Source: an uncultured virus (IMG/VR IMGVR_UViG_3300029448_000007) (Duplodnaviria > Heunggongvirae > Uroviricota > Caudoviricetes > Crassvirales). Taken from it: 64,000 nt of DNA. Positions within the stretch are counted from its first letter, which is position 1; every line of letters begins with the position of its first letter. The translations under genes were made by a program, and so were the position numbers. Below the pieces are notes generated by a model. That model saw only the letters and a program-made list of their open reading frames with translations. It was not told the DNA's origin and did not search any database. Positions 1-64,000 of the stretch are shown here, one piece after another. The stretch lies in the IMG/VR virus record IMGVR_UViG_3300029448_000007. One strand, written 5' to 3'.

Positions 1-155
1 ACTTCTCCATACACAGCATAAACACTTCCACCTATCCATTTATCTTCATAGCTACTAAGGTCAGAATATTCAATATTTTTCCCATCAGTTACAAGGTATC
101 CAACACTTTTGTCCTTTGGCATACCCACTTCTTTAATACTTCGCCATTTTATCAT
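1..155 (-). CDS. Partial small protein, DUF551-like N-terminus (MIKWRSIKEVGMPKDKSVGYLVTDG...)
   Basis: Hand-translated from ATG at 155; open to window edge; W-x-S-x-K-E-x-x-x-P start resembles DUF551-type phage proteins. Confidence 0.5.
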   Translation of the reverse strand, partial: MIKWRSIKEVGMPKDKSVGYLVTDGKNIEYSDLSSYEDKWIGGSVYAVYGE

Positions 156-200
156 TTTGTACTTGTTTATTTAAGTTCGTATTCCATCTCTCTTTGGTGT

Positions 201-572
201 TTAGTTTACCTTAATCAACTTGTACTTCTCACCATCAATCTCAACTACCTTACCTTCACAGCCTTTAGGTCTGTTGTCTTCAATTTTCCCATTACAGTTT
301 TCAAAGTAGATTTCATTTCCATTGGAATTGAATTCTCTTTTACACCAATACCCATCAGAGTCTTCAAAGTATATTACATTTCCATTGGAATCGAATTCTT
401 TTTTATACCAATTCCCATCAGAGAATTGATAGTATATTACATTTCCATCGGAATCCAATTCTCTTTTCCACCAATGCCCTTCAGAGTCTTCATAGTAGAT
501 TAGATTTCCATTCTTGTCTTTAATTATAAATGGAAACTCTGTTACGTTTAATTGTTGTGCGATTGTTTTCAT
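201..572 (-). CDS. Repeat protein with YxEDSxGxWxKRExDSNGN units (YD-repeat-like), paralog 1
   Basis: ORF track; about four 22-aa repeats; N- and C-termini near-identical to 569-874. Confidence 0.85.
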   Translation of the reverse strand: MKTIAQQLNVTEFPFIIKDKNGNLIYYEDSEGHWWKRELDSDGNVIYYQFSDGNWYKKEFDSNGNVIYFEDSDGYWCKREFNSNGNEIYFENCNGKIEDNRPKGCEGKVVEIDGEKYKLIKVN

Positions 573-874
573 TCGGATATTAGTTTATATTTTTTACCAT
601 CAATCTCAACTACCTTACCTTCACAACCTTTGGGTCTGTTGTCTCTAATTTGCCCATAAGAGTTTTCATAGTAGATTACATTTTCATTGGAATCTAATTC
701 TCTTTTAACCCAATACCCATCAAAGAATTCAGTGTAGATTTCTTTTCTATTGGAATCGTATTCTCTTTTTCTCCAAAACCCCTGAGAGTCTTCATAGTAG
801 ATTTGATTTCCATTCTTGTCTTTAATTTCAAATGGAAAGTCTTTGATGTTTAATTGTTGTGCTATTGTTTTCAT
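569..874 (-). CDS. Repeat protein, paralog 2 (one 22-aa repeat shorter)
   Basis: ORF track; MKTIAQQLN...KGCEGKVVEIDGxKYKL shared with 201-572; 101 vs 123 aa. Confidence 0.85.
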   Translation of the reverse strand: MKTIAQQLNIKDFPFEIKDKNGNQIYYEDSQGFWRKREYDSNRKEIYTEFFDGYWVKRELDSNENVIYYENSYGQIRDNRPKGCEGKVVEIDGKKYKLISE

Positions 875-885
875 TTTTTTGGTGT

Positions 886-1173
886 TTATCGTTTACTACC
901 TGATTGACTTTTTCTGAATTTCTTCAGAGCGTTCTTTCTGTTCAAAGCTGATACATAGTAATAACCTTCTTCGATTATCACCTTCTTCGGAATCGTTTTG
1001 TCTACATTGTAAGCACTTGAATACTTAGCCAAGCTAACTTCTTCTGTTTCTAAATCAACTTTGTACAGAGTGTGTCCTTTGTGTGGGACTATCGTGCCTA
1101 AAAAAGTTTTTTCCTTGCGTTGGTCTTTTTCGGCTTGTTGTTCTATGACAACCTTTGGTTCAAGCTCGTTCAT
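886..1173 (-). CDS. Hypothetical phage protein
   Basis: ORF starts at the ATG of a junction repeat and ends at the next repeat. Confidence 0.8.
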   Translation of the reverse strand: MNELEPKVVIEQQAEKDQRKEKTFLGTIVPHKGHTLYKVDLETEEVSLAKYSSAYNVDKTIPKKVIIEEGYYYVSALNRKNALKKFRKSQSGSKR

Positions 1174-1195
1174 CTCTATTTGGTGTTAGTTGGTG

Positions 1196-1498
1196 TTAGG
1201 CTTCATTGCCTTGAATTTTGTTTTTTATCCAATGACCCATTTCTTCACAGTAAGTTTCTACGGCATCACTTCTTTTGCAATCTTCATCATCTCTAAAAAC
1301 GTAAGAGAAATCAAATGCTTTTTGCTTAATTTCTTCATCAGTAGGCAACGAAAGCCTAACATCAGCTATATTGTATTGCTCGGCATACTTCTTCAATAAG
1401 TCTTTTAGCTTGTATTTAGCTGAGTAATCACCTTCAATAATTGTTTGGGGATGTATTCCCATCTCAGCTAAAAATAGTTCTTCTTTTACTTTAATCAT
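1196..1498 (-). CDS. Hypothetical two-module protein with IADVRLSLP linker
   Basis: ORF bounded by junction repeats; internal inverted box 1344-1360 matches 1195-1210. Confidence 0.8.
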   Translation of the reverse strand: MIKVKEELFLAEMGIHPQTIIEGDYSAKYKLKDLLKKYAEQYNIADVRLSLPTDEEIKQKAFDFSYVFRDDEDCKRSDAVETYCEEMGHWIKNKIQGNEA

Positions 1499-1510
1499 CT
1501 CTCTTTGGTG

Positions 1511-1666
1511 TTAAAGGTCAATTGATTGAATTATTTTTACTGAAAAGATGGTAAACATTATAATAGTAAACCAAAATATTTCTTTGTTAGAAAAAGCTAA
1601 AACACCACCAAAAGTTGGCGGGTCGTTAGGGTCTTCTTTTAGCCATTCAAAAAACTTTTTCATCAT
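1511..1666 (-). CDS. Small membrane protein (MMKKFFEWLKED...FWFTIIMFTIFSVKII)
   Basis: Likely start is the ATG at 1666 just after the repeat; C-terminal hydrophobic helix. Confidence 0.6.
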   Translation of the reverse strand: MMKKFFEWLKEDPNDPPTFGGVLAFSNKEIFWFTIIMFTIFSVKIIQSIDL

Positions 1667-1689
1667 TTTTTTCTCATCTCTCTTTGGTG

Positions 1690-1998
1690 TTAACGGTAAT
1701 TGTCTAAGTACCATTTCCAATGTCCTGCTTTCCATATCGCGGGGTTGTTTTTTTCTTTATTTAGTGTTGGTGGAAAAGAGCTCTCTGCTAAGTGGTACAA
1801 CTTATTTACGTGGTTTTTATGTACACAGTACCATATATCCGCACTTTCCAACTGTTCAATAGATAAACTACCTCTCTCTTTGGTGTTTGGTTTACCTCCC
1901 CAAGCTTTGATAACTGCATCTCTTGTAGGTGATGGCCTCAATCTATTCCACCTATCTATCCAATGTTGCTTTTCTTCTTTAGTCATCTTCGGTTTCAT
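1690..1998 (-). CDS. Hypothetical protein, apparent fusion of two cassettes through an internal junction repeat (PNTKERGS)
   Basis: ORF track; repeat copy at 1871-1887 lies in frame with its ATGA replaced by AGGT. Confidence 0.75.
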   Translation of the reverse strand: MKPKMTKEEKQHWIDRWNRLRPSPTRDAVIKAWGGKPNTKERGSLSIEQLESADIWYCVHKNHVNKLYHLAESSFPPTLNKEKNNPAIWKAGHWKWYLDNYR

Positions 1999-2006
1999 TT
2001 TGCAAA

Positions 2007-2186
2007 TTATATATAGAGTGCAGCCGTAGTTGAAATACTAACTAAGAACCTTAAAAGTATTTTTGGGATTACTTTATTGTCAATATCACTATTGTAATAG
2101 GATATAATCAAATTACCTAATAAAAAAGACGATTGAAATAACCAGAAAGCTGTAATGATTGGGTGTAATACTTCTATGAGTTTCAT
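2007..2186 (-). CDS. 59-aa two-helix membrane protein (MKLIEVLHPIITAFWLFQSS...)
   Basis: Hand-translated; starts at repeat ATG 2186, TAA at 2007-2009; below ORF-track cutoff. Confidence 0.7.
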   Translation of the reverse strand: MKLIEVLHPIITAFWLFQSSFLLGNLIISYYNSDIDNKVIPKILLRFLVSISTTAALYI

Positions 2187-2208
2187 CTCTCTTTGGTGTT
2201 AAAGGGTG

Positions 2209-2499
2209 TTAGCGGTAATGCCTATTACCGTTTTCTTTTATGAATTTATGGTAGTCTTGCTCTAACTCTGCAAGTTCTTCTATGTGGTCTCCACTCGGTG
2301 TATTCTCCCAAATATCCTCAACTAATTTGCATCGGTTACTCCAATAATCTGCTTCCGCACTACCGCTAACATCAGGTATAGAGCAGTTTTTTACTGCTGT
2401 TTCTAACTCTGTAATATACCTTAGTACACTTATTGGAGTGTGCAGGTAATCTTCTTCTGCGTTAGCCTTCCAATAGTTTAAATCTTCTTTGTCTTTCAT
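2209..2499 (-). CDS. Hypothetical two-module protein with CSIPDVSGS linker
   Basis: ORF bounded by repeats; internal inverted box 2357-2370 matches 2208-2221. Confidence 0.8.
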   Translation of the reverse strand: MKDKEDLNYWKANAEEDYLHTPISVLRYITELETAVKNCSIPDVSGSAEADYWSNRCKLVEDIWENTPSGDHIEELAELEQDYHKFIKENGNRHYR

Positions 2500-2522
2500 C
2501 TCTCTTTGGTGTTTGTTATCCG

Positions 2523-2651
2523 TTATGCAAAATGCAGGAAAGGCTTCGTCTGCTCCCAGATTTTCTCTTTGCTTTTTCGATTGTTTACAGTGCGAACCTG
2601 TTATCTTCGATAATCACAGACCTTATTACTAAGTAAACCTGCATAATTCAT
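2523..2651 (-). pseudogene. Decayed cassette gene (MNYAG...RR*QVR...FLHFA*)
   Basis: Frame from repeat ATG 2651 to TAA 2523-2525 is broken by an in-frame TAA at 2601-2603. Confidence 0.4.
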
Positions 2652-2784
2652 ATCTCTTTGGTGTTAAGGGTTAAGTGTCAGCAATCAGAGCAAATACCAA
2701 AATTTCTACAAGATTCTTTGTCTTCTTTATTAGGACATTCATGAAATAGAAAATGTTTGCTTTGCACTTTTGAAGCTTAATCAT

Positions 2785-2994
2785 TCATAAGTTCTTCCTT
2801 ATGGTCAAGAAGAGCATAAGTTCTTCCTTATGGTCAAGAAGAGCATTCAAATCTTTGTACTCAAGAATATCTAAAGCATCATAAAACTCTTTAAATCCTC
2901 CTGCATTCTTTACACTGACAATTCTATACTTATCATTTATCTTGACTAACAAATGATATAAGTAGTCTGTCTCTGCTTTAGCAATTATATGCAT
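2785..2994 (-). CDS. Hypothetical protein, C-terminus altered by 29-bp duplication
   Basis: ORF track. Confidence 0.6.
   Translation of the reverse strand: MHIIAKAETDYLYHLLVKINDKYRIVSVKNAGGFKEFYDALDILEYKDLNALLDHKEELMLFLTIRKNL
2786..2846. repeat. Perfect 29-bp tandem duplication (CATAAGTTCTTCCTTATGGTCAAGAAGAG x2)
   Basis: Direct reading: 2786-2814 and 2815-2843. Confidence 0.95.
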
Positions 2995-3004
2995 CTTGTA
3001 AAAT

Positions 3005-3178
3005 TTAGATGAAATATACTAAAGCTACACCAATTATCATAATGATTAATGAGATGGTATTGTCATAACCTTTTTTGGTATCTGTACCAAAATCAATCAT
3101 CTCATAAATCAGTCTAATACATGACATAATAATTATTATTATGCCAAAGTATTCGAGTATTGCTTTCTGTGTATCCAT
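3005..3178 (-). CDS. 57-aa two-helix membrane protein (MDTQKAILEYFGIIIIIMSC...)
   Basis: Hand-translated; two hydrophobic segments. Confidence 0.65.
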   Translation of the reverse strand: MDTQKAILEYFGIIIIIMSCIRLIYEMIDFGTDTKKGYDNTISLIIMIIGVALVYFI

Positions 3179-3262
3179 AGCTTTAATTAAAAAAAGATAA
3201 GCTGGCAGTGTATCTTGTGATGCTTACCAGCTATCCTTATAGGTTAGTTAACCCTTAAACTC

Positions 3263-3511
3263 TCAAGAATTTGTCCAAGAAATAAACCGTACTTCAGTAC
3301 TATCACTCTCGTGATGGAACTTATTGTGGTTTACCTTGTAGTTGAACTTTTCTTTTAACAGACGAATGGTTCTATTGTCAAGATGTTTCTCAACGCGAAG
3401 CATAGTAAAACCTTCACCATGTCGCTTTGCGATATCTTTTTCAATAGCATCGATCTCTTTTTTAACAGAGGCTACTTTTAAAGCAGCCTCGTTAGCACCA
3501 GTTCTCTCCAT
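3263..3511 (-). CDS. Hypothetical protein
   Basis: ORF track; TAATG coupling to upstream gene. Confidence 0.75.
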   Translation of the reverse strand: MERTGANEAALKVASVKKEIDAIEKDIAKRHGEGFTMLRVEKHLDNRTIRLLKEKFNYKVNHNKFHHESDSTEVRFISWTNS

Positions 3512-4065
3512 TACGCTGTAAGCTCACGAGATTGAACAGTAGCATCAGCAAGAAGCTCTTGCTTGATATCGCTCTCGTTGTACTCAGTCATAGAGATCTC
3601 AGACCTTGTACCCTTAGTCATGTCAACAATCTCTTCAGCATGCTCATCGTTGAAAGAAAGCAAAGTATTTCTGAAGATTGGCTTGTTGTCAATCATAATC
3701 ACCATATCGTCTCCGTCTTGTACTGGACGAGCCTTAGGTGTCTGCAACTGCATCTCACCATCAGAACCTACCCAACTTCTTGGAGTATGTGATTCTTGAA
3801 CAACAATGTCCATTGTCTCAACACCAAACTGATCTGCAGTAAGCTCAAGACCATCCTCAGGGATAACTTGGTCAAGACCATACTCAGAAATGTTTGCACG
3901 GTTCATAGGAACCCATGCAAGTCTGCGGTTCTTTGATACATTGGGATGTCCTTTCATAAGAATTCCAATGGAAGTCTTTTGAGGAACCTCTTGCATAAGA
4001 GTTAGACGAACAACTTCTGGGTTTCTTGTGTCTGTAATTTCGAGAAGTTTTACTGGATTTTCCAT
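3511..4065 (-). CDS. Conserved-looking crAss-like protein, possible ssDNA-binding protein
   Basis: 184 aa, beta-rich, DNKPIFRNT motif, acidic C-terminal part; function is a guess. Confidence 0.45.
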   Translation of the reverse strand: MENPVKLLEITDTRNPEVVRLTLMQEVPQKTSIGILMKGHPNVSKNRRLAWVPMNRANISEYGLDQVIPEDGLELTADQFGVETMDIVVQESHTPRSWVGSDGEMQLQTPKARPVQDGDDMVIMIDNKPIFRNTLLSFNDEHAEEIVDMTKGTRSEISMTEYNESDIKQELLADATVQSRELTA

Positions 4066-4231
4066 AGTTTTTGTTTTTGGTATTTAGAATAACCTTTCTT
4101 CGTTTAAGACATTCATATCGTGGTCATCTGGAAGGTGCCATGCCCTGAATGTTTTATCATCACAATAGAACTTGCTATTGACGATAACTATGTAAAAGAT
4201 GCCAAATTTGACTATCTTAAACTTTGTTGGG

Positions 4232-4546
4232 TCATCCTTTCCGCTTTTGTTCTTTGTTTTTAAGCGGAGTTCTTTCAAAAGTTGTCTCAACATACTTAGA
4301 TGTTTTAATGAACTTGGTGAATTCGTCAAAGCTCTCTTGAATAACTCTGCCTTTGGCATTCCAAGAGGATTCTTTTTCGTTCTTCACCATAAACATGAAG
4401 ATGTCACAAATTTCTTCGTGGTCATCCTCATTAAAACCCATATTGTCTAGGTATTTACGAATACCATAAACTTTAGAATTTTTTGTTTCAAACATGTTCA
4501 GTGCTTTTAACATTAACTTGTTGCTCAACGTACATTCTGTTGGCAT
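4232..4546 (-). CDS. Hypothetical protein
   Basis: ORF track; start uncertain (overlaps 4488-4733). Confidence 0.6.
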   Translation of the reverse strand: MPTECTLSNKLMLKALNMFETKNSKVYGIRKYLDNMGFNEDDHEEICDIFMFMVKNEKESSWNAKGRVIQESFDEFTKFIKTSKYVETTFERTPLKNKEQKRKG

Positions 4547-4733
4547 AGTCCATATGCCTGAACAGATAATCTCTGAGTTCTTTCTTCACATGTGGATGTG
4601 CATTTTTTAAGGTGGATATTAGGCTACTCACAAATTCATCGTCAGTCCTAAGACTTTTCCATGCATCTTTAAGATCAGATTCTTCTAATTCACTGATGCG
4701 ATTCTTAATTGTTCCTTTGATAGCGGTGTTCAT
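4488..4733 (-). CDS. Hypothetical protein
   Basis: ORF track. Confidence 0.7.
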   Translation of the reverse strand: MNTAIKGTIKNRISELEESDLKDAWKSLRTDDEFVSSLISTLKNAHPHVKKELRDYLFRHMDYANRMYVEQQVNVKSTEHV

Positions 4734-4748
4734 GTTACTTAAATTTAG

Positions 4749-4824
4749 TTGCGGTTGAGGAATCGAACCTCGGAGGAGAAGCTATCTCAAACGGCTCATG
4801 AGACCGTCTCTGACCAACACCGCA
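4749..4824 (-). tRNA. Aberrant tRNA-like element, anticodon CAT, no D-arm, long variable arm
   Basis: TGCGGT/ACCGCA acceptor, ACGGT-CTCATGA-GCCGT anticodon arm, GAGA-TAGCT-TCTC variable hairpin, GAGG-TTCGATT-CCTC T-arm; only ~10 nt where the D-arm should be. Confidence 0.7.
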
Positions 4825-4892
4825 TTTAAAAAATCAAAGTTTACTTAATTCCCGTGTTTGTTCTGATTTGAAAATTCCCACAATACCATTAC

Positions 4893-5138
4893 TTAGTACT
4901 TGTATACATCGTTACCATTCTTATGGATTGCTCCATTCCCCTTGTACTTCAAACCTCCATCTTCATCTTCATACCACTCATCATCAAATGCTTCTCGAAT
5001 GACAGTACATAAAGATTTCCATGATGAGTCATCAGAAATTTCATTAAACTCCTCTAGTAATAGATTCTCACTTGAAGCTTCTACTATAAAATACGTCCCA
5101 GACGGGTACAATCCCTTTCTACACAGATACTTTTTCAT
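4893..5138 (-). CDS. Hypothetical acidic protein
   Basis: ORF track. Confidence 0.7.
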   Translation of the reverse strand: MKKYLCRKGLYPSGTYFIVEASSENLLLEEFNEISDDSSWKSLCTVIREAFDDEWYEDEDGGLKYKGNGAIHKNGNDVYKY

Positions 5139-5186
5139 GTTTCTTTCTTTTTTTTATTAACTGTTTATCTTCAAGCAAAGATTTAG

Positions 5187-5260
5187 TACACTCGATAGGA
5201 TTCGAACCTATGACCGTCTGCTTAGAAGGCAGATGCTCTATCCAACTGAGCTACGAGTGT
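5187..5260 (-). tRNA. trnR: tRNA-Arg (anticodon TCT)
   Basis: Perfect cloverleaf: ACACTCG/CGAGTGT, GCTC/GAGC, TCTGC-CTTCTAA-GCAGA, ATAGG-TTCGAAT-CCTAT; CCA not encoded. Confidence 0.97.
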
Positions 5261-5267
5261 GGTAATC

Positions 5268-5549
5268 TTAAATTATTTCAGCGTCATTGAAATCTTGATA
5301 GTCAACAAGATTACCGTTAATTGAATAAATTATTCCAGTGAATTTGATTTGACAATCTATGTTCACTGCAGAACAAAAGGCAGCTATTGCTTGTAACGAT
5401 TCGTTACTTACATTTTCACCACCATCAGCTTCAAGACACATGAAACTAAGGTGATTAATAGTGAAGCCTATTCTTAAGACAAAAGTAATGAGCATCATTT
5501 TTTTTTCATCCGTTAAAGTCCACGGACTTTTGAATTCAATCTTGACCAT
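5268..5549 (-). CDS. Hypothetical protein
   Basis: ORF track; preceded by a junction-repeat variant. Confidence 0.7.
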   Translation of the reverse strand: MVKIEFKSPWTLTDEKKMMLITFVLRIGFTINHLSFMCLEADGGENVSNESLQAIAAFCSAVNIDCQIKFTGIIYSINGNLVDYQDFNDAEII

Positions 5550-5574
5550 TTTCTTGGTGTTAAAGGTTAGTAAA

Positions 5575-5960
5575 AAAACCTGGCTCCACTCGGGTTGATC
5601 TTGTGGTAACTTTATAAGTCAGATAGCACCAGGTTTATAAGTATTGGGTAACAAGCATTGCTTCATAACTTGTTACTTACAGCTTATTCGGGTCAAATAA
5701 GCGTGTCAGGTTGTTGTACCCTACTCTACGGACTCTATGCTGCGATTGTATTCGGCAACTCTGTTTTCAGCAAAGGTGTTAACCCGTAAGTGATTTTATC
5801 ACACTAGCTCTAGAAACTAGGAGCATTGCCTTTATTCTCAAATCGTCCCGTATACGAAATAAGGTTTATAGCAATATTATTCAAATGTATCGAGAATGTA
5901 TAAGACTATCAAACACACTATGCCTAAGCACATTGCAAAAAAGTCTTTAATACGTTCTCT
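5575..5960 (+). ncRNA. Candidate large structured non-coding RNA (or ssDNA structure)
   Basis: No ORF >=60 aa; at least eight stems; G-T pairs favour the + strand. Confidence 0.5.
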
Positions 5961-5965
5961 AACAC

Positions 5966-6286
5966 TTAACATCTTTTTGAGATATTATAGCCTTGGTCTT
6001 CTAGAAACTTAAAGCTATATCCTAACTGTAACTCACGAGCAGCACTAACTAATTCATAGATAGTTCTGTTGCGAGGACGAGTATGAAACCTATATGTACC
6101 GCGTGATACTTTACTAACAAGATTTCTGTCTTGTAGAATCGTAAGCATACAATACCTGTAAGGTAACTGATTTACATTGAAAGACTCTCTCGATCTTGAT
6201 AAGTCTTTCACTTTTATGAAACTGCAGTTCATGGTAGATTGATTTATGTGGTAAGGCCAGCCATTACAGCTGACCCCATCCACCAA
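5966..6286 (-). CDS. Hypothetical protein, possible winged-helix (LVSKVSRGTYRF)
   Basis: ORF track; start uncertain. Confidence 0.5.
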   Translation of the reverse strand: MVDGVSCNGWPYHINQSTMNCSFIKVKDLSRSRESFNVNQLPYRYCMLTILQDRNLVSKVSRGTYRFHTRPRNRTIYELVSAARELQLGYSFKFLEDQGYNISKRC

Positions 6287-6685
6287 TTAGTAAAATCTTA
6301 TTTCAATGACATCACCGTTTTTCTTTGTGAGCTTGACCTTGTTCATTCCACTTTTGAATCGGCTATGTGTCATCTTTTCAAGACTTGCATCATCTCTAAA
6401 CCCAAAGGTTACCCTATCACTTACAGGGCTATCAGGTTCTAGGTTAGAAGGTTCTACCCTATTGACATGACCACCAAGTTCGAAGAAGATACCACCATTG
6501 GTATCTATCTCAAACATGATGAGAGTCGTTTGGTACATTGAACCTTTCTCGCTCCAATAGTACATATCACCACAGGTGGTACCATTGACTGTCACATAGC
6601 CACGATAGTGGTCTGTGCGATAGATTTCATCTGAATGCTTGGTGCACGAAGCAAGTGCTACAAGAAATATAAGTAACTTTCTCAT
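6287..6685 (-). CDS. Predicted lipoprotein
   Basis: MRKLLIFLVALAS-C: basic N-terminus, hydrophobic core, lipobox LASC. Confidence 0.8.
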   Translation of the reverse strand: MRKLLIFLVALASCTKHSDEIYRTDHYRGYVTVNGTTCGDMYYWSEKGSMYQTTLIMFEIDTNGGIFFELGGHVNRVEPSNLEPDSPVSDRVTFGFRDDASLEKMTHSRFKSGMNKVKLTKKNGDVIEIRFY

Positions 6686-7071
6686 AGCACTTTGAAAATA
6701 CCGTCATCTTCAAGTTCAAGAAGATAAAAAGATAACTCTTCATCCAACTCTTTCATAGAAGAATACACATCAGTGTTTTCATCAGAGCATTGTTTCATCT
6801 GCTCCAAAGAAAACTCTGTGTTTTGACGACTCTTCTTCTCTATCACATGTACTTTGTCAACTAAACCATCATTATTAATCTCTTCGAGAAGAGTAATGTA
6901 ATGAATTAGGTTCTTATCTACAAAGTAACCAGCAATAGAACTTCTGAGTTTATTACTTTCGTGAAGAGCTCTAAGCTTAATAAGCTTTTTATACTCTTTG
7001 TTATCCCAGACATCTGAGTTAAGTTCGCATTTAAGATCAAACATTCTTTTTTCAATCTCTGAATATGTCAT
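6682..7071 (-). CDS. Hypothetical protein
   Basis: ORF track; ATGA overlap with next gene. Confidence 0.75.
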   Translation of the reverse strand: MTYSEIEKRMFDLKCELNSDVWDNKEYKKLIKLRALHESNKLRSSIAGYFVDKNLIHYITLLEEINNDGLVDKVHVIEKKSRQNTEFSLEQMKQCSDENTDVYSSMKELDEELSFYLLELEDDGIFKVL

Positions 7072-7191
7072 GTGACTTGGTGATTAATTTTAGGTGGGTT
7101 TTGATTAATTCCATGGGTACTATAGTATAGAAGAAAAGAAGAAGAAGTCATTTAATTTTAGTTGATTACGCTATGTATTTATCATAAAAAG

Positions 7192-7219
7192 AAAAAAAGG
7201 GAGCCTGTGAAGACTCCCT
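7192..7219 (-). terminator. Intrinsic terminator
   Basis: AGGGAGTCT-TCAC-AGGCTCCCT followed by a T run on the minus strand. Confidence 0.85.
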
Positions 7220-7232
7220 AAAAGGTGGGTGG

Positions 7233-7466
7233 TTAGATAGGACGTAACGTCTTACCCACAAGTTCGAGCTTTTGCCCCATTTCATCGAGGTTGAGCTCAT
7301 CTCCAACCTTCAACGGCTTGTTGTACTTGAACCACCCGACGATTCCGAAGCCATTGGTGTTGAAGATGTCAATGCCGTAGACATTGGGGTCTTTGTCGGT
7401 TATTGCTACGATGGTAACGGTACCCTCGACAATAGGGTTTTTCGGAGTTTGATTTCCGTCTTGCAT
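7233..7466 (-). CDS. Small early protein (MQDGNQTPK...)
   Basis: ATG 7466 chosen because it sits ~27 nt below the conserved upstream motif. Confidence 0.75.
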   Translation of the reverse strand: MQDGNQTPKNPIVEGTVTIVAITDKDPNVYGIDIFNTNGFGIVGWFKYNKPLKVGDELNLDEMGQKLELVGKTLRPI

Positions 7467-7493
7467 GAGATAAAGTTTAATAGTTCTCGAACC

Positions 7494-7524
7494 CAAGATT
7501 GCGTTCGGTTGGATTTTAGTCCAT
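7494..7524 (-). promoter_or_regulatory. Conserved early motif, copy 3 (ATGGACTAAAATC-N11-AATCTTG)
   Basis: Same motif and spacing at 7882-7912 and 8212-8242. Confidence 0.75.
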
Positions 7525-7528
7525 TAGA

Positions 7529-7560
7529 AGTAGTGAGCCCGACTACTGCCGAGCTCTACT
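7529..7560 (-). terminator. GC-rich hairpin after 7570-7857
   Basis: GAGCTCGGC-AGTA-GTCGGGCTC with extended AGTA/TACT pairing; weak U-tract. Confidence 0.55.
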
Positions 7561-7569
7561 ATTGGGTTG

Positions 7570-7857
7570 CTACATGTCAAGGTACGTATGTTCATCGTCT
7601 GACATATCTTCGAGGTCTTCGAGTTGCTGAACACCCTCTTCGAGAAGCCTCTTACCAACCTTGCTTCTACGGGCTTCTCTACACGCCAAGTCTTCGAGGT
7701 GCATTTTGTAAGTCCTTTTAGCAATTGGGTCGTTTTCGACGTTACCGAAGATATTGGCTTTAACGGTAAACCTTTCTCTGTTGGGTTTCTCCCAAGTCAT
7801 AGTATACCAACCGTGTGCATCCGAAGAGGTTTGCGAAATAAATTTGTTTTGAGCCAT
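7570..7857 (-). CDS. Small early protein (MAQNKFISQ...), acidic C-terminus
   Basis: ATG 7857 lies ~24 nt below the conserved motif. Confidence 0.75.
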   Translation of the reverse strand: MAQNKFISQTSSDAHGWYTMTWEKPNRERFTVKANIFGNVENDPIAKRTYKMHLEDLACREARRSKVGKRLLEEGVQQLEDLEDMSDDEHTYLDM

Positions 7858-7881
7858 GATTAATGGTTTAAGGTTCGGAAT

Positions 7882-7912
7882 CAAGATTGTGTTGGGTTAG
7901 ATTTTAGTACAT
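7882..7912 (-). promoter_or_regulatory. Conserved early motif, copy 2 (ATGTACTAAAATC-N11-AATCTTG)
   Basis: Direct alignment of three copies. Confidence 0.75.
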
Positions 7913-7916
7913 AGGT

Positions 7917-7952
7917 AAAAATAGGGAGCCTCCCGTTAAGGAGACCCCCTAT
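7917..7952 (-). terminator. Intrinsic terminator
   Basis: ATAGGGGGTCTCC-TTAACG-GGAGGCTCCCTAT-TTTT; G-U pairs fit the minus strand. Confidence 0.75.
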
Positions 7953-7957
7953 ATGCT

Positions 7958-8185
7958 TTAGAATAAATCTTCTGTCAGATGGTCCATGAGACCAACGGTT
8001 CCAAGAAAACCACCAACTGTAAACAGGAAGGTTACAATTTGCATGTTTTCTATTACCTCCATGAAAGGGAATGAACCAAAGCTTGCCAACCAAGTGATGC
8101 CGACGGCAATCATAGGAAGTGAGGCAATCAATGTCCAAACAAACAGAAAGACAACAGCTAAACGGAGTGCTTTTTTCACACGCAT
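7958..8185 (-). CDS. Small early membrane protein
   Basis: ORF track; two hydrophobic segments; ~26 nt below the conserved motif. Confidence 0.8.
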   Translation of the reverse strand: MRVKKALRLAVVFLFVWTLIASLPMIAVGITWLASFGSFPFMEVIENMQIVTFLFTVGGFLGTVGLMDHLTEDLF

Positions 8186-8211
8186 GAGATAATTGTTTAT
8201 AGGTTCAAGCT

Positions 8212-8242
8212 CAAGATTGGGTAAGGCTGGATTTTAGTACAT
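8212..8242 (-). promoter_or_regulatory. Conserved early motif, copy 1 (ATGTACTAAAATC-N11-AATCTTG)
   Basis: Direct alignment of three copies. Confidence 0.75.
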
Positions 8243-8250
8243 ACACGAGA

Positions 8251-8280
8251 AGATGATAGAGGATGATAGAAGATGATAGA
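8251..8280. repeat. 10-bp tandem repeat RGATGATAGA x3
   Basis: Direct reading. Confidence 0.9.
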
Positions 8281-8281
8281 A

Positions 8282-8299
8282 GAGGGGGTTTCCCCCCTC
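8282..8299 (-). terminator. GAAA-tetraloop hairpin after 8304-8468
   Basis: GAGGGGG-GAAA-CCCCCTC; no clean U-tract. Confidence 0.55.
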
Positions 8300-8303
8300 A
8301 TCA

Positions 8304-8468
8304 TCATGGCGTCACTGGATCGTGGCCTTCGTTGCGCATCTCATCCCATAGATGTTGGATGTCCTCGGCTTCTTCTGCGAGAGCTTCTTCTTTCGCATTG
8401 AGTTCTTCTTGCTCTTGCTTGAGTTCTTCAGCGAGCTTTTGGAGTTCTTCTCCGTCTAAATTTACCAT
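8304..8468 (-). CDS. 54-aa very acidic helical protein, first gene of the leftward unit
   Basis: Hand-translated MVNLDGEELQKLAEELKQEQEELNAKEEALAEEAEDIQHLWDEMRNEGHDPVTP. Confidence 0.8.
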   Translation of the reverse strand: MVNLDGEELQKLAEELKQEQEELNAKEEALAEEAEDIQHLWDEMRNEGHDPVTP

Positions 8469-8597
8469 TTCATTTTGGTTTTTGTGGTGGCGTAGGTACC
8501 ACCAAAATCAAGAATGCAGTGGGGCTTGATATTATAAAGGTTCCCACATACCAACACTCTGAAATTTTTTAAAAAAATTTTTTGTATATTTACGCTT

Positions 8598-8795
8598 ATG
8601 GAAGAAATGATACAAGCTATTATTGATGAGCTTCAAGATGAAGCCACAATTGAGGTATCTAAGGAAAACGGTCTTCTTATTATAAAGGCTCTATGGGGCA
8701 ATGAAACTAGGAAGCTTGTACTTAGACCTGAAGATGATTTTCATGTAATTGCTGACTGGGCTACTGAGCTTATTAATGATATGCAAGATGCCTAA
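8598..8795 (+). CDS. Hypothetical acidic protein
   Basis: ORF track; TATATTTA at 8585-8592 just upstream. Confidence 0.75.
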   Translation: MEEMIQAIIDELQDEATIEVSKENGLLIIKALWGNETRKLVLRPEDDFHVIADWATELINDMQDA

Positions 8796-9033
8796 GTGGG
8801 ATTATATAGAGGATGCTATGTCTACCGTATATGATTTAGATGGGGATGTTTTTGTAGAGTATGATCACTATGTACCTAGCGGTTCTGGTGGTAACTTCCA
8901 GTCTGCCAAGTTTAGAATTACTGTAAAGATATACGATAATGAAACTTGGACTTCACATACAAAGACTTTTGACTTACAAACGCAGTCTGAAACAACAGAG
9001 GCTGTGACTGCTTGGGCTGAAACAATCAGCTAA
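8788..9033 (+). CDS. Hypothetical protein (MPKWDY...)
   Basis: ORF track frame, start moved to ATG 8788. Confidence 0.7.
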   Translation: MPKWDYIEDAMSTVYDLDGDVFVEYDHYVPSGSGGNFQSAKFRITVKIYDNETWTSHTKTFDLQTQSETTEAVTAWAETIS

Positions 9034-9215
9034 AAAGAGTAAGCAGAAAAAATAACTACCCTTTGTTTTTGTAATGACTCTGCTAGCAAGCTGGCTTAGT
9101 AACAGAGCGCCGAAGTAACTTTCGATACGCAAAGTTACGACTTATTTTTTGACGAGTCAAGTATTTTTTTAAAAAAATATAACAGGATATATGTATAGTT
9201 TATAATATTCTTTGT

Positions 9216-9223
9216 TATATTTG
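9216..9223 (+). promoter_or_regulatory. Bacteroidota -7 promoter element TATATTTG
   Basis: Exact TAnnTTTG, 4 nt before ATG 9228. Confidence 0.65.
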
Positions 9224-9227
9224 CAAA

Positions 9228-9536
9228 ATGGATAAAGCATTACGTTACAATGAGGGTAAACCAAGGTGGTCTCTCGTTGATTTCAAATCCTTAGAAGGGA
9301 TGGTAAGAGTATTAGAGTTTGGCGCACAGAAATATGATAAAGACAATTGGAAGAAAGGTGAGCACACATCTAAGATATGTGAATCACTACTTCGTCATCT
9401 GTTTGCACACATGTCAGGTAAACGTATTGATGAGGAATCTGGACTTTCCCACATTGATCATGTCGCTTGTAATGTAATGTTCTTGTCTTATATGACTAAT
9501 CAAAAACCTGAATTCGATGACATCCCAAAAAAATAA
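9228..9536 (+). CDS. dATP/dGTP diphosphohydrolase-domain protein (DUF5664-like)
   Basis: RYNEGKPRWSL, VLEFGAQKY..NWKKG, SLLRHL, DEESGLSHIDHVACN motifs. Confidence 0.9.
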   Translation: MDKALRYNEGKPRWSLVDFKSLEGMVRVLEFGAQKYDKDNWKKGEHTSKICESLLRHLFAHMSGKRIDEESGLSHIDHVACNVMFLSYMTNQKPEFDDIPKK

Positions 9537-9693
9537 CTACAACGACGATCCAGTAGAATATTGTGCTTATTGTAAAAGTTTGCACATTCTAGAAACAAAG
9601 AATGGTGTGATTTGTGGATCTTGTGGCGCGGAAAACTATACCAATACTCATAAAAATATAGAAGAATATCTTGAAAGGTTTGGCAAAAGATAG
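9517..9693 (+). CDS. 58-aa zinc-ribbon protein
   Basis: Hand-translated MTSQKNNYNDDPVEYCAYCKSLHI...ICGSCGA...; two CxxC. Confidence 0.8.
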   Translation: MTSQKNNYNDDPVEYCAYCKSLHILETKNGVICGSCGAENYTNTHKNIEEYLERFGKR

Positions 9694-9859
9694 AATAGTT
9701 ACAAAGTACAACGACTACGAAAAGATGGTCAAAGGATTTCTTCGTTCAGAGAAAATCCTAAAAGAAAAGTACAACAACTACTCTATGAGAATGGAGTTTG
9801 AAAAAGAAACCAACCGTTCGTTTGTAATAATCGAATTTAATAATGGAAAACAAAAGTAA
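9671..9859 (+). CDS. Hypothetical protein
   Basis: ORF track; start uncertain. Confidence 0.55.
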   Translation: MKGLAKDRIVTKYNDYEKMVKGFLRSEKILKEKYNNYSMRMEFEKETNRSFVIIEFNNGKQK

Positions 9860-10511
9860 GCGTCTATTGAAATCACTTCCTTTAAATAAAAATATCGAGT
9901 TAGATGAAGAGCAGCGTGATGCTTTTGAGGTAATTACAAACTCTAAGCTTACTGTTCTTAACGGACTCGCTGGAACTTCTAAAACATTTACTGCTTGTTA
10001 CGCAGCTTTACATAAATTCTTCAAAAGAGAAGTAGATAGGATTACCATTATGCGTCCTATGGTAGGCACAGAAGAGTCAAAGACTGGAATCTTGCCAGGA
10101 ACCATAGAAGAAAAGATGGAGCCTTGGCTACTTCCCGTTTTAGAAAATATGTATTTGATAGGTGGTAAGCAGACAGTACAAAAGATGTACTCTGAAGGAA
10201 AGATTCGTGCACTTCCTTTGAACTTTGCACAAGGAAACACATTTGTTGATGAGTTTGTAATTGTAGATGAATCACAGAACTGTACAAAGCAACAAGTTAC
10301 TATGATCATCACAAGGCTTGGGCTTAGATCTTCTATGGTATTTACGGGAGACCCCAATCAAATACAGTTGAAAGCTAAGTCACACTCTGGTTTACAAAGG
10401 TTGATGGATATAAACAACAAGGTACCATCAATGGATGTGTTTACTCTTACTAAAAACTATCGCGACCCGATAGTCAGAGAAATACTTGAGGCCTATGAAA
10501 AAGACAGTTAA
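9843..10511 (+). CDS. phoH: PhoH-family ATPase
   Basis: GLAGTSKT Walker A, RP, G.LPG..EEKMEPW, IVDESQN, TRLG, GDPNQ. Confidence 0.95.
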   Translation: MENKSKRLLKSLPLNKNIELDEEQRDAFEVITNSKLTVLNGLAGTSKTFTACYAALHKFFKREVDRITIMRPMVGTEESKTGILPGTIEEKMEPWLLPVLENMYLIGGKQTVQKMYSEGKIRALPLNFAQGNTFVDEFVIVDESQNCTKQQVTMIITRLGLRSSMVFTGDPNQIQLKAKSHSGLQRLMDINNKVPSMDVFTLTKNYRDPIVREILEAYEKDS

Positions 10512-10863
10512 TATAAACGCCAACAAAAAAGATATATTCTACCATTACTTGAATGTAACTACGGTGTTACATAAGCTGTCCCCTAAAGAAAAACATTTGT
10601 TATCTTTGTTTTTATTCTATGCGGATAGAGAAAAACACAACTTTAAGAAACAGGAAGACCTGTGGAATAAAGTTTTCTCTCATGAAATAAAGGAACAGAT
10701 AATGATGGACATGGATATTAAAAGTTCATCCATCCACAACCTTATGACCTCTCTTAGAAAAAAGAGAGTTATTCAAGACAACAAAATTGCCGCACAGTAT
10801 ATTGTAAATTTAGATGACGGCAAACTAGAACTAAGCTTTATATTCCATGAAAGAAATCTATAA
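10495..10863 (+). CDS. Putative helix-turn-helix protein
   Basis: LSPKE...SIHNLMTSLRKKRVI pattern; position upstream of terminase as in crAss-like phages. Confidence 0.55.
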   Translation: MKKTVNINANKKDIFYHYLNVTTVLHKLSPKEKHLLSLFLFYADREKHNFKKQEDLWNKVFSHEIKEQIMMDMDIKSSSIHNLMTSLRKKRVIQDNKIAAQYIVNLDDGKLELSFIFHERNL

Positions 10864-11056
10864 AGAGCTTGCTATTAAATATAATTTGAAACCAGAACAA
10901 ATAAAAGACATTATCATATCAAAGTTTTTATTTATTAGAAGAGAACTCAAAAGCTTTGATGATTCAGAGTTTGAAAACCTTAAAACTTTTCATGTCACGG
11001 GATTTGGGAAGTTTTTCCCATCAAGAAAAAAATATAGAAATGCCAAAAGATTATAG
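10847..11056 (+). CDS. HU/IHF-like DNA-binding protein (short)
   Basis: EIYKELA...FHVTGFGKF signature. Confidence 0.7.
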   Translation: MKEIYKELAIKYNLKPEQIKDIIISKFLFIRRELKSFDDSEFENLKTFHVTGFGKFFPSRKKYRNAKRL

Positions 11057-11249
11057 TGTAGGAGATAGGATAGCATCGACTGTTACTCTAGAACCAGGTA
11101 TCGTTGTAGCTGTAGTACACTACGATGAGATTGAAATGAATATAAGATATCTTGCTTCCTTTAGTAATGCTGACAGGATTATCGTTGAACCAGAAGAAAT
11201 CATCTCTGAAGAAGAGGCGGATCTTCTCAGAATAACTAAAAAAGACTGA
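11040..11249 (+). CDS. Small SH3/KOW-like protein (YSVGDRI...PGIV)
   Basis: ORF track frame, start moved to ATG 11040. Confidence 0.55.
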   Translation: MPKDYSVGDRIASTVTLEPGIVVAVVHYDEIEMNIRYLASFSNADRIIVEPEEIISEEEADLLRITKKD

Positions 11250-11250
11250 T

Positions 11251-11439
11251 ATGCTCCAACTCGATGGTGTATTTATTTCAAGTTTTAAATCAATGGCTGA
11301 CGGCAGTGTTCGCATCAACGCAGACCTTGGTGAAATCAATGGAGAAACTTTGGCTAACATCCAAGACCTCAACCGTCTAAAAGAGCCGCTTACACTAATT
11401 CTAGTACCAACAGAAAAATATAAAAATGTTGAAGGGTAA
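11251..11439 (+). CDS. Hypothetical protein
   Basis: ORF track. Confidence 0.7.
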   Translation: MLQLDGVFISSFKSMADGSVRINADLGEINGETLANIQDLNRLKEPLTLILVPTEKYKNVEG

Positions 11440-11743
11440 AGTTTTGTACGATACTGTAGTCCTTACTACAGAGAGAGTAGAAGAGAAAATGATCATCACA
11501 CCAGATAGTGGCTCTATTGGAGAAGACGCTGCTGGTCAAGTTAAAATGAGACAGAAGGTTGTACTTGTTGGAGAGATGGTCAAAGACATTAAACCAGGTG
11601 AAGAAGTTCTTTTGAACGCTGGTGCTATTAAACCAGACGATAAAGGACAAGACCCCAACATCGTATATGTACCGTTTGACGATGTGATGTATATGTTTGT
11701 TCCTAGACGTTATGTACTTTATGTCTTCGGAAAAGAGGAATGA
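11426..11743 (+). CDS. groES: GroES-like co-chaperonin
   Basis: KVLYDTVVL, KVVLVGEMVKDIKPGEEV, size 105 aa. Confidence 0.65.
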   Translation: MLKGKVLYDTVVLTTERVEEKMIITPDSGSIGEDAAGQVKMRQKVVLVGEMVKDIKPGEEVLLNAGAIKPDDKGQDPNIVYVPFDDVMYMFVPRRYVLYVFGKEE

Positions 11744-11835
11744 AAAAATCCTTGAAAGGTTAAAGAAGGAGCTTGAAGAAACACATTGGTGTAGACTTGA
11801 GCATCTTAAGTATTTGAGAGCAGAAATAGAAAAGT

Positions 11836-12375
11836 ATGAATCTATTTAAACTAGAAGACGAAAGACTAGACATCGAACCTGAAGTTCTTACGCTCAAACC
11901 GTTTAAAGAACTTTGGAAAAAGTATCGCAACAAACAGCATGCGATGGAAGATATGTCGTACATCTACTTTATGTTTGACCATAAGAGTGACTTTGCACAT
12001 ATCATCGATGAAGAGGAAAGGTCTTCTATTGTGATTCAAAATGTTATCTCAAGAGACAATTGGGAGCCTTCTCATCTAGAGGAGGCTTCTGCTCTCTTTA
12101 AGGAACTGCAGAAAACACTTTCGTCAGAACTTTTGGAATCTGCTAAAGTAGCTGCGTATAAACTAAGGCAGTATTTTAATGAGATAAATCTCAACGAACT
12201 TGACAGAAATGGTAAGCCTGTACACGATGCAAAAAAGCTTGTATCTACCATTGGTAGTATTGGTGAAACCATCACAGGTATCGAATCTCTTGAAGATAAG
12301 GTACTTAAGGAAAAAGAACTCAACTCAAAGCTAAGAGGTAGCAGAGAGAAGAAAATGTTTGAAGATCCAGAATGA
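11836..12375 (+). CDS. Conserved pre-terminase protein, possible small terminase subunit
   Basis: Helical, coupled by ATGA to terL; synteny. Confidence 0.55.
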   Translation: MNLFKLEDERLDIEPEVLTLKPFKELWKKYRNKQHAMEDMSYIYFMFDHKSDFAHIIDEEERSSIVIQNVISRDNWEPSHLEEASALFKELQKTLSSELLESAKVAAYKLRQYFNEINLNELDRNGKPVHDAKKLVSTIGSIGETITGIESLEDKVLKEKELNSKLRGSREKKMFEDPE

Positions 12376-14576
12376 CACCAGTTACAGAAGAATTATTCAA
12401 AAAGTACAAGCTGGATAATGACTCTGTAAATGAGTTCTACGACCTGTTTGATACCGTACCTCTTTTAAAGAGTATGTCGTCTAAAGACAGGGTTTATGCA
12501 AAAGACTTACCTAGAGAAAACAGTAAGATTACAGTAGACCTTACAAATCCTCACATCTTAGAGGACATGGACTACTTTAGACAAGCTGCCTTGCATTTTA
12601 AAAAAACAGGCAGGTATACAAACTTTTACCCTACTAAATTAAAAAGCTCTGACTACTATAAGTTCTGGAAAGAAGAAGAGCGCAGATGTAAAGAAGGGTA
12701 TGTAAGAGAATCAGATGGGGAGTGGATTACGGGGTATCATTACTTCTACCTCAACTACACACCCATTATGATCACAAGAGAATCAGACAATACCAAAGAG
12801 GTTGATGATATATCAACGGTAGAAGCTGAGAGAATACAAGAGTTTCCATTTATGTGGGATGGTGATTACCTATACTTTCACTACATAGAACAAGCCAAAA
12901 AGTCTGGTAAGTTCGGCTCTATCTTAAAAACAAGGGGTCGTGGATACTCCTTTAAGGGTGGTTCAAAGTACGCAAGAAACTACTATCACTACCCAAGATC
13001 TAAGTCATATGCGTTTGCCTCTGATAATCAGTACCTTCTGCAAGATGGTATCCTAAACAAAGCTTGGGATACTTTGGACTTTGTAGATGAGCACACTCCA
13101 TGGGGTAAGGCTAGAGAAAAAGTAGACAAGATCGACCATAAAAGAGCATCGTATGTTACAAAAGTAGATGGTGTTCAAATTGAAAAAGGATATAAATCTG
13201 AAATCATAGGTGTCACTACCAAAGATGACCCTGACAAAGCAAGAGGTAAACGTGGAATGTTGATATCTTGTGAAGAATCTGGTAATTATCCACACTTACT
13301 GCAAGTATGGAAGATTGCATACGGTTCTATGAAGCAGGGTCGTATGGTTTACGGATTCATGGAGTCATTCGGTACAGGTGGTACCAGTGGAAGTGGCTTC
13401 GAAGGTGCAGAAGCTTTGTTTTACAATGGTGGTTTTAATGTATTCCATATAAAAAACATTTTCGATAGAACCAAAGGACAAGGTATTTGTGCATTTTATG
13501 TAGGAGAGTACTTAAACAGAGAATATTGTTACGACAAAGATGGGAACTCTGACGTAGTAAAAGCTATGTGTGAGGTTCTAAACGAACGTCAGGACATACG
13601 AAATACAAACCCAGACCCATCTATACTTACTAAACATAAGGCGGACTATTCTATAACCCCTCAAGAAGCTTGTATGCGGACGGAGGGGACTTTATTTCCC
13701 ATCTATGATCTAAGAGAGTATTTACAATCAATAGCTCCTGTATTGGACTCTTTTACAGCTGCTCACCTAACACCCAAACTAAATATAGACGGTAGTATTG
13801 GTGACAAAGACCACGAGATTCCTATACGAACTTTCCCTTTGTCTTCAGAACAGTCTAAGATTGGTGCTATTGAAATCTTTACACCACCTCTAAAGTCAAA
13901 CAGTTCACACTTTAGATACATCATTGGTGTTGACCCATACGATGATGACGAGGCTACGTTCTCAAAATCATTGGGTTCTGCCTTTGTGTTTGATACTTGG
14001 ACAGACGAAATTGTTGCAGAGTACACAGGTAGACCAAGATTTGCAAATGATTTCTATGAAGTTGTACGAAGATTGTCGCTTTTGTATCAAGCTAAAGTAA
14101 ATTACGAAAACAAGAACAAAGGTTTGTTTTCATACTTTGACCAAAAACATTCGTTGCATTTGTTGGCTGATACTCCTAAGATACTGATTGACAAAGAGAT
14201 GGCTCGAGAATCCTATGGTAACAAAGCCAAGGGTACTCCACCTACAAAAGAAATCAACAGATGGGGTAGAAGATTACAGAGAGATTGGATGCTCTCAGAC
14301 CATCACTCAACAACCGAAGATGAGAAAGTATTTAACCTTCAAAAGATTCGTTCTATTGCTTATCTAAAAGAAGCAATACAATGGAATAGTGATGATAACT
14401 TTGACCGCGTGTCATCTATGGGTATGGTCATGATATTAAGAGAAGAGTATCATCAGATGGTAGAATCTGAGAAAACAAGGACAAATGTTTCTACACTTTC
14501 TGACGATCCATTCTGGACTAAAAATAATAAAGCTTTACGCTATAAGAAATTACGCGAACAAGCAAAACTGTCTTAA
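12372..14576 (+). CDS. terL: Terminase large subunit
   Basis: ITGYHYFYLNY, LKTRGRGYSF Walker A, CEESG Walker B, FGTGG, IIGVDPYD nuclease, NFDRVSS. Confidence 0.95.
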   Translation: MTPVTEELFKKYKLDNDSVNEFYDLFDTVPLLKSMSSKDRVYAKDLPRENSKITVDLTNPHILEDMDYFRQAALHFKKTGRYTNFYPTKLKSSDYYKFWKEEERRCKEGYVRESDGEWITGYHYFYLNYTPIMITRESDNTKEVDDISTVEAERIQEFPFMWDGDYLYFHYIEQAKKSGKFGSILKTRGRGYSFKGGSKYARNYYHYPRSKSYAFASDNQYLLQDGILNKAWDTLDFVDEHTPWGKAREKVDKIDHKRASYVTKVDGVQIEKGYKSEIIGVTTKDDPDKARGKRGMLISCEESGNYPHLLQVWKIAYGSMKQGRMVYGFMESFGTGGTSGSGFEGAEALFYNGGFNVFHIKNIFDRTKGQGICAFYVGEYLNREYCYDKDGNSDVVKAMCEVLNERQDIRNTNPDPSILTKHKADYSITPQEACMRTEGTLFPIYDLREYLQSIAPVLDSFTAAHLTPKLNIDGSIGDKDHEIPIRTFPLSSEQSKIGAIEIFTPPLKSNSSHFRYIIGVDPYDDDEATFSKSLGSAFVFDTWTDEIVAEYTGRPRFANDFYEVVRRLSLLYQAKVNYENKNKGLFSYFDQKHSLHLLADTPKILIDKEMARESYGNKAKGTPPTKEINRWGRRLQRDWMLSDHHSTTEDEKVFNLQKIRSIAYLKEAIQWNSDDNFDRVSSMGMVMILREEYHQMVESEKTRTNVSTLSDDPFWTKNNKALRYKKLREQAKLS

Positions 14577-14585
14577 TTTTGTAAT

Positions 14586-16928
14586 ATGTCGGTAAAATAC
14601 TGGGGTTTTCCATCACAGAAGAAAACTACTGCACAGCGTACCAAAGATTGGTACAAAGAGTGTATAGACGCATTTGACTCATCAGGTCTTTCATCAGATG
14701 AGGCGGTGCGTTCTTCTTTTACGAGGAAACAAATAAACTACAATCTTTACAACGGTCGCCTTGATATGGCGGACGTAAGAAGTTTTGTAAATCCCTATGA
14801 CCTTGAAACTGAGGAGATTCCAGAAAAAATCGAACACTTCCCAATAGCTGTACCTAGAATAGACCTTCTTATTGGAGAATCTATCAAAAGAAGATTTGAC
14901 TGGACAGTATTGGTTTCTGACCCCGACTCTGTTTCTTCAAAGCAAGAAGAAAAGAGATCTCTGATTTTTGAAAGGGTACAAGAACTTGTGAACAGTAATT
15001 ATACTGAATCACAGCTCCAAGAGAAAGTAAAAGAATTGGAGCATGAGGCCTTGTACACTTTTAAAGACAGAAAAGAAATAAGAGGAAATAAGCTTCTTAG
15101 ACATTTCTGGAACAAACAAAAGTGGGATCAAAAGTTTGCTGATGGGTTTAAAGATGCTCTTATCTCATCAGAAGAACTCTATATTGTTGATGTCGTTGGT
15201 GATGAACCCATCCTCAATAGGCTTAACCCACTGAATGTCTTTTGGTTACGCTCTGGATTTTCACACGACATTGAAGATGCTGATGTAATTTATGTTGATG
15301 AGTACTGGTCACCTGGTAAGATCATTGACTATTTCTACGAAGACCTAACACAAGAAGAAGTTGAAAAGCTTGAAAGAGGATTCAACAACGGTGGTGGTAG
15401 TGACCCATTCGTAGACGAGAGTGCCCAGTACAATCTTATTATTGACAGAAACATTGGTAGCACCACACCAAGCGATGTAAACGATTATACGATGCGTATG
15501 GGGTCTCAAGGGTATAAGACCCTTCCTTACGATCAAAACGGCAACATACGCGTCTTAAGAGCTTTCTGGAGGTCTTTTAGAAAGGTTAAGCTTGTCAAGT
15601 ACTTTGATGAGTTTGGTGCACCACAAGAAGATATATTCCCTGATAACTATTCACCCGACAAAGATAAAGGTGAAACAGCTCGTTCTATGTGGATCAACGA
15701 GTGGTTAGAAGGTACTCGTGTAGGCTCAGATATTTATATTAGAATGAGACCTAGACCTATTCAATATAACAAACTATCAAATCCATCGTATTGTCATCCT
15801 GGTATTGTAGGTTCGACTTATGCAACTAACTCGTATACGGCTGTTTCTATGATGGAGCGCACAAGGCCATATCAATACTTGTATGATATCTATATGGACA
15901 GACTCAATAAGATGTCTGCTAAAAACCAAGGTAGAATTCTAGAGTTAGACCTCAGCATGATTCCAGATGGTTGGGATATGGCTACTTGGATGCACTATTT
16001 GTCTTCTATGAATATTGCTGTCAAAGACAGTTTTAAAGAAGGTAAGGTAGGACCAGCCACAGGAAAGCTTGCGGGTAATCTAGGACACGCTGGACATAGT
16101 TATATTGACTTACAGAATTCACAATATATTCAGGAACATATTGGCATATTGCAGTTTATTAAAAGAGAAATGACTGAGATCATTGGTGTATCTGACCAAC
16201 GTCTCGGACAAATCGATACAAGAGAAACTGTTGGTGGAGTTGAGCGTTCTGTAGCACAGTCTTCACATGTTACTGAATATTACTTTCACAAGCATGAAAA
16301 TGTCCGTGAAAGAGTATTACAGATATTCCTTGAAACTTGTAAAAAAGTATTTAGAGGAAAAGAAAAGCTACTCCAGCATGTATTGGATGATGGTTCAGTA
16401 GAGATGTTTAAGATTGAAGGTAAGGGACTCGAAGCAGAGTTTGATGTACACATTCAATCTTCATCTAAATCTGCAGAGCTTGACGCTACATACAGGGAGA
16501 TGGCTAAGCTTGCATTCCAGTCCAACAAAGTTTCTCTCGATGTTTTAACCAAGCTTCTCACATCAGATTCTATGTCTGAGAAGAGACGCGTCATAGAAAA
16601 CGCAGAGAGACAAGCACAAGCACAGCAAGAAAGGCAGATGGAAAATCAACAGCAGATGGCACAACAACAAATGCAATCAGAACAACAAGCTGTTGATAAA
16701 GAAATTGCTGCCAAAGAAAGAATGAACATTAGAGATAATGAAACCAAACTTGCTTTAAAACAAAATAATGTTTCAGAACTTGGTGATTTCTATGACAAGC
16801 TTGAAGAACAGAAGCGTGAATTTGATGAAACTCTTAGACAAAAAGATAAGCACCACGCTGATAAAGTGAAGCTTGAGGAAAAGAAAATGGCTATTACGCC
16901 TGAAAACAAATCTGAAAATAAATCATAA
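14586..16928 (+). CDS. Portal protein
   Basis: 780 aa after terL; FPSQK, NYNLYNG, PYQYLYDI, GVSDQRLGQI..RETVGGVERSV..SS crAss-type motifs; Gln-rich tail. Confidence 0.93.
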   Translation: MSVKYWGFPSQKKTTAQRTKDWYKECIDAFDSSGLSSDEAVRSSFTRKQINYNLYNGRLDMADVRSFVNPYDLETEEIPEKIEHFPIAVPRIDLLIGESIKRRFDWTVLVSDPDSVSSKQEEKRSLIFERVQELVNSNYTESQLQEKVKELEHEALYTFKDRKEIRGNKLLRHFWNKQKWDQKFADGFKDALISSEELYIVDVVGDEPILNRLNPLNVFWLRSGFSHDIEDADVIYVDEYWSPGKIIDYFYEDLTQEEVEKLERGFNNGGGSDPFVDESAQYNLIIDRNIGSTTPSDVNDYTMRMGSQGYKTLPYDQNGNIRVLRAFWRSFRKVKLVKYFDEFGAPQEDIFPDNYSPDKDKGETARSMWINEWLEGTRVGSDIYIRMRPRPIQYNKLSNPSYCHPGIVGSTYATNSYTAVSMMERTRPYQYLYDIYMDRLNKMSAKNQGRILELDLSMIPDGWDMATWMHYLSSMNIAVKDSFKEGKVGPATGKLAGNLGHAGHSYIDLQNSQYIQEHIGILQFIKREMTEIIGVSDQRLGQIDTRETVGGVERSVAQSSHVTEYYFHKHENVRERVLQIFLETCKKVFRGKEKLLQHVLDDGSVEMFKIEGKGLEAEFDVHIQSSSKSAELDATYREMAKLAFQSNKVSLDVLTKLLTSDSMSEKRRVIENAERQAQAQQERQMENQQQMAQQQMQSEQQAVDKEIAAKERMNIRDNETKLALKQNNVSELGDFYDKLEEQKREFDETLRQKDKHHADKVKLEEKKMAITPENKSENKS

Positions 16929-16937
16929 TTTTACACC

Positions 16938-17987
16938 ATGGACGATAACTTAGACCTTGATATGAAATCATTGGTCGAAGATGGTGATTTCAAACCATCA
17001 GAGACACCTAGTGATCCGCCAGCAGAAACTTCTACGGAAGCTGCAGCGGAAGAGAGCGTAGCTACGGTGGCTCCTACAGAAAGTACTCAACATCCTGAAG
17101 AGTCCTCTAAGGAAGCCCCCTCTAACGCTGCTTTATCCGCCTTTGCCAACCTTCTTGCCGATGAGGGGGTTGTTTCCTTGGACGAAAACAAAAATATTGA
17201 ATCAACAAATGATCTTGTAGATCTGATTCAAAAAACTATTAAAGAGAATGAGTTAGCTCATCTCTCTGACGACCAGAAACAAGCACTCAAAGCTTTTGAA
17301 AATGGAATCCCAGTAGAGGAGTTTCTTAAATCTCAAAGCACGGTACAGACGATTGCAAACATTAAAAATGAACAAATCGAATCTGACCCTAAGCTTCGAA
17401 GAAGTTTAATTAAAGACTCATACCTCGCTAAAGGATTTTCAGAAGATAAAGCTGACCGATTGACTCAAGATTCGTTTGATCTTGGGAGAGATGTGGAAGA
17501 TGCGGTTGAAGCCAAAGATGATCAAGTCAAATTTCAGAAGCAGAGAATTGCAAACGAAATAGCCGATCAAGAAAAACAACAAGAAGCGGCTAAGAAGCAA
17601 CAAGAAGCAGAACTGAAAAAGCTAAAAGACAAAGTTTACAAGGAAGAAGAAATCATCCCTGGCATTAGTTTTAATAAAAAAACTGCTGATAAGGTTTATG
17701 AATCTATGACTAAAGTTGTCAGTGAGGTTCAAGGACAGCCTGTTAACCAAATGATGAAAGATCGCATTGATAACCCTGTTGAGTTTGAACATAGACTTCA
17801 TTATGTTTATACATTGACAAAGGGTTTCAAGGACTTCTCAAAGCTGGTTAAAACCAGTAAATCTAAAGCTGTCTCAGAATTTGAAGCCAAGCTTAACAAC
17901 GGAGGCGAAACGTATCAAGCCCCACTATCTTTCAATTCAGGAACATCGATTCTTGACAAAATTATGGAAAACCCAAATATTAAATAA
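16938..17987 (+). CDS. Putative scaffolding protein
   Basis: Acidic, coiled-coil, between portal and capsid. Confidence 0.7.
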   Translation: MDDNLDLDMKSLVEDGDFKPSETPSDPPAETSTEAAAEESVATVAPTESTQHPEESSKEAPSNAALSAFANLLADEGVVSLDENKNIESTNDLVDLIQKTIKENELAHLSDDQKQALKAFENGIPVEEFLKSQSTVQTIANIKNEQIESDPKLRRSLIKDSYLAKGFSEDKADRLTQDSFDLGRDVEDAVEAKDDQVKFQKQRIANEIADQEKQQEAAKKQQEAELKKLKDKVYKEEEIIPGISFNKKTADKVYESMTKVVSEVQGQPVNQMMKDRIDNPVEFEHRLHYVYTLTKGFKDFSKLVKTSKSKAVSEFEAKLNNGGETYQAPLSFNSGTSILDKIMENPNIK

Positions 17988-19495
17988 TGAAAATTTCATT
18001 CCTACAAACAAATGACGCCAAAGCGTGGAGTGGTATTACTACCAAAAACCACCTCGGTGCCATTTATGAAAAGAAGCCTCAACTCGCTTCTAACATTATC
18101 TCTCGTATGCTTTTCCAAGCTTACGGAGCTACTCTTAACAACATGTTGGATCAAATCCCCGCGTTGTATCTCGAAACTGCTGACGACTTCACTTGGAAGC
18201 TTATTGGTTCTTCTGACCGTAACATTCCTTTGGTAGAAGCTCGTTATCAAGGTTCTCCTGTTGCTGCTACTGACACTGGTGTTGGAGCCAACGGTACTGA
18301 GTTCGAACTCGTATTTGGAGAAAAGTGGTTCTCTGATGTAAGTGTAATTGTTGGACACGACGATGCTTATCCCGTTCGTATCAAGCAAGAGCCTTATGCA
18401 GAAGGAACTAACTGGGTATATGTAGTTGAGCCTTACGGTGCAGACATTTTCGTTTCAGGTGTTCCTGGTGACGAGTTTGTTGCTGGTAAGAGATTCAGCC
18501 GTGAATACTCTCCAGTTGAGTCTACATTGTCTACTAAGGGTGCTAGCCCTGCGTTCACTACTCCTGTTGAGTTCAGATCTAACTTCTCACAGCAGAGATG
18601 GCAAGAAACTATTCCTGGCAATATGATCAGAGAAAGACTTGCTGGTGCTATGGTTTCAGTTGGAGACGACGGAGAAAAGAACGAATTCAATGTTTGGACT
18701 GACTGGTTGGATTTCGAGTTCATGCGTCAAGTTGAGATGGACACATCCAGAATGCTTTACTACGGACGTTCTACAAGAGACGCCAATGGTAACTATACCT
18801 CTGTTGGTAAGTCTGGACACGTCATCGAAGCTGGACCTGGTATTAGAGAGCAAATGGAAGTATCTGGTGTATCTCGTTATGGTAAGCTTACCACTGACTA
18901 CCTCACCAACGTACTCCTCGAGCTTTCTGATAACAAGCTCCCAATGGACAACCGTCACTTTGTTATTCGTACAGGTGAAAGAGGTGCTGTACTTTTCCAC
19001 AGAGCTATTCAAACTGAAGCTTCTGGATGGACTGCACTTCATGACATGGATGCTCAGCGTTCTGTTAGCTCCGCACTTCACTCTAACTCTAGAGAGTTCG
19101 GATTCCAGTACACTCAGTATTTGGCACCTAACAACATCAAAGTAACACTTGAAGTTGATCCATTCTATTCTGACCCTGTTCGCAATAAGCAGCTTGCACC
19201 TAACAACGGACACTTCCTTGGTGGTGTTGCAGAAGCTTATCGTATGGACATCATGGATATCGGAACCATTGATGGTGAGCCTAACTTGAGAAAGGTTTAC
19301 TCTAAGAAAGACCCACGAGTATTTGGATATATTCCTGGACTTAGAGATCCTTACTCTCCTGAAGGTTCTATGGGTAACCCTAAGCTTATGGTTACTCCTA
19401 AGGATGGCTACGAAATCCATTGCATGGATACTTGTGCTGTAATGATGAAGGATCCTGGACGTTCTAGAACGCTCAAGCCTAAGTTCGCAGACTAA
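17987..19495 (+). CDS. Major capsid protein
   Basis: 502 aa, strong codon bias, WSGITTKNHLGAI, AGPGIREQ, RTGERG motifs typical of crAss-like MCP; followed by hairpin. Confidence 0.93.
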   Translation: MKISFLQTNDAKAWSGITTKNHLGAIYEKKPQLASNIISRMLFQAYGATLNNMLDQIPALYLETADDFTWKLIGSSDRNIPLVEARYQGSPVAATDTGVGANGTEFELVFGEKWFSDVSVIVGHDDAYPVRIKQEPYAEGTNWVYVVEPYGADIFVSGVPGDEFVAGKRFSREYSPVESTLSTKGASPAFTTPVEFRSNFSQQRWQETIPGNMIRERLAGAMVSVGDDGEKNEFNVWTDWLDFEFMRQVEMDTSRMLYYGRSTRDANGNYTSVGKSGHVIEAGPGIREQMEVSGVSRYGKLTTDYLTNVLLELSDNKLPMDNRHFVIRTGERGAVLFHRAIQTEASGWTALHDMDAQRSVSSALHSNSREFGFQYTQYLAPNNIKVTLEVDPFYSDPVRNKQLAPNNGHFLGGVAEAYRMDIMDIGTIDGEPNLRKVYSKKDPRVFGYIPGLRDPYSPEGSMGNPKLMVTPKDGYEIHCMDTCAVMMKDPGRSRTLKPKFAD

Positions 19496-19506
19496 AACAA
19501 AGCATA

Positions 19507-19535
19507 GTTAAGGGGGAGACTATCTCCCCTTTAAC
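19507..19535 (+). terminator. Hairpin after major capsid gene
   Basis: GTTAAGGGGGAGA-CTA-TCTCCCCTTTAAC. Confidence 0.75.
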
Positions 19536-19555
19536 TCCCTGTAAATATATATATT

Positions 19556-19867
19556 ATGCCAAATCCAAAAAATAAAAAGAAAAACAATCCTAAAAGGAAT
19601 CGACTAATAGAAGAATCTAAGAAAAAGTCAGTAGAAAGAATGACCACTAAAAAACCACTTCCTTCTTATGAAGAGATGTTGTTAAAAGTTACTCCACCAA
19701 AAACAGCTATGGATTCTGTTCGTACAATGCCTGATAAAAGTATGAAGAAAGATACCATGAAGCAGATGAAAAAGAAAGATATGATGTATGGTGGTAAGAA
19801 AAAAACCATGACTTACGGTGGTAAGAAAATGAGGTATGGTGGTATGAAGAAAGGTAAAAAATGTTAA
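19556..19867 (+). CDS. Lys/Met-rich basic protein with three MxYGG repeats
   Basis: ORF track. Confidence 0.75.
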   Translation: MPNPKNKKKNNPKRNRLIEESKKKSVERMTTKKPLPSYEEMLLKVTPPKTAMDSVRTMPDKSMKKDTMKQMKKKDMMYGGKKKTMTYGGKKMRYGGMKKGKKC

Positions 19868-19877
19868 AACTAAACTA

Positions 19878-20585
19878 ATGGCAAATCCAAGATCAGCAGC
19901 TGCTAAAAGACTATTGAAAGGAGCACAGCAGCAAAGACAAGCTAAAAATAAAAAAGCAACAGCTTCTACAATGAAGAATATGAAGTCTGTTGCTAAAGGT
20001 ACTTATGCAAATCGTAGCAATGCAAAAGCTGCAGAAGCTAATGTTAAAAGTCCTGTAAAAGCTCCTAAAAAAGCTAAGAAAGCTACAACCAAAAAGACAA
20101 ACTACGATAATATGTCCTTTAGTAAAGCGTTTGCTGCAGGTCGTAAAGTAGCATTGGCTGGAGGTAGTAAAACTTTTACATGGAGAGGTAAAAGATACGG
20201 TACTAATCTTAAGAAGAAAGCACCTAAAACAACCCCTCGTCCAAATGTTACTGCTGGTTTAAAAGCAGAACAAAAAAAAGCTAGTAACAAAGCTGTAAAA
20301 AAGGTTGAACAAAATATTGCTTCTTCTACAAAAGATAAGCCTAAAGTAAAAAGCAGTCAGGTAAGCTTTAAAAGTAAATCAAGACTTCTTGCTAATAAGC
20401 CAGGTCAAAGCTCATCTCGTAAACCTTATCAAACTAAAGCTGGGCCTGCTCAACCTGTAGCTAAACCTAGAACTAAGAAAAAGTCTACTAGAAAAGCACC
20501 TCTTGATAAAAATCTAGGTTTGATGGGAAATATTAAAAAAGGTATTAGAAAGGCAGGGCGTGCTGTAAAAAAAACACTTAAATAA
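19878..20585 (+). CDS. Histone-H1-like Lys/Ala-rich protein with SFSKAFAAGR...TFTWRGKRYGT module
   Basis: ORF track; composition. Confidence 0.75.
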   Translation: MANPRSAAAKRLLKGAQQQRQAKNKKATASTMKNMKSVAKGTYANRSNAKAAEANVKSPVKAPKKAKKATTKKTNYDNMSFSKAFAAGRKVALAGGSKTFTWRGKRYGTNLKKKAPKTTPRPNVTAGLKAEQKKASNKAVKKVEQNIASSTKDKPKVKSSQVSFKSKSRLLANKPGQSSSRKPYQTKAGPAQPVAKPRTKKKSTRKAPLDKNLGLMGNIKKGIRKAGRAVKKTLK

Positions 20586-20611
20586 GATTAAAGAGTAAAC
20601 TTAAATAAACA

Positions 20612-21484
20612 ATGGCGGATTTTAAACTACCCAACAAAACAGTGATTGTAAAGCCGATTGTAAAATCGACTTACATGATTCCAGACACTAATCACATTGC
20701 AGCTTTTTTGGCAAGAGGCTCATTCAATGACTATGGTCTACGACAGCTTGATAGTAATGGAAACTATGTTAATCCATTTACAAAAGAAGAGAAAGAGTTT
20801 TTTGAGGATTCCTCAAGGTCTGGTCTCGCTTTTGAATATGGTGACTTGAGTATTTACGGAAGAGAAGGTGAGAATTACTGGGATGATTTCCAAATTAAAC
20901 TGCAGAAAGACCCAGTTGCTCTCGATTTAAATAATCCTATGGATTATATCAAGTATAAGGTTCTTCTTACTAACACTAAGGAAATTTGTCCATCTTACGA
21001 ACTCATTGACACAAAAGCTACTTACAAGTACTATATTGAAGATGAGCAACAGTTGGATCTTTCAGAATCTAATGCTGCTGATGTTGAAGAAAGAGCATGG
21101 GAGATCTTTGGTGAAGTCAAAGGTTCTCACGCTAAAATGGCAGACATCCTTTATGTATATGGTAAAGGAGTTGCTGAGAACTCAACAGATGATTTCTTGA
21201 AGCGTCAACTTAGGTCACTTATTAAGCAAGACTTTGAAAGATTTGTCAGAGTCTGTGATGACCCAAGTTTTCACACAAGTCTTCTTATTCAAAAAGCAAT
21301 TAGGGTTGGTGCTATCAAAAAAAGTGGTACTGCTTACATGACCGAACATGGTGATAAGATTGCTGATGGTATTAGAGATACTGTGTTGTACATCGACGAT
21401 CCTAAGAATCAAGAGTTTAGATTCAATCTTGAACAAAAAGTAGATGGTGTTAAGAAAGCACCAGCTAGGAAAAGAAAAGCATGA
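20612..21484 (+). CDS. Conserved crAss-like capsid-module protein (gene 75-like)
   Basis: LDLNNPMDYIKYKVL motif; synteny. Confidence 0.7.
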   Translation: MADFKLPNKTVIVKPIVKSTYMIPDTNHIAAFLARGSFNDYGLRQLDSNGNYVNPFTKEEKEFFEDSSRSGLAFEYGDLSIYGREGENYWDDFQIKLQKDPVALDLNNPMDYIKYKVLLTNTKEICPSYELIDTKATYKYYIEDEQQLDLSESNAADVEERAWEIFGEVKGSHAKMADILYVYGKGVAENSTDDFLKRQLRSLIKQDFERFVRVCDDPSFHTSLLIQKAIRVGAIKKSGTAYMTEHGDKIADGIRDTVLYIDDPKNQEFRFNLEQKVDGVKKAPARKRKA

Positions 21485-22218
21485 CAACTACCGAGTTTTC
21501 TAACGAGTTTGATATTCTTTATGAATCTATTGCGTCTAATGGTGCTCCACCACTAGACGATTATGAGAAGTCTGTATTGCTAACTCAAGCTCAGGAAATC
21601 TTGGTTAAAGATAGTTATTCCTATAAATTCAATGTTGCAAAAGAAGCAGTAGATGCTACTGAAAAAAGACGCAGGGATTTATCAGAACTATACATGCAAG
21701 GTGTAAGTTCAAATCCTACTACAGACCCTGATCAAAGTATCAGTACAAACGCTGTCTTTTTTGATATTGAAGATAATGTTCTTTTTATTTTAAATGAAAG
21801 AATTAAAGTGAGTTCAGATCAAACATGTTATGACCAAGGTTATATACCTGTTGTTCCTGTAACGCACGATGATTATAATTACCTAATTTCTAACCCCTTT
21901 AAAAAGCCTAGTGAAAGCTTGGCTTGGCGTTTGGAACATTCCAAACTTTCAACAAATCGTGTTGTAGAGATTGTACATGTTTCTACGGTCAATCCCGAAG
22001 AGTATTACTACCGCTATATCAAAAAGCCAAAGCCTATTATTGTTTCTGGTCTAACAGGCACAAGCGTTGATGGTATTTCTGCTCAAACGGAATGCGAGTT
22101 ATCTGAAGGATTCCACCGTGAAATCCTACATATAGCAGTAGAACTTGCACTTGAAACTACGGGCAATCCACGATTTGGAACCAAATTACAATATAACTCA
22201 TCTAAAACTATAAACTGA
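21481..22218 (+). CDS. Tail ring protein (gene 74-like)
   Basis: EFSNEFDILY, DDYEKSVLLTQAQ, YRYIKKPKPII, CEL...HREIL..AVELA. Confidence 0.8.
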   Translation: MTTTEFSNEFDILYESIASNGAPPLDDYEKSVLLTQAQEILVKDSYSYKFNVAKEAVDATEKRRRDLSELYMQGVSSNPTTDPDQSISTNAVFFDIEDNVLFILNERIKVSSDQTCYDQGYIPVVPVTHDDYNYLISNPFKKPSESLAWRLEHSKLSTNRVVEIVHVSTVNPEEYYYRYIKKPKPIIVSGLTGTSVDGISAQTECELSEGFHREILHIAVELALETTGNPRFGTKLQYNSSKTIN

Positions 22219-23465
22219 TGAAAGCCCAAAATACAAACGTAAAAGTCCTTATTGGTGGCTCTGCTGCAGGTCCTACAGATGCTGACCTCGCTGCTTTTAA
22301 AGCAGACGGTGATGCAGGAGAAATCTTTGCTTCTGATGGAGCTGGTTCAGCATTTGCTGCAACTTCTACACAGCTTGTTCTTTCTGTAAAAAATGCAGAT
22401 GGAACTCTCCAGCAAACTGAAGTAATTCCTGTTGCTGGTATTGTTAAAGCAAAAGCTTTGGCATATACTGCTGGAACAAACCAAGTTGATTTTATTGGTT
22501 TCAATGGAACTTCTGGTTCTATTGATGCTGTAAATTCAACTCACTACATTGCAAACCTTCGTATGCAAGAGTTCGGTTCTAATTCAGCTTCTAACTATGA
22601 GAACCTCGTTGGAGAATTCTACACTGACGCTTCTGGAACTCAACAAGAAGTTGCTGATGGAATGGTTAGTTCTCTTATTGCTTCTCATGACGAGTTGGAT
22701 CAAGAAAGATTCTTGATCGAGCGTGTAATTGATGTAGCTGGTGGTATTGTTCCTACTGGAGTAAATACTTTGACTTTTACTAAAGGTTCTAAGTATTTTA
22801 CAGCAACTGATATTAATAACGCTTCTGGAGCAGCAGCTTTTCAAGTAGGTGAATACATTCGTATTGGAACTAATCTTACAGATCCTATTTATAAGATTGC
22901 AGCAATTGATGATTTTACTAATGTAGGAACACTTGATGTTGCTTTCCAAGGCGATACTACTTCTGTTGACGACACTGCTTGTAAAAGAATTGCTACTTCA
23001 GCTCTTGCTGCAGCTGCATTTGGTATCAAACTTACTGCTCGTGACCTTACTGCTGTTGCTGGTAAGTTCCCAGTTCAGAAGTTCCACTTCTCTACTTCTC
23101 TTGAAAACTTTGGTTCTACTACTTTGACTGCTCAGTCTACTGGTGCATCTGTAGGTACTGGATCTGGAGCTCAAGTTAGAGAGCACGAGTGGTTCGCAAG
23201 AGGTAACTTCGGTGAGATCTACAGAACTGGTCAGCCATATTTGTTTGATAACGAATTGCTTGCCGCTGTAGGTTCTAACTACGATGCCCTTTGCATTGAC
23301 TACTACTTGGACGAAAGAGAAAGGTTGACTTACACAAGTTCTCCTAGAAGTGTTGTTGTTTATGGTGTAACTAGCGCAGGTAACGATGTTATCGATGGTC
23401 TTGTTACTGACATTAGCCTCAACACTGTTTCTAGTGTTCTTGACAACCTTGCTGTAATTTCTTAA
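22218..23465 (+). CDS. Auxiliary capsid/structural protein (gene 73-like)
   Basis: Highly biased codons, GSGAQVREHEWFARG..GEIYR, YDALCIDY; synteny. Confidence 0.65.
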   Translation: MKAQNTNVKVLIGGSAAGPTDADLAAFKADGDAGEIFASDGAGSAFAATSTQLVLSVKNADGTLQQTEVIPVAGIVKAKALAYTAGTNQVDFIGFNGTSGSIDAVNSTHYIANLRMQEFGSNSASNYENLVGEFYTDASGTQQEVADGMVSSLIASHDELDQERFLIERVIDVAGGIVPTGVNTLTFTKGSKYFTATDINNASGAAAFQVGEYIRIGTNLTDPIYKIAAIDDFTNVGTLDVAFQGDTTSVDDTACKRIATSALAAAAFGIKLTARDLTAVAGKFPVQKFHFSTSLENFGSTTLTAQSTGASVGTGSGAQVREHEWFARGNFGEIYRTGQPYLFDNELLAAVGSNYDALCIDYYLDERERLTYTSSPRSVVVYGVTSAGNDVIDGLVTDISLNTVSSVLDNLAVIS

Positions 23466-23531
23466 TACAATGTAAGGTTATATAACAATACTTATTATAT
23501 CATATATATAGTTTTTGTTATATTTAAGATT

Positions 23532-23555
23532 GGGGAGTTTTACTCCCCTTTCTTA
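23532..23555 (+). terminator. Intrinsic terminator
   Basis: GGGGAGT-TTT-ACTCCCC-TTTCTTA. Confidence 0.7.
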
Positions 23556-23580
23556 TATTTGTACTTATTTAAAAAAAATT

Positions 23581-23865
23581 ATGGACTACAGAGACATTGT
23601 TAAAGGGATTACTAACTTCTTTAGTAATTCATTCGGACAAAATACATCTTTTATTGTAGACTCAAGCAATCCTCTTACAAGTGCTGGTGGTGAATACACA
23701 GTACTTGAAGTCCTTGAAGATGCTGCTGGTGTATCTATCACAGACGCTAATCTTTCAGGAGGTGCTGCATATCCAACAGATATGACCACTGGTTTTAGAA
23801 CTTATGGTAAGTTTACAGCTGTTTCTTGCACTGGTGGAAAGATTAAAATGTATAAGTCAAGATGA
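23581..23865 (+). CDS. Small beta-rich structural protein (MDYRDIVKG...)
   Basis: Start moved to ATG 23581; TATATTTG at 23554-23561. Confidence 0.7.
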   Translation: MDYRDIVKGITNFFSNSFGQNTSFIVDSSNPLTSAGGEYTVLEVLEDAAGVSITDANLSGGAAYPTDMTTGFRTYGKFTAVSCTGGKIKMYKSR

Positions 23866-24038
23866 GTTTAACTGTTGATGAAATACAACAGTATCTCGAT
23901 AAAAGTGCTTCTTACGGTAGAATTCTAGGAAATGATATCGTAACTGAAGTAAAGATGGGCTGCTTTAATTACTCAGCCGATACACTTATTTCGAATTATT
24001 TTAATAGGTATCTATTAACTAAAAAAACCCTATCATGA
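23862..24038 (+). CDS. 58-aa hypothetical protein
   Basis: Hand-translated; ATGA overlaps at both ends. Confidence 0.7.
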   Translation: MSLTVDEIQQYLDKSASYGRILGNDIVTEVKMGCFNYSADTLISNYFNRYLLTKKTLS

Positions 24039-24331
24039 GTAAAAGTCTTACTGGTAATATTGCTAACATTGAAATAGAAGCTACCAGATCACCTTATGAT
24101 AGTCAAGGTAATAACATTGTAGACGCAGATAGAAATAAAAATCTTGCGTTAGCACAACCTCCCTCTACAGATATAAACATTAGAACATACGCTACCACAT
24201 CGGTTGCTCCGAGAAGTGGTGGTGCATATTTGTTCTTTACACCAGATGATGATGGTAACGGCCCAGCATTTGGTTATTGGGATGGTACAAATCTTTTTGT
24301 TGCCGTTGCACTTCAAATAACTGACAACTAA
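24035..24331 (+). CDS. Small structural/fibre-like protein
   Basis: ORF track. Confidence 0.7.
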   Translation: MSKSLTGNIANIEIEATRSPYDSQGNNIVDADRNKNLALAQPPSTDINIRTYATTSVAPRSGGAYLFFTPDDDGNGPAFGYWDGTNLFVAVALQITDN

Positions 24332-24335
24332 AATC

Positions 24336-27134
24336 ATGGCAAGAATATTAGACGTATCAACAGAATCTGTTAGAGAAAAAATTCAACTTGAAGGGAGACC
24401 TGTAAACCTCAGCGTTTCTTTAGAATCTGATGGTTCTTTTGTTTCAACTAGTACAGCTAAAGTAGTAAAAAACTATAAGTTTTCAACTAGTGGTAATGGT
24501 CTTGTTGCGGGTTCTACTACTACTATAAATTTTGCAACTTTTTCTGATGCTGAAACTACTTTTACAGTTGGTGATACAATTACTATATCTGGTGTTTCAG
24601 GTGGAGACTGGGCAGAAATAAACGGTGTTCATACAATATTAACTATTGTTGATGCTGGTGGTTCTAATGGAGATAGAATTACAATAAACTTTGATTCTGC
24701 TGCTTTTTCAGGAACTTTTAATGTTACAGATGCTATAGTATCTTTTGTTTCAACACAAGCGGTAAACTCTTCTGTTAATTTAGGAAGTATTGATATAGCA
24801 CCAGGTCGTGCTGTAATGACTAGTTCTATTACTTTTAGTTCAAATGCAAAAGGTAGAATCTCTGGTGTTATTGCTCAAAATGCTATTGGTGATTGGATTG
24901 GACTTTCCAACCAAGATGAGTTTTCATTGGCTGTTGATTCTAATGGAACAACAACACTTAATTTTGATGGTATGATTCTCGGGCCTGGTTCTCGAGTTTC
25001 TTTGACATTTACTCCATATTCTGAAACAGGACAGTTAAAACCTGATCTCGGAGTACATATAAATGGTATTGAATTCACAGCGGATTTTAATTTCGATGCC
25101 AAGAAAAAAATGCTTTACTGTGGTGACTCTATTTCTTGGAGTCTTGTAGGTAACTGGAAGCCACAGGACATGGGTTATAACTACACAGGTAATCGTAAAG
25201 AAAGCAGTAATCCATATCCAGACTATTTTGGTGATGAGCTTGCTTCATTTAGATTGGTAAATGCTCTTAGAGCAAAAGCTTCTCCTGAAAGTATCCGTCT
25301 TGTAAATAAAGGTTTTGGTGGTTCTAAACTTGCTACTGACCAATGGTTTGCTACACGTTCTGGAATGTATACATTTCCTTGGAACATTATGGTTATGCAA
25401 GCTGGTATTAACGATGCGGCTGATATTCAAACACCATTGCGTCAACTTACAATGTCTCAGAGAATACAAGACATGGTTACTATGCGAAACAATAATAGTC
25501 GCAAAAAGTATCCTATGGTATTCTGCACACCACCTATTGCTGATGATAAGTACGATGGTGAAGATGCTAGAGTTTGTTTAGATCAAAGACCACCAATACA
25601 AGGAACTTCGGAAGCTTATACACTTACAGTAGATCCTTCATCAGTTAGCACAATTGATTTTGATTCTTCTTCTGGAAATCATTGGATTAAAGTTGAAAAG
25701 TCTGGAGCTACTAACAACAGTTTAACTTTTAGTAATGGTACTGCGGATAATGTATATCGAATTGATTTTATAACAGAAACTAATTTACTTACGGGAACTA
25801 CAAGTTCATCGTATGCTTGGATAAGAACTTTAAATTCTCAGTTGAATCCTAATGATGCAGGATTGCAAAATGATGGTATAGTAACTATTCCAGAAAATAC
25901 TACTTTGTATATACGTTGTGTTTCTGATGGCGACCAGTTTGAAGAAATTGATAGAGCTTCTTTTGTTGGAATATCACTTGGTGCAACTGATACTCAATTT
26001 GATACATTAGATGGAGAAATAAATCATTTTATCACAGGTAAACCTTCATCGGCTACTAAAATTTTAGGACCTGTAATACCAGGTATAACTAAACCTAATT
26101 CTCTTTCCGCAAATATAGATAGTATGATTCCTAGTAGAGGTCTTACTCAAGTTGGAATGGGTACAGATTCTGGTCTAGAACTTTCTAAATTAAATTGGCC
26201 TTCCGCAAGCGTTATTGATCAAAGTGATGTATGGGTTAAAATTTCAGGTTTGCAAGACAACTCTGGTGTTACAAATCATATTAGTTGGGCTGAGGTAAAT
26301 GGTTATTATAAAGTAGTAAATTATACAACAAATACTGCTAATCTTGGTGAAGGTCCGGTTGATGTTGTTGTAAATGTTCAAATTCAATTAGATACTAGAA
26401 ATAGTGCACTTAGAGATTTTACAGGTCATTATATAGCGAGTTCTGGTTTACTTGAAGTAGTAAATACTCGTCCATACATTGCTCAGTTTCAAGCTTCAGA
26501 ATATAATACTGGAAGTAATTATAATTATTTTGAGCATGGTGATGTTACAATTGATGATTATAAAGTAAAAGTTCAGTTAACTGATAGTAGTCAACCATTT
26601 AATCTTACTTACGATTCAACTTCAGGTAAGGTAAAGGCAATATGTTTTTCAGTATATCAGCAAGGCAATGTCATCTTTATGAATGAGGTTGTTAGTGGTG
26701 AAATAACACCTGCTGGTAAAGTACTTGGTGCGTCAAGTGTAGCAAATTTTTGGGCACAAACTGAAGTGGGATTGACAAGGCTAAAGACAGTGCGTAAAGT
26801 AATTACAGATACTGTAAATGCTTATGGTGACACAGACAATGTATACCTTGTAGATCTATATGATATTGCAGATCTTAAATCTACCACAGAAACAACTGCG
26901 GGGAGACTTCAGTATGGTGAAGATAATTATAAAGGTGATACAAGTGCGGCTTCAGAATCTGTACTTTTAATAAATGATCCTATAGAAGATCCTGTATTTA
27001 AAGCTACTGGTAACTCTGGAGTAAATGAAAGAGTTATGGGTAAGAGACTACACAGATCTCCCAAAGGACATGAGCTTATATTTAACAGATTGAATTCTGT
27101 AATTGGAGCAACTAATTTTGAAATACCAAACTAA
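24336..27134 (+). CDS. Fibre/spike-like protein with SGNH(GDSL) hydrolase domain
   Basis: YCGDSIS, NKGFGGS, QAGINDA and C-terminal RLHRSPKGH blocks. Confidence 0.8.
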   Translation: MARILDVSTESVREKIQLEGRPVNLSVSLESDGSFVSTSTAKVVKNYKFSTSGNGLVAGSTTTINFATFSDAETTFTVGDTITISGVSGGDWAEINGVHTILTIVDAGGSNGDRITINFDSAAFSGTFNVTDAIVSFVSTQAVNSSVNLGSIDIAPGRAVMTSSITFSSNAKGRISGVIAQNAIGDWIGLSNQDEFSLAVDSNGTTTLNFDGMILGPGSRVSLTFTPYSETGQLKPDLGVHINGIEFTADFNFDAKKKMLYCGDSISWSLVGNWKPQDMGYNYTGNRKESSNPYPDYFGDELASFRLVNALRAKASPESIRLVNKGFGGSKLATDQWFATRSGMYTFPWNIMVMQAGINDAADIQTPLRQLTMSQRIQDMVTMRNNNSRKKYPMVFCTPPIADDKYDGEDARVCLDQRPPIQGTSEAYTLTVDPSSVSTIDFDSSSGNHWIKVEKSGATNNSLTFSNGTADNVYRIDFITETNLLTGTTSSSYAWIRTLNSQLNPNDAGLQNDGIVTIPENTTLYIRCVSDGDQFEEIDRASFVGISLGATDTQFDTLDGEINHFITGKPSSATKILGPVIPGITKPNSLSANIDSMIPSRGLTQVGMGTDSGLELSKLNWPSASVIDQSDVWVKISGLQDNSGVTNHISWAEVNGYYKVVNYTTNTANLGEGPVDVVVNVQIQLDTRNSALRDFTGHYIASSGLLEVVNTRPYIAQFQASEYNTGSNYNYFEHGDVTIDDYKVKVQLTDSSQPFNLTYDSTSGKVKAICFSVYQQGNVIFMNEVVSGEITPAGKVLGASSVANFWAQTEVGLTRLKTVRKVITDTVNAYGDTDNVYLVDLYDIADLKSTTETTAGRLQYGEDNYKGDTSAASESVLLINDPIEDPVFKATGNSGVNERVMGKRLHRSPKGHELIFNRLNSVIGATNFEIPN

Positions 27135-27250
27135 TGTTTGAAGATACTTGGGCAGAGTTAATCAATCATGAACACTCATGTAGAACTTTGCTTTTTATTC
27201 TATTAGCGTATATGCTGTATCTTAATCACAATAAAAAATCGAATGCCTAG
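27134..27250 (+). CDS. 38-aa hydrophobic peptide
   Basis: Hand-translated; TAATG coupling. Confidence 0.45.
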   Translation: MFEDTWAELINHEHSCRTLLFILLAYMLYLNHNKKSNA

Positions 27251-27389
27251 AAAAGTAACAAAGAAAAAAGGAACAACTAAAGATGCATGCTATCATAAAG
27301 TAAAGAGATCTTATAAAGTATTCCCATCAGCATATGCTAGTGGGGCTATTGCTAAATGTAGAAAAAAGAAAGCGGGAAAAAGAAAATAA
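27243..27389 (+). CDS. 48-aa basic protein (DACYHKVK..YKVFPSAYASGAIAKCRK)
   Basis: Hand-translated; coupled to next gene. Confidence 0.8.
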   Translation: MPRKVTKKKGTTKDACYHKVKRSYKVFPSAYASGAIAKCRKKKAGKRK

Positions 27390-27640
27390 TGGCTGTTAGG
27401 AAAACAAAGAAAGGTGCTGCTCTTAAGCGTTGGTTTAAAGAAAAGTGGAAAGATGAAAAAGGTAATCCTTGTGGATCATCTAAGAATAAAAAAACCAAGA
27501 AGTGTAGACCCACTAAAAAAGTTTCTTCTAAAACACCACGAACATGGGCGTCATTATCTCCTTCTCAGAAAAGAAAAGCTGTTGCTGAAAAAAAACGTGT
27601 AGGTATGGGTCGTAGAACAAGTTCAATTAGAAGATCTTAA
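27389..27640 (+). CDS. Basic protein (LKRWFKEKWKD...CRP)
   Basis: ORF track. Confidence 0.8.
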   Translation: MAVRKTKKGAALKRWFKEKWKDEKGNPCGSSKNKKTKKCRPTKKVSSKTPRTWASLSPSQKRKAVAEKKRVGMGRRTSSIRRS

Positions 27641-27641
27641 G

Positions 27642-27797
27642 ATGGCTAGTACAAAAAGAGTTAAAGCGCCTGCTGGTTATCACTGGATGAAAAGTGGTAA
27701 CTCATTTAAACTTATGAAGCATACAGGTAAGTTTGTTGCTCATAAGGGTGCATCATTATATGCAAGTTTTAAAATTCAAACTAAACATTCAAAATGA
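27642..27797 (+). CDS. 51-aa basic protein (KAPAGYHWMK)
   Basis: Hand-translated. Confidence 0.75.
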   Translation: MASTKRVKAPAGYHWMKSGNSFKLMKHTGKFVAHKGASLYASFKIQTKHSK

Positions 27798-27913
27798 AAA
27801 AACTTTCTAAAAAAGCAGATCTTAACAAAGATGGTAAACTCTCTTCTTATGAGAAAAAGAGAGGTAAGGCTATCCAAAAAGCAATGGTTAAAAAACCAAA
27901 GCGTCGTAAGTAA
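27794..27913 (+). CDS. 39-aa basic peptide with EF-hand-like loop DLNKDGKLSSYE
   Basis: Hand-translated; ATGA and TAATG overlaps. Confidence 0.75.
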   Translation: MKKLSKKADLNKDGKLSSYEKKRGKAIQKAMVKKPKRRK

Positions 27914-28215
27914 TGCCATCTAAGAAAGGTTATAAAAGCCCAGCGTGGCAACGCAAAGCAGGAAAGAATCCAAAAGGGGGTCTTAACGCAAAAGGTAGAG
28001 CTTCTGCAAAAGCACAAGGTTCTAATCTAAAGGCTCCTGTTAAAAGTGGAACAAACCCTCGTAGAGTATCTTTTGCTTGCAGGTTTGCAGGTATGAAAGG
28101 CCCTATGAAAGATTCAAAGGGAAGACCTACAAGAAAAGCATTAGCTCTTAAAGCTTGGGGTTTTGGTAGTGTTGAAGCAGCAAGAAACTTTTGTCAACGA
28201 CATAAAAAGAAATAA
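27913..28215 (+). CDS. Basic protein (GKNPKGGLNAKGRAS...SFACR...ALKAWG)
   Basis: ORF track. Confidence 0.8.
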   Translation: MPSKKGYKSPAWQRKAGKNPKGGLNAKGRASAKAQGSNLKAPVKSGTNPRRVSFACRFAGMKGPMKDSKGRPTRKALALKAWGFGSVEAARNFCQRHKKK

Positions 28216-31200
28216 ATGTTAGGTCTTGGTCTACAAATATTAAGTGGTTTATTTTCCGCTAACACTTTAAAAAAGTTAAGCTTTGATGGACTACTCAGTG
28301 GTGCTTGGTTTCACAAGAAGGCACTAACTGATGAAGTTGTAGATGAAACTCCTAATGTAGATACATCTCGTACTTGGCACAAAGCCCGTGCATTGCAGTT
28401 TACAGGCAGCGAGTATGTAGAAACAGATGGACTGCAAATACCTAATAATCCTGACGATACATTTAGAATAGACTTTGAGTTTATTTCTGGAGATGATGGT
28501 CAAGTCCTTATTATATGTGATGGTAGAAGCGCAACTGATGTTAACAGTTTTGTTGTTATACATAATGATTTGGGTAAAATAAGGTTTAAGTATTTAAACA
28601 AAGACTTAGACTCTACTAATAAAACTATACCTAACACTAGATATAAAGGTTATGTTGCATATGACCCTAGTTCTAGCGGTAGTGAAATGAGCTTGTTTGT
28701 AGATGGTAATGTTACAGGTGGTGTGATTCAAACTGCGGCTAGAACACATACTTCAACAACATTTGATGATATTACCTTTGGTAAAAACAATCTAATTGGA
28801 TCAGGTCTTAGTTATGGAACTCTTGGATGGATTAAGTTTACATTTGACAACATAGTTACAGCAGAGTATGCCTTTGAAGAAGGTGAGGGTACTACCTGCT
28901 ACAACCGTGTGATGAACAACTTCCACGGTACTATCAACAATGCCACCATATCAACTTTCCGTGTTGAGGATGTAAGAATTACAAATGGTGATCAGGGTAC
29001 ATTCTTGAATACAGATGGGTACTCTCCTTTAAACGTCTATACATCTGACTTTTCAAGTATCAAGCAATTATCCGAGTTTAAGGGCACGGGGGCAGCAGCG
29101 CAAAGCGTGGGAGGGGTAGACGATGCGTATAAATTCACATTGAGTGGAGGAAATGATCCGCATATTGCAGAAAAAGGAAATATTTATGAATATGGAATGT
29201 CATACACAGTCTCTTTCGACTACTACATTCCATCGGGGCAAACCATCACGGGTTTAGTTGGCCCTATACAATTGGGAAATACAGGAAGCACGTTGTTAAA
29301 TGTTACGGGGTCGTGGCAGAGTGAATCGATTGACATTGTTGTTCGGGAAGATGGTGTTGGAAATAGTAATGACCGAAAAGTGCGTTTCTATGCGCATAAC
29401 GGAACAACCATAACATTTGATGCCGATGACGATGTGTTCTATCTGAAAAACATTGTCATCACCCAAGTAAACGTCTATGTGCCGAGACTTAAGGACAATA
29501 CTACAGATGTACTCGGTAACCCACTAACCTACAAAGGACAGGTAGCACAACCTCTTAGTCTGGTTAATAGTAATGGTTCTCACTGGGGAAATTCAGACAC
29601 AGATGTTGTATTGCTAAGCACAATTTCAAATCTTTCTGATTTTAGTATAGCAATGTATTTATATCTAGATACAAGTATTGCTAGTATTGGAACCTCTAGA
29701 ACAATAGGAAAGGATGGATCTGCTAATGGTTTACATTTTGCAAACGATAGAGGATATCTTAGAGCTGATGGTGGAACATCTGGATATATAGATTTTGAAG
29801 AAGGTTCATTTTCAAGTAGTGTTTTCAATTCTTGGCAAAAACTTTTTGTTGTAAGATCAAACAATAAGGTTAAGTTTTATCTAGGAAATGAAGAAAGAAC
29901 AATTACTGAAACAGGTAGTACTGGACTAGATTTTTCATTTTCTAAAATAAATGATGGTTTTGGGCTTGGTGCTTCTTTAAACTATTTTGCTCTGTATTCA
30001 AGAGCACTAACCGAATCTGAACGAAATAATTGGGATCACTATAACATTCCTCAGCAGAGTTTAGAAAATCATTTAGTATTTAGTACAGGTAGTAATTCTA
30101 CAGTCTATGATTTGTCTGGTAATAACAATCATGGTACAATACGTAACACCACTCTATCTAACTTCTGGATCAAACAGAATGAGTTCCACTGGAATCTTAA
30201 GAAAGGGTTTAGTGAAGTATATTCTTTTGACGGTGTAGATGATAATATCATACCAGATACTCCTTTATCTTTTACAGGAGATTTCTTTATTGATTTTGAT
30301 GTATTTACTCTAGCTAGTGAGTTTTATATTATTTCTAGTGGTGTAGAATACTTTAGAATTTCATCTGGTTCTCTAATGTTTAGAGTAGATAGTAATATAA
30401 ATACAATAACTACCGATATAACTACTAATACTAGATATATAGGAAGGCTTCAAAGAATAAGCGGTGTAATAACTTGTACTCTTAATGGAGTTAACTACCC
30501 TGTTGTAACAACCAATACAACTATAGACTTTTCTTATTTTGGTTCTAACGGTTCTGCTTCTGGTTATACTCAAGGTATTATAAATTATATTAATGTCAAC
30601 AATGAATATATAGCTACAGGTATTAATTTCCCTAATGCTACAATTAATGGTGGCTTACAATCTGTTAAAGTACCTTATACAATAAATGGTAATTATACTA
30701 ATCCCGCTGGTAAATGGCATAATGATGCTGAGACAGAGATAAACTTTCCTCACACTGCAAAACTGCAGGTGATCAATGAGCAGTTTGACTACAAACCATT
30801 CTTCTATAAGAATGCTCAGTTAGACGATGCAACTGCTGCATACTCTATGCGTAAGGTTATTGCAGACTACGAGGGCCCACTAGTCAATGTAGTTAGAAGT
30901 AGTGATCTACAATCACAAGACTTCTACCCAGACAGCAGAGGAGATCTAGACACTACAGCAATCACAAACTTTGTGAATGAGGCAACACCTGTTCTTGATG
31001 ACTACTCAGGCGCAGCAGCAGCATACTCTCTGAGAAAAGTACGGAGTGCATATACGGGCAGTGCTATTGAGGTAAGACGTTCTTCTAATGGAGATACAGA
31101 AAATATTGGCTTCGATGCTAACGGGGACTTGGATAGTACGGCTCTCCTTGCTTTTGTGAATGCATCGGGCAACGCTTACACTTCTGATTTTAGAGTTATT

Positions 31201-33120
31201 GGTGACCCACCTGTTGACCAAGAAGACATGGGAGAAACGGGAGGCACGGGGGCAGGAGGGCAAAGTATTGCCGATGTTAGCGATGCCTACAAGTTCACGC
31301 AAGACGGTTCAACGGGCATACACCGAGCGGTAAATCCAACAAATGCAAACATAGTCGGGGGGGACATTTCAATTTCCTTTGAATACTACCTCCCAAGCGG
31401 ACAAACATCTGATCGGATTTTATTCCGAACTAACAACGCAGGAGATGCTCAAGTGGATTTAACAACCACGGACGCTTGGACAACTTACAGCACCACTTTC
31501 AGCGGCATAGCGGGCGATCAGTTTTGGTTCTACTCCGCAATAATTGGGCAAGGTCTTTCGTTTACTGGCAATGGGTTTGACCACTTCTATCTGAAAAACA
31601 TAGTTGTAACGCAGACAGATGCAGACGGAGCGGTCACAACTTGGTACGACCAAACACAGAACGACCCTGTAGACCAAAACAACGCCACACAATCCGATCC
31701 AGCTAAAATGCCTTTGATTGTAGAGGCAGGGGATGTTGTTCTTGAGAACGGCAAGGCGGCAATATCAGGAGATTTGAAAAGCCTAAATGTTGCAGCAGCA
31801 GCCATTCAAGACACCTTTGACATTTTTGCAATTTCCAAAATTAACACAGAGTGTTATATCGCTGATATGCGTCAAGGAGATGTGGACGGCACGATGATAC
31901 TTGGAAGGCGACAAATTGGATGGCTATTCAACGGCTCAACTTGGTTGGGCAACGGCTCAAGTGTATCAACAGGTACTCAAATTCTTGCGAACTTTGAGGT
32001 GAGTTCAACGAGTGCAACATATTATGAAGATGGGGTAAGTATCGAAACGATTAGCCACTCTGTAAATACAAGCGCAAATGAAGGTTTTCGAATTGACTTT
32101 TTAAGTGGTAACACTTTGCAGATTCAAGAACTCATCATCTTCAACTCCGACCAATCAGCCAACCGCACAGGCATTGAAGCTAACATAGGACGTTACTACA
32201 ACATTAATGGATTTGCTGATGGTCGTGTAGCAACATGGTATGATCAAGCAAATGCAAACCATGCAACACAAGCAACACCAGATCAACAACCTCTGATTGT
32301 AAATGATGGTGTGTTGGTAACAGAGAATAGTAAACCAGCAATTGACTTTGATGGAGTGGATGATTACTTTGATACGAACCTTGGAACACTCACAGAATCC
32401 TCTGTATTCATGTTGTTTAGGAAAACACTTGGAGGAAGTAGCGGAGTGTTTGGAGGGAGTGGTAATCGCTCTTTAGGTTATGTTCGAGAAAGTTCAAGAC
32501 ACAGAGTGTTTTATGTCAATTGGGGTGCGGAAAATATTACAGATTCAAGAACTTCTCCATTTACAGAATTAGTTAGCTTCTTCCGAAGTGAAGCCGCAAC
32601 TACGTTGGATTTGTTCAGAGATGGTGTAAATAAAGCATCACTCACATCTCTTGGAAATACTGTAATAAATCCAACTAATTTAATTGGAAAACTTGGTGGA
32701 GTAAATACTTATTATTTTGGGGGTTTGATGCAAGAATTAATATTCTTTGATTCTTCCGACCAATCCACCAATCGGCAAGACATTGAAAAGAACATTGCAG
32801 ACTACTATGAAATTACACTCTCTGGTAACTCTGGTGTAGAGTCCTGGGTAAAGAACGTATCCTTTGCAGATATGTACCAGACCTGGTATGACTACGAATA
32901 CCTGCACAGACTGTTTGCAAACTTTGAGATTCCAAACAAAGTATTCAAGGTTCTTGCCTACACTAGTGAACTGACTGCAGATCAAAGACAACAAGTGTAT
33001 GACTACCTACAGAAGAACTACCACCCTATCTACACACCATACTCAACTAGAGTATTGGCCGATGGTGGTACGTTAGCAGCAGGTCAGACCAACACGTTAA
33101 CTATAATAGACAGCATTTAA
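28216..33120 (+). CDS. Large multi-domain LamG/ConA-like fibre or adhesin
   Basis: Repeated AAYS(M/L)RKV, TWYDQ, NNHGTI, QELI motifs; 1634 aa beta-rich. Confidence 0.8.
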   Translation: MLGLGLQILSGLFSANTLKKLSFDGLLSGAWFHKKALTDEVVDETPNVDTSRTWHKARALQFTGSEYVETDGLQIPNNPDDTFRIDFEFISGDDGQVLIICDGRSATDVNSFVVIHNDLGKIRFKYLNKDLDSTNKTIPNTRYKGYVAYDPSSSGSEMSLFVDGNVTGGVIQTAARTHTSTTFDDITFGKNNLIGSGLSYGTLGWIKFTFDNIVTAEYAFEEGEGTTCYNRVMNNFHGTINNATISTFRVEDVRITNGDQGTFLNTDGYSPLNVYTSDFSSIKQLSEFKGTGAAAQSVGGVDDAYKFTLSGGNDPHIAEKGNIYEYGMSYTVSFDYYIPSGQTITGLVGPIQLGNTGSTLLNVTGSWQSESIDIVVREDGVGNSNDRKVRFYAHNGTTITFDADDDVFYLKNIVITQVNVYVPRLKDNTTDVLGNPLTYKGQVAQPLSLVNSNGSHWGNSDTDVVLLSTISNLSDFSIAMYLYLDTSIASIGTSRTIGKDGSANGLHFANDRGYLRADGGTSGYIDFEEGSFSSSVFNSWQKLFVVRSNNKVKFYLGNEERTITETGSTGLDFSFSKINDGFGLGASLNYFALYSRALTESERNNWDHYNIPQQSLENHLVFSTGSNSTVYDLSGNNNHGTIRNTTLSNFWIKQNEFHWNLKKGFSEVYSFDGVDDNIIPDTPLSFTGDFFIDFDVFTLASEFYIISSGVEYFRISSGSLMFRVDSNINTITTDITTNTRYIGRLQRISGVITCTLNGVNYPVVTTNTTIDFSYFGSNGSASGYTQGIINYINVNNEYIATGINFPNATINGGLQSVKVPYTINGNYTNPAGKWHNDAETEINFPHTAKLQVINEQFDYKPFFYKNAQLDDATAAYSMRKVIADYEGPLVNVVRSSDLQSQDFYPDSRGDLDTTAITNFVNEATPVLDDYSGAAAAYSLRKVRSAYTGSAIEVRRSSNGDTENIGFDANGDLDSTALLAFVNASGNAYTSDFRVIGDPPVDQEDMGETGGTGAGGQSIADVSDAYKFTQDGSTGIHRAVNPTNANIVGGDISISFEYYLPSGQTSDRILFRTNNAGDAQVDLTTTDAWTTYSTTFSGIAGDQFWFYSAIIGQGLSFTGNGFDHFYLKNIVVTQTDADGAVTTWYDQTQNDPVDQNNATQSDPAKMPLIVEAGDVVLENGKAAISGDLKSLNVAAAAIQDTFDIFAISKINTECYIADMRQGDVDGTMILGRRQIGWLFNGSTWLGNGSSVSTGTQILANFEVSSTSATYYEDGVSIETISHSVNTSANEGFRIDFLSGNTLQIQELIIFNSDQSANRTGIEANIGRYYNINGFADGRVATWYDQANANHATQATPDQQPLIVNDGVLVTENSKPAIDFDGVDDYFDTNLGTLTESSVFMLFRKTLGGSSGVFGGSGNRSLGYVRESSRHRVFYVNWGAENITDSRTSPFTELVSFFRSEAATTLDLFRDGVNKASLTSLGNTVINPTNLIGKLGGVNTYYFGGLMQELIFFDSSDQSTNRQDIEKNIADYYEITLSGNSGVESWVKNVSFADMYQTWYDYEYLHRLFANFEIPNKVFKVLAYTSELTADQRQQVYDYLQKNYHPIYTPYSTRVLADGGTLAAGQTNTLTIIDSI

Positions 33121-33121
33121 G

Positions 33122-34894
33122 ATGGGAGTATTTGATAAAGCAAGTCTTGCGTTAGTACCAGATGGTATCAAGGATGGTAAGTTGTATTCTGTCAAACCCA
33201 CAGATGGTAGTGGGGACTTTACATTTGAAAGAGGATTCAACCTTTCTGCTACAAGAGTAGATGAGAATGGTCTGATTGAGAAGGGTAGGGAGAATCTTTT
33301 AATCAATTCTGTTTGGGATGGAGTTTCAACTGACACAAAACCAACAAATTGGACTTCTCAATTCCTATCGGGAACAGGAACATTTGATGCAACTTCAATA
33401 GAGGGACAAATTAGATTTACCACAAGCGACTCAAGCGGCAGGTGTGTTATTTTAACTCCCAACATAACCATAAACGGCACCTTAACACTCTCTGTTTATG
33501 TTGATGTAGTTTACACTCAGTGTCAAGTAATCCAAATTTTAGGAAGGTCAGCCAATGCTACCGCAATAGCATATTATGAAGATGGTATTGAAGTTAACTT
33601 TAACCATAATGTTCAAGCAGGGAAACGATATAGTATTGTTTTTAACAAAACAGCCGATACTACATTTAGATTTGGGGTTGGCGTAAGTGGCGGTACTTTA
33701 GGAGATATAGTCTTGTCAAGACCACAACTTGAACAAGGTCTAGTAGCAACAGACTATATAGAAACAGGTGCTACAACAGCACAAGCAGCTATCTTAGAAG
33801 ACCTCCCAAGAATAGACTACACTGGTGGTACACCATCATTGTTGTTAGAGCCGAGTAGGACTAACTTGGTAGAGCAATCGGAATACATAACTAATGGAAC
33901 GGCTATAACTGCCTTAAATAATGATACGCAAAGCCCTGAAGGAGTAGTAAACGCTACAAGCCTTACGTTAGGTGTAGATGGAAGTGCTACAAGGCACAGA
34001 AAATTATTTGCCTTATCTGCTACAAGTGGTGAAGATTATTCGTTTAGTGTATTCTTTAAAGAAGCAGATGCTCAATGGATTCAGCTACTTGGCAACACAC
34101 CGAATGGTGTCTTTGATAGTCAAACCTATGTAAATTTTGATTTGCAAAATGGTGTAAAAGGCAATGTAGGAACAGCCGTAGTAGATAGTGGAATAGAAGA
34201 TTATGGCAATGGGTGGTATAGATGCTATATGGTAGCAACTGCCCAAACAACGGAAACGGGTTATTTAGAAATTTTAACCACAAATAATACTGATAGCGGA
34301 AGATATCCAAGTTATCAAAATACTACTGCTATAAATTACTGCTATATGTATGGAGCACAAATAGAAGAAGGTTCTTACCCCACATCCTACATTCCCACTT
34401 ATGGTGCTATTGCTACTAGGGGGGCGGATAGTTCAACAAGTGGTACTATATCAAATGTTAATGAAGGTGTGTTATTCTTTGAAGGTTCAGTATTAAAAAA
34501 TAACAACACTATAAAATTGATTGAGTTTAATGATGGAGGATTATTAAATGTAATTCAATTATACTATAGGGATTCAGTAGGTACAGTACCAAGAGTATAT
34601 GCTATTGCTAAAGAGGAAGGAAGTCAAGTTTATGGAACGGCTTACGATATACCAAGCGGAAGGGGTGAGGATACTCACAAAGTAGCCTTTAGGTTTGAGG
34701 ACAATAATTTTGCGTTATTTTACAATGGAACTAAAGTACATTCTCAAACAAGCGGAACAATATTAACAAACCCAAAAAATCAATTGATGTATGGAACCTC
34801 CACAGGTGCTATTCCTTTTAAGGGTAACATAAAGCAAACACTTGTATTCCCAGAAGCCCTCTCTGACGCTGAATGTATTACCCTGACAACATGA
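33122..34894 (+). CDS. Fibre/head-spike-like protein
   Basis: ATRVDENGLIE, QLEQG..ATDYI.T, PRIDY, LLLEPSRTNL, GAQIEEGSYPTSYIPT. Confidence 0.8.
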   Translation: MGVFDKASLALVPDGIKDGKLYSVKPTDGSGDFTFERGFNLSATRVDENGLIEKGRENLLINSVWDGVSTDTKPTNWTSQFLSGTGTFDATSIEGQIRFTTSDSSGRCVILTPNITINGTLTLSVYVDVVYTQCQVIQILGRSANATAIAYYEDGIEVNFNHNVQAGKRYSIVFNKTADTTFRFGVGVSGGTLGDIVLSRPQLEQGLVATDYIETGATTAQAAILEDLPRIDYTGGTPSLLLEPSRTNLVEQSEYITNGTAITALNNDTQSPEGVVNATSLTLGVDGSATRHRKLFALSATSGEDYSFSVFFKEADAQWIQLLGNTPNGVFDSQTYVNFDLQNGVKGNVGTAVVDSGIEDYGNGWYRCYMVATAQTTETGYLEILTTNNTDSGRYPSYQNTTAINYCYMYGAQIEEGSYPTSYIPTYGAIATRGADSSTSGTISNVNEGVLFFEGSVLKNNNTIKLIEFNDGGLLNVIQLYYRDSVGTVPRVYAIAKEEGSQVYGTAYDIPSGRGEDTHKVAFRFEDNNFALFYNGTKVHSQTSGTILTNPKNQLMYGTSTGAIPFKGNIKQTLVFPEALSDAECITLTT

Positions 34895-35220
34895 GAATAT
34901 TTCGTAAATACCAATTCGTAGATGCTGATACAGCCAAGGCAGCTATCACTGCTTTAGGAGAAGAGCATCCCCATACCGTAGTAAAGCTTGGTCACATTGC
35001 AGAGACTCCTGGTGACGAAGAGAATCCCCCAGTAATGTCAACAACATACCACGTTGATGTGCTGTGGAAAGGTGAGGTTGATCCATCCTGGGATGACCAT
35101 ATGGTATGGTGCCCACCCCTAGGACTCCATGTATTTGGTAGCAGCTCTGCTATTAGAGAGTGGACAGAAACATGCAAACGATTACATCCTGAATATTTCC
35201 CTGAACCCGAAGAAGAATGA
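34891..35220 (+). CDS. Fibre-associated small protein (possible chaperone)
   Basis: MRIFRKYQF...YHVDVLW; ATGA overlap. Confidence 0.65.
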   Translation: MRIFRKYQFVDADTAKAAITALGEEHPHTVVKLGHIAETPGDEENPPVMSTTYHVDVLWKGEVDPSWDDHMVWCPPLGLHVFGSSSAIREWTETCKRLHPEYFPEPEEE

Positions 35221-35702
35221 AAGACTTAACTAAATCCATTAAGAAAACAATCCGTCCATCAATCACACATGATGAGATGGTAAGACTTTACAAAGCTGGC
35301 AAAAACATCAATGGATTCATTGGTGGGGTAGAAGTAGACACAGCTGTACTACAAGAAGAAGTACCTGATACCTTTGACGACAGCTCATACACTGATGAAG
35401 AAGATGTAGAGCACAGACGTACTTGGCAAGAGTATGCTAGAACATTCCCTAGTGTAAACGAAGGTAAGTCTCTCATACAATTTGGTCACTGTGATGCCAA
35501 CGGCAACTATGCTAGACCTCTTTCTGCAGCTGAGTTCAAAACCTGGATGGACCATTGGGTATGGGAACTACCTGTACCAGGTGTACCTTATGAAGATGAA
35601 GAGGGTAACACCATAACTCCACCAGATACAACAATGCTTGTATTCGATCATATTCTAACTAAGTCAGAAATGACTGTTTTAATTCCTGTACAAAATGGCT
35701 AA
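35217..35702 (+). CDS. Hypothetical acidic protein
   Basis: ORF track. Confidence 0.7.
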   Translation: MKDLTKSIKKTIRPSITHDEMVRLYKAGKNINGFIGGVEVDTAVLQEEVPDTFDDSSYTDEEDVEHRRTWQEYARTFPSVNEGKSLIQFGHCDANGNYARPLSAAEFKTWMDHWVWELPVPGVPYEDEEGNTITPPDTTMLVFDHILTKSEMTVLIPVQNG

Positions 35703-36258
35703 CGTAACTATTACAAACGATAACGACTTTAAGAAGATTTATCTTTCTTCTGATAATGCAACTATGAATACTGATTATCCAGTAGTACTTGTGTATATTC
35801 AAGAAGTTCTTAGATATACTTTAGTTGTTGGTGGATCAGTTTCTATCAATGGTGTTGATTATGAAACAACAGGTGGTGCTCAAAATCTAGATTGGACTTC
35901 TACTTTAACAAGTATTGGAACAAGATATATTGAAGAAATTAGTGCTGCTACATTTGGTTTGACAGAACCTATTTTAGAAGATGGTCTTTGGAAGTTTGTT
36001 ATTCTAGCAAATGGTACAGGTAACATCTACGTTGGAAGAATCATGCACAACGGATTGGATTCTTGTATTTCAAATAAGCTTGATGTAGCATATGATGAAA
36101 CTAACAAATGTGATGTAGAAAAAGTAGAAGCTTTGACTCTTAAATCATGGGCTTTGCTTCAGTCTTCAAAAGATTCAGCATCTGTTAAAGAATGGGAGAA
36201 CGCTAAGTTTAAATTTGACTTAGCTAAAAGTAACTGTAATAAAGATTGTAACTGCTAA
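35695..36258 (+). CDS. Structural protein with Cys-rich C-terminus (tail-hub-like)
   Basis: Ends CNKDCNC; crAss-like synteny. Confidence 0.55.
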   Translation: MANVTITNDNDFKKIYLSSDNATMNTDYPVVLVYIQEVLRYTLVVGGSVSINGVDYETTGGAQNLDWTSTLTSIGTRYIEEISAATFGLTEPILEDGLWKFVILANGTGNIYVGRIMHNGLDSCISNKLDVAYDETNKCDVEKVEALTLKSWALLQSSKDSASVKEWENAKFKFDLAKSNCNKDCNC

Positions 36259-37151
36259 TGGCTATCACGTTCGATAAATTTACTACTTACGGCAACACAC
36301 AAATATTTGGTGCCGACAAGTCTAACATATTTGTTATTGGTTTTGATAACGCAAACAATAACGAATTTAAATATAGTCTTTCTAATTTCTTTCCATCTGT
36401 TTCATCAGCTGGAGGAACTTCTTTGTTTAAAGACATTACATCTGATACACAGATTAACCTCAAGGGTATTGCAGTAGGTTCTAATAAACTTAGTGTTACT
36501 GGGAATACCAATGATGTTACCTTAGATGTAAATGAAGCTAACCTAACACTTAATAATGTTGGTGGTACACTAGGGCTTGCTAAAGGTGGTACTGGTGTAG
36601 GTCTTACTGCTCCTAGTGAAGATAGCATTATGTTCTATGATCACGGTGCTGGAAAAATGGCATGGCTTAGTGTAAGCGGTAGTAATAGTGGTTTGCAAAT
36701 TGTAGATACTGCAATGTCAGTAGCATCACAATTAAGTAACTTGTATACAAAAGGAACTCTTTTATCAAAAGACGATCTTGGTAATGACTCTCCATTATCT
36801 GTAGGGACAAACGGTTATATTTTAAAAGCAGATAGCACTACAACTACAGGATTGAAATGGGCTGATATAGATGATTTTCAAATTGCACAGCTTTCTTACA
36901 ATGATGGTTTCTTAGGAACATCTGCAGGTACTGGTTATTTAAGAACAGGTAGCGGATTAACCTGGAATGATAATACAGGTCATCAATCTATTTCTGTAAA
37001 CCCAGCACAGATTAGTTTAGCTAGTTGTAATAACGATGCCAACTTTAGAGCAATAACTGCTTTTGCTGATAGTAGTAATATTACTAAAACTCATCACATA
37101 GAAATTGTTATTGGTAGTGATACTTATCAAGTAGCGGGTCAATTGATATGA
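36258..37151 (+). CDS. Tail fibre-like protein
   Basis: LGLAKGGTG and LSVGTNGYILKADS...GLKW fibre motifs. Confidence 0.75.
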   Translation: MAITFDKFTTYGNTQIFGADKSNIFVIGFDNANNNEFKYSLSNFFPSVSSAGGTSLFKDITSDTQINLKGIAVGSNKLSVTGNTNDVTLDVNEANLTLNNVGGTLGLAKGGTGVGLTAPSEDSIMFYDHGAGKMAWLSVSGSNSGLQIVDTAMSVASQLSNLYTKGTLLSKDDLGNDSPLSVGTNGYILKADSTTTTGLKWADIDDFQIAQLSYNDGFLGTSAGTGYLRTGSGLTWNDNTGHQSISVNPAQISLASCNNDANFRAITAFADSSNITKTHHIEIVIGSDTYQVAGQLI

Positions 37152-37909
37152 TACATTTAAAAGTTTTATTTCTAAATCTATATAATAGTCTTGACAAGAC
37201 AGGTAAGCTGGTTGTCACGATTACTATTATATTTATGTCATACATGGGTTATGACAACCATCTTATTCATAACCAGTTGGAGTATGAAAGAAATATGGTA
37301 GACTCTGTTAGTGTACAGATTCAAGATGTGCATAACAAAACAATTCCTTCACACAACAATCATATGACTATTGAAGAGTTTACTCATCAAGGTCAGATAG
37401 TACAAACAGCTTTGGATGTACTAATGAAAGATGTAGGAGCAGACAGAACATTTATTTTTGAGTTTCACAATACTGTTGCAATGTCAAGAGGTGTTGATGA
37501 AATGCCAATAAACTTCTCTCTTATGAGTTGTACGTTTGAGTCTGTTAATATTGGTGTTAAACCAAGATGTTTCTCACTTCAAGATATAAAAGTTCCTATG
37601 TGGAACAGTTGGGTATATGAAATCACAAGAGGAGGTTTTAAGTATATGAACACTGAACACATCTCTAATACTGTTTATAGAGCTTACTATGTTGACAATA
37701 ATGTTAAGTCTGTTATTGTCGTACCTATTAAGAATAGAACAAACGAGACTATTGCGCTTATGGGTGCAGAGTGGATCAAGTCTGAGTTTACAAATGTTCA
37801 AGAGAATTCTATGCTCGTAGACAACTTCAAAGACGCCTCTTTGTATCTGTCGGAACAAAGTAATAACTTTGCAGAAATTTTAATACGAATGCCTAATGGA
37901 GCTATCTAA
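37148..37909 (+). CDS. Putative holin with N-terminal TM helix and GAF-like domain
   Basis: TM at aa ~20-35; GADRTFIFEFHN, VKSVIVVPI, IALMGAEW; directly upstream of endolysin. Confidence 0.65.
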   Translation: MIHLKVLFLNLYNSLDKTGKLVVTITIIFMSYMGYDNHLIHNQLEYERNMVDSVSVQIQDVHNKTIPSHNNHMTIEEFTHQGQIVQTALDVLMKDVGADRTFIFEFHNTVAMSRGVDEMPINFSLMSCTFESVNIGVKPRCFSLQDIKVPMWNSWVYEITRGGFKYMNTEHISNTVYRAYYVDNNVKSVIVVPIKNRTNETIALMGAEWIKSEFTNVQENSMLVDNFKDASLYLSEQSNNFAEILIRMPNGAI

Positions 37910-38366
37910 CAACTTTTCACTAGAAGAATTTACAAAGTCAGCAACAGCTGATCGTCTGGGTATTAATAACACAGCACCAGATATTGCTATAGACAATATG
38001 AAGTTTCTTTGCGAAGAAGTTTTGCAACCCGCTAGAGACCATTTTAAAAATGAGTTTGGTGATGTGTTTATCAAAGTAACTTCTGGTTATAGAAACATAC
38101 AACTTTCTGAAGCTATTGGTAGCTCTTCAAGGTCTTTTCACTGTCATGGTATGGCTGCTGATATCGAACTTTATATTAAGAACGGTACACGGTATATGGA
38201 AACTAACGAAAAGCTTTACTATTACATCAAAGAGAATCTTCCATTTACAGAACTTATCTGGGAATACGGTGATGATAAAATGCCAGCATGGGTGCACGTT
38301 GCTCTATCTAAGCATGACAAGCGTAAGATGATTAAAAGATTCCCTAAAGGTAAAGAACTAAAATGA
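37896..38366 (+). CDS. Endolysin, peptidase M15 family
   Basis: NFSLEEF, VTSGYR, SFHCHGMAAD, WVHV. Confidence 0.9.
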   Translation: MELSNNFSLEEFTKSATADRLGINNTAPDIAIDNMKFLCEEVLQPARDHFKNEFGDVFIKVTSGYRNIQLSEAIGSSSRSFHCHGMAADIELYIKNGTRYMETNEKLYYYIKENLPFTELIWEYGDDKMPAWVHVALSKHDKRKMIKRFPKGKELK

Positions 38367-38911
38367 AGCACGGTTTTAAATATCTAATGGGTGTTATTGT
38401 TGGTATAATTATATGCTATCAATATTTTCAAGCATATCCTAACGAGGTTACAAATAATATTATTGAAAGACACGACTCTCTAATATATCTTCCTGGCAAA
38501 GACAGTGTTGCTTGGGATACATTTAGAACTAAACCCGTTGCTTATATTCCAAAAGGGTATGTCAAACTTTCAGAAGCAACTGAAGAAAGTCTTGATACCA
38601 ATTTATTTATATACGAGGTAAAAGATACTAACCAAGAAGCCACTATTGAGACATATACTGATGGTACATATGTCAAGAATATTTATAACTATAAAATGTT
38701 TATCCCATCTACTTTGAGGATAGACACTGTATTTAAGTCAAGTACTGTTACAATCAAACCTAAAAGAAGTTTTAAACTTCATGGTGAGTTTGGTGCTAAC
38801 TGGGGCGTAGGTGCATCCTATGAACTAAAAAACAAATGGGAAGTAGGTATTACTTACAGACCTGACAACACAGTAGCACGATTGGAAATACCAATTTTTA
38901 CATATGACTAA
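38363..38911 (+). CDS. Putative spanin-like membrane protein
   Basis: N-terminal TM, C-terminal amphipathic beta strands; third gene of lysis block. Confidence 0.5.
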   Translation: MKHGFKYLMGVIVGIIICYQYFQAYPNEVTNNIIERHDSLIYLPGKDSVAWDTFRTKPVAYIPKGYVKLSEATEESLDTNLFIYEVKDTNQEATIETYTDGTYVKNIYNYKMFIPSTLRIDTVFKSSTVTIKPKRSFKLHGEFGANWGVGASYELKNKWEVGITYRPDNTVARLEIPIFTYD

Positions 38912-40004
38912 ATCACAGATAATAAACTTCTTGCTTGAAAAGCCTGGCTACCTCAAAGAAGGTAAAAACAGGCTTGCATTGCTTTTGGAAGACAGAGGTG
39001 AAGAGGTAACAGTTGAAGAATGCGAAGCTGCTCTTAAAGAAGCAAAAAAGATCAAGGAGGTAAGCCCTGGACTAACATTAAAGTCTACATGGGTTTCCCC
39101 TGATGGTAATATGGGATTCTCATATAAAGTAGACCCTGATGGTGACCTTTCTGAAATAAGAGAAGAAGTCAAGACAAAAATATCTACTGAGAAGTTTGAT
39201 ATCCCAACAAAAGAATTAGGAGGTAATGAAATCACAGTATCTATTGCTGACCTTCATATTGGTGCTTTTGTACATGGACTGCGTACAACACATGACTTTG
39301 ACGTCGACATTGCAAGAAAAGCATTGCATTCAGTAGCAGCCAATATTAACGCACTCAATGCTAAGAAAGTTAATATGATTATCCTTGGTGATATCATAGA
39401 GTCTTTTACAGGAATGAATCATCCAAACTCTTGGCAGGGTATTCAACTCTATGGAGCTGACTTGGTAACAATCTCTTATGAGATTCTTGGCGAGTTCTTT
39501 TCACAGATTGTAAACCTTTCTTCTATTGTTATTATAGGAGGTAACCACGATAGGTACACCTCATCAAACAAAGAAGATGTACAAGGGGGTATATCTAAGA
39601 TACTTACTTACTTCCTTCAAAGAGCAATGCCTAATATGCCAATTACATGGGATAGGATGATTGTTTCTAAAGAGTATGATGGTATCGTATACAACGCTGC
39701 ACATGGTGATCTAGGATTCTCTAGAAACCCAGCATCTGATATCATCCTTAGATACTCTACTAATAAAGACGCGTTTAATCTTTTACTTGAAGGACACTGG
39801 CATTCCAGAAGAAAAAAGCAGCCAGTGAATACCAAAGCTGTTAGTTGGGATACAAACAACTATCGCTGCTATACAGTTCCTTCAATCTTCTCAGGTAACT
39901 TCTACTCAGAGAGTATGGGTTACTCTTCAACACCAGGGTTTATGATCTTTTGGAACAATGGTGAAGGTTTGCCTATTACACTAGACATTCCGTTTAAATA
40001 TTAA
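38904..40004 (+). CDS. Calcineurin-like metallophosphoesterase
   Basis: ADLHIG, LGDII, GNHDR, AHGD, GHWH. Confidence 0.9.
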   Translation: MTKSQIINFLLEKPGYLKEGKNRLALLLEDRGEEVTVEECEAALKEAKKIKEVSPGLTLKSTWVSPDGNMGFSYKVDPDGDLSEIREEVKTKISTEKFDIPTKELGGNEITVSIADLHIGAFVHGLRTTHDFDVDIARKALHSVAANINALNAKKVNMIILGDIIESFTGMNHPNSWQGIQLYGADLVTISYEILGEFFSQIVNLSSIVIIGGNHDRYTSSNKEDVQGGISKILTYFLQRAMPNMPITWDRMIVSKEYDGIVYNAAHGDLGFSRNPASDIILRYSTNKDAFNLLLEGHWHSRRKKQPVNTKAVSWDTNNYRCYTVPSIFSGNFYSESMGYSSTPGFMIFWNNGEGLPITLDIPFKY

Positions 40005-40007
40005 GAG

Positions 40008-40691
40008 ATGACTGAAAACGAAATTGTATACGGTATTAGAGAGCGCGTCAGAGAGTTAGCTGATGACTCAGATATCTCTAACAGACAGATTCTGTTTGAG
40101 GTTAACAATCAACGCGCTCTATACTATTCTAAGAAAGGAAGAAAGATTGACGATACTGTAAAGCAGGAAATCTGTATGAACGTCAATATCGTAGACCCAA
40201 TGAAATGTGGTTGTACCACTAGCGGTTGTAAAGCATTGAGAACTGCAACACAAGTTCCTGCAACTATTACAACCAATGGTGACCAAGCAGGGGTTCTTAT
40301 GGTTAGAGGTAATAACCTACTAGCTAGACCGTTCTCTTTTATTTCTTGGGAAAAGATTCGTTTTTCAGGAAACAATGAATTTACAAGTAGAGATATTTAT
40401 GCAGCACTTGGACCAGATGGTTACTTGTATTTCAAATCTGGTAACCCTGAGGTGGAGCTTTTGGCTTCGACTCAAGTTATTGTTACTCTACTTTTGGAAA
40501 ATCCTAAAGATGCTAACAACTTTGTAGACTGCTCTACAAATACAAATTGTTATTCAGCAGACAGTCAGTATCCATTGAAAGCAAGTTTGTACGCTTACAT
40601 CGCACCTATTGTTGTACAGAGTTTGTTGCAGAGAGAACAGTTACCAAGAGACGAAGCGAATAATGCAAACGATGATAAAACACAAGTCTGA
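40008..40691 (+). CDS. Tail ring protein
   Basis: DDSDISNRQI, ENP, YPL, PRDEANNAND; synteny. Confidence 0.75.
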   Translation: MTENEIVYGIRERVRELADDSDISNRQILFEVNNQRALYYSKKGRKIDDTVKQEICMNVNIVDPMKCGCTTSGCKALRTATQVPATITTNGDQAGVLMVRGNNLLARPFSFISWEKIRFSGNNEFTSRDIYAALGPDGYLYFKSGNPEVELLASTQVIVTLLLENPKDANNFVDCSTNTNCYSADSQYPLKASLYAYIAPIVVQSLLQREQLPRDEANNANDDKTQV

Positions 40692-41142
40692 TTACAAGTC
40701 GGATGAGTTTTATAGATTTTATAAAAACAACTACAGTGAAGTTGTTGACAAGAAACTTTATAGCGACATAACTAGAGACTTCTTTAATATAATTTTTGAT
40801 AGGATGATCTTCAATAACCAAACTTTCCAACTGCCTTACGAAATGGGAGAGATGTTTATTGGTAAGAAGAAACAAAAAAGTTTTGAAGCTTTACCTATCA
40901 ACTGGAAAGAAACAAAAGAGTTGTGGGATAAAGACCCTGTTGCTAAAGAAAATAAAGTTTTGGTAAAACATTTTAATAGACATACAGATGGATATATTTT
41001 TAGATTCATCTGGTCTAAGCTGAATGCAAAGTTTATCAAGAAAAGTTTATATAGGTTCAGACCTATAAGAGCACATGCTAGAAAGATGTCTGCAGCAGCA
41101 CAAGACCCAAAGAGTAAAATTGATTTTTTTGAAATAAGATGA
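40672..41142 (+). CDS. crAss-type IHF-like protein
   Basis: FQLPYEMG, INWKETKELW, NRHTDGYIFRFIW; position before tail tube gene. Confidence 0.75.
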   Translation: MIKHKSDYKSDEFYRFYKNNYSEVVDKKLYSDITRDFFNIIFDRMIFNNQTFQLPYEMGEMFIGKKKQKSFEALPINWKETKELWDKDPVAKENKVLVKHFNRHTDGYIFRFIWSKLNAKFIKKSLYRFRPIRAHARKMSAAAQDPKSKIDFFEIR

Positions 41143-41831
41143 CACGAGGTTATGTATCCGTATATGAGATTATAGAGAGAGTATTCACATCTCCTCTTGC
41201 TAAAGAAATTGATCTATCTACAATTGTAAGATTGACAGCAGATGGATTGCTTCTTATTGGCGCTCCTACTTTGCAAGAAGATAAAGAGTTTGAAGTTGAA
41301 ATCATTCAATATCGAGCTAAGCTTCCTTGTGAAATCAAAAGAATTAAAACTGTTCGTAAGAATGGTAAAGCTCTTAGAATGTCTGCTAACTCATTTAAGA
41401 ATCTCATTGATCACAACAATAGAGATTACTTTGCAAGTAATGAAAAGACGTACTCTATCAATGGGGAGTATATTCATACAAACTTTGAGAACGACACTAT
41501 TTATATCTCGGCTACTGTTATGCCTATAGATGACAATGGGTATCCTGTCATTCCAAACGATATTAAAATCAAAGAGTTTTTGTACTACCATATCTTAGCT
41601 CGTATTGCTGAGAATATGATGTTAGCTGGTACAATGGATATGGGTAGACTTGGTTACTTGCAGCAGCAAAGAGCTTTCTACGCAGGAGCAGCAACAAACG
41701 CTGCTATCATTCCATCTGCTGATGAGATGGAGACTATCAAAAACATGATGGTTCGTTTAATTAAAGAACCATTAGCACAGTCCAAATTCTACGACAGTGT
41801 GGGACATCAAGAAAAAAGATATCCTAACTAA
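41139..41831 (+). CDS. Tail tubular/ring protein
   Basis: YRAKLPC, YIHTNFE, DDNGYPVIP; synteny. Confidence 0.8.
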   Translation: MTRGYVSVYEIIERVFTSPLAKEIDLSTIVRLTADGLLLIGAPTLQEDKEFEVEIIQYRAKLPCEIKRIKTVRKNGKALRMSANSFKNLIDHNNRDYFASNEKTYSINGEYIHTNFENDTIYISATVMPIDDNGYPVIPNDIKIKEFLYYHILARIAENMMLAGTMDMGRLGYLQQQRAFYAGAATNAAIIPSADEMETIKNMMVRLIKEPLAQSKFYDSVGHQEKRYPN

Positions 41832-44800
41832 TGAAGAAAAAGGTATACTCATACAATAGAATCGATAGAGATGTTTCTCCTGCAAAGCAGAGAGAGGGGA
41901 CATACTTTGATGCGCAAAATATACGCATTGTAATGAACGATGATGCTTTCTCTGTTACAAATATAGAAGGTAACTCATTATCTGTAACAATGCCTTCTAT
42001 TGAAAATGCAGCTGATAAATTTATTGTAAGAGGAAACGGTACAGTAACCGAAGTACCTTATGTTCACGACGATGATAATAATCTAAATAATGTTTCACAT
42101 ATAAATTATGGTAGCAATACAGCACCTCTTTATATTATAGGTCACTGTTACATAAGAGATGTTTTAGTCATTCTTGCTACCCCATATAATGGTAGTAATC
42201 CTACTGGAGATAGCGCAGCCGTCCTTACTGTTTTTACATGGGACGGCACTACTCTATCTTTAAAGTATTGCAACTCTGCAGGAGTATCTAGACAATATCC
42301 TATGCGCAGGGTTGTATGTAGATACGAAAATGAAAAGATTCAAAAGATTTATTTTACTGATGGTTTTATTAATCAGCTTAGACTACTAAATATAGCCGAT
42401 GACAATACAATAAATATTCCACCAGACCTTTTAGATATTAATCCCTCTGCTGACTTTTCAGACATTGAGGTAACTAACTTTATTAACGGTGGTAGCTTTG
42501 AACAAGGTATTGTACAGTACGCATATTCTTTATATTCTGACAATGGTACAGAATCTAAAATTAGTTCTCTTAGTCTACCTTACTTAGTAGATAATACTGT
42601 TTCTGTAGGAAACAAATCTTTAGAAGTTTCTTTATCTAATATTGATTCTAAATATGATTATATAAAAGTATATAGAGTTTTATATGATACTATTGAAGGG
42701 ACTCCTGTAATTTCTCAAATTGCAGATCAAAGAGTTACAGACAACTTTAGCTTTATTGACGACGGTTCTGTAGTTATTGCAAATATTCCTGTAGAAGATT
42801 TTTTGTTTCTAGGAGGAGACCCTTTTGTATGTAAGGATATTGCAATTAAAGATAATAGACTTGTAGCTGCTAACATCAAAGAAACATTCTTTGATGTTGA
42901 CTATGATGCAAGAGCTTTTAGATTTACTAGTGGTTCACCATCTGCTTTATTGTTTGATGAGGCAAATACTCTTGGTGATACAAACATTACTGTACAGCCA
43001 GATGAAAAAGCTTACTATCAAATTACAGCATCTAATTTTGCTAATGATATTGGTGATCTTCCAGATGAGCATGATTGTATAAATCCATCAAACAAAGCTG
43101 AAACAAATATTGATTTTAGACAAGCCCGCTATACTCATGATACTACTTTAAATGCGTATCAAGAATTATGGTATAACACTTTTATTTATCAAAAAGATGG
43201 TACTACACTTGGTGGTGAAGGATTAAATGTTTCTTACAAAATCCTTACAGCTACTAGAGTAACAGACAATGAGGTTTCACAACCTCAAGTTCTAAGAGCG
43301 ATTGATACTTTTAAAACTCCTGTAAATTATTTTAAGAGAAGTTTTAAGAGAGATGAGATTTATCGTTTTGCAATAAGGTTTAAAAATAAGTTTGGACAAT
43401 ATAGCTTTCCTAAATGGATTGGTGATATAAGAATGCCTAACCAAAATACACATCCTATCAGTCCTTCTAATACTGAGATTGATGATTTGTATATTGAGTT
43501 TACTGTAAACAATGTACCATCTAATGCAGTAGGATGGGAAATCTTAAGAGTAGAAAGAGACCAAGCCAACTCTACTATTCTTACACAAGCTTATATCACA
43601 GATTCTATTAGAACACCATTGGAAGATAATAAAAATAAAAGTGGTGCGTTTACTAATAGTTATTTCCCAAGACTTTTGATGGGAACCTGGAATAACAAAG
43701 TTCTTGGTACTGGTGTAATTAAAGCAGATACAATACAAAGTAATCTTGAGTATAGTGGTTTAGTTACAAATTCTACAAGCTTTTCGTCTTTTCAAAAATA
43801 TATGTTAGATGATAATCTAATATATTTATATTCTCCTGAGATTACAGAAAAAGATGTTTCTCTTAACGGAGACTATTTAAACTTTATAGGTGTCGCATCT
43901 TCTTTTGCAGGAGGAAGATCTGAATATCAAGATAGTCTTGAGTCAATCAATTCTCAATTTAATTGGAATTATACAGATCCTACTGTTGTTTCACCTTCTA
44001 TGTATAACCCTATACAATATCTAGGTTCTGATGAATCACGATATCGTTCTTTTTATAGAAAAGCAACAGTAAGTAATACTCTTAAAATTTCAAAGATTAA
44101 TATTGAATCTCAAATTGCTTATACTGAAAGTGCTGGTTTTAAAACACTATCTTCAAATAACAGATCTGATAAAAAAATATCTTTTCAAAGTGGATTTAAA
44201 GAAAGTCCTGTAGGAAATACAACAACAGGTTTACTAGATAATGAAACTTCTATTGTTTTAGACATATATAATGGAACTTTTGGTGCAGAGGGTGTTCAAA
44301 ACATATTATCAAGGTCTGGTAATTACTTAGCTACTAATCCAACTAACTTACAAGATTTGTTTGTAATGGTTGATTATAAGCAAACATTGTCTAATCAGTA
44401 TGGTGGTGATACGTTTGAAGCTATTCAAAGAACACAATATTTTCCAACAGCTAAGCACACTGGTACAAATGCAACTGTTGATGTTCGCAATGGCGATACG
44501 TTTGTTGGAATGTGGACTTTTACTAAAACAAAAGTAGCTACTCCAGTAACAGGTATCAATGACACTGGTTGTCGAGATGTATTGATGTTACCTATTGAAT
44601 CTCGTTATAACATTGATATGTATGAATATCAATCAAGAGATACTATATCTGAACACGAGAAAATAAACTATGATGCTGCGGGATACAACAAATACAGTAA
44701 GGTATTCCACAGAGAGCCTAATGTAATCAATGTTGTATCTAAGCCTCATAACTTTGTTGTCAATAATACAAACGATTCTAGAATTAAAATCTCACAGGCT

Positions 44801-45814
44801 AAAATCAATGCTGAGGTTTTAGATAGTTTCGCAGACTTTAGAGAGCTTGACTTCTTTGATGTTAACTCAAGCTTTGGGCCTATCACTGGTATCATGGAGT
44901 ATAACAATCAGGTTTACTTCTTTCAACCAGAAGGTGTAGGTATTATTCAAATCAATCCAAGAATTCAAACTGTAGGTTCTGATGGTGTATCTATTGCATT
45001 AGGTACAGGAAGTCTTCTACAAGATGAGGTTTACATATCTACAAACAAAGGATGTTCTCACCAATTTAGCTTAGTCAAATCGGAGTATGGAATATACTTC
45101 TATGATTACTTGACAAGTAAGTTTTGCTTGGTAAGAGGTAATGTAGAACCCATATCGGATATGAAGGGTCTACATAGTTGGTTTATGGATAACAATGTTT
45201 CTAGCACAGACAACCCTGTAAACTATGGTGGTGTTACAGCAGGTTACTCTAGAGAGAAAAATGAAATCTATATGACATTCTGGAAAGGTCTCAATGATGC
45301 GTATACAGTTCTTTACTCAGAGTACGTTCAGGGTTTTGTTTCTTTTATAACTAACAAGCCTACTTTATATATACCTTGGAGAGATAGATTGTTTACTACA
45401 AACTCTACAGGAAATCTTTATGAAGAGAATGTAGGTAACAAAGGAGAATTTGGTGGTGTATTGTCACCATCTTACATTACTCTTACTTTAAACCCATCAC
45501 CACTGAACACTTGTATCTTTGATACAATTGCATATAACTCTCAAGTTACACTTAGTGGTATTGATCAACCTCTTGAAACTCTTACAAACATTAAGTGCTT
45601 TAATCAGTATCAAGACTCTGGTTTACAAGCAGTTGACGCTAAGCGTAAGTTTAGAGAGTGGAGAGTAAATATTCCAAGAGAACAAAATACTCGCAACAGA
45701 ATGCGTTCTCAACATGCGTATTTAAAACTTCAATACAATAACGCTAGTAATAAGGAACTCGTTCTTGAAGATATAATATTGAATTACAGAGATGCTCCTG
45801 CTTCATTCGTATAG
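41831..45814 (+). CDS. Tail muzzle/stabilisation protein
   Basis: 1327 aa; YFDAQNIRI, KIYFTDG, KDNRLVAAN, SFKRDEIYRF, PKWIGDIRMP, KRKFREWR. Confidence 0.88.
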   Translation: MKKKVYSYNRIDRDVSPAKQREGTYFDAQNIRIVMNDDAFSVTNIEGNSLSVTMPSIENAADKFIVRGNGTVTEVPYVHDDDNNLNNVSHINYGSNTAPLYIIGHCYIRDVLVILATPYNGSNPTGDSAAVLTVFTWDGTTLSLKYCNSAGVSRQYPMRRVVCRYENEKIQKIYFTDGFINQLRLLNIADDNTINIPPDLLDINPSADFSDIEVTNFINGGSFEQGIVQYAYSLYSDNGTESKISSLSLPYLVDNTVSVGNKSLEVSLSNIDSKYDYIKVYRVLYDTIEGTPVISQIADQRVTDNFSFIDDGSVVIANIPVEDFLFLGGDPFVCKDIAIKDNRLVAANIKETFFDVDYDARAFRFTSGSPSALLFDEANTLGDTNITVQPDEKAYYQITASNFANDIGDLPDEHDCINPSNKAETNIDFRQARYTHDTTLNAYQELWYNTFIYQKDGTTLGGEGLNVSYKILTATRVTDNEVSQPQVLRAIDTFKTPVNYFKRSFKRDEIYRFAIRFKNKFGQYSFPKWIGDIRMPNQNTHPISPSNTEIDDLYIEFTVNNVPSNAVGWEILRVERDQANSTILTQAYITDSIRTPLEDNKNKSGAFTNSYFPRLLMGTWNNKVLGTGVIKADTIQSNLEYSGLVTNSTSFSSFQKYMLDDNLIYLYSPEITEKDVSLNGDYLNFIGVASSFAGGRSEYQDSLESINSQFNWNYTDPTVVSPSMYNPIQYLGSDESRYRSFYRKATVSNTLKISKINIESQIAYTESAGFKTLSSNNRSDKKISFQSGFKESPVGNTTTGLLDNETSIVLDIYNGTFGAEGVQNILSRSGNYLATNPTNLQDLFVMVDYKQTLSNQYGGDTFEAIQRTQYFPTAKHTGTNATVDVRNGDTFVGMWTFTKTKVATPVTGINDTGCRDVLMLPIESRYNIDMYEYQSRDTISEHEKINYDAAGYNKYSKVFHREPNVINVVSKPHNFVVNNTNDSRIKISQAKINAEVLDSFADFRELDFFDVNSSFGPITGIMEYNNQVYFFQPEGVGIIQINPRIQTVGSDGVSIALGTGSLLQDEVYISTNKGCSHQFSLVKSEYGIYFYDYLTSKFCLVRGNVEPISDMKGLHSWFMDNNVSSTDNPVNYGGVTAGYSREKNEIYMTFWKGLNDAYTVLYSEYVQGFVSFITNKPTLYIPWRDRLFTTNSTGNLYEENVGNKGEFGGVLSPSYITLTLNPSPLNTCIFDTIAYNSQVTLSGIDQPLETLTNIKCFNQYQDSGLQAVDAKRKFREWRVNIPREQNTRNRMRSQHAYLKLQYNNASNKELVLEDIILNYRDAPASFV

Positions 45815-45869
45815 CATATATGTAGTTTCTGTTATATCTATAATCTAATCTATTAATAAATTTGCAATT

Positions 45870-47267
45870 ATGGCGAAATATAGAAAGTATGAACCCTCTA
45901 GAAACTATATGTCTGGTGGAGGAATTGGCTCAGCAGCAGGTGCTATTTTAGGAAGTATTATTCCTGGCGTAGGTACCGCAATTGGTGGTAGTGTAGGTGG
46001 TATGCTTGGTAATATCATAAGTCCTAACAAACAAGAAATTCAACAGCCACCAAGACCTATTGAACCAACAATGAGATTTGAGATGGGTGGTATGCTAACA
46101 CCTATTGAAGCTGGTGGTAGTCATAGTGAAAACGGACTAGGTGGTGTACCCATTGGAAACAATGCTTCTGTAGAGCAAGGAGAAACAATGACAGAAGATT
46201 TTGTTTACTCTGACAAACTCAAAATCAATAAGACTCTTGCTAAAGAGTTTTCTCTTCCTAAGTCAACGATAGGTAAAACATTTGCTCAAGCATCTAAGTC
46301 ACTTACTATTGACCAAGAAGATGTTATCTCACAACGAGGTAATGAAAGAACATTGAATCGTATTGCAGAAGCTCAAGAAGCTTACAAGCAATCCTTTGGA
46401 AATAAGTATTATCAGAACGCTGCACAGCAAAATAATGAATTACCCGTTGCGCAATATGGTTTAGATATGCGACAACTTAATATGCCTTCACAACCTGTTT
46501 TCAATCCTTTAGATCCTATGGGTTTTGATAGAACAGCAAACCTAAATTTAAATCTGCAAGTTCCAAATTTGACAGGTACTGAAAATATTCAAACTCCCGA
46601 ACAATCTGCAGTAACTCCAGAGGTAGGATCAGATGTAGCATCAGATACCTCTTTGAGTACAGCTAGTTTTAGTCCTTTGAGATATGCGCCTCTTGGTGCT
46701 GATGTATACTCATTGGCTACAGCAGAAAGACCAGAACCAATGGATGCTTCAAGATATCAACAGTTTGGTACATTCACTGAAAACCTTGTTGACAGATCAC
46801 AAATGAGAAAAGGTGTTATGGATACAGCGTCTACAACAGCAAATTATTTGAGAGAAGCTTCTGGTGGTAATGCTTCTTTGTTCAATGCTATGATGCAAAG
46901 TGGTAGCACAGGAACTCAAAGAACTATGGGTGAGCTTTCAATGCAAGCTGACATGCAAGATGCTCAAGAAAAAGCAAGAGTTGAGGGTCTAAAAAATAGG
47001 CAGCAAGCAATGAATACTCAGATTCAACAACAAATTGATATTCAGAATCAGCAAGATCTAGCTGCTTATAATAATATGATTCAAGATAGTGTTGTTAATC
47101 TTGCACAAAATGTTGGTAACATTGGTACAGAACAGACTCGTATTAGTCAAGTAAATCAATTGTTTGGTTATGATGTTCACGGACAGTATAAGCAAGCTAA
47201 AAAAGATGGAGCTACTGATAAGTCTTTTCTTGAATACGCCAAAGGATTACTAGGAAATTTAGTTTAA
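45870..47267 (+). CDS. Ejected cargo protein 1
   Basis: Gly-rich TM-like N-terminus, GGSHSENGLGGVPIG, VEQGET, YSDKL, Gln-rich. Confidence 0.8.
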   Translation: MAKYRKYEPSRNYMSGGGIGSAAGAILGSIIPGVGTAIGGSVGGMLGNIISPNKQEIQQPPRPIEPTMRFEMGGMLTPIEAGGSHSENGLGGVPIGNNASVEQGETMTEDFVYSDKLKINKTLAKEFSLPKSTIGKTFAQASKSLTIDQEDVISQRGNERTLNRIAEAQEAYKQSFGNKYYQNAAQQNNELPVAQYGLDMRQLNMPSQPVFNPLDPMGFDRTANLNLNLQVPNLTGTENIQTPEQSAVTPEVGSDVASDTSLSTASFSPLRYAPLGADVYSLATAERPEPMDASRYQQFGTFTENLVDRSQMRKGVMDTASTTANYLREASGGNASLFNAMMQSGSTGTQRTMGELSMQADMQDAQEKARVEGLKNRQQAMNTQIQQQIDIQNQQDLAAYNNMIQDSVVNLAQNVGNIGTEQTRISQVNQLFGYDVHGQYKQAKKDGATDKSFLEYAKGLLGNLV

Positions 47268-47271
47268 AAAA

Positions 47272-50094
47272 ATGGCTGTAGTTAATAGATTTTCACAGAG
47301 GCGGAATTACGCTACGTTTAATCCTATGTCTATGCAGGAGCTTATGGTAGTTCCTCAGTATAGACAGCAACAACACGATTATGCAGAAGCGTTAGCCGAA
47401 GCTCAAAAGACAGAAGGTACTGTTTTATCTCCAGATAAAGAAAAGTTTGCACAAGGCGCTAATGAGATAAATAAAGGTATTACAACTTTAGTAGATGACC
47501 TTACTGAAAAAGGTTTACAGTCTAATACTCTTTCTAATGTCCGCAGTCTTAAAAAGAAAAGAGAAGATTTCTTAGATCCTACTACTGGTTTTGGAGGAAG
47601 AGCTCTTGCTAACTATGCACTTTATCAACAAGGTGTTAAGGATATGGAAGAGATGCGTAAGACAGGTGATTATCTAGAAAGAGATCTTACTAACTCTATG
47701 ATACTATCTCTTAATAGATATGAAGGTGTTGATGCTGGTGATACTTTTGACATGTATAATCCATCTCGATATGTAGATATGGGAAAAAAGACTCTTGAGA
47801 TTTTAGATAAAGTTCCCATTCAAGAAATAGAAACTGCTTTAGGATTGCAAGAAATTGGATTTGATCCTCAAACAGGAAATAAAATTTATCAGCATGGTTC
47901 TACAGTAATTAAAGAGCGTTCTAAAGAACATCAAATGTTGGTTGCTCAACAGTTCTTAAATAACGATCCTGAAGTTCAAGCTTATCTAAACGACCAAGCA
48001 ACATTTGCTCAAGAACTCCATTCAACTATTGAAGAAGAGTCTGGAAGTATTATTTATGGGGATAAATATTTTAACCCTTCTACATTTAAAGATCAGTTTA
48101 TTCAAGGTAAGATTTTGAATATTGCTACAATGGGTGCTGAAGCTACAGATGTTCGAAATGTTTCACAAGATTTAGATTATAAGTTTGTCAAAGCTTCAGA
48201 AGCTTATGCTAGAGCTTGGAGAGAAGCTCATATGCCAGATTCTAAGTCTACAACAACTGGTGGTATGGATGAAAATAAAAGCTTAGGTGATGTTAACTAC
48301 CTTGATGATCTTGCACAAAATCCAAAATATACATTAGTAGGTAAAGATCAAAGTGAAGAATTTACTACTACTAAAAAAGGAAAGTATCCTTCAGGTCTAT
48401 CTAGAAAACAATTTTTAGAATATCAAAAACAAATAGGTGAAAAGCCATATACAGAATATAGTGGTTTAAACACTGGTAGATTTGCATATGAAAGATATTG
48501 GTTTGAAGACCATTTTCCAAATCTTTCAGACCCTGGTTATGAAGTAGGTGACCAAACAGAAACGGAAAAATTAGTTGTTAGAAATCAAGGTGCTGAAACT
48601 TTACAAGATTTTAGAAATATATGGAAAAGAAAAACAAAAGATACTGAATACGAAAATTGGCCTGAACAAGCTGTAGATAAGTTATATGAACATATGACTA
48701 GTAGAGATGGTCTTTTACTTGATAGTGAAGATGGATTAGGAACAGCGCGTCCTGTAAGAGAAGCTTTAGGTAAACCTAGTACTGAGTTTATGGCTTTTGG
48801 ATTTGGTTCAGAAGGTGATATTACTACAGAATCTGTTACAAGAGCAATAGATAATACTGCAGAAGCTGTTACAAAAGGAGTTTCTTCAATAGGAGGTACT
48901 AGTGTAGGAGGATTGGTAAGTGGTGCAATATTACGAACCGATTTAACTATTGCTTCTGATTCAGATAAAAGTATGTTCAAATATCATATGAGTGGTAAGG
49001 ATATTCAAAATATCTTAGGTCTTAAAGCTCAAAGAATGAGTGAAGAAGATTTTAATGCTCATACATTAATGAATAATCAAATGGTTAGACAAAACTTTGA
49101 AGCATTTCAAGTAAGTCATCCTAATGTTAGTTTTGAAGATTGGAAAGAATTAGAAGAAACTAGATTGAAAAATAGTGGTCAAGTTGAAACAATATTAGAA
49201 GGTAAGCAAAACATTCCATCAAGTAATACCACTATAAATAATATGTTGGATACTAAATCGCTTAGTGGTTTAACTGGATATGATATTTCAATTGAAAGAT
49301 TCACTGACAGTCGTATGGAAGATATTGCTACTACTGGTGGACAATTTATTGACGCTCTTAAAGATATTGGTGAAATTGAAAGTATTAGTTACCCTTTGAG
49401 AATTCGTGAAGATGGTGATTACACTAAAATTGGAGGTTATCAATTTAATGTAACAAATAAAGACGGTACTATCTTTAGAATAAAAACACAACCTTTGGTA
49501 AAAGAAGAGGCTTCTGTTCTTGTTCCTTTACAAAGATTAGGGCAAGCTTGGAATAACTCAACAGGTGTACAACTTCCTTCAACTGTAGGTCAAGATAATG
49601 TAATACGAAGTGAACAAATGGTTGTTGGAGAAAAAGGTAAGAATGGATGGGTAGGTACAGATGGTGCTTATATGTTGGATATTAATAGATTGATGGAAAC
49701 TGGTTTTATAAATGAAAATATTATTTCAAGAGGTAGTGTTATAGAAGCTGATTATTCTCCTTTTAATACTTATGGTAGAGGAGGAGATTTCCAAAATAGA
49801 GGTATTAAAAAATATTATATTATAGACCCTAACGGTGTAAAGAAACCATTAATTGATCCAACTCTTTATGATCAAACTCTTATGACGGATGATTATAAAA
49901 GACAACAAGTTGAAGCTGGTAACCTTAAACAAGAAGATTTAGTAAACGAAGAAGGTCTTAATGTTTTAAGAAGTTTGATGATGAATAGAAAAGATTTCCA
50001 TCGATATATAGAACAAAAATCAAATCTTGATTTGATTCAACAAACTATATACTCACCAGCTATTGATCAACGTAAAATAAATCCTCAGCAATAA
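47272..50094 (+). CDS. Ejected cargo protein 2
   Basis: 940 aa; NRF...FNPMSMQEL start; synteny. Confidence 0.7.
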   Translation: MAVVNRFSQRRNYATFNPMSMQELMVVPQYRQQQHDYAEALAEAQKTEGTVLSPDKEKFAQGANEINKGITTLVDDLTEKGLQSNTLSNVRSLKKKREDFLDPTTGFGGRALANYALYQQGVKDMEEMRKTGDYLERDLTNSMILSLNRYEGVDAGDTFDMYNPSRYVDMGKKTLEILDKVPIQEIETALGLQEIGFDPQTGNKIYQHGSTVIKERSKEHQMLVAQQFLNNDPEVQAYLNDQATFAQELHSTIEEESGSIIYGDKYFNPSTFKDQFIQGKILNIATMGAEATDVRNVSQDLDYKFVKASEAYARAWREAHMPDSKSTTTGGMDENKSLGDVNYLDDLAQNPKYTLVGKDQSEEFTTTKKGKYPSGLSRKQFLEYQKQIGEKPYTEYSGLNTGRFAYERYWFEDHFPNLSDPGYEVGDQTETEKLVVRNQGAETLQDFRNIWKRKTKDTEYENWPEQAVDKLYEHMTSRDGLLLDSEDGLGTARPVREALGKPSTEFMAFGFGSEGDITTESVTRAIDNTAEAVTKGVSSIGGTSVGGLVSGAILRTDLTIASDSDKSMFKYHMSGKDIQNILGLKAQRMSEEDFNAHTLMNNQMVRQNFEAFQVSHPNVSFEDWKELEETRLKNSGQVETILEGKQNIPSSNTTINNMLDTKSLSGLTGYDISIERFTDSRMEDIATTGGQFIDALKDIGEIESISYPLRIREDGDYTKIGGYQFNVTNKDGTIFRIKTQPLVKEEASVLVPLQRLGQAWNNSTGVQLPSTVGQDNVIRSEQMVVGEKGKNGWVGTDGAYMLDINRLMETGFINENIISRGSVIEADYSPFNTYGRGGDFQNRGIKKYYIIDPNGVKKPLIDPTLYDQTLMTDDYKRQQVEAGNLKQEDLVNEEGLNVLRSLMMNRKDFHRYIEQKSNLDLIQQTIYSPAIDQRKINPQQ

Positions 50095-53000
50095 TGGATA
50101 AGGAAGTTAAGTTTCAAAAAACCAATCTTAAAAAATCAAATCAAAACTTACCCGTTAGTCCTAAAGTTACAGAAGAAAGTTTTATTCATAGTGATCAAGC
50201 TCCTCTTCTTACAAAAGATAGCAAGTATGATGCAAATCTACAAGCTTATAAAATAAGAAGAGAGGGTATTGATAAGACATTAGCTGCTAACCAAACAGGT
50301 TGGGATGAAGCTATGAATGGTATTGGTAGAGGTGTTGCTTCTGGTTTAGCAACAGCTGTTGAAAACTTATCTTATATTCCAAATATCTTTACTCAAGACT
50401 TTGAAGCTAACGCTTTATCTGAAGCAATGAAAGATGTCAAGGAAGATTTGCGAGAGGCTCTTCCTATATATAGAACATCCGATGATCCGTTTTCTTGGGA
50501 TAACGGTGCTGTTGTTTGGGAATCACTTGCTGGTGTATTAGACTCAGGTATTGGTTTTGCAATTCCTGGTGTTGGTATTTCAAAAGGTATTTCACTTGCA
50601 GGTAGAGGTATATCTAGAGCAGGAAGACTTGGAAGACTTGGTGCAAGAGCAGCAGCTCTTAGACAATCTGCTTTAGCAAATCCTGTAATCAAACAACTTT
50701 CAACATCTACAATGGCTGGTGTTATTTCTAATGACTTAGAAGGCACTATGATGGGTGTTGAGATTTATGAAAACAAGGTAAAAGAACTTAAGAAAAAAAG
50801 AAATGATGGTGAGATTGATGCTACAGACGAGCAAATAAAAGAAGCTGCTCATAGACAAGCTGCTAACTTTAAATTACACAATAGAGCTTTTGCAATAACA
50901 GATGCTTTTGCACTTCAAGGTTTAACAAGAGGTCATGGTATTACAAGAAATCTTATTGCTGATCCTAAGAACTTTAAAAATAAACTTACAAAATCTTTAA
51001 CGTCACCTGATTCTCTATTGGCTCAAGGTTTAACAGAAGCAGGAGAAGAAATCTCACAAGGAGTTCTTCAGAAGATGGCTGAGTTTAGAATTGATAAAGA
51101 ATTTGGTTTAGCAAAAGATGATAAGTCTACTATGTCTAGAGCATTGGAGTATGCTTTGGATAGAGAAACTCTTTATGAAGGTATGCTTGGGTTCTTTGGA
51201 GGTGGCTTCCAAAGAGTAGTATCTGAGAGTACAAATAAAGCAGCTGACTTTTTTGAAAATAAAAGGATTGACAAGAAGATTAAAAATCTTCAAAGTCTTA
51301 TAGACAACTCAGATGATGTTGTTGAAAATAAAAAGCTTGAAGCTCGAATAGAAGACTTACAAAAACAAAAAGCTTCTTTTAAAAGACAAGAGTCTTACGA
51401 AAAACAACAGTCTTTGATTGCAGCTCTTCAAGAAGATGTTGATAAAGCTATGGCTCAAGACGTAAAACTTTCTGAAGGAGAAGCGTACTTTAACAAAGAG
51501 ACTGCGGCTCATGAGCAAATGCGTCAGACGTTTAGAGATGTAAGATTTAGAAAGCTTGCCATTACTCACTTTGAGAATGGTACTACTGAAAAGCTTGAAG
51601 AGTCACTTAACAATATTGAAGACTCTGATTTAAGAGCACATTATTTAGGTAAGCTTAAAACTTATGAAAAAGCTTATATAAATAACTCAGGTGCTGCTAT
51701 GGGTGATTTGCTTTTTCACCAATATACAGACATTGATATTCTTCAAGATAAAGTAAATGCCATAAACAACGCTATCTCTGAAGCAGAGAGCGACCCTGTT
51801 ATTCAAGATGAAGAGCTTATTAAGAATCTTCAAGAGAGTAAAACTGCGTTTGAAGAAAAACTCAATACAGCAAGAGACGAGTATAAAAAAGCTAGAAAGA
51901 ACGATAAGCAAACGCTTATTAAGATTCTAGAAAAAAAAGCTCAAGAATATTCTGATGCTCAAACAGTAGAAGAGGTTGAAGATATTCAAAAAGAACATGA
52001 GCAAGATGGTTATGATACTTCAGAAGCTGCAGAAGAAGCTAAGAAAACAGCTAAAGAAAATGAAAATGAAAGTCTTAAAAAAGATTCTGAAGCTAGATCA
52101 TATGCTGAAATGTATCAAGATGATGATTTTGATCCCTATGAAGATTATGATCCGAGCAGTAAAGGTGTTGTTACTCCAGAAACTGTTACCACTCAAGATG
52201 TTGAAAAGGAAAGAGAGGTTGCTTTAGAAAGAGAGAAAGATAATCTTCAAGAGCCTTTTGCTCCTGGCAGTGATCAAACTGTTGGGGAAAAAATCAACGA
52301 AGAGTATGATGCAAAAGCTGAAGAAGCAGTTGATGTACCTCAACCAGAGTTTGTTCCTGACGATGATACTTATATTCCAGTAGAACCTGAAGATGACTAC
52401 GACCCCGAAGCTTATTATAGAGATTCTGAACTTGGTCAAGAAGAGATAGACTCTCTTGAAGAAATCAAAGAAGAGAAAAAGAAAGACGAAGAAAGTGCTC
52501 CTATTACTGATTTAGAAGTAGGTAATGATAAAACTTTTGAATCAGACGGTCAAAGTAGACCTGCAACTGGAGAAAACCAAGAAGATTATATAGACGAGCC
52601 TGGTACTCAAAGAGGCGTTAAGTTAATGGATGCGTTTGACGCTAGACCTGAAGGTAAAAATAAAGATGGGAGTCATATTGTACCAGGTTACTTTAAAAGA
52701 AAGTATGGTGCTTTTTTAAACTGGTTAAGAAACTGGTCTAAAGACACAAGTGTAACATTAGATGATTTTGCAGTTCGACTTGAAGTAGATTTTGATTCAA
52801 ACAGTTACCCTCCTAATGTAGATATTAAAGCTTTAGAGGATAAACTAAATAAGCAAAATCTTTCGGATAAAGAATTTTTAGAAATTGTTTCTAAAGTTTC
52901 TATCAAAGCTGTAGTTGTTAGAAAACAAGGAGGCGATGCTGTTATTGATTCGAGTACGAACTCTGAAGTATTTACATTTTTAAGAATTAAAAGTAATGAT

Positions 53001-55229
53001 ACTGTTTATAACCAAACTCTTCAACAGTTAAGACAAGATGTTGTAAGAGCTAGATTAAATGGTGAAACAAGTGTAACTACAACATTCCAACAACAGTATC
53101 CTTTAAACTTTGATAATCAGCCTACTGTAGATGGCAAAGCTTCTACTAATAGTATCCTTGAGGTTTTCAATATGGACCCTCAACAAGTTAGAGATAACTT
53201 GAGAGTTGGTAACTCTGGAAGAAACAGAAATGGTAGGAAAAAAGTAGATGGTGCTCGTTGGGTTAGCATGGATTCTAAAGAAGACTTTGATATCAGAGCA
53301 AGAGATGCTGGTATCTCAGGTAAGATTGGAATGAAAGTAAGAAACCCAAATGGTTCTTACTCTGTTGCAAAGCTTAACCTTGAGAAGATTTCAGAAAGCG
53401 ATGCAGATTTTATTTTTAGAATATACGAATCTTTGTCTGGTGTAGGCACTAGTATGCAAACACAGGTTCCAGAAAACCTTATGCGTGAGTTCAAACAGAG
53501 AACAGGTCTTAGCTTTGAACCTCAAACAATGTTAGACCTTGTTAAATTCTACATTCACGATGGTCACTATAAGAATGGAGATAAGACAGAATTTAATCCT
53601 AAAACTAAAGTTGTTTTAAACAAAGGTGTCTTGATGTACAACGGCAATAAGTCAGTAGATAATTTTAACGACCCTATCCAAAGACAAGAGTTTATGGATT
53701 TCCTTATGGAAAACAAACGCTATAATATTAAGAAGGGTAAAGAGATGACTACTGAATATGTTGAGTGGTTGCTTAATACAAACAATACATATCCTGGACC
53801 TCCTATTCTTAACACCAACCTTGGGCCTGACATCTTTGACAATGCTGTTTATTGGAAAGATGCGGATGGTAATAGAAAGAAATTCTCAGGTTCTGTTTAC
53901 ATTAAACCTCTAACGGTAAGGCCACAAAAGAAAGTAACAGAAAGCCAAACAAACATCCAGCAACAAGTTAAACAAAAGCTTGATGGGATTGGCACGATGC
54001 AAAAGTCAGATGGTAAGTATGGTGGAACACATACTAGAGTATCTGAACATATTTCACCAAAGAAAGGTGAAGGTGAAGTTTTACCAGCAGCTGTTAAGAG
54101 AGCTGCACAGGTAGGTACAAATCTTGACCAAGTAGCAAGAGATTTCTTTGAGGGTAAACTTAAAGCTTTTGAAGAATATAAAGATGAGAATGGTGTTTTG
54201 TTCTTTAAGCAAGAGAATGTATTTAACACTTTTATAGAACAGCTAAAAGAAACACAAGAGAAAGCTTTAGCAAGGGGAGCTATACTTTACACAACCCCTG
54301 TACACCTTAGAGATGATGAAGCTCTAATTGCTGGTGAACCAGACATGTTACTTATTGAACCAGATGGTTCTATTAACATTGTTGACTTTAAAGCATTTGT
54401 AAGAGGTGCTAGAAGACTTAAAGATGACTCCGATGTTGAAGGTGAAACTATGCTTGAACACTATACTAAGCAACAAAACATGTATAGAATGCTTGGTATC
54501 AACATGGGTCTCAATATGCAGTCAATGGGTCTTTTGGTATTCCAAATTAAATATAGAAATAGTATTACTGTAAATACAGTACTGACTCAAAAAAGAGTTC
54601 CGCTACAACTTCTTGATGATGTCAATGGATATCGTATTAAAAGAAAACCAGATTCTACATTCCCCGCTGCTCAGAATAATAAACTTTCAGAAGCAGAATC
54701 ACTACCGTTTAGAGAACAGCCAATAATTAAAGAAACAATTATTTATAAAAAAGGTGGTAAAGAATATACCTATATCATTAAAGGTACTAAAATCTTTAAC
54801 GATAAGGGTAAAGAGGTATATGCAAAAGCAAGTATAGACAGAGATAAAATATTTGCTAATTTAGCAATTAAGCAAAAAAGAGCTAAAGTAGTTGAGGTTG
54901 AAGGCAATTCATATGTTGTAAACAAAGAAGGTAAGGTTATGTCTGTGGATACAGGTAAGATTATGAATCGAGAAACAAACCCAACTTTGTATAACAGTAT
55001 TATACAAAAAGCTTTTTCTACTAAAAAAGAAAAAACCACAGAAGATGTTGAAAAAGAAAAGAAGCTTACTAAAGAAGTCAACGATCAGTTAGGAGGAAAA
55101 AATAGTATTGAGGAAAGAAGAAAAGCTTTAGCTGAAAGAATAAAGAAAGGTAGAGCTAAGGGTTATACTAAGAAAGACAATATTGAAGAGGATCCAAACA
55201 AGGACTCAACTTGTAAAAAAAATAAATAA
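50094..55229 (+). CDS. Giant virion protein with membrane-like N-terminal region and PD-(D/E)XK nuclease-like domain
   Basis: EAGEEISQG, GFFGGG; IAGEPDMLLI...IVDFK...YTKQQNMY. Confidence 0.8.
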   Translation: MDKEVKFQKTNLKKSNQNLPVSPKVTEESFIHSDQAPLLTKDSKYDANLQAYKIRREGIDKTLAANQTGWDEAMNGIGRGVASGLATAVENLSYIPNIFTQDFEANALSEAMKDVKEDLREALPIYRTSDDPFSWDNGAVVWESLAGVLDSGIGFAIPGVGISKGISLAGRGISRAGRLGRLGARAAALRQSALANPVIKQLSTSTMAGVISNDLEGTMMGVEIYENKVKELKKKRNDGEIDATDEQIKEAAHRQAANFKLHNRAFAITDAFALQGLTRGHGITRNLIADPKNFKNKLTKSLTSPDSLLAQGLTEAGEEISQGVLQKMAEFRIDKEFGLAKDDKSTMSRALEYALDRETLYEGMLGFFGGGFQRVVSESTNKAADFFENKRIDKKIKNLQSLIDNSDDVVENKKLEARIEDLQKQKASFKRQESYEKQQSLIAALQEDVDKAMAQDVKLSEGEAYFNKETAAHEQMRQTFRDVRFRKLAITHFENGTTEKLEESLNNIEDSDLRAHYLGKLKTYEKAYINNSGAAMGDLLFHQYTDIDILQDKVNAINNAISEAESDPVIQDEELIKNLQESKTAFEEKLNTARDEYKKARKNDKQTLIKILEKKAQEYSDAQTVEEVEDIQKEHEQDGYDTSEAAEEAKKTAKENENESLKKDSEARSYAEMYQDDDFDPYEDYDPSSKGVVTPETVTTQDVEKEREVALEREKDNLQEPFAPGSDQTVGEKINEEYDAKAEEAVDVPQPEFVPDDDTYIPVEPEDDYDPEAYYRDSELGQEEIDSLEEIKEEKKKDEESAPITDLEVGNDKTFESDGQSRPATGENQEDYIDEPGTQRGVKLMDAFDARPEGKNKDGSHIVPGYFKRKYGAFLNWLRNWSKDTSVTLDDFAVRLEVDFDSNSYPPNVDIKALEDKLNKQNLSDKEFLEIVSKVSIKAVVVRKQGGDAVIDSSTNSEVFTFLRIKSNDTVYNQTLQQLRQDVVRARLNGETSVTTTFQQQYPLNFDNQPTVDGKASTNSILEVFNMDPQQVRDNLRVGNSGRNRNGRKKVDGARWVSMDSKEDFDIRARDAGISGKIGMKVRNPNGSYSVAKLNLEKISESDADFIFRIYESLSGVGTSMQTQVPENLMREFKQRTGLSFEPQTMLDLVKFYIHDGHYKNGDKTEFNPKTKVVLNKGVLMYNGNKSVDNFNDPIQRQEFMDFLMENKRYNIKKGKEMTTEYVEWLLNTNNTYPGPPILNTNLGPDIFDNAVYWKDADGNRKKFSGSVYIKPLTVRPQKKVTESQTNIQQQVKQKLDGIGTMQKSDGKYGGTHTRVSEHISPKKGEGEVLPAAVKRAAQVGTNLDQVARDFFEGKLKAFEEYKDENGVLFFKQENVFNTFIEQLKETQEKALARGAILYTTPVHLRDDEALIAGEPDMLLIEPDGSINIVDFKAFVRGARRLKDDSDVEGETMLEHYTKQQNMYRMLGINMGLNMQSMGLLVFQIKYRNSITVNTVLTQKRVPLQLLDDVNGYRIKRKPDSTFPAAQNNKLSEAESLPFREQPIIKETIIYKKGGKEYTYIIKGTKIFNDKGKEVYAKASIDRDKIFANLAIKQKRAKVVEVEGNSYVVNKEGKVMSVDTGKIMNRETNPTLYNSIIQKAFSTKKEKTTEDVEKEKKLTKEVNDQLGGKNSIEERRKALAERIKKGRAKGYTKKDNIEEDPNKDSTCKKNK

Positions 55230-58200
55230 TGGCGTGTAAGTTTATAGCAAACAATGGGATTGAATCCAAACTTCATGAACAACTCATTAAAGAATTTGGT
55301 GGTGACCCATCTTCTCTTTCTAAGATAGGTGCTTTTAAAGAAATACCTTTCAATAATAGAGCAGATGACTTGTACGCTTTTGTACAAGGTTCTGGATTTA
55401 GAGCTTGGTTTGGTGACTTCACTAAAGAAAACTTACCCAACACAGATGAGAATGGTGAGCCTGTTTTACAAAACGATGGTGAATACTATTTTGAGAGAGA
55501 AGATGGTGCTAGAGAATATCTTACAGGTGAGGATTCTGTGTTCTCAATTCAAGACAAACATGATGTCTTTGAACTTCTTAGATTTGGTTTTATAGAATCT
55601 CTTAAGAGTGATGACAGAGGAACTCTTATATCTTTTATTTCAGAGTCTTCAAGCTTAGAAGAAGCTCTTGAGGGAGGTCTTACTAGTGTTATGGAAGACA
55701 CTGTTGAAAGAATTGTTAATGATGAAAATAAAGTTCTGACTGATTCGCAGATGGAACTTTTAGAGAAACTGTACGATAATCAAGAGCAAACAATTCCTAT
55801 GTTTTCAGATATGATGAAAAGGTTTTATTCAAACCTTGGCATCACATTCAAAGAAGACAACAATATTGATGAAGATGAGAATGGTAACGACAAAGAAGGT
55901 GGTACAAGTATAGACTCTGACTTTAGTCCTTCTGTTGAATCAGACCCTATTAAGACAGCATCTCGTGCTGTCAAAGTTTATCTAAGCCATATAGCAAAGT
56001 CAGACTCTAAAAGTAAGTTTGGTGAGGCAACGTATGAGTCTTTTAATGGTATTCAAAAGACTCTTATTCGATTGTTTTCTGATGCAGAAGGAAAGTCTTT
56101 GTCTCAGTTTGACATGACCTTCGGAGAACTCTTTGACTTATATATCGATAGACTTGGTAAACTAGAGAATGAATTTTCTTGGGCAACTACTATTATACAA
56201 GACCTAAATAAGATGAAAGAAAATGGAGATATCAACTCCATTAAGCAATTCATGGTTGGTCTTACAAGTCAATATTATAACTATACAATTGGTACGTTTG
56301 ACACAAATGGTAATGTAAAATACATTTCTACATCTGCTTCTGAAGGAAATACACAGAGGATTATTTCTGCTTGGAATACAGATTTTATTTCTAACAAAGG
56401 TTCTTTACAGCAACTTTCTCCAGATAAAGTTAAAAAGGAAAGCGACACTCAAGAGGGTGTTGTTTCTACTGTCGTTGATCACATTTTTAATAACCTTTCT
56501 TCTTTTGGTATAAACATCAAAAGACAAGCTATTGAAGATGTTATTACCGATGAGAACTCTACATACTTAACAGGAAATACTGAAGAGAAAGCTTTTAAGA
56601 TTCTTAATTTTTTTAATGACTTTGTTGAAGACATCCAAGAGAAGAAAGAGAAAGGAGACTTCTTTGATAATCTTGGTAGAGAAAAAAGTATAATCAAAGA
56701 AAATGAGTTCATTAGAGAGATTGCAAAGAAGCAGGTTCTCTATATGGAGGATAATATAAATGAATCTGTTCAAAGACCTAGTGGTCAATCTTATTCTTTT
56801 TCAAAACCAACATTTATAAAAGACCAGCTTGATCGTATTCTTAATGCAAAAAACTCACAATCTTATATCAAGAATCTTCAGAATAATAAGTACTACGCTG
56901 TTTCTAAATGGTTTGAAGCATTAGCTGATAAGACCAAAAAAGCAGCTGTTAATATGATGTCTCACTTTAAGAAAGACAGGGCGAGTGACGCTGGTAACGA
57001 TAATAAAGATATCAAGCTTGCTGATGAGTTGTCTATGAACATCACTATGATGTTGAGGGCAGTTACAGCAGAAGGTAGAAAGCTAAAGCAAAGACCTGTA
57101 TTTAGAACACTTACTGCTGGTGATAAGTCAAGAGCTTTTCATATTGAAGGAGACTTTCCAATTACACAGACTGAGTTTTTTAATGACAACAAGCTTGGTG
57201 ATAACGTAATAACAAGAGCTGTCGACTATGTAAATGCTGAATTTACAAGAGCTTATGATGTTGCTAAACAAATTAAAGCTGTTGAAAAAGGTAAGGCAGA
57301 AGGTATCATTTACTATAATACTGGACCAAAGAACGGTCTTAAGATATATTCTTTACCTGAACTATCACATCAAGTATATAACGCTGTTGTGTTTGACAAG
57401 TCAGATTCTATTGCTGATAAAATGAATCAAGAAACTAAAGACTTGATTCTAGACCTCCACAATAAAATCAAAGAGGTAAATAAGATAGGACTGTACAGTG
57501 AGAATGGTATGCCCATGTTTGCAGATCTTGTTAAAGATAACGAGATAAGTGATGACATAAGAGCATTTGTTGAAAACATTGTTACAAAAAAAGTATTAGC
57601 GGGTGTTGCAGAAATGAGTTCTTTCTTTCATCCTAATGTCAGAGGAACTAAAAATGAAAAACCTCGTATTGTTGTTGACAAACAAATTCTTAATGAATAT
57701 AAAGCAAGAAACAACAATAACGAAGATGCGGCTATTAATAATATTCTAGCAGATTATTTTGTAAATCAGTTCTTTGCAAATATCGAGTATACGAAAATGT
57801 TTACTGGAGACCCTGCTTATTATAAGAATGAGGATGACTTTAGAAAAAGAGTACAAGCTACTTACATTGATGGTGATGTAGGAATCTTTGGTGACTTCAA
57901 AGGAAAGACAGATAATAAATTTAAAGTTGCTGTTACCAAAAAGATTTTTAGAGCAACAAAAGAAGAAATCTTAGAAGAGTGGAAAGAATACATTGGTGAT
58001 AAAATAGAAAACTACAAAAGTAATAACATCGCTGATGCTCAAGCTTGGATCACACTTGACAGATGGACACAAATTGAAAAGTCATTAGGTAGGTGGACAA
58101 AGACACATGATAAAATTTTTAAGAAAGTCAATAAAGGTCAAGATCTAAATAAAGAAGAACTGGATTTTGTTCTAAAGAATCATCCACCACAGTCAATGAA

Positions 58201-61200
58201 GGGTGTTTACTTTAACATTGATGAAACTGGAAGACCAACATACTTAAAGTATTCACAAGCCGTACTTATACCTCAGCTTATCAAAGGCTCTCCTACATTA
58301 GAAAAGATGGCTGTAAAAATGAAAGCTGGGGGTATTGATGAACTTGTAACACTTGACGGTATTAAGGTTGGTGCGCCATCAAATATGTTTGATGCCAACT
58401 TAGATATTGAGAATAGTAAGTTCTTGACACTTGAACTTGATGCGACAAAGTGGAGACTGCAACAAGATCTTCCAACAAAAGGTGTTAAGCAACAAGATGT
58501 TGGTTCTCAGATAATGAAGAACATTCTTGCAAACATCAAACTTGATGGTGACTATACATTAGATAGAGAAACAGTAAAAGGTTCTAAAATTAAAGATAAA
58601 ATTTTTGAAATTATTAAAGAGCTTTCAGATGAGGGTACTTTAAGTTTTAAAAAAGAAATCTTTCAAACTGACGAAAGTGGTAATATTATCGAAGGTAAAA
58701 TTGATAGAACAAAAGTTACAAAGCTTATTCTAGATAATCTTAGAGATGTTGATGAAAACATAGAGTACGCTCTTAATAGAGGTACTAGCTTTGATGTTCT
58801 ACCGAACATTAGAACTCAAGTTCAAAATACTCTTTTTTCACAGATTGCAAAAGCGATGAAACCAAAAACATTGGGTGCTGGTTTTATCCAAGTAGCTCCT
58901 TATGGTTTTGAAAATTTTGAGAATAGGTCTGATGTTATCTGGCTCAAAGAAGGAGAAAAAGTTTTAGATCCACCCAGAGAAGCCAATAACTTTAAAGGTG
59001 AATTCTTAGTATCAGGGTCTTTATTGAATAAGCTTATTCAAAAGAAAAAACCAGGTGAAACGTATAAGACTTATATTACTGATAAGAAAGGTAACATAGA
59101 AAGAAATGAAGATGGTTCTATAAATACAAGTCGTTTGTTTGGACCAGAAGGTTTGTTTAATAGTGTAAGTGACCTTAGTGCTATTGGATATCGTATTCCT
59201 AACCAAGGACTTTCATCTAATGATGCTTTGACTATTGCTGGTATTCTACCAGATATTGCTGGTGACATCATTGTACCTTACGGAGAAATTACAACTAAAA
59301 CGGGTTCTGACTTTGACATCGATAAGATGTATGTCATGTTTAAAAACATAGAACCTGATTTTTCAAAAGGTAAGAAAAAACAAACTAGAGCTCTTGTTTC
59401 CAATTTAATGAAAGCTGCAAAATTAGAAACTCCTAATAATACGTTGATTTCTTTGTATGAGTCTATTCTAACAAATCGTGAGCATACAGTTCCTCAAACA
59501 CTCAATCCTCTAGACTCAAGTGAGCTTCAAGACTTTATTGAAAAAGAGCTTGGTCTTAAAAAGATATTTGACCTTTTCGATCCTGTTGAGGATTTGAAAC
59601 TAAAACATAATATTAAAGGTGGTAAAGCAAATGTTGGTATTACAGCAAACCACATTGTAAATATTGTATATGCTCAATTAGCACAGTCTGAAATACTAGC
59701 TGACTTGGGTGTTGGACACTATAATGAGACAACAAACAGTACAGCTTTATACGAACAGTATGTAGAAGGTTCTGATAATGAGTATATTACTAAAACCCTT
59801 AATGACTTTCTTAACGCATTTGTTGATATCAACAAAGACCCATACATTGTAAATGGTAACTACAATACTAAGACTACTGGTATTGCATTTATGTTAATTA
59901 GAGCTGGAGCTTCAAAAGAATGGGTAACATCTTTTCTAAAGCAACCTGCTATTGACCGCCTTCTAAAAGGTATGGAGATGGAAGATGCAAGTGTTACAGG
60001 TTTTGTTCCCAATGATAAAAAAGCTTTACAAAGACTTATTAAAAGCTATGAGACTCTCTCTGGTAGTAAAATGGATTTTGATGAAGCTACAGAATATGTT
60101 AGAAGAAAGTTTACAGAAAAGAGTCTTAAGAAGAATGTGGGTAAGTCTGATACAGACCCTGAGTTTCAGCTAGCTACTTTGGTTATGTTCAAGAAGTATA
60201 TGCAGCTTGCTCAAGGACTTTCTAATTTTAACTCAGCGATGAGATCTGATGTATTGGGTGCGGGTAAAGATTATTCCGAACTTATAGCTATCAGAAATAC
60301 TGTTAGAAAAGTTTTGTATGAAAAGAAAGTAAGTGGTCTAGATGAAGTATTTGCAAATACTCAGGTAGGTACATTCTATGAAAACTCTGTTCGTATAGCA
60401 GAGGACGTTGTAGAACAACTATTTAATATTAACAAAGCGGATAACATTGTAGATGAGATTGGCAATGATATTACAGGTAATTATATCACCAATGCAAAAG
60501 ATATAACCGATATTCATAGATCTCTTTACACATATTTTTATTTCAGCGGAGAGATTGCAGAGATGACTGTTCAAGAACAAAAAGATTTGTTTACAGGTAA
60601 AGACAACTTAGGTAAGAGAATAAAACTAGCAAGACGAGGTGGAGAAAATATAGAAGGTGCTTACTTGCTTAACAATCTAAAAATTGAAGCTGCTAAGTTT
60701 AATGGTCAGGTATATAATTTTATTTCATTGCCTAGTTCTACAAAGGCGGATGCTGAATTTAAAGATGATGTTCGTAAAGCTTGGCTTGAACTTCTAAGAT
60801 CAAATGATGAAAACTTAAGACAGATTGGAGAAGACCTTGTTAAACATGGTTTCTTATCTACAGGTTTTAAGAAAGGTCTTGGTTCAACATTTGATTACAT
60901 TCCAAATGAATGGTTCTTTAGAAGCAACTTCGCTAAGAACGTACAATCTAAGTTTGATGATTTAGATAACCAATCTGCTTTTCAAGAAGCTGTTGACTTT
61001 GTATATTTAGATAACGAGGATAATTCTAAGTTTGTACCAAACATAAAAACCTTAGGAGATCGAGAAAATCTTTTTGGAAGCTCAAATGCTTTTATAGTTC
61101 CTAAGCCAGAAAAAACAGCAAGGAGATTTGTTAAAGATGATAAAGATTCTATCTATAAATTTATAGGTAAAGGTGCTGAAGGTGGACATATTTATCTTTT

Positions 61201-61906
61201 AAGTAAAAAAATTAAAGTTTCTTTAGACAATAAGTATAGTTACTATAGTATAAGAAAAGATAGTAATGATAAAACTTTGTTACCTAAGTCTCAAAAGGTA
61301 ATAGAAGATTTTACAGAACTAAGAAGAAAAGTTAATGGTCTAGTAAATAGAAGTGCTCAAGAAGTAAGAGAATCTATTTTTGAAGATATCAATAGTATCT
61401 CTGATAGAGATTTAGAATATTCTAATGAACGCCTTCAGCTTACTGAAGATATATCTCAACCAACACAACAAGCTGCTGAGGTTAAAAGTATTCCTGAAAA
61501 TATTAAAGATGTTGTAAATAAAGTTTATCCTGGATGGATAAACAAAACTAATAATCAAATAAGTCTCGCTGCCGAGTTTAAAACTGCTGAACGTGTTACA
61601 GAAACATTTGGGGAAAATACTATTGAAAAAAGAATTAATGATGGTAAGACAGCTTTAGATTTTTTAAATCAAATAAAGAAAGGTAAAAATCCTTTTACAG
61701 AAAAAACAACAATTGAAGAACAAATTCCAAATTTGTTATATAATTATCTAAGTGGAGAATTAGCTAAAGATGGTATTCTTGAAAAAGATATGTTTAATAA
61801 CATACTTCAAACAACACAGTCAAAAGTCGGAGAACAATTATCTCTTGACCTCTTACCTGAAGAGAGTGATGAGGAAGCGAAAGGAAGAAGTAGATGTAAA
61901 GGTTAA
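55229..61906 (+). CDS. Virion DNA-dependent RNA polymerase (crAss-type)
   Basis: GYRIPNQG and TGSDFDIDKMY catalytic motif, GDPAYYK...KR, ADAQAW, VDINKDP. Confidence 0.95.
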   Translation: MACKFIANNGIESKLHEQLIKEFGGDPSSLSKIGAFKEIPFNNRADDLYAFVQGSGFRAWFGDFTKENLPNTDENGEPVLQNDGEYYFEREDGAREYLTGEDSVFSIQDKHDVFELLRFGFIESLKSDDRGTLISFISESSSLEEALEGGLTSVMEDTVERIVNDENKVLTDSQMELLEKLYDNQEQTIPMFSDMMKRFYSNLGITFKEDNNIDEDENGNDKEGGTSIDSDFSPSVESDPIKTASRAVKVYLSHIAKSDSKSKFGEATYESFNGIQKTLIRLFSDAEGKSLSQFDMTFGELFDLYIDRLGKLENEFSWATTIIQDLNKMKENGDINSIKQFMVGLTSQYYNYTIGTFDTNGNVKYISTSASEGNTQRIISAWNTDFISNKGSLQQLSPDKVKKESDTQEGVVSTVVDHIFNNLSSFGINIKRQAIEDVITDENSTYLTGNTEEKAFKILNFFNDFVEDIQEKKEKGDFFDNLGREKSIIKENEFIREIAKKQVLYMEDNINESVQRPSGQSYSFSKPTFIKDQLDRILNAKNSQSYIKNLQNNKYYAVSKWFEALADKTKKAAVNMMSHFKKDRASDAGNDNKDIKLADELSMNITMMLRAVTAEGRKLKQRPVFRTLTAGDKSRAFHIEGDFPITQTEFFNDNKLGDNVITRAVDYVNAEFTRAYDVAKQIKAVEKGKAEGIIYYNTGPKNGLKIYSLPELSHQVYNAVVFDKSDSIADKMNQETKDLILDLHNKIKEVNKIGLYSENGMPMFADLVKDNEISDDIRAFVENIVTKKVLAGVAEMSSFFHPNVRGTKNEKPRIVVDKQILNEYKARNNNNEDAAINNILADYFVNQFFANIEYTKMFTGDPAYYKNEDDFRKRVQATYIDGDVGIFGDFKGKTDNKFKVAVTKKIFRATKEEILEEWKEYIGDKIENYKSNNIADAQAWITLDRWTQIEKSLGRWTKTHDKIFKKVNKGQDLNKEELDFVLKNHPPQSMKGVYFNIDETGRPTYLKYSQAVLIPQLIKGSPTLEKMAVKMKAGGIDELVTLDGIKVGAPSNMFDANLDIENSKFLTLELDATKWRLQQDLPTKGVKQQDVGSQIMKNILANIKLDGDYTLDRETVKGSKIKDKIFEIIKELSDEGTLSFKKEIFQTDESGNIIEGKIDRTKVTKLILDNLRDVDENIEYALNRGTSFDVLPNIRTQVQNTLFSQIAKAMKPKTLGAGFIQVAPYGFENFENRSDVIWLKEGEKVLDPPREANNFKGEFLVSGSLLNKLIQKKKPGETYKTYITDKKGNIERNEDGSINTSRLFGPEGLFNSVSDLSAIGYRIPNQGLSSNDALTIAGILPDIAGDIIVPYGEITTKTGSDFDIDKMYVMFKNIEPDFSKGKKKQTRALVSNLMKAAKLETPNNTLISLYESILTNREHTVPQTLNPLDSSELQDFIEKELGLKKIFDLFDPVEDLKLKHNIKGGKANVGITANHIVNIVYAQLAQSEILADLGVGHYNETTNSTALYEQYVEGSDNEYITKTLNDFLNAFVDINKDPYIVNGNYNTKTTGIAFMLIRAGASKEWVTSFLKQPAIDRLLKGMEMEDASVTGFVPNDKKALQRLIKSYETLSGSKMDFDEATEYVRRKFTEKSLKKNVGKSDTDPEFQLATLVMFKKYMQLAQGLSNFNSAMRSDVLGAGKDYSELIAIRNTVRKVLYEKKVSGLDEVFANTQVGTFYENSVRIAEDVVEQLFNINKADNIVDEIGNDITGNYITNAKDITDIHRSLYTYFYFSGEIAEMTVQEQKDLFTGKDNLGKRIKLARRGGENIEGAYLLNNLKIEAAKFNGQVYNFISLPSSTKADAEFKDDVRKAWLELLRSNDENLRQIGEDLVKHGFLSTGFKKGLGSTFDYIPNEWFFRSNFAKNVQSKFDDLDNQSAFQEAVDFVYLDNEDNSKFVPNIKTLGDRENLFGSSNAFIVPKPEKTARRFVKDDKDSIYKFIGKGAEGGHIYLLSKKIKVSLDNKYSYYSIRKDSNDKTLLPKSQKVIEDFTELRRKVNGLVNRSAQEVRESIFEDINSISDRDLEYSNERLQLTEDISQPTQQAAEVKSIPENIKDVVNKVYPGWINKTNNQISLAAEFKTAERVTETFGENTIEKRINDGKTALDFLNQIKKGKNPFTEKTTIEEQIPNLLYNYLSGELAKDGILEKDMFNNILQTTQSKVGEQLSLDLLPEESDEEAKGRSRCKG

Positions 61907-61924
61907 AATTAGTAAATTTACAAA

Positions 61925-64000
61925 ATGATAGCATGTCCTAATATAAATACACAAGAGTGGAAATCCTTAGAGGGAGCTCTTGGTGAAAATAGAGCATACC
62001 TTGCTTACTTTAGAGCTAACAAAGGTGCTAAGGAACTACGCATTCCTACTGTTGAAGAAGGTAAGAACCTCATCAAAGGTAATCAAACTGTAGAGCAGTC
62101 TATTCTAAAAGAGTTGCAGCACTATGGTATGATAGCCAAACGTCAGTATAAAAGCAAAATCAAAAAGTTTAGAGGTAAAGTTCTGTTTAGTATTCCAAAG
62201 ATTCGTACTGTCTCTGATATAAAAGAATACATTGGTCTCGAATCTAACGCTGTACTATTTAAAAGAAATGAGGGTGCTATCAATAACCTCAGAGATTTTA
62301 ATATGTCTTGGTTTACAATGGAGCGTACAGCAAATGCTGATTTCCTTGCTGTAGATGAAGATATTTATAAAGGTAGAAGAACTATTGATGTAAAGCCATT
62401 CGAGTCTAACAATAAAGAAGTTGATGATGGTGATTACATGAACTACCTTCAGTGGTGGCATACATTATCACCAGATCAAAAAGCTTCAGAGAATGCACTT
62501 CGTGTTCAAGATGGTTTGGATGAACTTCCTATTGAAGAAGGTTTCCAAAAAGAATCTTTCATGAATACAAAAGAGTCTATAAATAAGACTCAAAAAAAGA
62601 TTGAAACGATGATGGCTGTTATGAAAGCTAGAGGTATCAATGTTGAAGTTCGGTTAGATGAAAAGTTACCTCAAAAAGGTAAGTTTACAAGAGAGAAGAA
62701 TAAAAATATTATTACTCTTAATCCAAATAAGATTTCTCCAGACACAGCTATTCATGAATTTGCACACATCTTTATTGAAGAACTTGGTGGTTTAAACAAC
62801 CAAAGGATTAGAGCTGCTGTAAATGTTCTTAGAACAAGCAGACTATACGAACAAGTTAGAGAGTTGTATCCAGAGCTAACCGCTGAAGAGCTTGACAAAG
62901 AAGTTCTTGCTACAGCTATAGGATTAGAAGGTGCAGAAATCTTTGCAGATAATAAAGAGAAAGCTGGTTTTATCAATCGATTTAAAGATTGGTTTGTCAA
63001 TTTTGTTTCACAAAAACTTGGTCTTTCAAATACAGCTGTTACTCAGCTTACTCGTGAGCTTATTGGACAGTCTACCTATGAGACAAGAGCTTCTGATCTT
63101 GCTTATGAAAAAAGAAACTTTTCAAATGAGATAAATAATATCAATGATGTTATCAAAGTTATAATCGATGACCTTAAAGTTAGAACAAGGGAGATAAAAA
63201 AAATGGAAGGTTCTCCTGAAAAGATTGAAGAGATGGTTGACAATCTTGATGGTATCAGAGAAAACATTCAACGCTTCTATAAGAATTATGATGCTAGCGT
63301 CGCATTGTCTTATATCGAAGATGCTTATCAACAACTTAGCCAAGCGGCTGCTGACTTACAAGGTGATGTTTCTCTTTCAAGAATTCATATTATTCAAACA
63401 TACCTATCGTCTTATGAAATGCTACCTAGCATACGAAAGGTACTCAACAGACAAAATTTTACTCCCGAGACAAAACAAAAAATTAACGATAATATTGATG
63501 CTAGCCTTAGACTTATAGAAGAAACAAAGTCTAAGATTACTGATAAAAGAAAAGAAGCTGTTGTCGAACAGTTTTCAAAAACTTCTTTGTATGGTATAGG
63601 TGTTCTCAAAGAGCGTTTTGAAATAGAAGCTAACCAAAAGTATGCTTCTGAAACCAAGAGTGTTCGTAAAAAGCTTGTAGAAGATGAGGTTAATAGAAGA
63701 CTTGCTGAATCTGAAGACGAAGCTCTTGAGATAAACAGAGGATACTTCTCAAGCATAGTAGACTTTACTAATGCTGATATCTCATCAGTATCTGCTTGGG
63801 TAAATGACCCTGCTAATACAACATCTGCTACACTTTCTATGACTACTAGATTGTTAGATAGTACAGATGCTAAGACAAGATCGTTCTTCTTAAAAGAAAG
63901 AGAGCGTATACATACAGCAGTGCATAAGTTTTATAAAACCGTTGGTAAAAAATATGGTAAAGACCCATTTAAGAATCTTATAAGTACAGACTCTAATGGT
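61925..64000 (+). CDS. Giant virion protein with zincin-like metallopeptidase motif (partial)
   Basis: Hand-translated, open 692 codons to window edge; MIACPN..., AIHEFAH and downstream KEVLA. Confidence 0.85.
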   Translation, partial: MIACPNINTQEWKSLEGALGENRAYLAYFRANKGAKELRIPTVEEGKNLIKGNQTVEQSILKELQHYGMIAKRQYKSKIKKFRGKVLFSIPKIRTVSDIKEYIGLESNAVLFKRNEGAINNLRDFNMSWFTMERTANADFLAVDEDIYKGRRTIDVKPFESNNKEVDDGDYMNYLQWWHTLSPDQKASENALRVQDGLDELPIEEGFQKESFMNTKESINKTQKKIETMMAVMKARGINVEVRLDEKLPQKGKFTREKNKNIITLNPNKISPDTAIHEFAHIFIEELGGLNNQRIRAAVNVLRTSRLYEQVRELYPELTAEELDKEVLATAIGLEGAEIFADNKEKAGFINRFKDWFVNFVSQKLGLSNTAVTQLTRELIGQSTYETRASDLAYEKRNFSNEINNINDVIKVIIDDLKVRTREIKKMEGSPEKIEEMVDNLDGIRENIQRFYKNYDASVALSYIEDAYQQLSQAAADLQGDVSLSRIHIIQTYLSSYEMLPSIRKVLNRQNFTPETKQKINDNIDASLRLIEETKSKITDKRKEAVVEQFSKTSLYGIGVLKERFEIEANQKYASETKSVRKKLVEDEVNRRLAESEDEALEINRGYFSSIVDFTNADISSVSAWVNDPANTTSATLSMTTRLLDSTDAKTRSFFLKERERIHTAVHKFYKTVGKKYGKDPFKNLISTDSNG

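Follow-up and report, generated by a model that had tools for sequence, protein, structure and literature searches.

The stretch of DNA analysed here, 64,000 nucleotides from an uncultured crAss-like phage, is called the window throughout. A motif of ~26 bases that ends in a start codon stands ahead of most of the small accessory genes found at one end of the phage. Between positions 185 and 2665 the 17-bp form CATCTCTCTTTGGTGTT occurs eight times with at most one mismatch, where 0.21 copies are expected by chance and none of 100 shuffled sequences reached eight. Five copies are exact (at 185, 1496, 1675, 2184 and 2497), three have one mismatch (at 1171, 1871 and 2649) and a ninth, at 872–886, is degenerate, so that the nine copies in 2.5 kb, five of them exact, that had been noticed in the original prediction are all accounted for. 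The core TTTGGTGTT is found nine times on the plus strand, always inside 193–2665, with a single minus-strand copy at 3820 (expected 1.04). Within the window the motif keeps to the block of small genes, and the GC content of the array is no different from that of its surroundings. As the genes lie on the minus strand, the motif in coding sense reads AACACCAAAGAGAGATG, with the start codon at its end. The features are:

185..201, minus strand: motif copy 1, exact; its ATG (187–185) opens six codons and the next gene starts at 155
201..572, minus strand: gene whose TAA overlaps the 5' end of motif copy 185..201
201..572 (123 aa) and 569..874 (101 aa), minus strand: small tandem paralogues that meet in an ATGA overlap and have no motif between them
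872..886, minus strand: degenerate motif CATTTTTTTGGTGTT at the start of gene 569–874, with the TAA of gene 886–1173 at the usual −15
886..1173, minus strand: cassette gene, 95 aa, with a weak match to PHROG 21065
1171..1198, minus strand: motif with one mismatch and an upstream echo, TAACACCAAC, which contains the stop of gene 1196–1498
1196..1498, minus strand: cassette gene, 100 aa; no known family matched
1496..1517, minus strand: exact motif with the extended 5' part CCTTT
1511..1691, minus strand: cassette made up of an exact motif (1675–1691), a 51-aa gene and, across the real start of that gene at 1666, a four-codon mini-ORF
1690..1998, minus strand: 102-aa ORF whose internal motif (1871–1887) is translated as NTKER, with AGG in place of the ATG and one extra base
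2007..2186, minus strand: cassette gene, 59 aa
2184..2211, minus strand: exact motif with the extended CCTTT and an echo, TAACACC, which contains the stop of gene 2209–2499
2209..2499, minus strand: cassette gene, 96 aa
2497..2513, minus strand: exact motif
2514..2665, minus strand: motif with one mismatch (2649–2665), a 16-codon ORF and then ~85 nt free of genes
5547..5568, minus strand: tenth copy, outlying and degenerate (AACCTTTAACACCAAGAAAATG), ahead of gene 5268–5549

Eight of the nine copies in the array lie at gene junctions, as had been claimed of almost all of them. The exception, 1871–1887, falls within ORF 1690–1998, which looks like a fusion of two cassettes and has a promoter-like box in front of it in place of the motif. 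The stretch 2514..2665 is likely a decayed cassette. The stop codon of the upstream gene is at −15 in four copies and at −21 to −25 in three. The original prediction held that the repeat joins the stop region of one gene to the ATG of the next, and that each incoming gene thereby gains a standard start. The junctions are as described and most genes do have such a start; the motif ATG is a real gene start in five of the nine copies, and in copies 185, 1675 and 2649 it opens just 6, 4 and 16 codons, respectively, while in copy 1871 it is mutated. Echo copies are present at 1180–1200 and 2195–2215, as reported. The similarity does not in every case end at GGTGTT on the plus strand, as was thought: AAAGG continues copies 1496, 2184 and 5547 and AAGGG continues copy 2649, and at 227 related junctions the conserved block is 8 bases longer.

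In these 227 junctions, conservation outside the 17-mer used for the search covers positions −22 to −15, which read AAACCTTT at 64–91%, and position +4, which is A at 96%. The extended form AAACCTTT-AACACCAAAGAGAGATG-A was found in at least 123 viral-contig stretches, against none for the reversed control. Among 221 cases, 71% have an ORF of 40 aa or more opening at the motif ATG, compared with 28% of 1140 control ATGs, and the ORFs behind the motif are small (median 55 aa). For the upstream gene the motif also offers a stop in each of two frames. Of 163 junctions, 67 have an upstream ORF that closes at the overlapping TGA (ATGA), 25 have one that closes at TAA(−15) and 35 have none; an upstream stop that overlaps or lies near the downstream start is thus seen in the related junctions as well as in the window. 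The common variants are C/A at −12 and G/A at −1, with positions −9, −6 and −3 fixed at 97–100%.

No hairpin was found at the motif: in fourteen 71-nt DNA folds around the copies, taken on both strands, the minimum free energy was −0.7 to −5.2 kcal/mol, with z between −1.86 and +1.34, that is, unfolded. Nor did the copies show a recurrent inverted repeat, a Shine–Dalgarno sequence (there is no GGAGG in the motif) or a match to known RNA families. Pairing with 16S rRNA was considered and rejected, as the best duplexes were no better than those of shuffled motifs (for the whole rRNA 0.08–0.28 of the shuffles gave a value equal to or below that of the motif, and for its 3' tail 0.5–0.64). The echoes had been read as scars of insertion, but AACACC occurs upstream in 12 of 234 junctions and downstream in 28 of 234, so there is no enrichment in relatives that would bear this out.

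The same motif is common to many unrelated marine phages; its carriers include the crAss-like phage of the window, a myovirus and Terminase_3-type phages. A signal general to the hosts was rejected, since in 401 Flavobacteriaceae genomes the motif gave 12 matches with at most one mismatch and its reversed control 19. Just two genome contigs contain the 22-mer, each of them phage-like or tiny. With 39 nt around the motif as query, cultured and GenBank phages yielded partial matches at chance level in 14 records, none spanning the motif block, and two cassette proteins found one homologue in a Verrucomicrobia phage or nothing. The 184-aa protein at 3511–4065 has no close relative in the viral contigs. 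The nearest record (G001) begins at window position 10398, which places the array outside its span. The letters of the motif had no match in the papers searched, and searches of the literature for start or junction motifs conserved among marine phages or Flavobacteria brought up no description of it.

These junctions are mosaic, and in relatives the neighbours on both sides are almost never kept together. Where one flank of a pair of junctions is at least 80% alike, the other flank is unrelated in 136 of 141 pairs, both neighbours being kept in only five, while the same test inside genes gave 10 of 41 and 10 of 35; the pairs in the flank and variant comparisons are not phylogenetically independent. 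With that reservation, and as an indication only, the −12 variant tracks the upstream flank (mismatch 0.13 versus 0.33 in unrelated pairs) and the −1 variant weakly tracks the downstream flank (0.23 versus 0.32), which places the exchanges inside the core. The shuffled cassette array suggested for this phage is thereby upheld, and two further lines of evidence agree with it. The unit 1495–1691 recurs at 83% identity in another viral locus (L098:165–347) with boundaries running exactly from motif to motif, and contigs from metagenomes diverge at copies of the motif.

The latter comparison used assembled contigs from three DNA runs of three studies and one RNA run, bins without cover being left out. 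Contigs matching the cassettes diverge at 201, 871/878, 1506, 2181–2184, 2205–2211 and 2671, and the junction 2184..2211 has at least three distinct downstream neighbours among them. In the neighbouring motif-free block, 2817–4468 is a single contig in X2 with three differences and 3339–4749 a single contig in X6, these contigs being 1.4–1.7 kb; X4 covers the block (2817–5000) in pieces of 0.5–1.0 kb. Joints from motif to motif within contigs (1518>2177 and 1197>2493, for example) were not counted, since in every one the shorter side is the motif itself, 21–30 letters, and none of them amounts to a precise deletion. The motif takes up all of the intergenic space, so a breakpoint at the motif is not fully separable from one at a gene border.

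Neither an integrase nor a tyrosine recombinase was found among the 62 ORFs of the window, in agreement with the earlier remark that no recombinase was visible there. Farther afield, in 69 related loci, the 133 ORFs of at least 180 aa that lie no more than 3 kb from the motif included no integrase or tyrosine recombinase; over the same distance, 25 of these loci have an exonuclease of the DUF3799 or YqaJ type and three an Erf protein, as an annealing protein. Pairs of Erf and a DUF3799 exonuclease adjoin the arrays in L003, L030 and L054, for example. Of 23,988 pairs of unrelated junctions, 20% have an exact shared tract of 23 nt or more, and in 0.4% the tract is 31 nt or longer. Copies within the window have at most 23 exact bases in common, usually 15–20, and 15–23 exact bases is a marginal length for homologous recombination. 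The minimal pairing segment is given as 23–27 bp for Red-beta and 31–34 bp for RecA in the available text of De Paepe et al. 2014 (PMC3945230).

Taking these results together, we think it probable that the motif is a start-associated translation junction that also acts as short homology for the recombinational shuffling of small accessory genes. Its position at starts, the mosaic junctions, the exchange inside the core and its spread over phage families are shown by these data. The translational role and the recombination enzyme we infer. The repeat, (AAACCTTT)AACACCAAAGAGAGATG(A) on the coding strand, would be the junction module of small accessory (‘ORFan’) genes. As RNA it would form an unstructured, A-rich leader that lacks a Shine–Dalgarno site and includes the start codon. 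By setting a TAA in the frame of the ATG at −15 and a TGA overlapping the ATG, it would have ribosomes stop 0–15 nt before the next start, where they could restart, and the upstream and downstream genes would be translationally coupled. As DNA, the identical 15–26 bp at every junction may serve as short homology, and recombination between junctions, within one genome or between co-infecting phages, would delete, insert or swap whole genes, each exchanged gene ending up joined to a functional start. The agents are probably phage pairs of a single-strand-annealing protein and an exonuclease. A sequence-specific reader of the motif may also be involved, because a generic translation leader would have no need of as many as 26 conserved bases.

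That the motif is an expression signal and nothing else, be it a translation leader, the binding site of a regulator or an RNA-processing site, we regard as unlikely. The mosaicism would then be the ordinary flux of genes, selected to fall at gene borders, with the motif moving as the 5' end of each gene. The location of an unstructured motif on the start codon would suit this, as would the strict conservation of 26 nt, which suggests a sequence-specific reader; breakpoints at gene borders are expected for any phage, and no recombination intermediate was found in the assembled contigs. Against it, the variants within the motif segregate, −12 with the upstream flank and −1 strongly with neither, which points to exchange inside the tract. 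The motif block is found in cassette-sized contigs with divergent ends but the motif-free 2817–5000 in longer ones, and a private regulator in common to the unrelated phage families that carry identical letters is improbable. Another reading, in which each copy is a promoter, used by a phage RNA polymerase or by a sigma factor of the host and giving short-leader or leaderless transcripts, with each gene its own unit as with the early promoters of T4, seems quite improbable. The promoter-box consensus is of the TAnnTTTG/TTTG type, and the TAnnTTTG box is absent from the motif yet stands 4–5 nt ahead of other starts in the window. Moreover, the upstream ORF runs through the motif to the TGA overlapping the ATG in the 67 junctions noted above, which is typical of operon coupling; separate promoter- or terminator-like intergenic elements precede some copies, and the motif is common to phages that differ in transcription machinery (myovirus and crAss-like). 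What speaks for a promoter is the element itself, ~26 bp, strongly conserved, directional, adjoining the ATG and spaced every 150–500 bp, together with the finding, in the available text on the crAss-like phage phi14:2, that its early transcripts have no detectable common upstream motif (10.1101/2020.03.07.982082).

The original prediction drew an integron analogy. On such a reading, circular cassettes would be brought in or taken out by a site-specific recombinase with its cut inside GTT. A directional repeat at every cassette border, the two echo copies of the window and heavily shuffled gene neighbourhoods recall such a platform, and integron arrays are likewise directional, of single-gene cassettes each bordered by a repeat. 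An integron attC, however, has imperfectly inverted arms, folds in single-stranded form and stands at the 3' end of the gene, whereas the present repeat is at the 5' start and shows neither a recurrent inverted repeat nor a stable single-strand fold; no hairpin-forming attC was found at the copies, and no integrase among the ORFs examined in the window and the related loci. Integron crossover is fixed between the G and the TT of the core site. Here the base that corresponds to the G of GTT (−12) goes with the upstream flank, the exchange points are dispersed over the core rather than fixed at G|TT, conservation extends 8 bases past GTT, and echoes are not enriched. We therefore consider an integron-like platform highly improbable, and a start-associated repeat, which the original prediction had offered as its own alternative, suits the anatomy better. 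Least credible of all, and very nearly dismissed, is that the upstream proteins have a conserved C-terminal peptide (..TFNTKER), such as a tag, and that the letters are there to encode it. The frame is indeed translated as far as the overlapping TGA in those same 67 junctions, and NTKER lies inside ORF 1690–1998, but this is just 41% of the junctions; the letters are unchanged in the 25 that stop ahead of the core and the 35 without an upstream ORF. The variants at −12 and −1 change the encoded residue, and it is the third positions of codons (−9, −6 and −3) that are fixed, the opposite of constraint at the level of protein.

As a start-associated junction with a putative part in recombination, the motif resembles two known kinds of phage element, of which it would be a variant. 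The available texts of Arbiol et al. 2010 (PMC2839356) and Comeau et al. 2014 (PMC4122927) describe the promoter-early stem-loops (PeSLs) of T4-type phages as homologous recombination sites, proposed and partly shown, at which cassettes of motif plus ORFan are inserted, deleted and swapped. Both motifs are repeated and concentrated in hyperplastic regions, and here also the repeats flank small ORFan genes and coincide with replacement breakpoints. As far as those accounts go, a PeSL is a composite of a sigma-70 early promoter and a stem-loop terminator with a Shine–Dalgarno site, and is found within T4-like myoviruses, whereas the present motif has no promoter boxes, stem-loop or Shine–Dalgarno site, possesses a start codon and two stop codons, and occurs in crAss-like, myovirus and Terminase_3-type phages. 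TAnnTTTG/TTTG boxes are found elsewhere in the window, none in the motif. For PeSLs the excision of mini-circles by recombination between repeats is described; our data are contigs, with joints of 21–30-letter short sides.

The second kind, the SAS and ESAS of Cluster K mycobacteriophages, were reportedly described by Pope et al. in 2011. The available part of PMC12699233 gives SAS as GGGATAGGAGCCC, which holds a ribosome-binding site, is often accompanied by 17-nt inverted repeats (ESAS) and is restricted to one phage cluster. Both it and the present motif are short, highly conserved, placed at or near many gene starts mostly outside the structural module, and present in many copies per genome, and for both the functional roles are putative, as far as that account goes. 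The present motif differs in being another sequence, with neither the SAS consensus and its ribosome-binding site nor the inverted repeats at the motif, in including the ATG, in crossing phage families and in being associated with mosaic breakpoints. There is also a likeness to an older idea. In the modular theory of lambdoid phage evolution, the linker or boundary sequences between functional units are the points of exchange. Relaxed recombination by Rad52-like recombinases, in the available text of De Paepe et al. 2014 (PMC3945230), allows Red-beta, Erf or RecT with an exonuclease to act on short or diverged homology, and Erf and exonuclease genes adjoin many of the motif arrays. The lambdoid boundary sequences are few, with no single repeated word, whereas here one word stands at almost every junction.

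The accessory genes of phages (host takeover, anti-defence, ORFans) turn over very fast and how they move intact is only partly understood. The present case is unusually clean in that a single word with stop, leader and start stands at almost every accessory-gene junction, occurs in at least three unrelated marine phage types and has the exchange points mapping within it. If the motif does double as adaptor and linker, the old ‘linker sequence’ idea would become testable in phages of Bacteroidota, crAss-like ones included; a simple sequence tag would be at hand to find the mobile accessory gene pool in marine viromes, and there would be a bearing on phage-driven translation in hosts without Shine–Dalgarno sites. 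We raise more tentatively, as a possibility we would not bet on, that the shared 15–26-nt start-codon junction is a ‘universal adaptor’ across phage families, through which single-strand-annealing recombinases move ORFans during co-infection. The hosts would be the same marine Flavobacteriaceae and the partners crAss-like podoviruses, a large myovirus and Terminase_3-type phages, and the genes would form a shared commons of cassettes, kept by selection both for expression and for exchangeability. No cassette was found to be directly common to the window and the myovirus (G005), the link running only via L008 and L043. These two loci, together with L057, L064/L065 and L121, hold relatives of the tandem paralogues 201..874, and in all of them the relatives sit behind the motif.

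The window is that of a crAss-like phage; terminase, portal and major head protein all have matches in it, and the Pfam crAss ring, muzzle, auxiliary capsid and cargo proteins are recognised among its ORFs. The minus strand is the coding strand for the genes from ~8185 down to 1, and the repeat CATCTCTCTTTGGTGTT therefore reads AACACCAAAGAGAGATG, with a start codon at its end. A word search of the window gave eight copies of this motif with at most one mismatch, compared with 0.21 expected, and 0 of 100 shuffles reached eight, confirming the repeated junction motif of the original prediction.

Copies of the motif in the window
185, 1171, 1496, 1675, 1871, 2184, 2497 and 2649, coding sense minus: copies with at most one mismatch (word search)
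872–886: a ninth, degenerate copy
Before gene 5268–5549: a tenth, weaker copy

Beyond these ten, no copies were found anywhere in the 64-kb window. Small genes of 59–101 aa take their start from five copies; at three, the frame opened by the ATG closes after just 4, 6 or 16 codons, with the real gene start slightly downstream. The stop of the upstream gene falls within or just ahead of the motif at 7 of 9 window copies. The copy at 1871–1887 is internal to ORF 1690–1998, with the ATG changed to AGG and one base added; it is translated as NTKER, the extra base restoring the frame, and two cassettes (motif plus small gene) appear to have been fused in frame to give this ORF. This gene is itself headed by a promoter-like box, TATAATTTGCAAAATG, in place of the motif.

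Public viral contigs contain at least 123 stretches with the exact 17-mer, often with several copies per contig 130–500 bp apart; the reversed control word has 0 occurrences there. Across 227 unique junctions outside the window, conservation is wider than the searched word, with AAACCTTT at −22 to −15 relative to the motif ATG (64–91%) and A at +4 (96%), and is absent further out. The TAA within TTTAAC shares its frame with the ATG, and a +1-frame TGA is contained in ATGA. At least 40 codons are opened by the motif ATG in 71% of 221 closed cases, compared with 28% of 1140 control ATGs; the ORF has a median of 55 aa and is shorter than 20 codons in 27 of the 221. Of 163 junctions, 67 have an upstream ORF that runs to the overlapping TGA and 25 have one that stops at the TAA (−15); a long upstream ORF is absent at 35, and the rest of the upstream stops are scattered. 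A conserved peptide as the cause of the motif letters is contradicted: the letters are identical irrespective of the reading frame used, and in the translated frame the two common variants alter the amino acid and the third-codon positions are fixed, so that the constraint acts on the nucleic acid rather than on a peptide. No Rfam family matches the motif.

A recurrent insert of ~40 nt is seen between the motif and the next gene (e.g. loci L043, L052, L063, L064, L071, L074, L099 and L113), joined to many flanks and made up of a mini-ORF (MSRCTPHR-stop), then a near-palindrome, then a new ATG, and is possibly a mobile promoter or operator module. Directly upstream of the motif, at places without an upstream ORF, the repeated pair TAGGCGCA..N10..TAGGCGCA occurs (e.g. 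L009, L020, L034, L041, L046, L067, L069 and L070), and this may be a promoter or regulator site heading arrays.

The motif is also the place where gene neighbours change. Junctions of different loci were paired where at least one flank reached 80% identity: 5 such pairs match on both sides, 79 on the upstream side alone and 57 on the downstream side alone. For two control positions within the downstream genes, the corresponding counts are 31/10/0 and 25/9/1. The C/A variant at −12 tracks the upstream flank (mismatch 0.13, versus 0.33 for unrelated and 0.27 for downstream-only pairs), and the G/A variant at −1 is weakly tied to the downstream flank (0.23 versus 0.32) and untied to the upstream flank (0.37), figures that are indicative since the pairs are not independent. 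The two variants thus split between the flanks, which would place the exchange points between −12 and +4, within the motif core. As an example, window 1495–1691 is 83% identical to L098:165–347, with a motif copy at each end and different neighbours. The record G005 is a myovirus, with a tail sheath, a T4-type terminase and portal and capsid families of its own; it has 21 motif copies in two one-strand clusters, and its cassettes have 75–98% matches in other contigs, in cassette-sized pieces ending at motifs. Loci L008 and L043 each contain relatives of both window and G005 cassettes; direct sharing of a cassette between the window and G005 was not found. A 63-kb record rated complete (G006) shares its portal and terminase PHROGs with the window, and Terminase_3-type terminases occur in many further motif-bearing loci. 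The window capsid protein has no match in four of five long records, and the window terminase and that of the record G003 share 24% identity. Small accessory genes are joined by this motif at their start codons; it is unstructured, its conservation is at the nucleic-acid level, and it is common to several phage families.

The original prediction saw in the array a cassette platform of integron type, with crossover at GTT. Its standard start and shuffling are supported; the integron reading is not. No recurrent inverted repeat was found at the motif copies, and 14 folds of single-stranded DNA at seven of the copies do not outscore shuffled sequences. Neither the 62 window ORFs nor 133 ORFs taken from 69 related loci, each 180 aa or longer, yielded an integrase or tyrosine recombinase; these 133 are the longest in a set of 246 with a 130-aa minimum, duplicates with identical first or last 40 residues having been removed. 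The G of the triplet goes with the upstream gene and conservation extends beyond it; echo copies, which had been taken for insertion scars, are not enriched in related junctions. What the 69 loci do carry are phage homologous-recombination genes: a DUF3799 PD-(D/E)XK exonuclease is present in 21 of them, a YqaJ exonuclease in another 4, an Erf annealing protein in 3 and an HNH endonuclease in 4. De Paepe et al. (PMC3945230) report recombination of short and diverged homology by Red-beta, RecT and Erf together with their exonucleases, and they quote 23–27 bp as the minimal pairing segment for Red-beta versus 31–34 bp for RecA. At least 23 exact bases are common to 20% of 23,988 unrelated junction pairs, and window copies have up to 23 in common.

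Contigs from three metagenome DNA runs of three studies (X2, X4 and X6) and one RNA-library run were compared with window 1–5000. The motif-free small genes right of 2817 are on longer contigs with few differences: X2 has a single contig over 2817–4468 (1652 nt, 3 differences) and X6 one over 3339–4749; in X4 this block is in pieces of 0.5–1.0 kb. To the left of 2817, contigs have about the length of a cassette and stop at motif copies (878–1140, 1170–1518, 1172–1512, 2007–2200, 2184–2513). Of matched contigs, 15–32% continue into unlike sequence, with loose ends at 201, 871/878, 1506, 2181–2184, 2205–2211, 2514 and 2671; one X2 contig is identical across 2184–2513 and diverges after it, and position 2184 has at least three different downstream neighbours. 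Exact tracts of at least 31 nt are shared by just 0.4% of unrelated junction pairs, and therefore the repeat alone should rarely break a 31-mer assembly; the breaks at motif copies thus reflect real heterogeneity. Part of the divergent contigs may come from other phages with common cassettes. Motif-to-motif joints were not counted as deletions because their short side is merely 21–30 letters. At 2786–2843 there is a 29-nt tandem duplication at the 3′ end of gene 2785–2994, one copy of which is missing in one RNA-library contig; contigs break at 2815/2817 in all three DNA runs.

In mRNA, the motif would act as an A-rich leader without a Shine–Dalgarno sequence and, with its two stop codons, would couple translation of successive genes. 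In DNA, its sequence identity would let annealing-type recombinases swap cassettes in register, so that each gene would arrive with a working start. The strict 26-base conservation could reflect concerted evolution via recombination itself, or a sequence-specific reader. No support was found for pairing of the motif with 16S rRNA. The 16S 3′ end of sampled Flavobacteriaceae (L148–L150) is GGAACACCTCCTTTCT and contains AACACC in the motif sense, which is near chance (~0.06, a rough count).

The closest known systems by proposed role are the PeSLs of T4-type phages (PMC2839356, PMC4122927), which are regulatory repeats bordering the ORFans of hyperplastic regions and whose mapped crossovers lie close to the ATG; the definition there needs a promoter and a stem-loop, and the motif falls outside it. 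By anatomy, the closest are the start-associated sequences of Cluster K mycobacteriophages. As these are defined in PMC12699233, the motif differs in sequence, lacks inverted repeats and is not limited to one cluster. The motif is new in its form, a single word combining stop, leader and start in a host type that lacks Shine–Dalgarno sites, and in the recurrence of this word across unrelated phage families. The motif block is absent from GenBank phage collection records and its letters were not found in the searched literature.

A host-genome feature as source of the motif was rejected: in the genome collection the 22-mer matches two contigs only, and 401 Flavobacteriaceae genomes are not enriched (12 matches with at most one mismatch versus 19 for a reversed control). 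One of the two contigs, of 248 kb, is binned as Flavobacteriaceae; the 16 kb sampled (L128, G007:C1:4000–20000) looks phage-like: motif copies precede small genes there, and it also has a tRNA gene cluster and an amidase carrying a peptidoglycan-binding domain. The whole contig may be a large phage that was binned together with its host. From this contig and from TAnnTTTG-like boxes before several starts, we infer that the host is probably a marine Flavobacteriaceae. TAnnTTTG is the consensus of the Bacteroidota-type promoter box; the boxes lie 4–5 nt ahead of several ATGs (e.g. 9210–9230, 14570–14588, 23560–23583, 45850–45872), which suggests promoters of this type with very short leaders.

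Genes 201–874 are two tandem paralogues with an internal repeat of type YYEDSxGxWxKRExDSNGN; they have no family match and a homologue at 40% identity in Verrucomicrobia phage P8625. Four very large ORFs at 47272–64000 (940, 1711, 2225 and >691 aa) have no Pfam or PHROG match; their position makes them the probable cargo and virion RNA polymerase proteins of crAss-like type. A tRNA-Arg (TCT) lies at 5186–5260 (−) among small minus-strand genes and is 91–96% identical to tRNAs of the motif-bearing loci L005 and L127/L128.

What the first reader, a model, noticed from the sequence alone, without database searches (positions are those of the whole stretch)
1195..2647. attC-like inverted core boxes bracket the C-terminal halves of cassette genes
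Seen: GTTAGGCTTCATTGCC (1195-1210) is mirrored by GGCAACGAAAGCCTAAC (1344-1360; one gap, one mismatch); GTTAGCGGTAATGC (2208-2221) by GCACTACCGCTAAC (2357-2370; 13/14). Each pair is cassette-specific, yet both TAAC boxes continue as ATCAG(C/G)TATA. A weaker third pair is GTTATGCA (2522) / TGCATAAT (2640), and a lone GTTAACGGTAAT is at 1689. On the coding strand one box supplies the stop codon (GNEA*, RHYR*, DNYR*, HFA*) and the other an in-frame linker (IADVRLS, IPDVSGS). Known: an integron cassette starts with GTTRRRY complementary to the RYYYAAC of its own attC. Inference: ~150-bp integron-like cassettes are read antisense and fused in frame to N-terminal modules, giving combinatorial protein-domain shuffling.
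Basis: partly seen in the sequence, partly recalled or inferred. Interest (0 to 1): 0.85.

Follow-up and report, generated by a model that had tools for sequence, protein, structure and literature searches.

The report
Stem-closed in-frame gene cassettes in phages
Two small genes of an uncultured marine crAss-like phage are each built from a head piece and a swappable tail piece whose DNA ends pair with each other, and related phages mix these pieces freely at one fixed codon, which looks like an undescribed way of shuffling protein parts.

Summary
Both inverted repeats are at the stated coordinates. Each joins the codon after a fixed Val (GTT) to the 3' end of the same gene (..CTAAC).

The window alone is weak evidence: 3 such repeats against 0.98 expected, and 18 of 200 shuffles reach 3. 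Related sequences settle it.

- Homologs swap partners exactly at the Val. One protein joins the head of gene 2209-2499 to the tail of gene 1196-1498.
- Of 42 tails behind one conserved head, chosen without regard to repeats, 34 pair with their own 3' end at score 8 or more, against 329 of 1708 mismatched pairs.
- The arm sequences differ between cassettes but stay complementary. Only T-GTT...AAC-G/A is constant.
- Three cassette comparisons lose identity 0-1 nt after AAC.

It is not an integron. The polarity is reversed, no attC follows the AAC word, and the window holds no integrase.

Best reading: start-codon-less coding cassettes, each closed by its own stem, dock in frame behind head modules and move as units. 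The exchange mechanism is inferred, not shown. I found no description in print.

The parts
1196..1498 (-). Gene 1, 100 aa. It is a head module (1361-1498, ..YAEQYNIAD) plus Val plus a cassette.
   Evidence: ORF. Two-way partner exchange.
1195..1360 (-). Cassette 1, 166 nt, sense GTT..AAC. It encodes VRLSLPTDEE..QGNEA*. The left arm is 1344-1360 and the right arm is 1195-1210, which includes the stop codon.
   Evidence: IR I5. The stem appears in the MFE and centroid folds, z -3.01. The same cassette with 2 nt differences sits behind an unrelated head in L001.
2209..2499 (-). Gene 2, 96 aa. It is a head module (2371-2499, the 'PISVLRYI' helical hairpin ending ..VKNCSIPD) plus Val plus a cassette.
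   Evidence: ORF. 276 relatives at E<=0.01, and in 101 of the 120 listed the match ends at query residues 44-53. The AF2 model has two helical hairpins with a non-helical linker at 39-44.
2208..2370 (-). Cassette 2, 163 nt. It encodes VSGSAEADYW..NRHYR*. The left arm is 2357-2370 and the right arm is 2208-2221.
   Evidence: IR I8. Fold z -3.07. The cassette is found behind 4 other heads (P0002, P0003/4, P0005, P0006). One contig of run X2 matches both flanks but not 2213-2367 (weak).
1690..1998 (-). Fused gene, 102 aa. Its C-terminal half (about 1689-1872, GSLSIEQ..DNYR*) is a third cassette. In the window that cassette sits behind a read-through copy of the intergenic motif (1875-1887) instead of a Val linker. 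Its right arm is the 'lone' GTTAACGGTAAT word at 1689-1704.
   Evidence: Internal motif copy. A contig of run X9 joins this half to a short head through ..IPDV-S (table 5c; side 28, weak).
2520..2652 (-).
   Evidence: IR I21, 15 nt, 80%. No ORF of 20 aa or more on the minus strand. Not established.
189..2665 (-). Array of small genes. Each is preceded on the sense strand by AACACCAAAGAGAGATG (+ strand TCTCTTTGGTGTT). Exact copies lie at 189, 1500, 1679, 1875, 2188, 2501 and 2653; one copy with 1 mismatch lies at 1175.
   Evidence: 15 matches in the window against 3.10 expected, and 0 of 100 shuffles reach 15. The motif is present in more than 123 viral contigs.

Best explanation
SHOWN.

Genes 1196-1498 and 2209-2499 are each a head module fused in frame to a self-contained coding cassette. 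A cassette has no start codon. It begins at an invariant Val codon GTT, always preceded by T. It carries its own stop codon and ends at AAC, followed by G or A. Its first 8-17 nt are complementary to its last 8-17 nt. The arm sequence is specific to each cassette family. The right arm may include the stop codon or lie up to about 20 nt behind it, so the pairing is a nucleic-acid feature and not a by-product of coding.

Heads and cassettes occur in many combinations in uncultured marine phages. In some phages most neighbouring small genes are a short leader plus Val plus a stem-closed body.

INFERRED.

The stem and the two short constant words define the unit that moves. On a single strand, the stem brings both junctions of a cassette together. 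That strand could be a replication or recombination intermediate of the sense strand, or the transcript. Exchange between co-infecting phages then happens at the stem base. The likely routes are template switching or short-word recombination carried out by the phage's general recombination functions. A relative, phi14:2, is annotated with a Sak4-like annealing protein, a RusA-like resolvase and an exonuclease. An integron integrase is not involved.

The result is combinatorial head-by-cargo variation in small genes of unknown function. Their small size, their variability and their place apart from the structural block suggest early or host-interaction genes. That is a guess.
For: Partner exchange.
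- L001 carries cassette 1 with 2 nt differences behind an unrelated head, followed by a further cassette.
- P0009 is the head of gene 2 plus cassette 1.
- Cassette 2 sits behind 4 other heads. Cassette 1 sits behind at least 8.
- The head of gene 1 carries at least 15 different tails. These include the same VGQSEQL.. and ..RRELL.. families seen behind the head of gene 2.
- V44 is the only invariant column in alignment A3.

Pairing and covariation.
- 42 tails were chosen only by the conserved head end. Own-arm score 8 or more: 34 of 42, against 329 of 1708 permuted pairs. Score 10 or more: 17 of 42 against 30 of 1708. Score 12 or more: 8 of 42 against 0 of 1708.
- Arm families include GTTAGCGG/CCGCTAAC, GTTGTAGG/CCTACAAC, GTTATAGG/CCTATAAC, GTTATGCC/GGCATAAC, GTTGTAAAA/TTTTACAAC and GTTGGGCG/CGTCCCAAC.
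- Position -1 is T in 41 of 42 tails without being forced.
- The right arm lies behind the stop codon in many cassettes.

Single-strand signature.
- Non-Watson-Crick positions are G.U on the sense strand 24 times and A.C 8 times.
- Stem position 11 is G.U in 13 of 21 cassettes.

Breakpoints.
- L012 and L013 are identical up to GCTAACG and unrelated after it.
- L012 and L127 have unrelated heads, a cassette 96% identical, and identity ending at GCTAAC.
- L122 and L130 lose identity at CTACAAC.
- In the fourth comparison, window against L001, identity ends 4 nt before the AAC end.

Specificity.
- Whole genes behind the intergenic motif are not closed by 5'-3' stems (own mean 5.77 against 5.63).
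- Only 3 of 80 such genes have an internal arm.
Against: - No enzyme was found, and no intermediate (circle, excised form or empty docking site) was seen.
- The left breakpoint is not always at GTT. In L127 and P0002 the shared piece starts about 24-27 nt upstream, inside the conserved ..VKNCSIP coding stretch. That fits ordinary recombination in conserved flanks.
- The four breakpoint comparisons are few. One of them (window against L001) ends 4 nt before the AAC end.
- The G.U excess rests largely on one stem position. There the right-arm base is a synonymous third codon position in an AT-rich genome, so it proves neither an RNA role nor a role in recombination.
- The window alone is not significant.
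- The loci were fetched with these very genes and motifs, so the frequencies are not population estimates.
- The read evidence is from short assembled contigs with joint sides of 30 or less, at 90% likeness.
Confidence: 0.5

Rival explanations
1. The stem is only an mRNA structure, for example for stability, control of translation, or processing of the cargo part. Cassettes move by ordinary homologous or illegitimate recombination in the conserved head end and intergenic DNA. Under this reading the stem plays no part in the exchange. Breakpoints look sharp only because conservation ends there and because transfers that lose an arm are selected against.
For: - G.U outnumbers A.C on the sense strand.
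- The stem is the dominant predicted RNA fold.
- The left breakpoint lies inside the conserved VKNCSIP coding stretch in L127 and P0002.
- Conserved flanks exist in the 'group X' arrays: left nTATACCTGAT, right GGTTTGG...
- No recombinase was found.
- Direct-repeat motifs between the genes behave like T4 PeSLs (PMC2839356, abstract read).
Against: - Three comparisons lose identity 0-1 nt after AAC although the right flanks are unrelated, at 15-40% identity over 40 nt. There is no flank homology to recombine in.
- Heads of at least four unrelated families all join at one GTT codon.
- No known RNA family matches.
- I know of no RNA function that needs a stem around 70-630 nt of coding sequence.
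Confidence: 0.3
2. The cassettes are selfish palindromic mini-elements, like MITEs or the Rickettsia palindromic elements. They insert in frame at the ends of genes and are moved by a transposase encoded elsewhere.
For: - Terminal inverted repeats bracket units of about 100-300 nt and form in-frame fusions.
- In L001 a further unit sits exactly in front of the TAAC of the previous one, like a target-site insertion.
- RPEs of about 150 bp insert in frame into ORFs (PMC10969869, passages read).
Against: - Copies do not share a family consensus. Bodies are unrelated, and the arms share only GTT/AAC.
- No target-site duplication was seen.
- The units always carry the stop codon and look like folded domains.
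- No transposase in the window.
Confidence: 0.08
3. They are true integron cassettes, with attC sites recombined by an IntI integrase of the host or the phage.
For: - GTT and AAC are constant while the rest of the arms is cassette-specific, and the structure is conserved rather than the sequence.
- The cassettes lack their own start signals.
- attC sites are recognised as folded single strands (PMC6393395, passages read).
Against: - The polarity is GTT..AAC around the ORF.
- No GTTRRRY and no hairpin partner lies within 200 nt behind the AAC word.
- Identity between arrays ends at AAC.
- An outer helix and spacer resembling R box and UCS is not supported (own 5.84 against permuted 5.95).
- No integrase in the window.
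- The better-pairing strand is the sense strand, whereas attC uses the bottom strand.
Confidence: 0.03
4. The inverted repeats are sites of a DNA invertase, as in a shufflon or the Gin/Cin systems, which flips the tail segment to switch C-termini.
For: Inverted repeats flank a C-terminal coding segment.
Against: - The flipped segments give no sensible ORF. Cassette 2 would add about 10 residues, and cassette 1 would add a 35-residue low-complexity tail (read).
- The arms differ between cassettes, so no shared recombination site exists.
- No invertase was found.
- None of the 15 listed joints (of 18) in four runs changes strand.
Confidence: 0.02

Closest known systems
Integron gene cassettes with attC sites
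   Same: Units without their own expression signals dock at a platform. The site is conserved in structure rather than in sequence, and only GTT and AAC are constant. One strand pairs better than the other. The result is a combinatorial stock of cassettes. attC features are from PMC6393395 (passages read); the R-box consensus is as quoted in the finding.
   Different: - Here the stem encloses the coding body (GTT..AAC) instead of following it (AAC..GTT).
- There are no L boxes, no spacer and no extrahelical bases.
- No integrase was found.
- Docking is in frame inside an ORF, so protein parts are joined rather than whole genes.
- Units end at AAC.
PeSL-mediated modular shuffling in T4-type phages (PMC2839356, abstract read; PMC4122927, search listing only)
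   Same: Hyperplastic arrays of small phage genes are separated by a repeated regulatory motif. Recombination between the motif copies adds, removes and swaps genes. The window's 18-nt motif behaves this way.
   Different: PeSLs swap whole ORFs between direct repeats. They do not explain the in-frame junction at one codon or the cassette-specific inverted arms.
Rickettsia palindromic elements and in-frame MITEs (PMC10969869, passages read)
   Same: Palindromic units of about 150 bp add peptide segments to proteins in frame.
   Different: RPE copies share a family sequence and insert inside unrelated genes. Here the bodies are unrelated to one another, the units are always C-terminal with their own stop codon, and they join behind a few head families at a fixed Val.
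   Same: A constant N-terminal part, a short demarcating peptide motif, and hypervariable C-terminal domains exchanged by recombination at the motif.
   Different: The scale is about 100 aa in all. There are no immunity genes, no toxin domains were recognised, and a nucleic-acid stem closes each variable part.
   Same: A short conserved N-terminal leader is followed by variable cargo in polymorphic phage loci.
   Different: No evidence here for packaging or for cleavage at the Val, and the stems are not a feature of that system.

Membership tests
Integron cassette / attC | attC site: an imperfect palindrome with AAC..GTT polarity (R''-L''..L'-R') lying behind the ORF | tested here: not met
   No GTTRRRY and no own-core partner at 0 mismatches within 200 nt behind either AAC word. 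The ssDNA folds of that stretch are weak, -9.6 and -5.6 kcal/mol. The repeat found has GTT..AAC polarity around the ORF.
Integron cassette / attC | Integron integrase (tyrosine recombinase) at the platform | tested here: not met
   No recombinase among the 17 + 33 window ORFs scanned against Pfam, nor among the 21 ORFs scanned against PHROGs, most of them the same ones. The rest of the genome is not held, so this covers the window only.
Integron cassette / attC | Structure conserved, sequence variable, with constant GTT and AAC triplets | tested here: met
   Positions 1-3 are G-C, T-A, T-A in 21 of 21 cassettes, and positions 4-8 use 2-3 different pair types. Positions 1-6 are paired by the selection of that subset. 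The unselected test is.
Integron cassette / attC | Second binding box, unpaired central spacer, extrahelical bases | tested here: not met
   An outer helix beyond a 5-nt spacer was tested: own flanks 5.84 against permuted 5.95 paired bases. Extrahelical bases were not analysed.
Integron cassette / attC | Match to the attC covariance model (IntegronFinder) | not testable with these tools
   The model is not on hand. Rfam gave no match in 1-6000 apart from a tRNA.
Integron cassette / attC | Shared unit between arrays runs to the end of the attC | tested here: not met
   Identity ends 0-1 nt after AAC in three comparisons and 4 nt before it in a fourth.
MITE / Rickettsia palindromic element | Copies share one family consensus along their whole length | tested here: not met
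   71 distinct cassette sequences with unrelated bodies.
MITE / Rickettsia palindromic element | Terminal inverted repeats and in-frame fusion | tested here: met
MITE / Rickettsia palindromic element | Target-site duplication | tested here: inconclusive
   None was seen at the junctions read. In L001 the insertion sits directly in front of a TAAC, which may be a target preference.
Invertible segment (shufflon, Gin/Cin) | One shared recombination site in inverted copies, an invertase gene, and both orientations present | tested here: not met
   Arms differ between cassettes. No invertase. No strand-changing joint among the 15 listed of 18.
PeSL-type modular shuffling | A repeated motif in direct orientation between small ORFs, with gene gain and loss at the motif | tested here: met
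   The motif is enriched. Contigs of 3 studies join motif copies, for example 1518->2182 (joint sides 20-29, so weak).
PeSL-type modular shuffling | The motif is a promoter plus a terminator stem-loop | tested here: inconclusive
   The sigma-70-type scan shows no enrichment (18 found against 19.0 expected). Bacteroidota promoters are not covered by that scan.

The most novel reading that the evidence does not exclude
A cassette system that works on parts of proteins: 'integron logic inside an ORF'. Start-codon-less cargo cassettes, each closed by its own stem, would be recognised by structure plus the words T-GTT and AAC-R. An as yet unknown activity, acting at the stem base, would cut and join them in frame behind leader or head modules. 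This would give marine Bacteroidota phages a combinatorial stock of small host-interaction proteins.
Probability: 0.3. Interest if true: 0.95.

Novelty: new variant of a known kind. Interest (0 to 1): 0.82.

Why it matters
Phage 'hypothetical' small genes are the largest pool of unknown function, and how they diversify is an open question. This finding gives a precise, testable rule: an invariant Val codon, cassette-specific closing stems and sharp unit ends. By that rule, unrelated heads and tails are recombined at the level of protein domains across many uncultured marine phages.

If the stem takes part in the exchange, it is a new kind of structured recombination signal and a natural scheme for in-frame cassette exchange. 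If it acts only in RNA, it is a new class of long-range mRNA structure that brackets coding bodies of 70-630 nt.

Either way the rule helps annotation. It splits these ORFs into modules and predicts which parts are the variable, probably host-facing, cargo.

Tried and rejected
- The nearest held virus record, G001 (35 kb), has neither the region nor the motif. The window's own assembly is not held.
- The single metagenome scan used too loose a pattern. Only 3 of 120 loci were true relatives by the first filter. A looser parse recovered more.
- Pfam, PHROGs, PDB sequences and the protein Atlas give no function for either gene. The best Atlas score was 0.88, which is a lead only.
- Neither protein has a match in 50,697 deposited phage records.
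- The first 50 kb of Cellulophaga phage phi14:2 hold no such cassette: 0 found, mirror control 0.
- Only 4 loci were found in 185,579 species genomes, all but one in MAG contigs.
- An outer helix (TATAC/GTATA) with a 5-nt spacer, which would have mimicked an attC, was tested and not supported.
- Closure of whole genes by 5'-3' stems was not supported.
- A search for 'empty' docking sites gave only chance hits of the pattern.
- A -1 frameshift reading was considered: A_AAA_AAC lies at 2386-2392, and the -1 frame stops at the TGA inside the linker. I dropped it as a general explanation because other heads lack a slippery site.
- tRNA-like or RNase P mimicry (U-1, G1-C, purine, then ACCA in the window) was considered. 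I dropped it because the ACCA belongs to the general intergenic motif and is absent in the other phage group.
- Splicing, retron, DGR and CRISPR-repeat mimicry were considered from recall only and not pursued. No catalytic core, reverse transcriptase or template repeat was seen.
- Reads: parts of 1570-1837 and 2709-2900 had no cover in some runs. Nothing is concluded from that.
- The sigma-70 promoter and terminator scan was uninformative.
Full report
**Context.** The window is part of an uncultured marine crAss-like phage.
- The major capsid protein matches the Pfam family Crass_capsid at 5e-144. It is 41.5% identical to that of Cellulophaga phage phi14:2.
- Terminase, portal and ring, muzzle and cargo proteins follow on the + strand.
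- Bases 1-5600 hold small genes on the minus strand and a tRNA-Arg.
- In 189-2665 each gene is preceded, on its sense strand, by AACACCAAAGAGAGATG. There are 15 matches in the window against 3.10 expected, and 0 of 100 shuffles reach 15. The same 18-mer occurs in more than 123 viral contigs.

**The observation.** Both inverted repeats are real and at the stated places.
- On the sense strand, gene 1196-1498 reads ..AAT ATA GCT GAT GTT AGG CTT TCG TTG CC.. and ends ..GGC AAT GAA GCC TAA C.
- Gene 2209-2499 reads ..TCT ATA CCT GAT GTT AGC GGT AGT GC.. and ends ..GC ATT ACC GCT AAC.
- The left arm starts at a Val codon. The right arm holds the stop codon.
- RNA folding puts each long-range stem in the MFE and the centroid structure, with z = -3.0 and -3.1.
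- Within the window alone the count of such repeats is not significant: 3 against 0.98 expected, and 18 of 200 shuffles reach 3.
- The third pair is weak and spans no ORF.

**Partner exchange.** They do.
- In locus L001, cassette 1 (VRLSLPTDEE..QGNEA) differs by 2 nt but follows an unrelated head. It is followed by a further cassette that has arms of its own, GTTAGCCACAGTAAG / CTTATTGTGACTAAC.
- Gene 2 has 276 relatives at E<=0.01. Of the 120 listed, 101 stop matching at residues 44-53, right after ..DV, and go on with very diverse tails. Six cover the tail, and five of these have other heads.
- P0009 is the head of gene 2 joined to the cassette of gene 1.
- Gene 1 shows the same pattern both ways. 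Its cassette sits behind at least 8 heads. Its head carries at least 15 tails, among them tail families also found behind the head of gene 2.
- Head-only proteins exist (P0155, P0163).
- In alignment A3 the junction Val is the only invariant column.
- An AF2 model of gene 2 has two helical hairpins, at residues 2-38 and 45-94, joined by a non-helical stretch at 39-44. Mean pLDDT is 72 and pTM is 0.30, so the model gives no confident placement of the two halves relative to each other.

**Do the arms covary?** I took 42 distinct tails that follow the conserved head end ..TCTATACCTnnnGT(T/A), without regard to any repeat; 2 of them are chance hits of the pattern. I scored each tail's start against its own 3' end and against the 3' ends of other tails.

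| Score | Own 3' end | Other tails' 3' ends |
|---|---|---|
| 8 or more | 34 of 42 | 329 of 1708 |
| 10 or more | 17 of 42 | 30 of 1708 |
| 12 or more | 8 of 42 | 0 of 1708 |

- The arms fall into families with different sequences that remain complementary. Examples are GTTAGCGG/CCGCTAAC, GTTGTAGG/CCTACAAC, GTTATAGG/CCTATAAC, GTTATGCC/GGCATAAC, GTTGTAAAA/TTTTACAAC, GTTGTACAC/GTGTACAAC and GTTGGGCG/CGTCCCAAC.
- The core is therefore not GTTAG/CTAAC. Only GTT..AAC is constant, with T before it (41 of 42, unforced) and G or A after it (20 of 21).
- In many cassettes the right arm lies 8-20 nt behind the stop codon. The pairing therefore does not come from coding.
- Across all fetched loci (0.95 Mb), perfect arms of 9 nt or more that close an in-frame ORF number 44 distinct, against 3 in a mirror control. 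At 8 nt or more the figures are 71 against 11.
- These units follow many unrelated heads. Often the head is a short leader of 14-25 residues ending ..C.I(P/H)(D/N)V.
- In some arrays (L021, L025, L003, L167, L138) most neighbouring small genes have this build, with spans up to about 630 nt.
- Genes that merely follow the window's intergenic motif are not closed by 5'-3' stems. Only 3 of 80 have an internal arm.

**Which strand, and which molecule?**
- Non-Watson-Crick positions inside the arm alignments are G.U on the sense strand 24 times, A.C 8 times and other 12 times.
- Stem position 11 is G.U in 13 of 21 cassettes.
- This points to pairing of the sense strand as a single strand, either RNA or sense ssDNA.
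- The caveat is that the U at position 11 is often a synonymous third codon position in an AT-rich genome. The excess is suggestive only.

**Unit ends.** Four independent comparisons bear on where a unit ends.
- L012 and L013 are identical through head and cassette up to GCTAACG and unrelated after it.
- L012 and L127 have unrelated heads. Identity starts at the conserved ..GTAAAAAACTGCTCTATACCT, the codon before GTT differs, the cassette is 96% identical, and identity ends at GCTAAC.
- L122 and L130 lose identity at CTACAAC.
- Window and L001 lose identity at GAAGCC, just before TAAC.
- So the right end is sharp, but the left end is not always at GTT.

**Population data.** Contigs from three DNA runs and one RNA-library run, from four studies, break at every motif copy and join different motif copies.
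- One X2 contig matches both flanks of cassette 2 but not 2213-2367.
- One X9 contig joins the C-terminal half of gene 1690-1998 to a short head through ..IPDV-S. This explains the 'lone' box at 1689 as the right arm of a third cassette. In the window that cassette sits behind a read-through copy of the intergenic motif (1875-1887).
- These joints have sides of 30 or less at 90% likeness, so they are hints only.
- None of the listed joints changes strand.

**What it is not.**
- It is not a canonical integron. The polarity is reversed. No GTTRRRY partner or hairpin lies behind the AAC word. An attC-like outer box and spacer is not supported. No integrase was found in the window. Units end at AAC.
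- It is not a shufflon. The flipped segments encode nothing sensible, the arms are not shared, and no inverted forms were seen.
- It is not a MITE or RPE family, because the bodies are unrelated.
- Rfam has no match.

**How it most likely works.**
- Shown: start-less, stem-closed coding cassettes join behind head modules at one Val codon, in many combinations.
- Inferred: the stem and the words T-GTT and AAC-R define the unit of exchange. The stem holds both junctions together on a single strand, and exchange between co-infecting phages happens at its base. The likely routes are template switching or short-word recombination by general phage recombination functions. The relative phi14:2 is annotated with a Sak4-like annealing protein, a RusA-like resolvase and an exonuclease. 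The replication module of this phage is outside the window.
- The main rival is that the stem acts only in the mRNA and exchange is ordinary recombination in conserved flanks.

**Novelty.**
- I found no description in five full-text searches.
- Neither protein matches any of 50,697 deposited phage records.
- The nearest known systems are integron cassettes, PeSL shuffling in T4-type phages (PMC2839356, abstract read), in-frame palindromic elements of Rickettsia (PMC10969869, passages read) and polymorphic-toxin tail exchange (recalled). Each shares some logic with this system, and each fails on a defining feature.
- I file it as a new variant of modular cassette shuffling. There is a real chance (about 0.3) that it is a new, structure-guided system for exchanging protein parts.

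Noticed in passing
window 201-572 and 569-874 (-): Two adjacent paralogous small genes (123 and 101 aa). Both are built of a repeated ..YYEDS.G.W.KRE.DSNGN.IY.. unit and share the ending ..RPKGCEGKVVEIDG.KYKLI... No family match.
   Followed up: no
window 2386-2392 (-): A_AAA_AAC heptamer in frame in gene 2, 15 nt before the Val codon. The -1 frame runs into the TGA inside ..CC TGA TG.. of the linker, so a -1 shift would give a head-only product. Other heads lack such a site, so it is not a general feature.
   Followed up: partly
window about 2786-2851 (+): A tandem duplication of about 33 bp (..ATAAGTTCTTCCTTATGGTCAAGAAGAGC.. twice) at the 3' end of ORF 2785-2994. Seen by eye.
   Followed up: no
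window 5186-5260 (-): tRNA-Arg (TCT) between the small-gene blocks. It is the only part of 1-8000 with DNA matches in deposited phages.
   Followed up: no
window 1500-1518 / 2188-2206 and other motif copies: Contigs from runs of three studies, one of them an RNA library, join 1518 to 2177-2184. That skips three genes. Other joints link other motif copies. This suggests whole-gene presence/absence variants at the repeated motif, as with T4 PeSLs. The joint sides are 20-29 nt, so this is weak.
   Followed up: partly
window 9228-9536 and 9843-10511 (+): A dATP/dGTP diphosphohydrolase N-terminal domain protein and a PhoH-like ATPase lie just upstream of the terminase.
   Followed up: no
window 47272-64000 (+): Four very large ORFs (940, 1711, 2225 and more than 692 aa). 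The four were scanned against Pfam with no match, and 47272-50094 also against PHROGs with no match. They lie where crAss-like phages carry virion RNA polymerase and cargo proteins.
   Followed up: no
L021 1671-2360: A 229-aa gene whose left arm (GTGTTATCGGC) lies at codon 15-18 and whose right arm (GCCGATAAC) lies at its end. The stem would span about 630 nt, so the enclosed body can be a whole protein and not only a C-terminal half.
   Followed up: partly
L011, L122, L138, L167, L002: right flanks of cassettes: A conserved intergenic element ..GGGTATGGAGTCGGTTTTTTACGGATTTGAAAC.. follows many cassettes in one phage group. It may hold the terminator and the next promoter. Not analysed.
   Followed up: no

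Follow-up and report, generated by a model that had tools for sequence, protein, structure and literature searches.

A marine crAss-like phage opens the leftward arm of its genome with an array of four small genes, each led by the same conserved motif and each closed by a GC-rich hairpin. In all likelihood the array consists of cassettes in which promoter, leader, ORF and terminator follow one another, and the motif, a phage-specific signal, is very probably the promoter. Sequence comparison indicates that related strains swap genes at this motif. We further suggest, at just under an even chance, that the promoters of these promoter-terminator cassettes are read by the injected virion RNA polymerase (RNAP) encoded at 55229-61906 of the same window (the whole stretch of 64,000 nucleotides analyzed here). 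CrAss-like phages rank with the most abundant of all known phages; to our knowledge all of them inject a giant RNA polymerase, and we know of none but phi14:2 whose early 5' ends have been mapped.

The window belongs to a crassvirus: crassvirus cargo, muzzle, ring and capsid families adjoin the RNAP gene, the neighbouring cargo-type proteins being encoded at 47272-55229. The array starts the leftward arm; right beside it, at ~8540-8600, the structural-gene arm starts in the opposite direction. Its features, in the direction of reading, and the candidate polymerase are:

8509..8536, minus strand: P0, the degenerate first motif copy, TATAATATC-N12-ATTCTTG, with GG after 5 nt (read from the sequence; profile E 0.48)
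8486..8503, minus strand: small hairpin in the P0 leader, GGTGG-N8-CCACC, a weak fold (read from the sequence)
8304..8468, minus strand: gene 1, an acidic, coiled-coil-like ORF of 54 aa with no known family (sub-threshold coiled-coil Pfam matches only)
8282..8299, minus strand: hairpin after gene 1, GAGGGGGG-AAA-CCCCCTC, with no clean T-run (fold z -3.3)
8248..8283, minus strand: TCTATCATCY, a 10-nt unit repeated three times in tandem, between hairpin 1 and motif copy A (from the sequence)
8203..8242, minus strand: motif copy A, ATGTACTAAAATC-N11-AATCTTG-N5-GAAC (sequence, shuffles, alignment; profile E 1e-11)
7958..8185, minus strand: gene 2, a hydrophobic ORF of 75 aa with no family (ORF list, family scans)
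7921..7952, minus strand: hairpin after gene 2, a 14-bp stem and then TTTTT, terminator-like (-23.1 kcal/mol, z -4.4)
7873..7912, minus strand: motif copy B, ATGTACTAAAATC-N11-AATCTTG-N5-GAAC (sequence, shuffles, alignment, profile)
7570..7857, minus strand: gene 3, an ORF of 95 aa with no family (ORF list, family scans)
7531..7561, minus strand: hairpin after gene 3, with no T-run (-17.8 kcal/mol, z -4.2)
7483..7524, minus strand: motif copy C, ATGGACTAAAATC-N11-AATCTTG-N5-GAGAAC (sequence, shuffles, alignment, profile)
7233..7466, minus strand: gene 4, an ORF of 77 aa (ORF list; 4 clusters among 5.8 billion proteins)
7185..7219, minus strand: hairpin and T-run, TTTTTTTCTTTTT, ending the array, the strongest intrinsic-terminator-like site (z -4.3)
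6287..7232, minus strand: remainder of the strain-variable region, with a 129-aa gene and a 132-aa lipoprotein-like gene (strain comparison)
55229..61906, plus strand: virion RNAP homologue of 2225 aa, the candidate reader of the motif (PDB 6VR4, phi14:2 gp66, E 1.3e-121)

The initial annotation of this DNA had described three identically spaced motif copies, and these are confirmed: ACTAAAATC-N11-AATCTTG occurs exactly at 8238-8212, 7908-7882 and 7520-7494 on the minus strand. Each carries the reported 5' extension ATG(T/G) (3/3), and the start codon follows 26, 24 and 27 nt after the end of AATCTTG, within the range of 24-27 nt first given. Not one of 100 dinucleotide shuffles contained any match, against three copies observed, and allowing up to three mismatches across the 64 kb brought up no copy beyond the three exact ones. 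The degenerate fourth copy proposed ahead of gene 1 (TAATATC-N12-ATTCTTG, 8536-8509) is real but weak, as the E value obtained for P0 with a profile of the internal copies indicates; a profile search of the 64 kb returned only the internal copies and P0. Including P0, the gap between motif and small ORF is 24-40 nt for all four window copies. P0 is retained, with changes, in three strain variants (L155/L146/L156 and L145).

Alignment of ten distinct internal copies shows that ATG, CTAA, a T, two C's, TCTTG and GA are invariant, with spacers that vary; the leader common to the cassettes, likewise announced at the outset, is visible there as GAAC, TAAAC and TTA. The spacing between the conserved blocks ranges from 9 to 14 nt, and the conserved stretch is unusually long, at ~45 nt. 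The C three bases before TCTTG is kept in 14/14 copies, and GA follows after N5 in 10/10 internal copies, with GG instead in the three P0 variants; the pattern with which copies were sought demanded TCTTG and left the upstream C and the downstream GA free. The distance from TCTTG to the start codon is 21-27 nt in 10/10 internal copies, and the orientation is always the same. Both in the window and in the motif-bearing strains the motif is restricted to the beginning of the leftward arm (its first 1.3-3.3 kb), a profile search of the remainder of that arm (1-7070) finding 0 copies.

The hairpin said to close each gene is likewise present in every case: folding energies for the four 3' regions range from -13.8 to -23.1 kcal/mol, with z values of -3.3 to -4.4, and for each of them 0/200 shuffles folded as well. 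The T-run required by a simple terminator rule follows two of the four hairpins, those after genes 2 and 4; applied to 6000-10000, the rule yields 2 sites against a shuffle mean of 2.6, and thus no excess. As had also been claimed, the hairpins stand just above the next motif, with gaps of 39, 8 and 4 nt in the window. Among the ten internal copies this gap is 4-10 nt in seven and 29-39 nt in two, the tenth being not clear-cut; in strain L155 the preceding hairpin is clear for 6/7 internal copies and weak before its gene 4. The hairpins are unrelated to each other in sequence and have 7-14-bp stems, 4-nt loops and, in about half of them, T-runs.

We propose a cassette promoter that would read ATGKAC-TAAAATY, 9-14 nt, C-N-W-TCTTG, 5 nt, GA(AC), with transcription probably starting at the G of GA(AC). 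A short, presumably unstructured A/T-rich leader of ~20 nt would then lead into one small ORF of no known family, and the GC-rich hairpin would end or attenuate each cassette transcript. Their position, together with the analogy to phi14:2 and crAss001, suggests that the cassette genes would be the first to be expressed, an early timing that we infer from the layout alone. The hairpin-promoter junction could in addition serve as a site of homologous recombination because it is repeated, which would let strains gain, lose and reorder cassettes.

It could also be that the motif acts in RNA, with a single transcript from P0 in which hairpin and motif together form a site of processing, stability or translation control. 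We consider this improbable. A two-codon mini-ORF, ATG-NNC-TAA, is in frame in 10/10 internal copies, the two window hairpins that have no T-run would allow read-through, and an RNA-library contig of a relative passes through the gene 4 terminator, although that library may contain DNA. Nevertheless, RNAalifold found 0 conserved pairs in the motif and leader of the ten copies, the only Rfam family in 1-10000 is tRNA, and two of the hairpins, those that follow genes 2 and 4, resemble complete intrinsic terminators. Moreover, P0 has the TAAWATY and CNWTCTTG blocks, yet nothing is transcribed into P0 from upstream on that strand. RNA-library contigs from four runs cover both flanks of the array and include nothing in 7471-8538, a region in which the strains differ and for which such contigs cannot show ends; one of them skips 6290-7077.

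A motif search in relatives, which the initial annotation had put forward as a check, was carried out in metagenomes with a 20-base version and returned 8 rows corresponding to 6 loci on 5 contigs. Every one of the 6 loci represents this array in a near-identical strain and contains 2-4 exact copies. As the motif-bearing relatives are all near-identical, the copies have to be regarded as paralogues kept alike by descent and recombination. These strains are ~93-98% alike; L155 and L156 have 8 motif-led units versus 4 in the window, and across strains nine unrelated ORFs, 54-159 aa in length, are led by the motif. When the window is compared with L155, the boundaries of the homologous blocks (8243-7848, 7921-7487 and 7529-7079) coincide with motif copies. 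L155 and L156 have one motif copy in common and diverge right after TCTTG, into a 70-aa gene in one case or a 159-aa gene in the other. L153 lacks one cassette of L155, and the missing cassette is bounded by like terminator-motif junctions. In the genes traded between strains, non-synonymous differences exceed synonymous ones.

Searches with other versions of the motif gave nothing above chance. The 22-base version had 0 matches in a contig scan; the 18-base version had 22 single matches in genome_contigs, in scattered bacterial taxa and with no multi-copy locus; the 16-base version had at least 120 single matches in viral_contigs, with no multi-copy locus among the matches listed. The nearest record, G001, ends before the array. 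PhoH and TerL anchors retrieved from viral_contigs some near-identical fragments that do not reach the array, some unrelated phages, and one 48% TerL relative with only 684 nt upstream, and a profile search with gene 4 matched the L145 contig alone. Neither the anchors nor the gene 4 profile yielded a relative distant enough for covariation between motif and RNAP.

The closest known system is that of the PeSL (promoter-early stem-loop) cassettes of T4-type phages (Arbiol et al. 2010, PMC2839356; Comeau et al. 2014, PMC4122927). PeSLs are small terminator/promoter composites located in a hyperplastic region, ahead of ORFs without a known family, where close relatives differ by insertion, deletion or replacement of whole genes bounded by the units, the repeats acting as sites of homologous exchange. 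The same arrangement is found here: in 4/4 window cassettes the motif and a stable stem-loop precede a small unknown gene, and the strain comparison reveals a hyperplastic region with indels bounded by the element. The two systems differ in the promoter itself. PeSL promoters match the host sigma-70 consensus exactly and are read by the host RNAP, whereas the motif stands at chance against the Bacteroidota consensus (best 6/9 in each cassette) in a phage that encodes a virion RNAP. Likewise, the PeSL stem-loop is often located inside the promoter boxes or overlaps them, and the hairpin here lies upstream; finally, this is a phage of the order Crassvirales with one short array, as opposed to ~50 units in several regions.

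Another alternative is that the motif is mainly a protein-binding or recombination site, such as the shut-off operator of a regulator or an exchange scaffold, with no promoter activity of its own. The rearrangement breakpoints at motif copies would fit such a site, as would the loose block spacing and the length of the conserved stretch. The fixed orientation and the tight distance to the start codon do not fit it, nor do the terminator-like hairpins upstream of the copies, owing to which each gene needs its own start signal; moreover, in the known case recombination is presented as a side effect of promoter repetition (PMC2839356). We give this alternative only a slim chance.

The motif had been described at the outset as unlike the host consensus TAnnTTTG, and the controls agree. 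The host consensus used is that of Bacteroidota, taken from a published study (PMC9723704) and from phi14:2, in which the four regions upstream of host-read promoters read as TTG-N20-TAnnTTTG. Against TTG-N19-21-TAnnTTTG all four cassette upstream regions score 6/9, a score that 71% of 5000 random 80-mers of the window reach; the region upstream of the plus-strand late gene at 23581 scores 9/9, which 13/5000 reach. There is no TAnnTTTG on the coding strand in 7190-8560 or in any of the 14 distinct motif copies, and a simple sigma-70 scan of 6000-10000 finds sites no more frequently than in shuffles. One string in the motif, ATG-N20-CAATCTTG, was tried as a real likeness to TTG-N20-TAnnTTTG and rejected, its control score being at chance level. 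What the motif has in common with a Bacteroidota primary-sigma promoter is its overall length, a TTG box 5-6 nt before the likely purine start, and a short leader with no Shine-Dalgarno sequence; it differs in that two invariant C's replace consensus T and in its extra invariant block TAAAATY. For Flavobacterium psychrophilum, PMC9723704 gives a median 5' UTR of 24 nt, a -7 box at -12 to -5, and a variant box TAnnTTGY.

With the same anatomy, the motif could instead be read by the host RNAP, through the primary sigma at a deviant promoter, through an alternative sigma or through a phage-delivered factor, and the array would be a true counterpart of the T4 PeSLs, its early promoters being read by the host and having an extended consensus specific to the phage. 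We regard this as unlikely, although it deserves more weight than the two alternatives considered so far. A sigma-type layout is readable in the string just mentioned, with a purine 6 nt past the box and a leader of ~20 nt, and one L155 copy (TATCTTGC) fits the variant box exactly. The host-read PeSL promoters provide a precedent (PMC2839356), and the reported absence of a common motif from the phi14:2 early transcripts makes a strongly conserved motif unexpected for a virion RNAP on that one model. However, not only is the fit to the consensus at chance, but the two C's at odds with TAnnTTTG persist in 14/14 distinct copies, including very diverged ones, and changes towards the consensus should be tolerated if primary sigma were the reader. 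The same genome has perfect TAnnTTTG boxes before its plus-strand genes, whereas the best-kept block of the motif, TAAAATY, has no counterpart in host promoters. Moreover, a Pfam scan of 57 distinct window ORFs detected no sigma-like protein, and the 18-base motif was found in bacterial contigs as scattered single matches only.

The reader that we favor is the virion RNAP. The RNAP gene identified initially at 55229-61906 encodes a real homologue of phi14:2 gp66, with DFDID at residues 1361-1365, the same residue numbers as in gp66; a gp66-type RNAP with DFDxD among cargo-type proteins is what a crAss-like virion-RNAP promoter would call for. This injected two-barrel enzyme would be the most likely reader of the promoter, and its link with the motif is plausible, as derived solely from the genome layout and from the biology of phi14:2 and crAss001. 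In phi14:2 the early genes are rifampicin-resistant, which is ascribed to gp66; the authors report no common motif upstream of the early transcripts and activity of gp66 in vitro only on single-stranded or denatured DNA (10.1101/2020.03.07.982082). In crAss001 the early genes are described as few, grouped at one end of the genome and expressed within 10 min (PMC8375218). Like the window, phi14:2 has a small-gene arm that diverges from the structural arm and that begins with small genes (g111-g114) separated by hairpin-bearing gaps; unlike it, it has no common early motif according to its authors, and a scan of 59 kb of phi14:2 found no copy of the motif described here. The leaders of g111-g114 (AGCCTTAC, ATAAACAAT) seemed alike by eye, but this candidate was rejected, as profile searches gave nothing better than E 1.1.

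In its fullest form, our reading is that the motif is a duplex-DNA promoter of the injected RNAP, and that the terminator-promoter junction is both a stop-restart unit of immediate-early transcription and a recombination scaffold on which strains exchange fast-evolving host-takeover genes; we put this at somewhat below an even chance. The block spacing of 9-14 nt is awkward for a rigid two-block recognition. Also, given that the motif is absent from 1-7070, the virion RNAP would have to rely on something other than the motif for the genes of that region, if it transcribes them as in phi14:2.

The initial annotation had considered these promoters possibly hairpin-assisted. The candidate-promoter part of that proposal is strengthened, since the motif leads nine unrelated ORFs at a fixed orientation and distance; the hairpin part is not, there being no conserved pairing. 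In an N4-like promoter the upstream GC-rich hairpin would be extruded and recognized together with ATGKAC, as structured single-stranded DNA, by the virion RNAP. The template preference of gp66 in vitro would agree with this, and so would the hairpins that end 4-10 nt before ATGKAC in 7/10 internal copies, considering that the N4 virion RNAP is described as starting 8 nt downstream of its hairpin (PMC4496689). Also as in N4, whose promoters P1-P3 are few and serve an injected RNAP before the first-expressed genes, the array would stand before the earliest genes. Yet N4 promoters are extruded DNA hairpins that need gyrase and SSB and a T7-like single-subunit enzyme, and they have conserved bases and are centered at -11 (PMC4496689). 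Here the hairpins have no common sequence, about half have T-runs, they lie anywhere from 4 to 39 nt from the motif (29-39 nt for two copies), P0 has no strong predicted upstream hairpin, and the RNAP, by its 6VR4 match and its DFDID, is of the two-barrel type and not T7-like. An N4-like promoter is therefore very improbable, the least probable of the readings considered.

A parallel as regards the polymerase is offered by the pre-early promoters of the Thermus phage P23-45 and its gp96 (PMC10770324), where a strongly conserved phage-specific motif lies upstream of the start sites of the first genes, next to one genome end; it is assigned to the injected two-barrel RNAP, and RNAP-bearing relatives keep the motif. 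That assignment comes from ChIP-seq and ONT-cappable-seq, whereas the motif here is known from sequence alone. In addition, the P23-45 motif is AT-rich and found at 14 start sites, its transcripts terminate at a conserved 26-nt motif whereas the hairpins here are unrelated in sequence, and the two RNAPs are distant.

No promoter for a crAss-like virion RNAP is described in the literature that we searched, and the word 'promoter' is absent from a 2023 review of Crassvirales (PMC10136315). If recognition by the virion RNAP is true, the motif would be the first sequence-defined promoter for the injected two-barrel RNAP class in Crassvirales. The array supplies short, defined and naturally varied templates (ten distinct internal copies and three distant P0 versions) and, as the candidate polymerase gene lies in the same window, recognition is accessible to in vitro assays that need no host in culture. 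If instead the host polymerase reads the motif, it would be a more ordinary, yet strong and portable, phage promoter for marine Bacteroidota. The strain comparison shows that Crassvirales, too, shuffle cassettes in the manner of PeSLs, which had so far been reported for T4-type phages, and the excess of non-synonymous differences in the traded genes is the pattern expected of genes meeting host defences.

The cassette genes have few recognizable relatives. None of the 10 cassette ORFs matched a Pfam family above threshold, nor did the L145 homologue or the two adjoining variable-region genes, and PHROG gave no family for the cassette ORFs of the window. Gene 1 varies in length, with 56 aa in L155 and 62 aa in L156. 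The product of gene 2, which has an ortholog in L155 and a distant homologue in L145, is probably a small membrane protein, to judge from its sequence. For gene 3, an AlphaFold model predicts, with low confidence, three strands and then two long helices; its pLDDT of 66 makes it too poor as a query for structure searches, and an Atlas search with gene 3 returned nothing. The product of gene 4 is possibly a small beta-barrel, the Atlas search having given OB-fold-like leads only, below Atlas's own bar.

Several minor elements of the region also vary among strains. At the site of the hairpin in the P0 leader, L145 has a different hairpin-forming sequence. The TCTATCATCY units number three in the window and two in L155/L146. 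In the strain-variable remainder beyond gene 4, ACTAAAATT at 7162 could be a decayed half of the motif, and the 132-aa lipoprotein-like gene of this remainder is located within the array in other strains.

On the minus strand, ACTAAAATC-N11-AATCTTG occurs in three exact copies (8238-8212, 7908-7882 and 7520-7494; direct reading of 9000-6800), each with ATG(T/G) directly 5' and lying 26, 24 and 27 nt, respectively, ahead of an ORF ATG. No exact match arose in 100 dinucleotide-preserving shuffles of the window, and no further copy was found in the 64 kb with three mismatches allowed. The initial annotation, which had reported the motif three times with identical internal spacing, each 24-27 nt before an ATG, is nearly base-exact. 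The degenerate fourth copy that it placed before gene 1 (P0) is also present; it is weak, being matched at just E 0.48 by a profile of the internal copies (those heading later units), and is nonetheless kept in relatives.

Motif copy P0 and genes of the array
8536-8509, minus strand: P0, degenerate motif copy TAATATC-N12-ATTCTTG, before gene 1
8468-8304, minus strand: gene 1, 54 aa, acidic; P0 upstream
8185-7958, minus strand: gene 2, 75 aa, hydrophobic; exact motif copy upstream
7857-7570, minus strand: gene 3, 95 aa; exact motif copy upstream
7466-7233, minus strand: gene 4, 77 aa; exact motif copy upstream

Each gene had also been said to be closed by its own GC-rich hairpin, and all four 3' regions do fold into one (-13.8 to -23.1 kcal/mol; 0/200 shuffles of each folding as well). 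Those after genes 2 and 4 have a T-run too and are terminator-like by a simple scan, whose count over 6000-10000 was not above that of its shuffles. Between hairpin 1 and motif A, the 10-nt unit TCTATCATCY stands three times in tandem (8248-8283), versus two units in L155 and L146, contigs of near-identical strains.

A search in relatives, which had been suggested as a check, did find the motif again. A metagenome scan with a 20-base version gave eight rows, corresponding to six loci from five contigs, all of them the same array in near-identical strains with two to four exact copies each; among viral contigs, only near-identical fragments were found as relatives. Comparison of the strains shows that cassettes (motif, leader, small ORF and hairpin) are shuffled at the repeats, and marks the array out as a hot spot where strains differ. 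Eight motif-led units are present in L155 and L156, versus four in the window, in the order P0-gene 1 variant, 93-aa gene, gene 2, 99-aa gene, 57-aa gene, gene 3, a 70-aa (L155) or 159-aa (L156) gene, and gene 4. The 57-aa unit is absent from another strain contig, L153; one motif copy common to L155 and L156 is followed by different genes right after TCTTG; and in a BLAST comparison of the window with L155, the matching blocks are bounded at motif copies (8243-7848, 7921-7487 and 7529-7079). In L145, a viral contig with a diverged version, a diverged P0 precedes a gene 4 homologue (31% identical); next comes a gene 2 homologue, whose upstream region is unrelated. A lipoprotein-like gene without the motif lies inside the array in L155 and L156 and downstream of it in the window (6287-6685). 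It encodes 132 aa, and an RNA-library contig of a relative skips 6290-7077 entirely. In L155, the start of the 129-aa gene of this variable region is also partly duplicated, over 125 nt (window 6287-7071 compared with L155 minus-strand 829-1233 and 3927-4456).

All strains together, the motif heads nine unrelated ORFs, which sustains its reading as a candidate promoter. That the cassettes are promoter-terminator units, with promoter and terminator activity predicted, is strongly supported. No Pfam family was found for the nine ORFs or the lipoprotein-like gene, and no PHROG for the window's own cassette ORFs, the set submitted to PHROGs; the gene 4 family comprises just 4 clusters among 5.8 billion proteins. 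Genes 2-4 share ~93% DNA identity with their L155 orthologues, with nonsynonymous to synonymous codon differences of 9:4, 15:3 and 11:2, and on sequence grounds look fast-evolving, as would be expected of host-interaction functions. Terminase proteins of related contigs are 98-99% identical, versus this ~93% at the DNA level.

The closest described system is that of the PeSLs of T4-type phages, composite units of early promoter and stem-loop that stand in hyperplastic regions, ahead of ORFs whose function is unknown, and mediate modular shuffling among close relatives (PMC2839356; PMC4122927). The array shares the structural and evolutionary features of PeSLs, but the PeSL promoter equals the host consensus, whereas the array motif does not.

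In an alignment of ten distinct internal copies, the invariant columns are ATG, CTAA, T, C, C, TCTTG and GA, and the spacers vary. Anchored on TCTTG, the downstream half is rigid: C-N-W-TCTTG, five bases, then GA (usually GAAC). The search pattern demanded TCTTG and W, and neither the C nor GA; the C is kept in 14 of 14 distinct copies, and GA in all ten internal ones, the three P0 versions having GG. The upstream half, ATGKAC-TAAAATY, stands at variable distance (9-14 nt from TAAAATY to TCTTG). RNAalifold gave no base pair in motif or leader, and single-strand DNA folds yielded the upstream hairpins and nothing else. These hairpins are unrelated to one another in sequence and end 4-10 nt from ATGKAC in 7/10 internal copies, 29-39 nt in 2/10 and at an unclear position in 1/10; upstream of P0 no strong hairpin is predicted. 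The suggestion of a hairpin-assisted promoter finds no support in this evidence. The anatomy fits a linear sequence signal, each hairpin most plausibly closing the unit before it. N4 promoters are hairpins (PMC4496689), and that defining hairpin is absent from the array motif, so that they are a poor model here; N4-like, RNA-level, and operator or recombination-only readings jointly take what probability the host and virion polymerases leave. Transcription would most simply start at the conserved G that TCTTG and five further bases precede, and run into an unstructured A/T-rich leader of ~20 nt. All ten internal copies also contain an in-frame two-codon mini-ORF, ATG-NNC-TAA (Met-Tyr/Asp/Gly-stop; minus strand 8242-8234, 7912-7904 and 7524-7516 in the window, and every internal copy of L155 and L156), which may be incidental to the DNA signal or active on read-through transcripts.

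Host-type promoters of Bacteroidota carry TAnnTTTG at -12 to -5 (PMC9723704), and the phi14:2 promoters ascribed to host RNAP by Drobysheva et al. (preprint 10.1101/2020.03.07.982082) have TTG-N20-TAnnTTTG in all four that were read. TAnnTTTG-type boxes occur in the window on the plus strand before 9228, 23581 and 45870. Against TTG-N19-21-TAnnTTTG, the region before 23581 scores 9/9, reached by 13 of 5000 random window 80-mers, and each of the four cassette upstream regions 6/9, reached by 71% of them; the likeness of the motif to the host consensus is therefore at chance level. Written as ATG-N20-CAATCTTG, the cassette motif does look similar to it, but this 6/9 score is no better than chance. 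The two C's that depart from the host consensus are kept in every copy, very diverged ones included, in agreement with the earlier statement that the motif is not TAnnTTTG. Moreover, the best-kept block, TAAAATY, is without counterpart in the host promoter, a Pfam scan found no sigma-like protein among the 57 distinct window ORFs covered, and the motif is not recurrent in bacteria (22 scattered single matches to an 18-base version in bacterial genome contigs). Together, these features point away from the primary host holoenzyme as the reader, and we consider it rather unlikely that host RNAP in some form reads the motif. Late-type genes are headed by a separate plus-strand motif, ATAT(A/G)TAGTTTnTGTTATAT (at 23504-23523 and 45818-45837, with a partial copy at 9209-9222); before the gene at 23581 there is, in addition, a host-type TTG-N21-TATATTTG without mismatch.

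Pfam matches to the crassvirus major capsid protein (E 5e-144), muzzle, tail ring proteins 1-4, auxiliary capsid and cargo protein 1 identify the window as a crassvirus; its terminase shares no more than 40% identity with its counterparts in IAS virus, crAss001 and other cultured members. The 2225-aa ORF at 55229-61906 matches the structure of the phi14:2 virion RNAP, gp66 (6VR4, E 1.3e-121), and has DFDID at residues 1361-1365, the same numbers given for gp66 in the preprint. Genes run leftward from ~8540 and rightward from 8598, so that the four cassettes are the first genes of the arm diverging from the structural arm. According to the preprint, the equivalent arm of phi14:2 forms the early, rifampicin-resistant class, ascribed to gp66, and in crAss001 a small gene set at one genome end is reported to be on within 10 minutes (PMC8375218); by its layout, the array would be expressed early.

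The injected virion RNAP is the obvious candidate and an attractive one, and we tentatively propose it as a possible reader of the motif. Among injected two-barrel RNAPs, the nearest parallel is gp96 of P23-45, to which ChIP-seq and cappable-seq assigned a conserved AT-rich motif found at those start sites that lie closest to the genome end (PMC10770324). Against the proposal, the preprint describes early phi14:2 transcripts without a common upstream motif and a gp66 that used just single-stranded or denatured DNA in vitro; our motif was not found in the 59 kb of phi14:2 scanned, nor by profile search in the rest of the window's own leftward arm; and its copies are paralogues, so that their uniformity is partly inherited. 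Our literature search found no description of a promoter for a crAss-like virion RNAP, and the word 'promoter' is absent from a 2023 review of the order (PMC10136315). The assignment to the virion RNAP is directly testable. The phi14:2 early arm (47400-49240 of L182; record 97.9-99.7 kb) opens with the small genes g111-g114, which have strong hairpins in the 110-210-nt gaps between them, and no motif common to this region and the window was found. In crAss001, the first early gene is preceded by 635 nt of non-coding sequence (L183 11986-12620, upstream of Gp104) with about four copies, counted by eye only, of a TTAATAG-containing word.

Further along the leftward arm lies one RNA gene.

5186-5260, minus strand: tRNA-Arg (anticodon TCT), by ARAGORN and Rfam

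At 5193-5255, RNA-library contigs show many loose ends and run to high depth; this tRNA accounts for both. The deepest such contigs on the 8-kb stretch cover 5215-5737 in two runs of one study, with mean word depths of 309 and 135 versus ~15-25 for structural genes, a poor measure that includes the tRNA edge. They take in the 5268-5549 ORF and some of the 416-nt stretch above it that has no ORF, and recall the highly transcribed intergenic regions described for phi14:2 in the preprint. Six downstream leftward-arm genes share a leader distinct from that of the cassettes, (CCTTTA)ACACCAAAGAGAG-ATG (ATGs on the minus strand at 5549, 2499, 2186, 1498, 1173 and 874), which may represent another class of signal, for start or for translation. 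Finally, one RNA-library contig (depth 2.85) joins 8711 back to 8537, so that 175 nt spanning the divergent junction are repeated in tandem; strain variation or the assembly itself could account for this.
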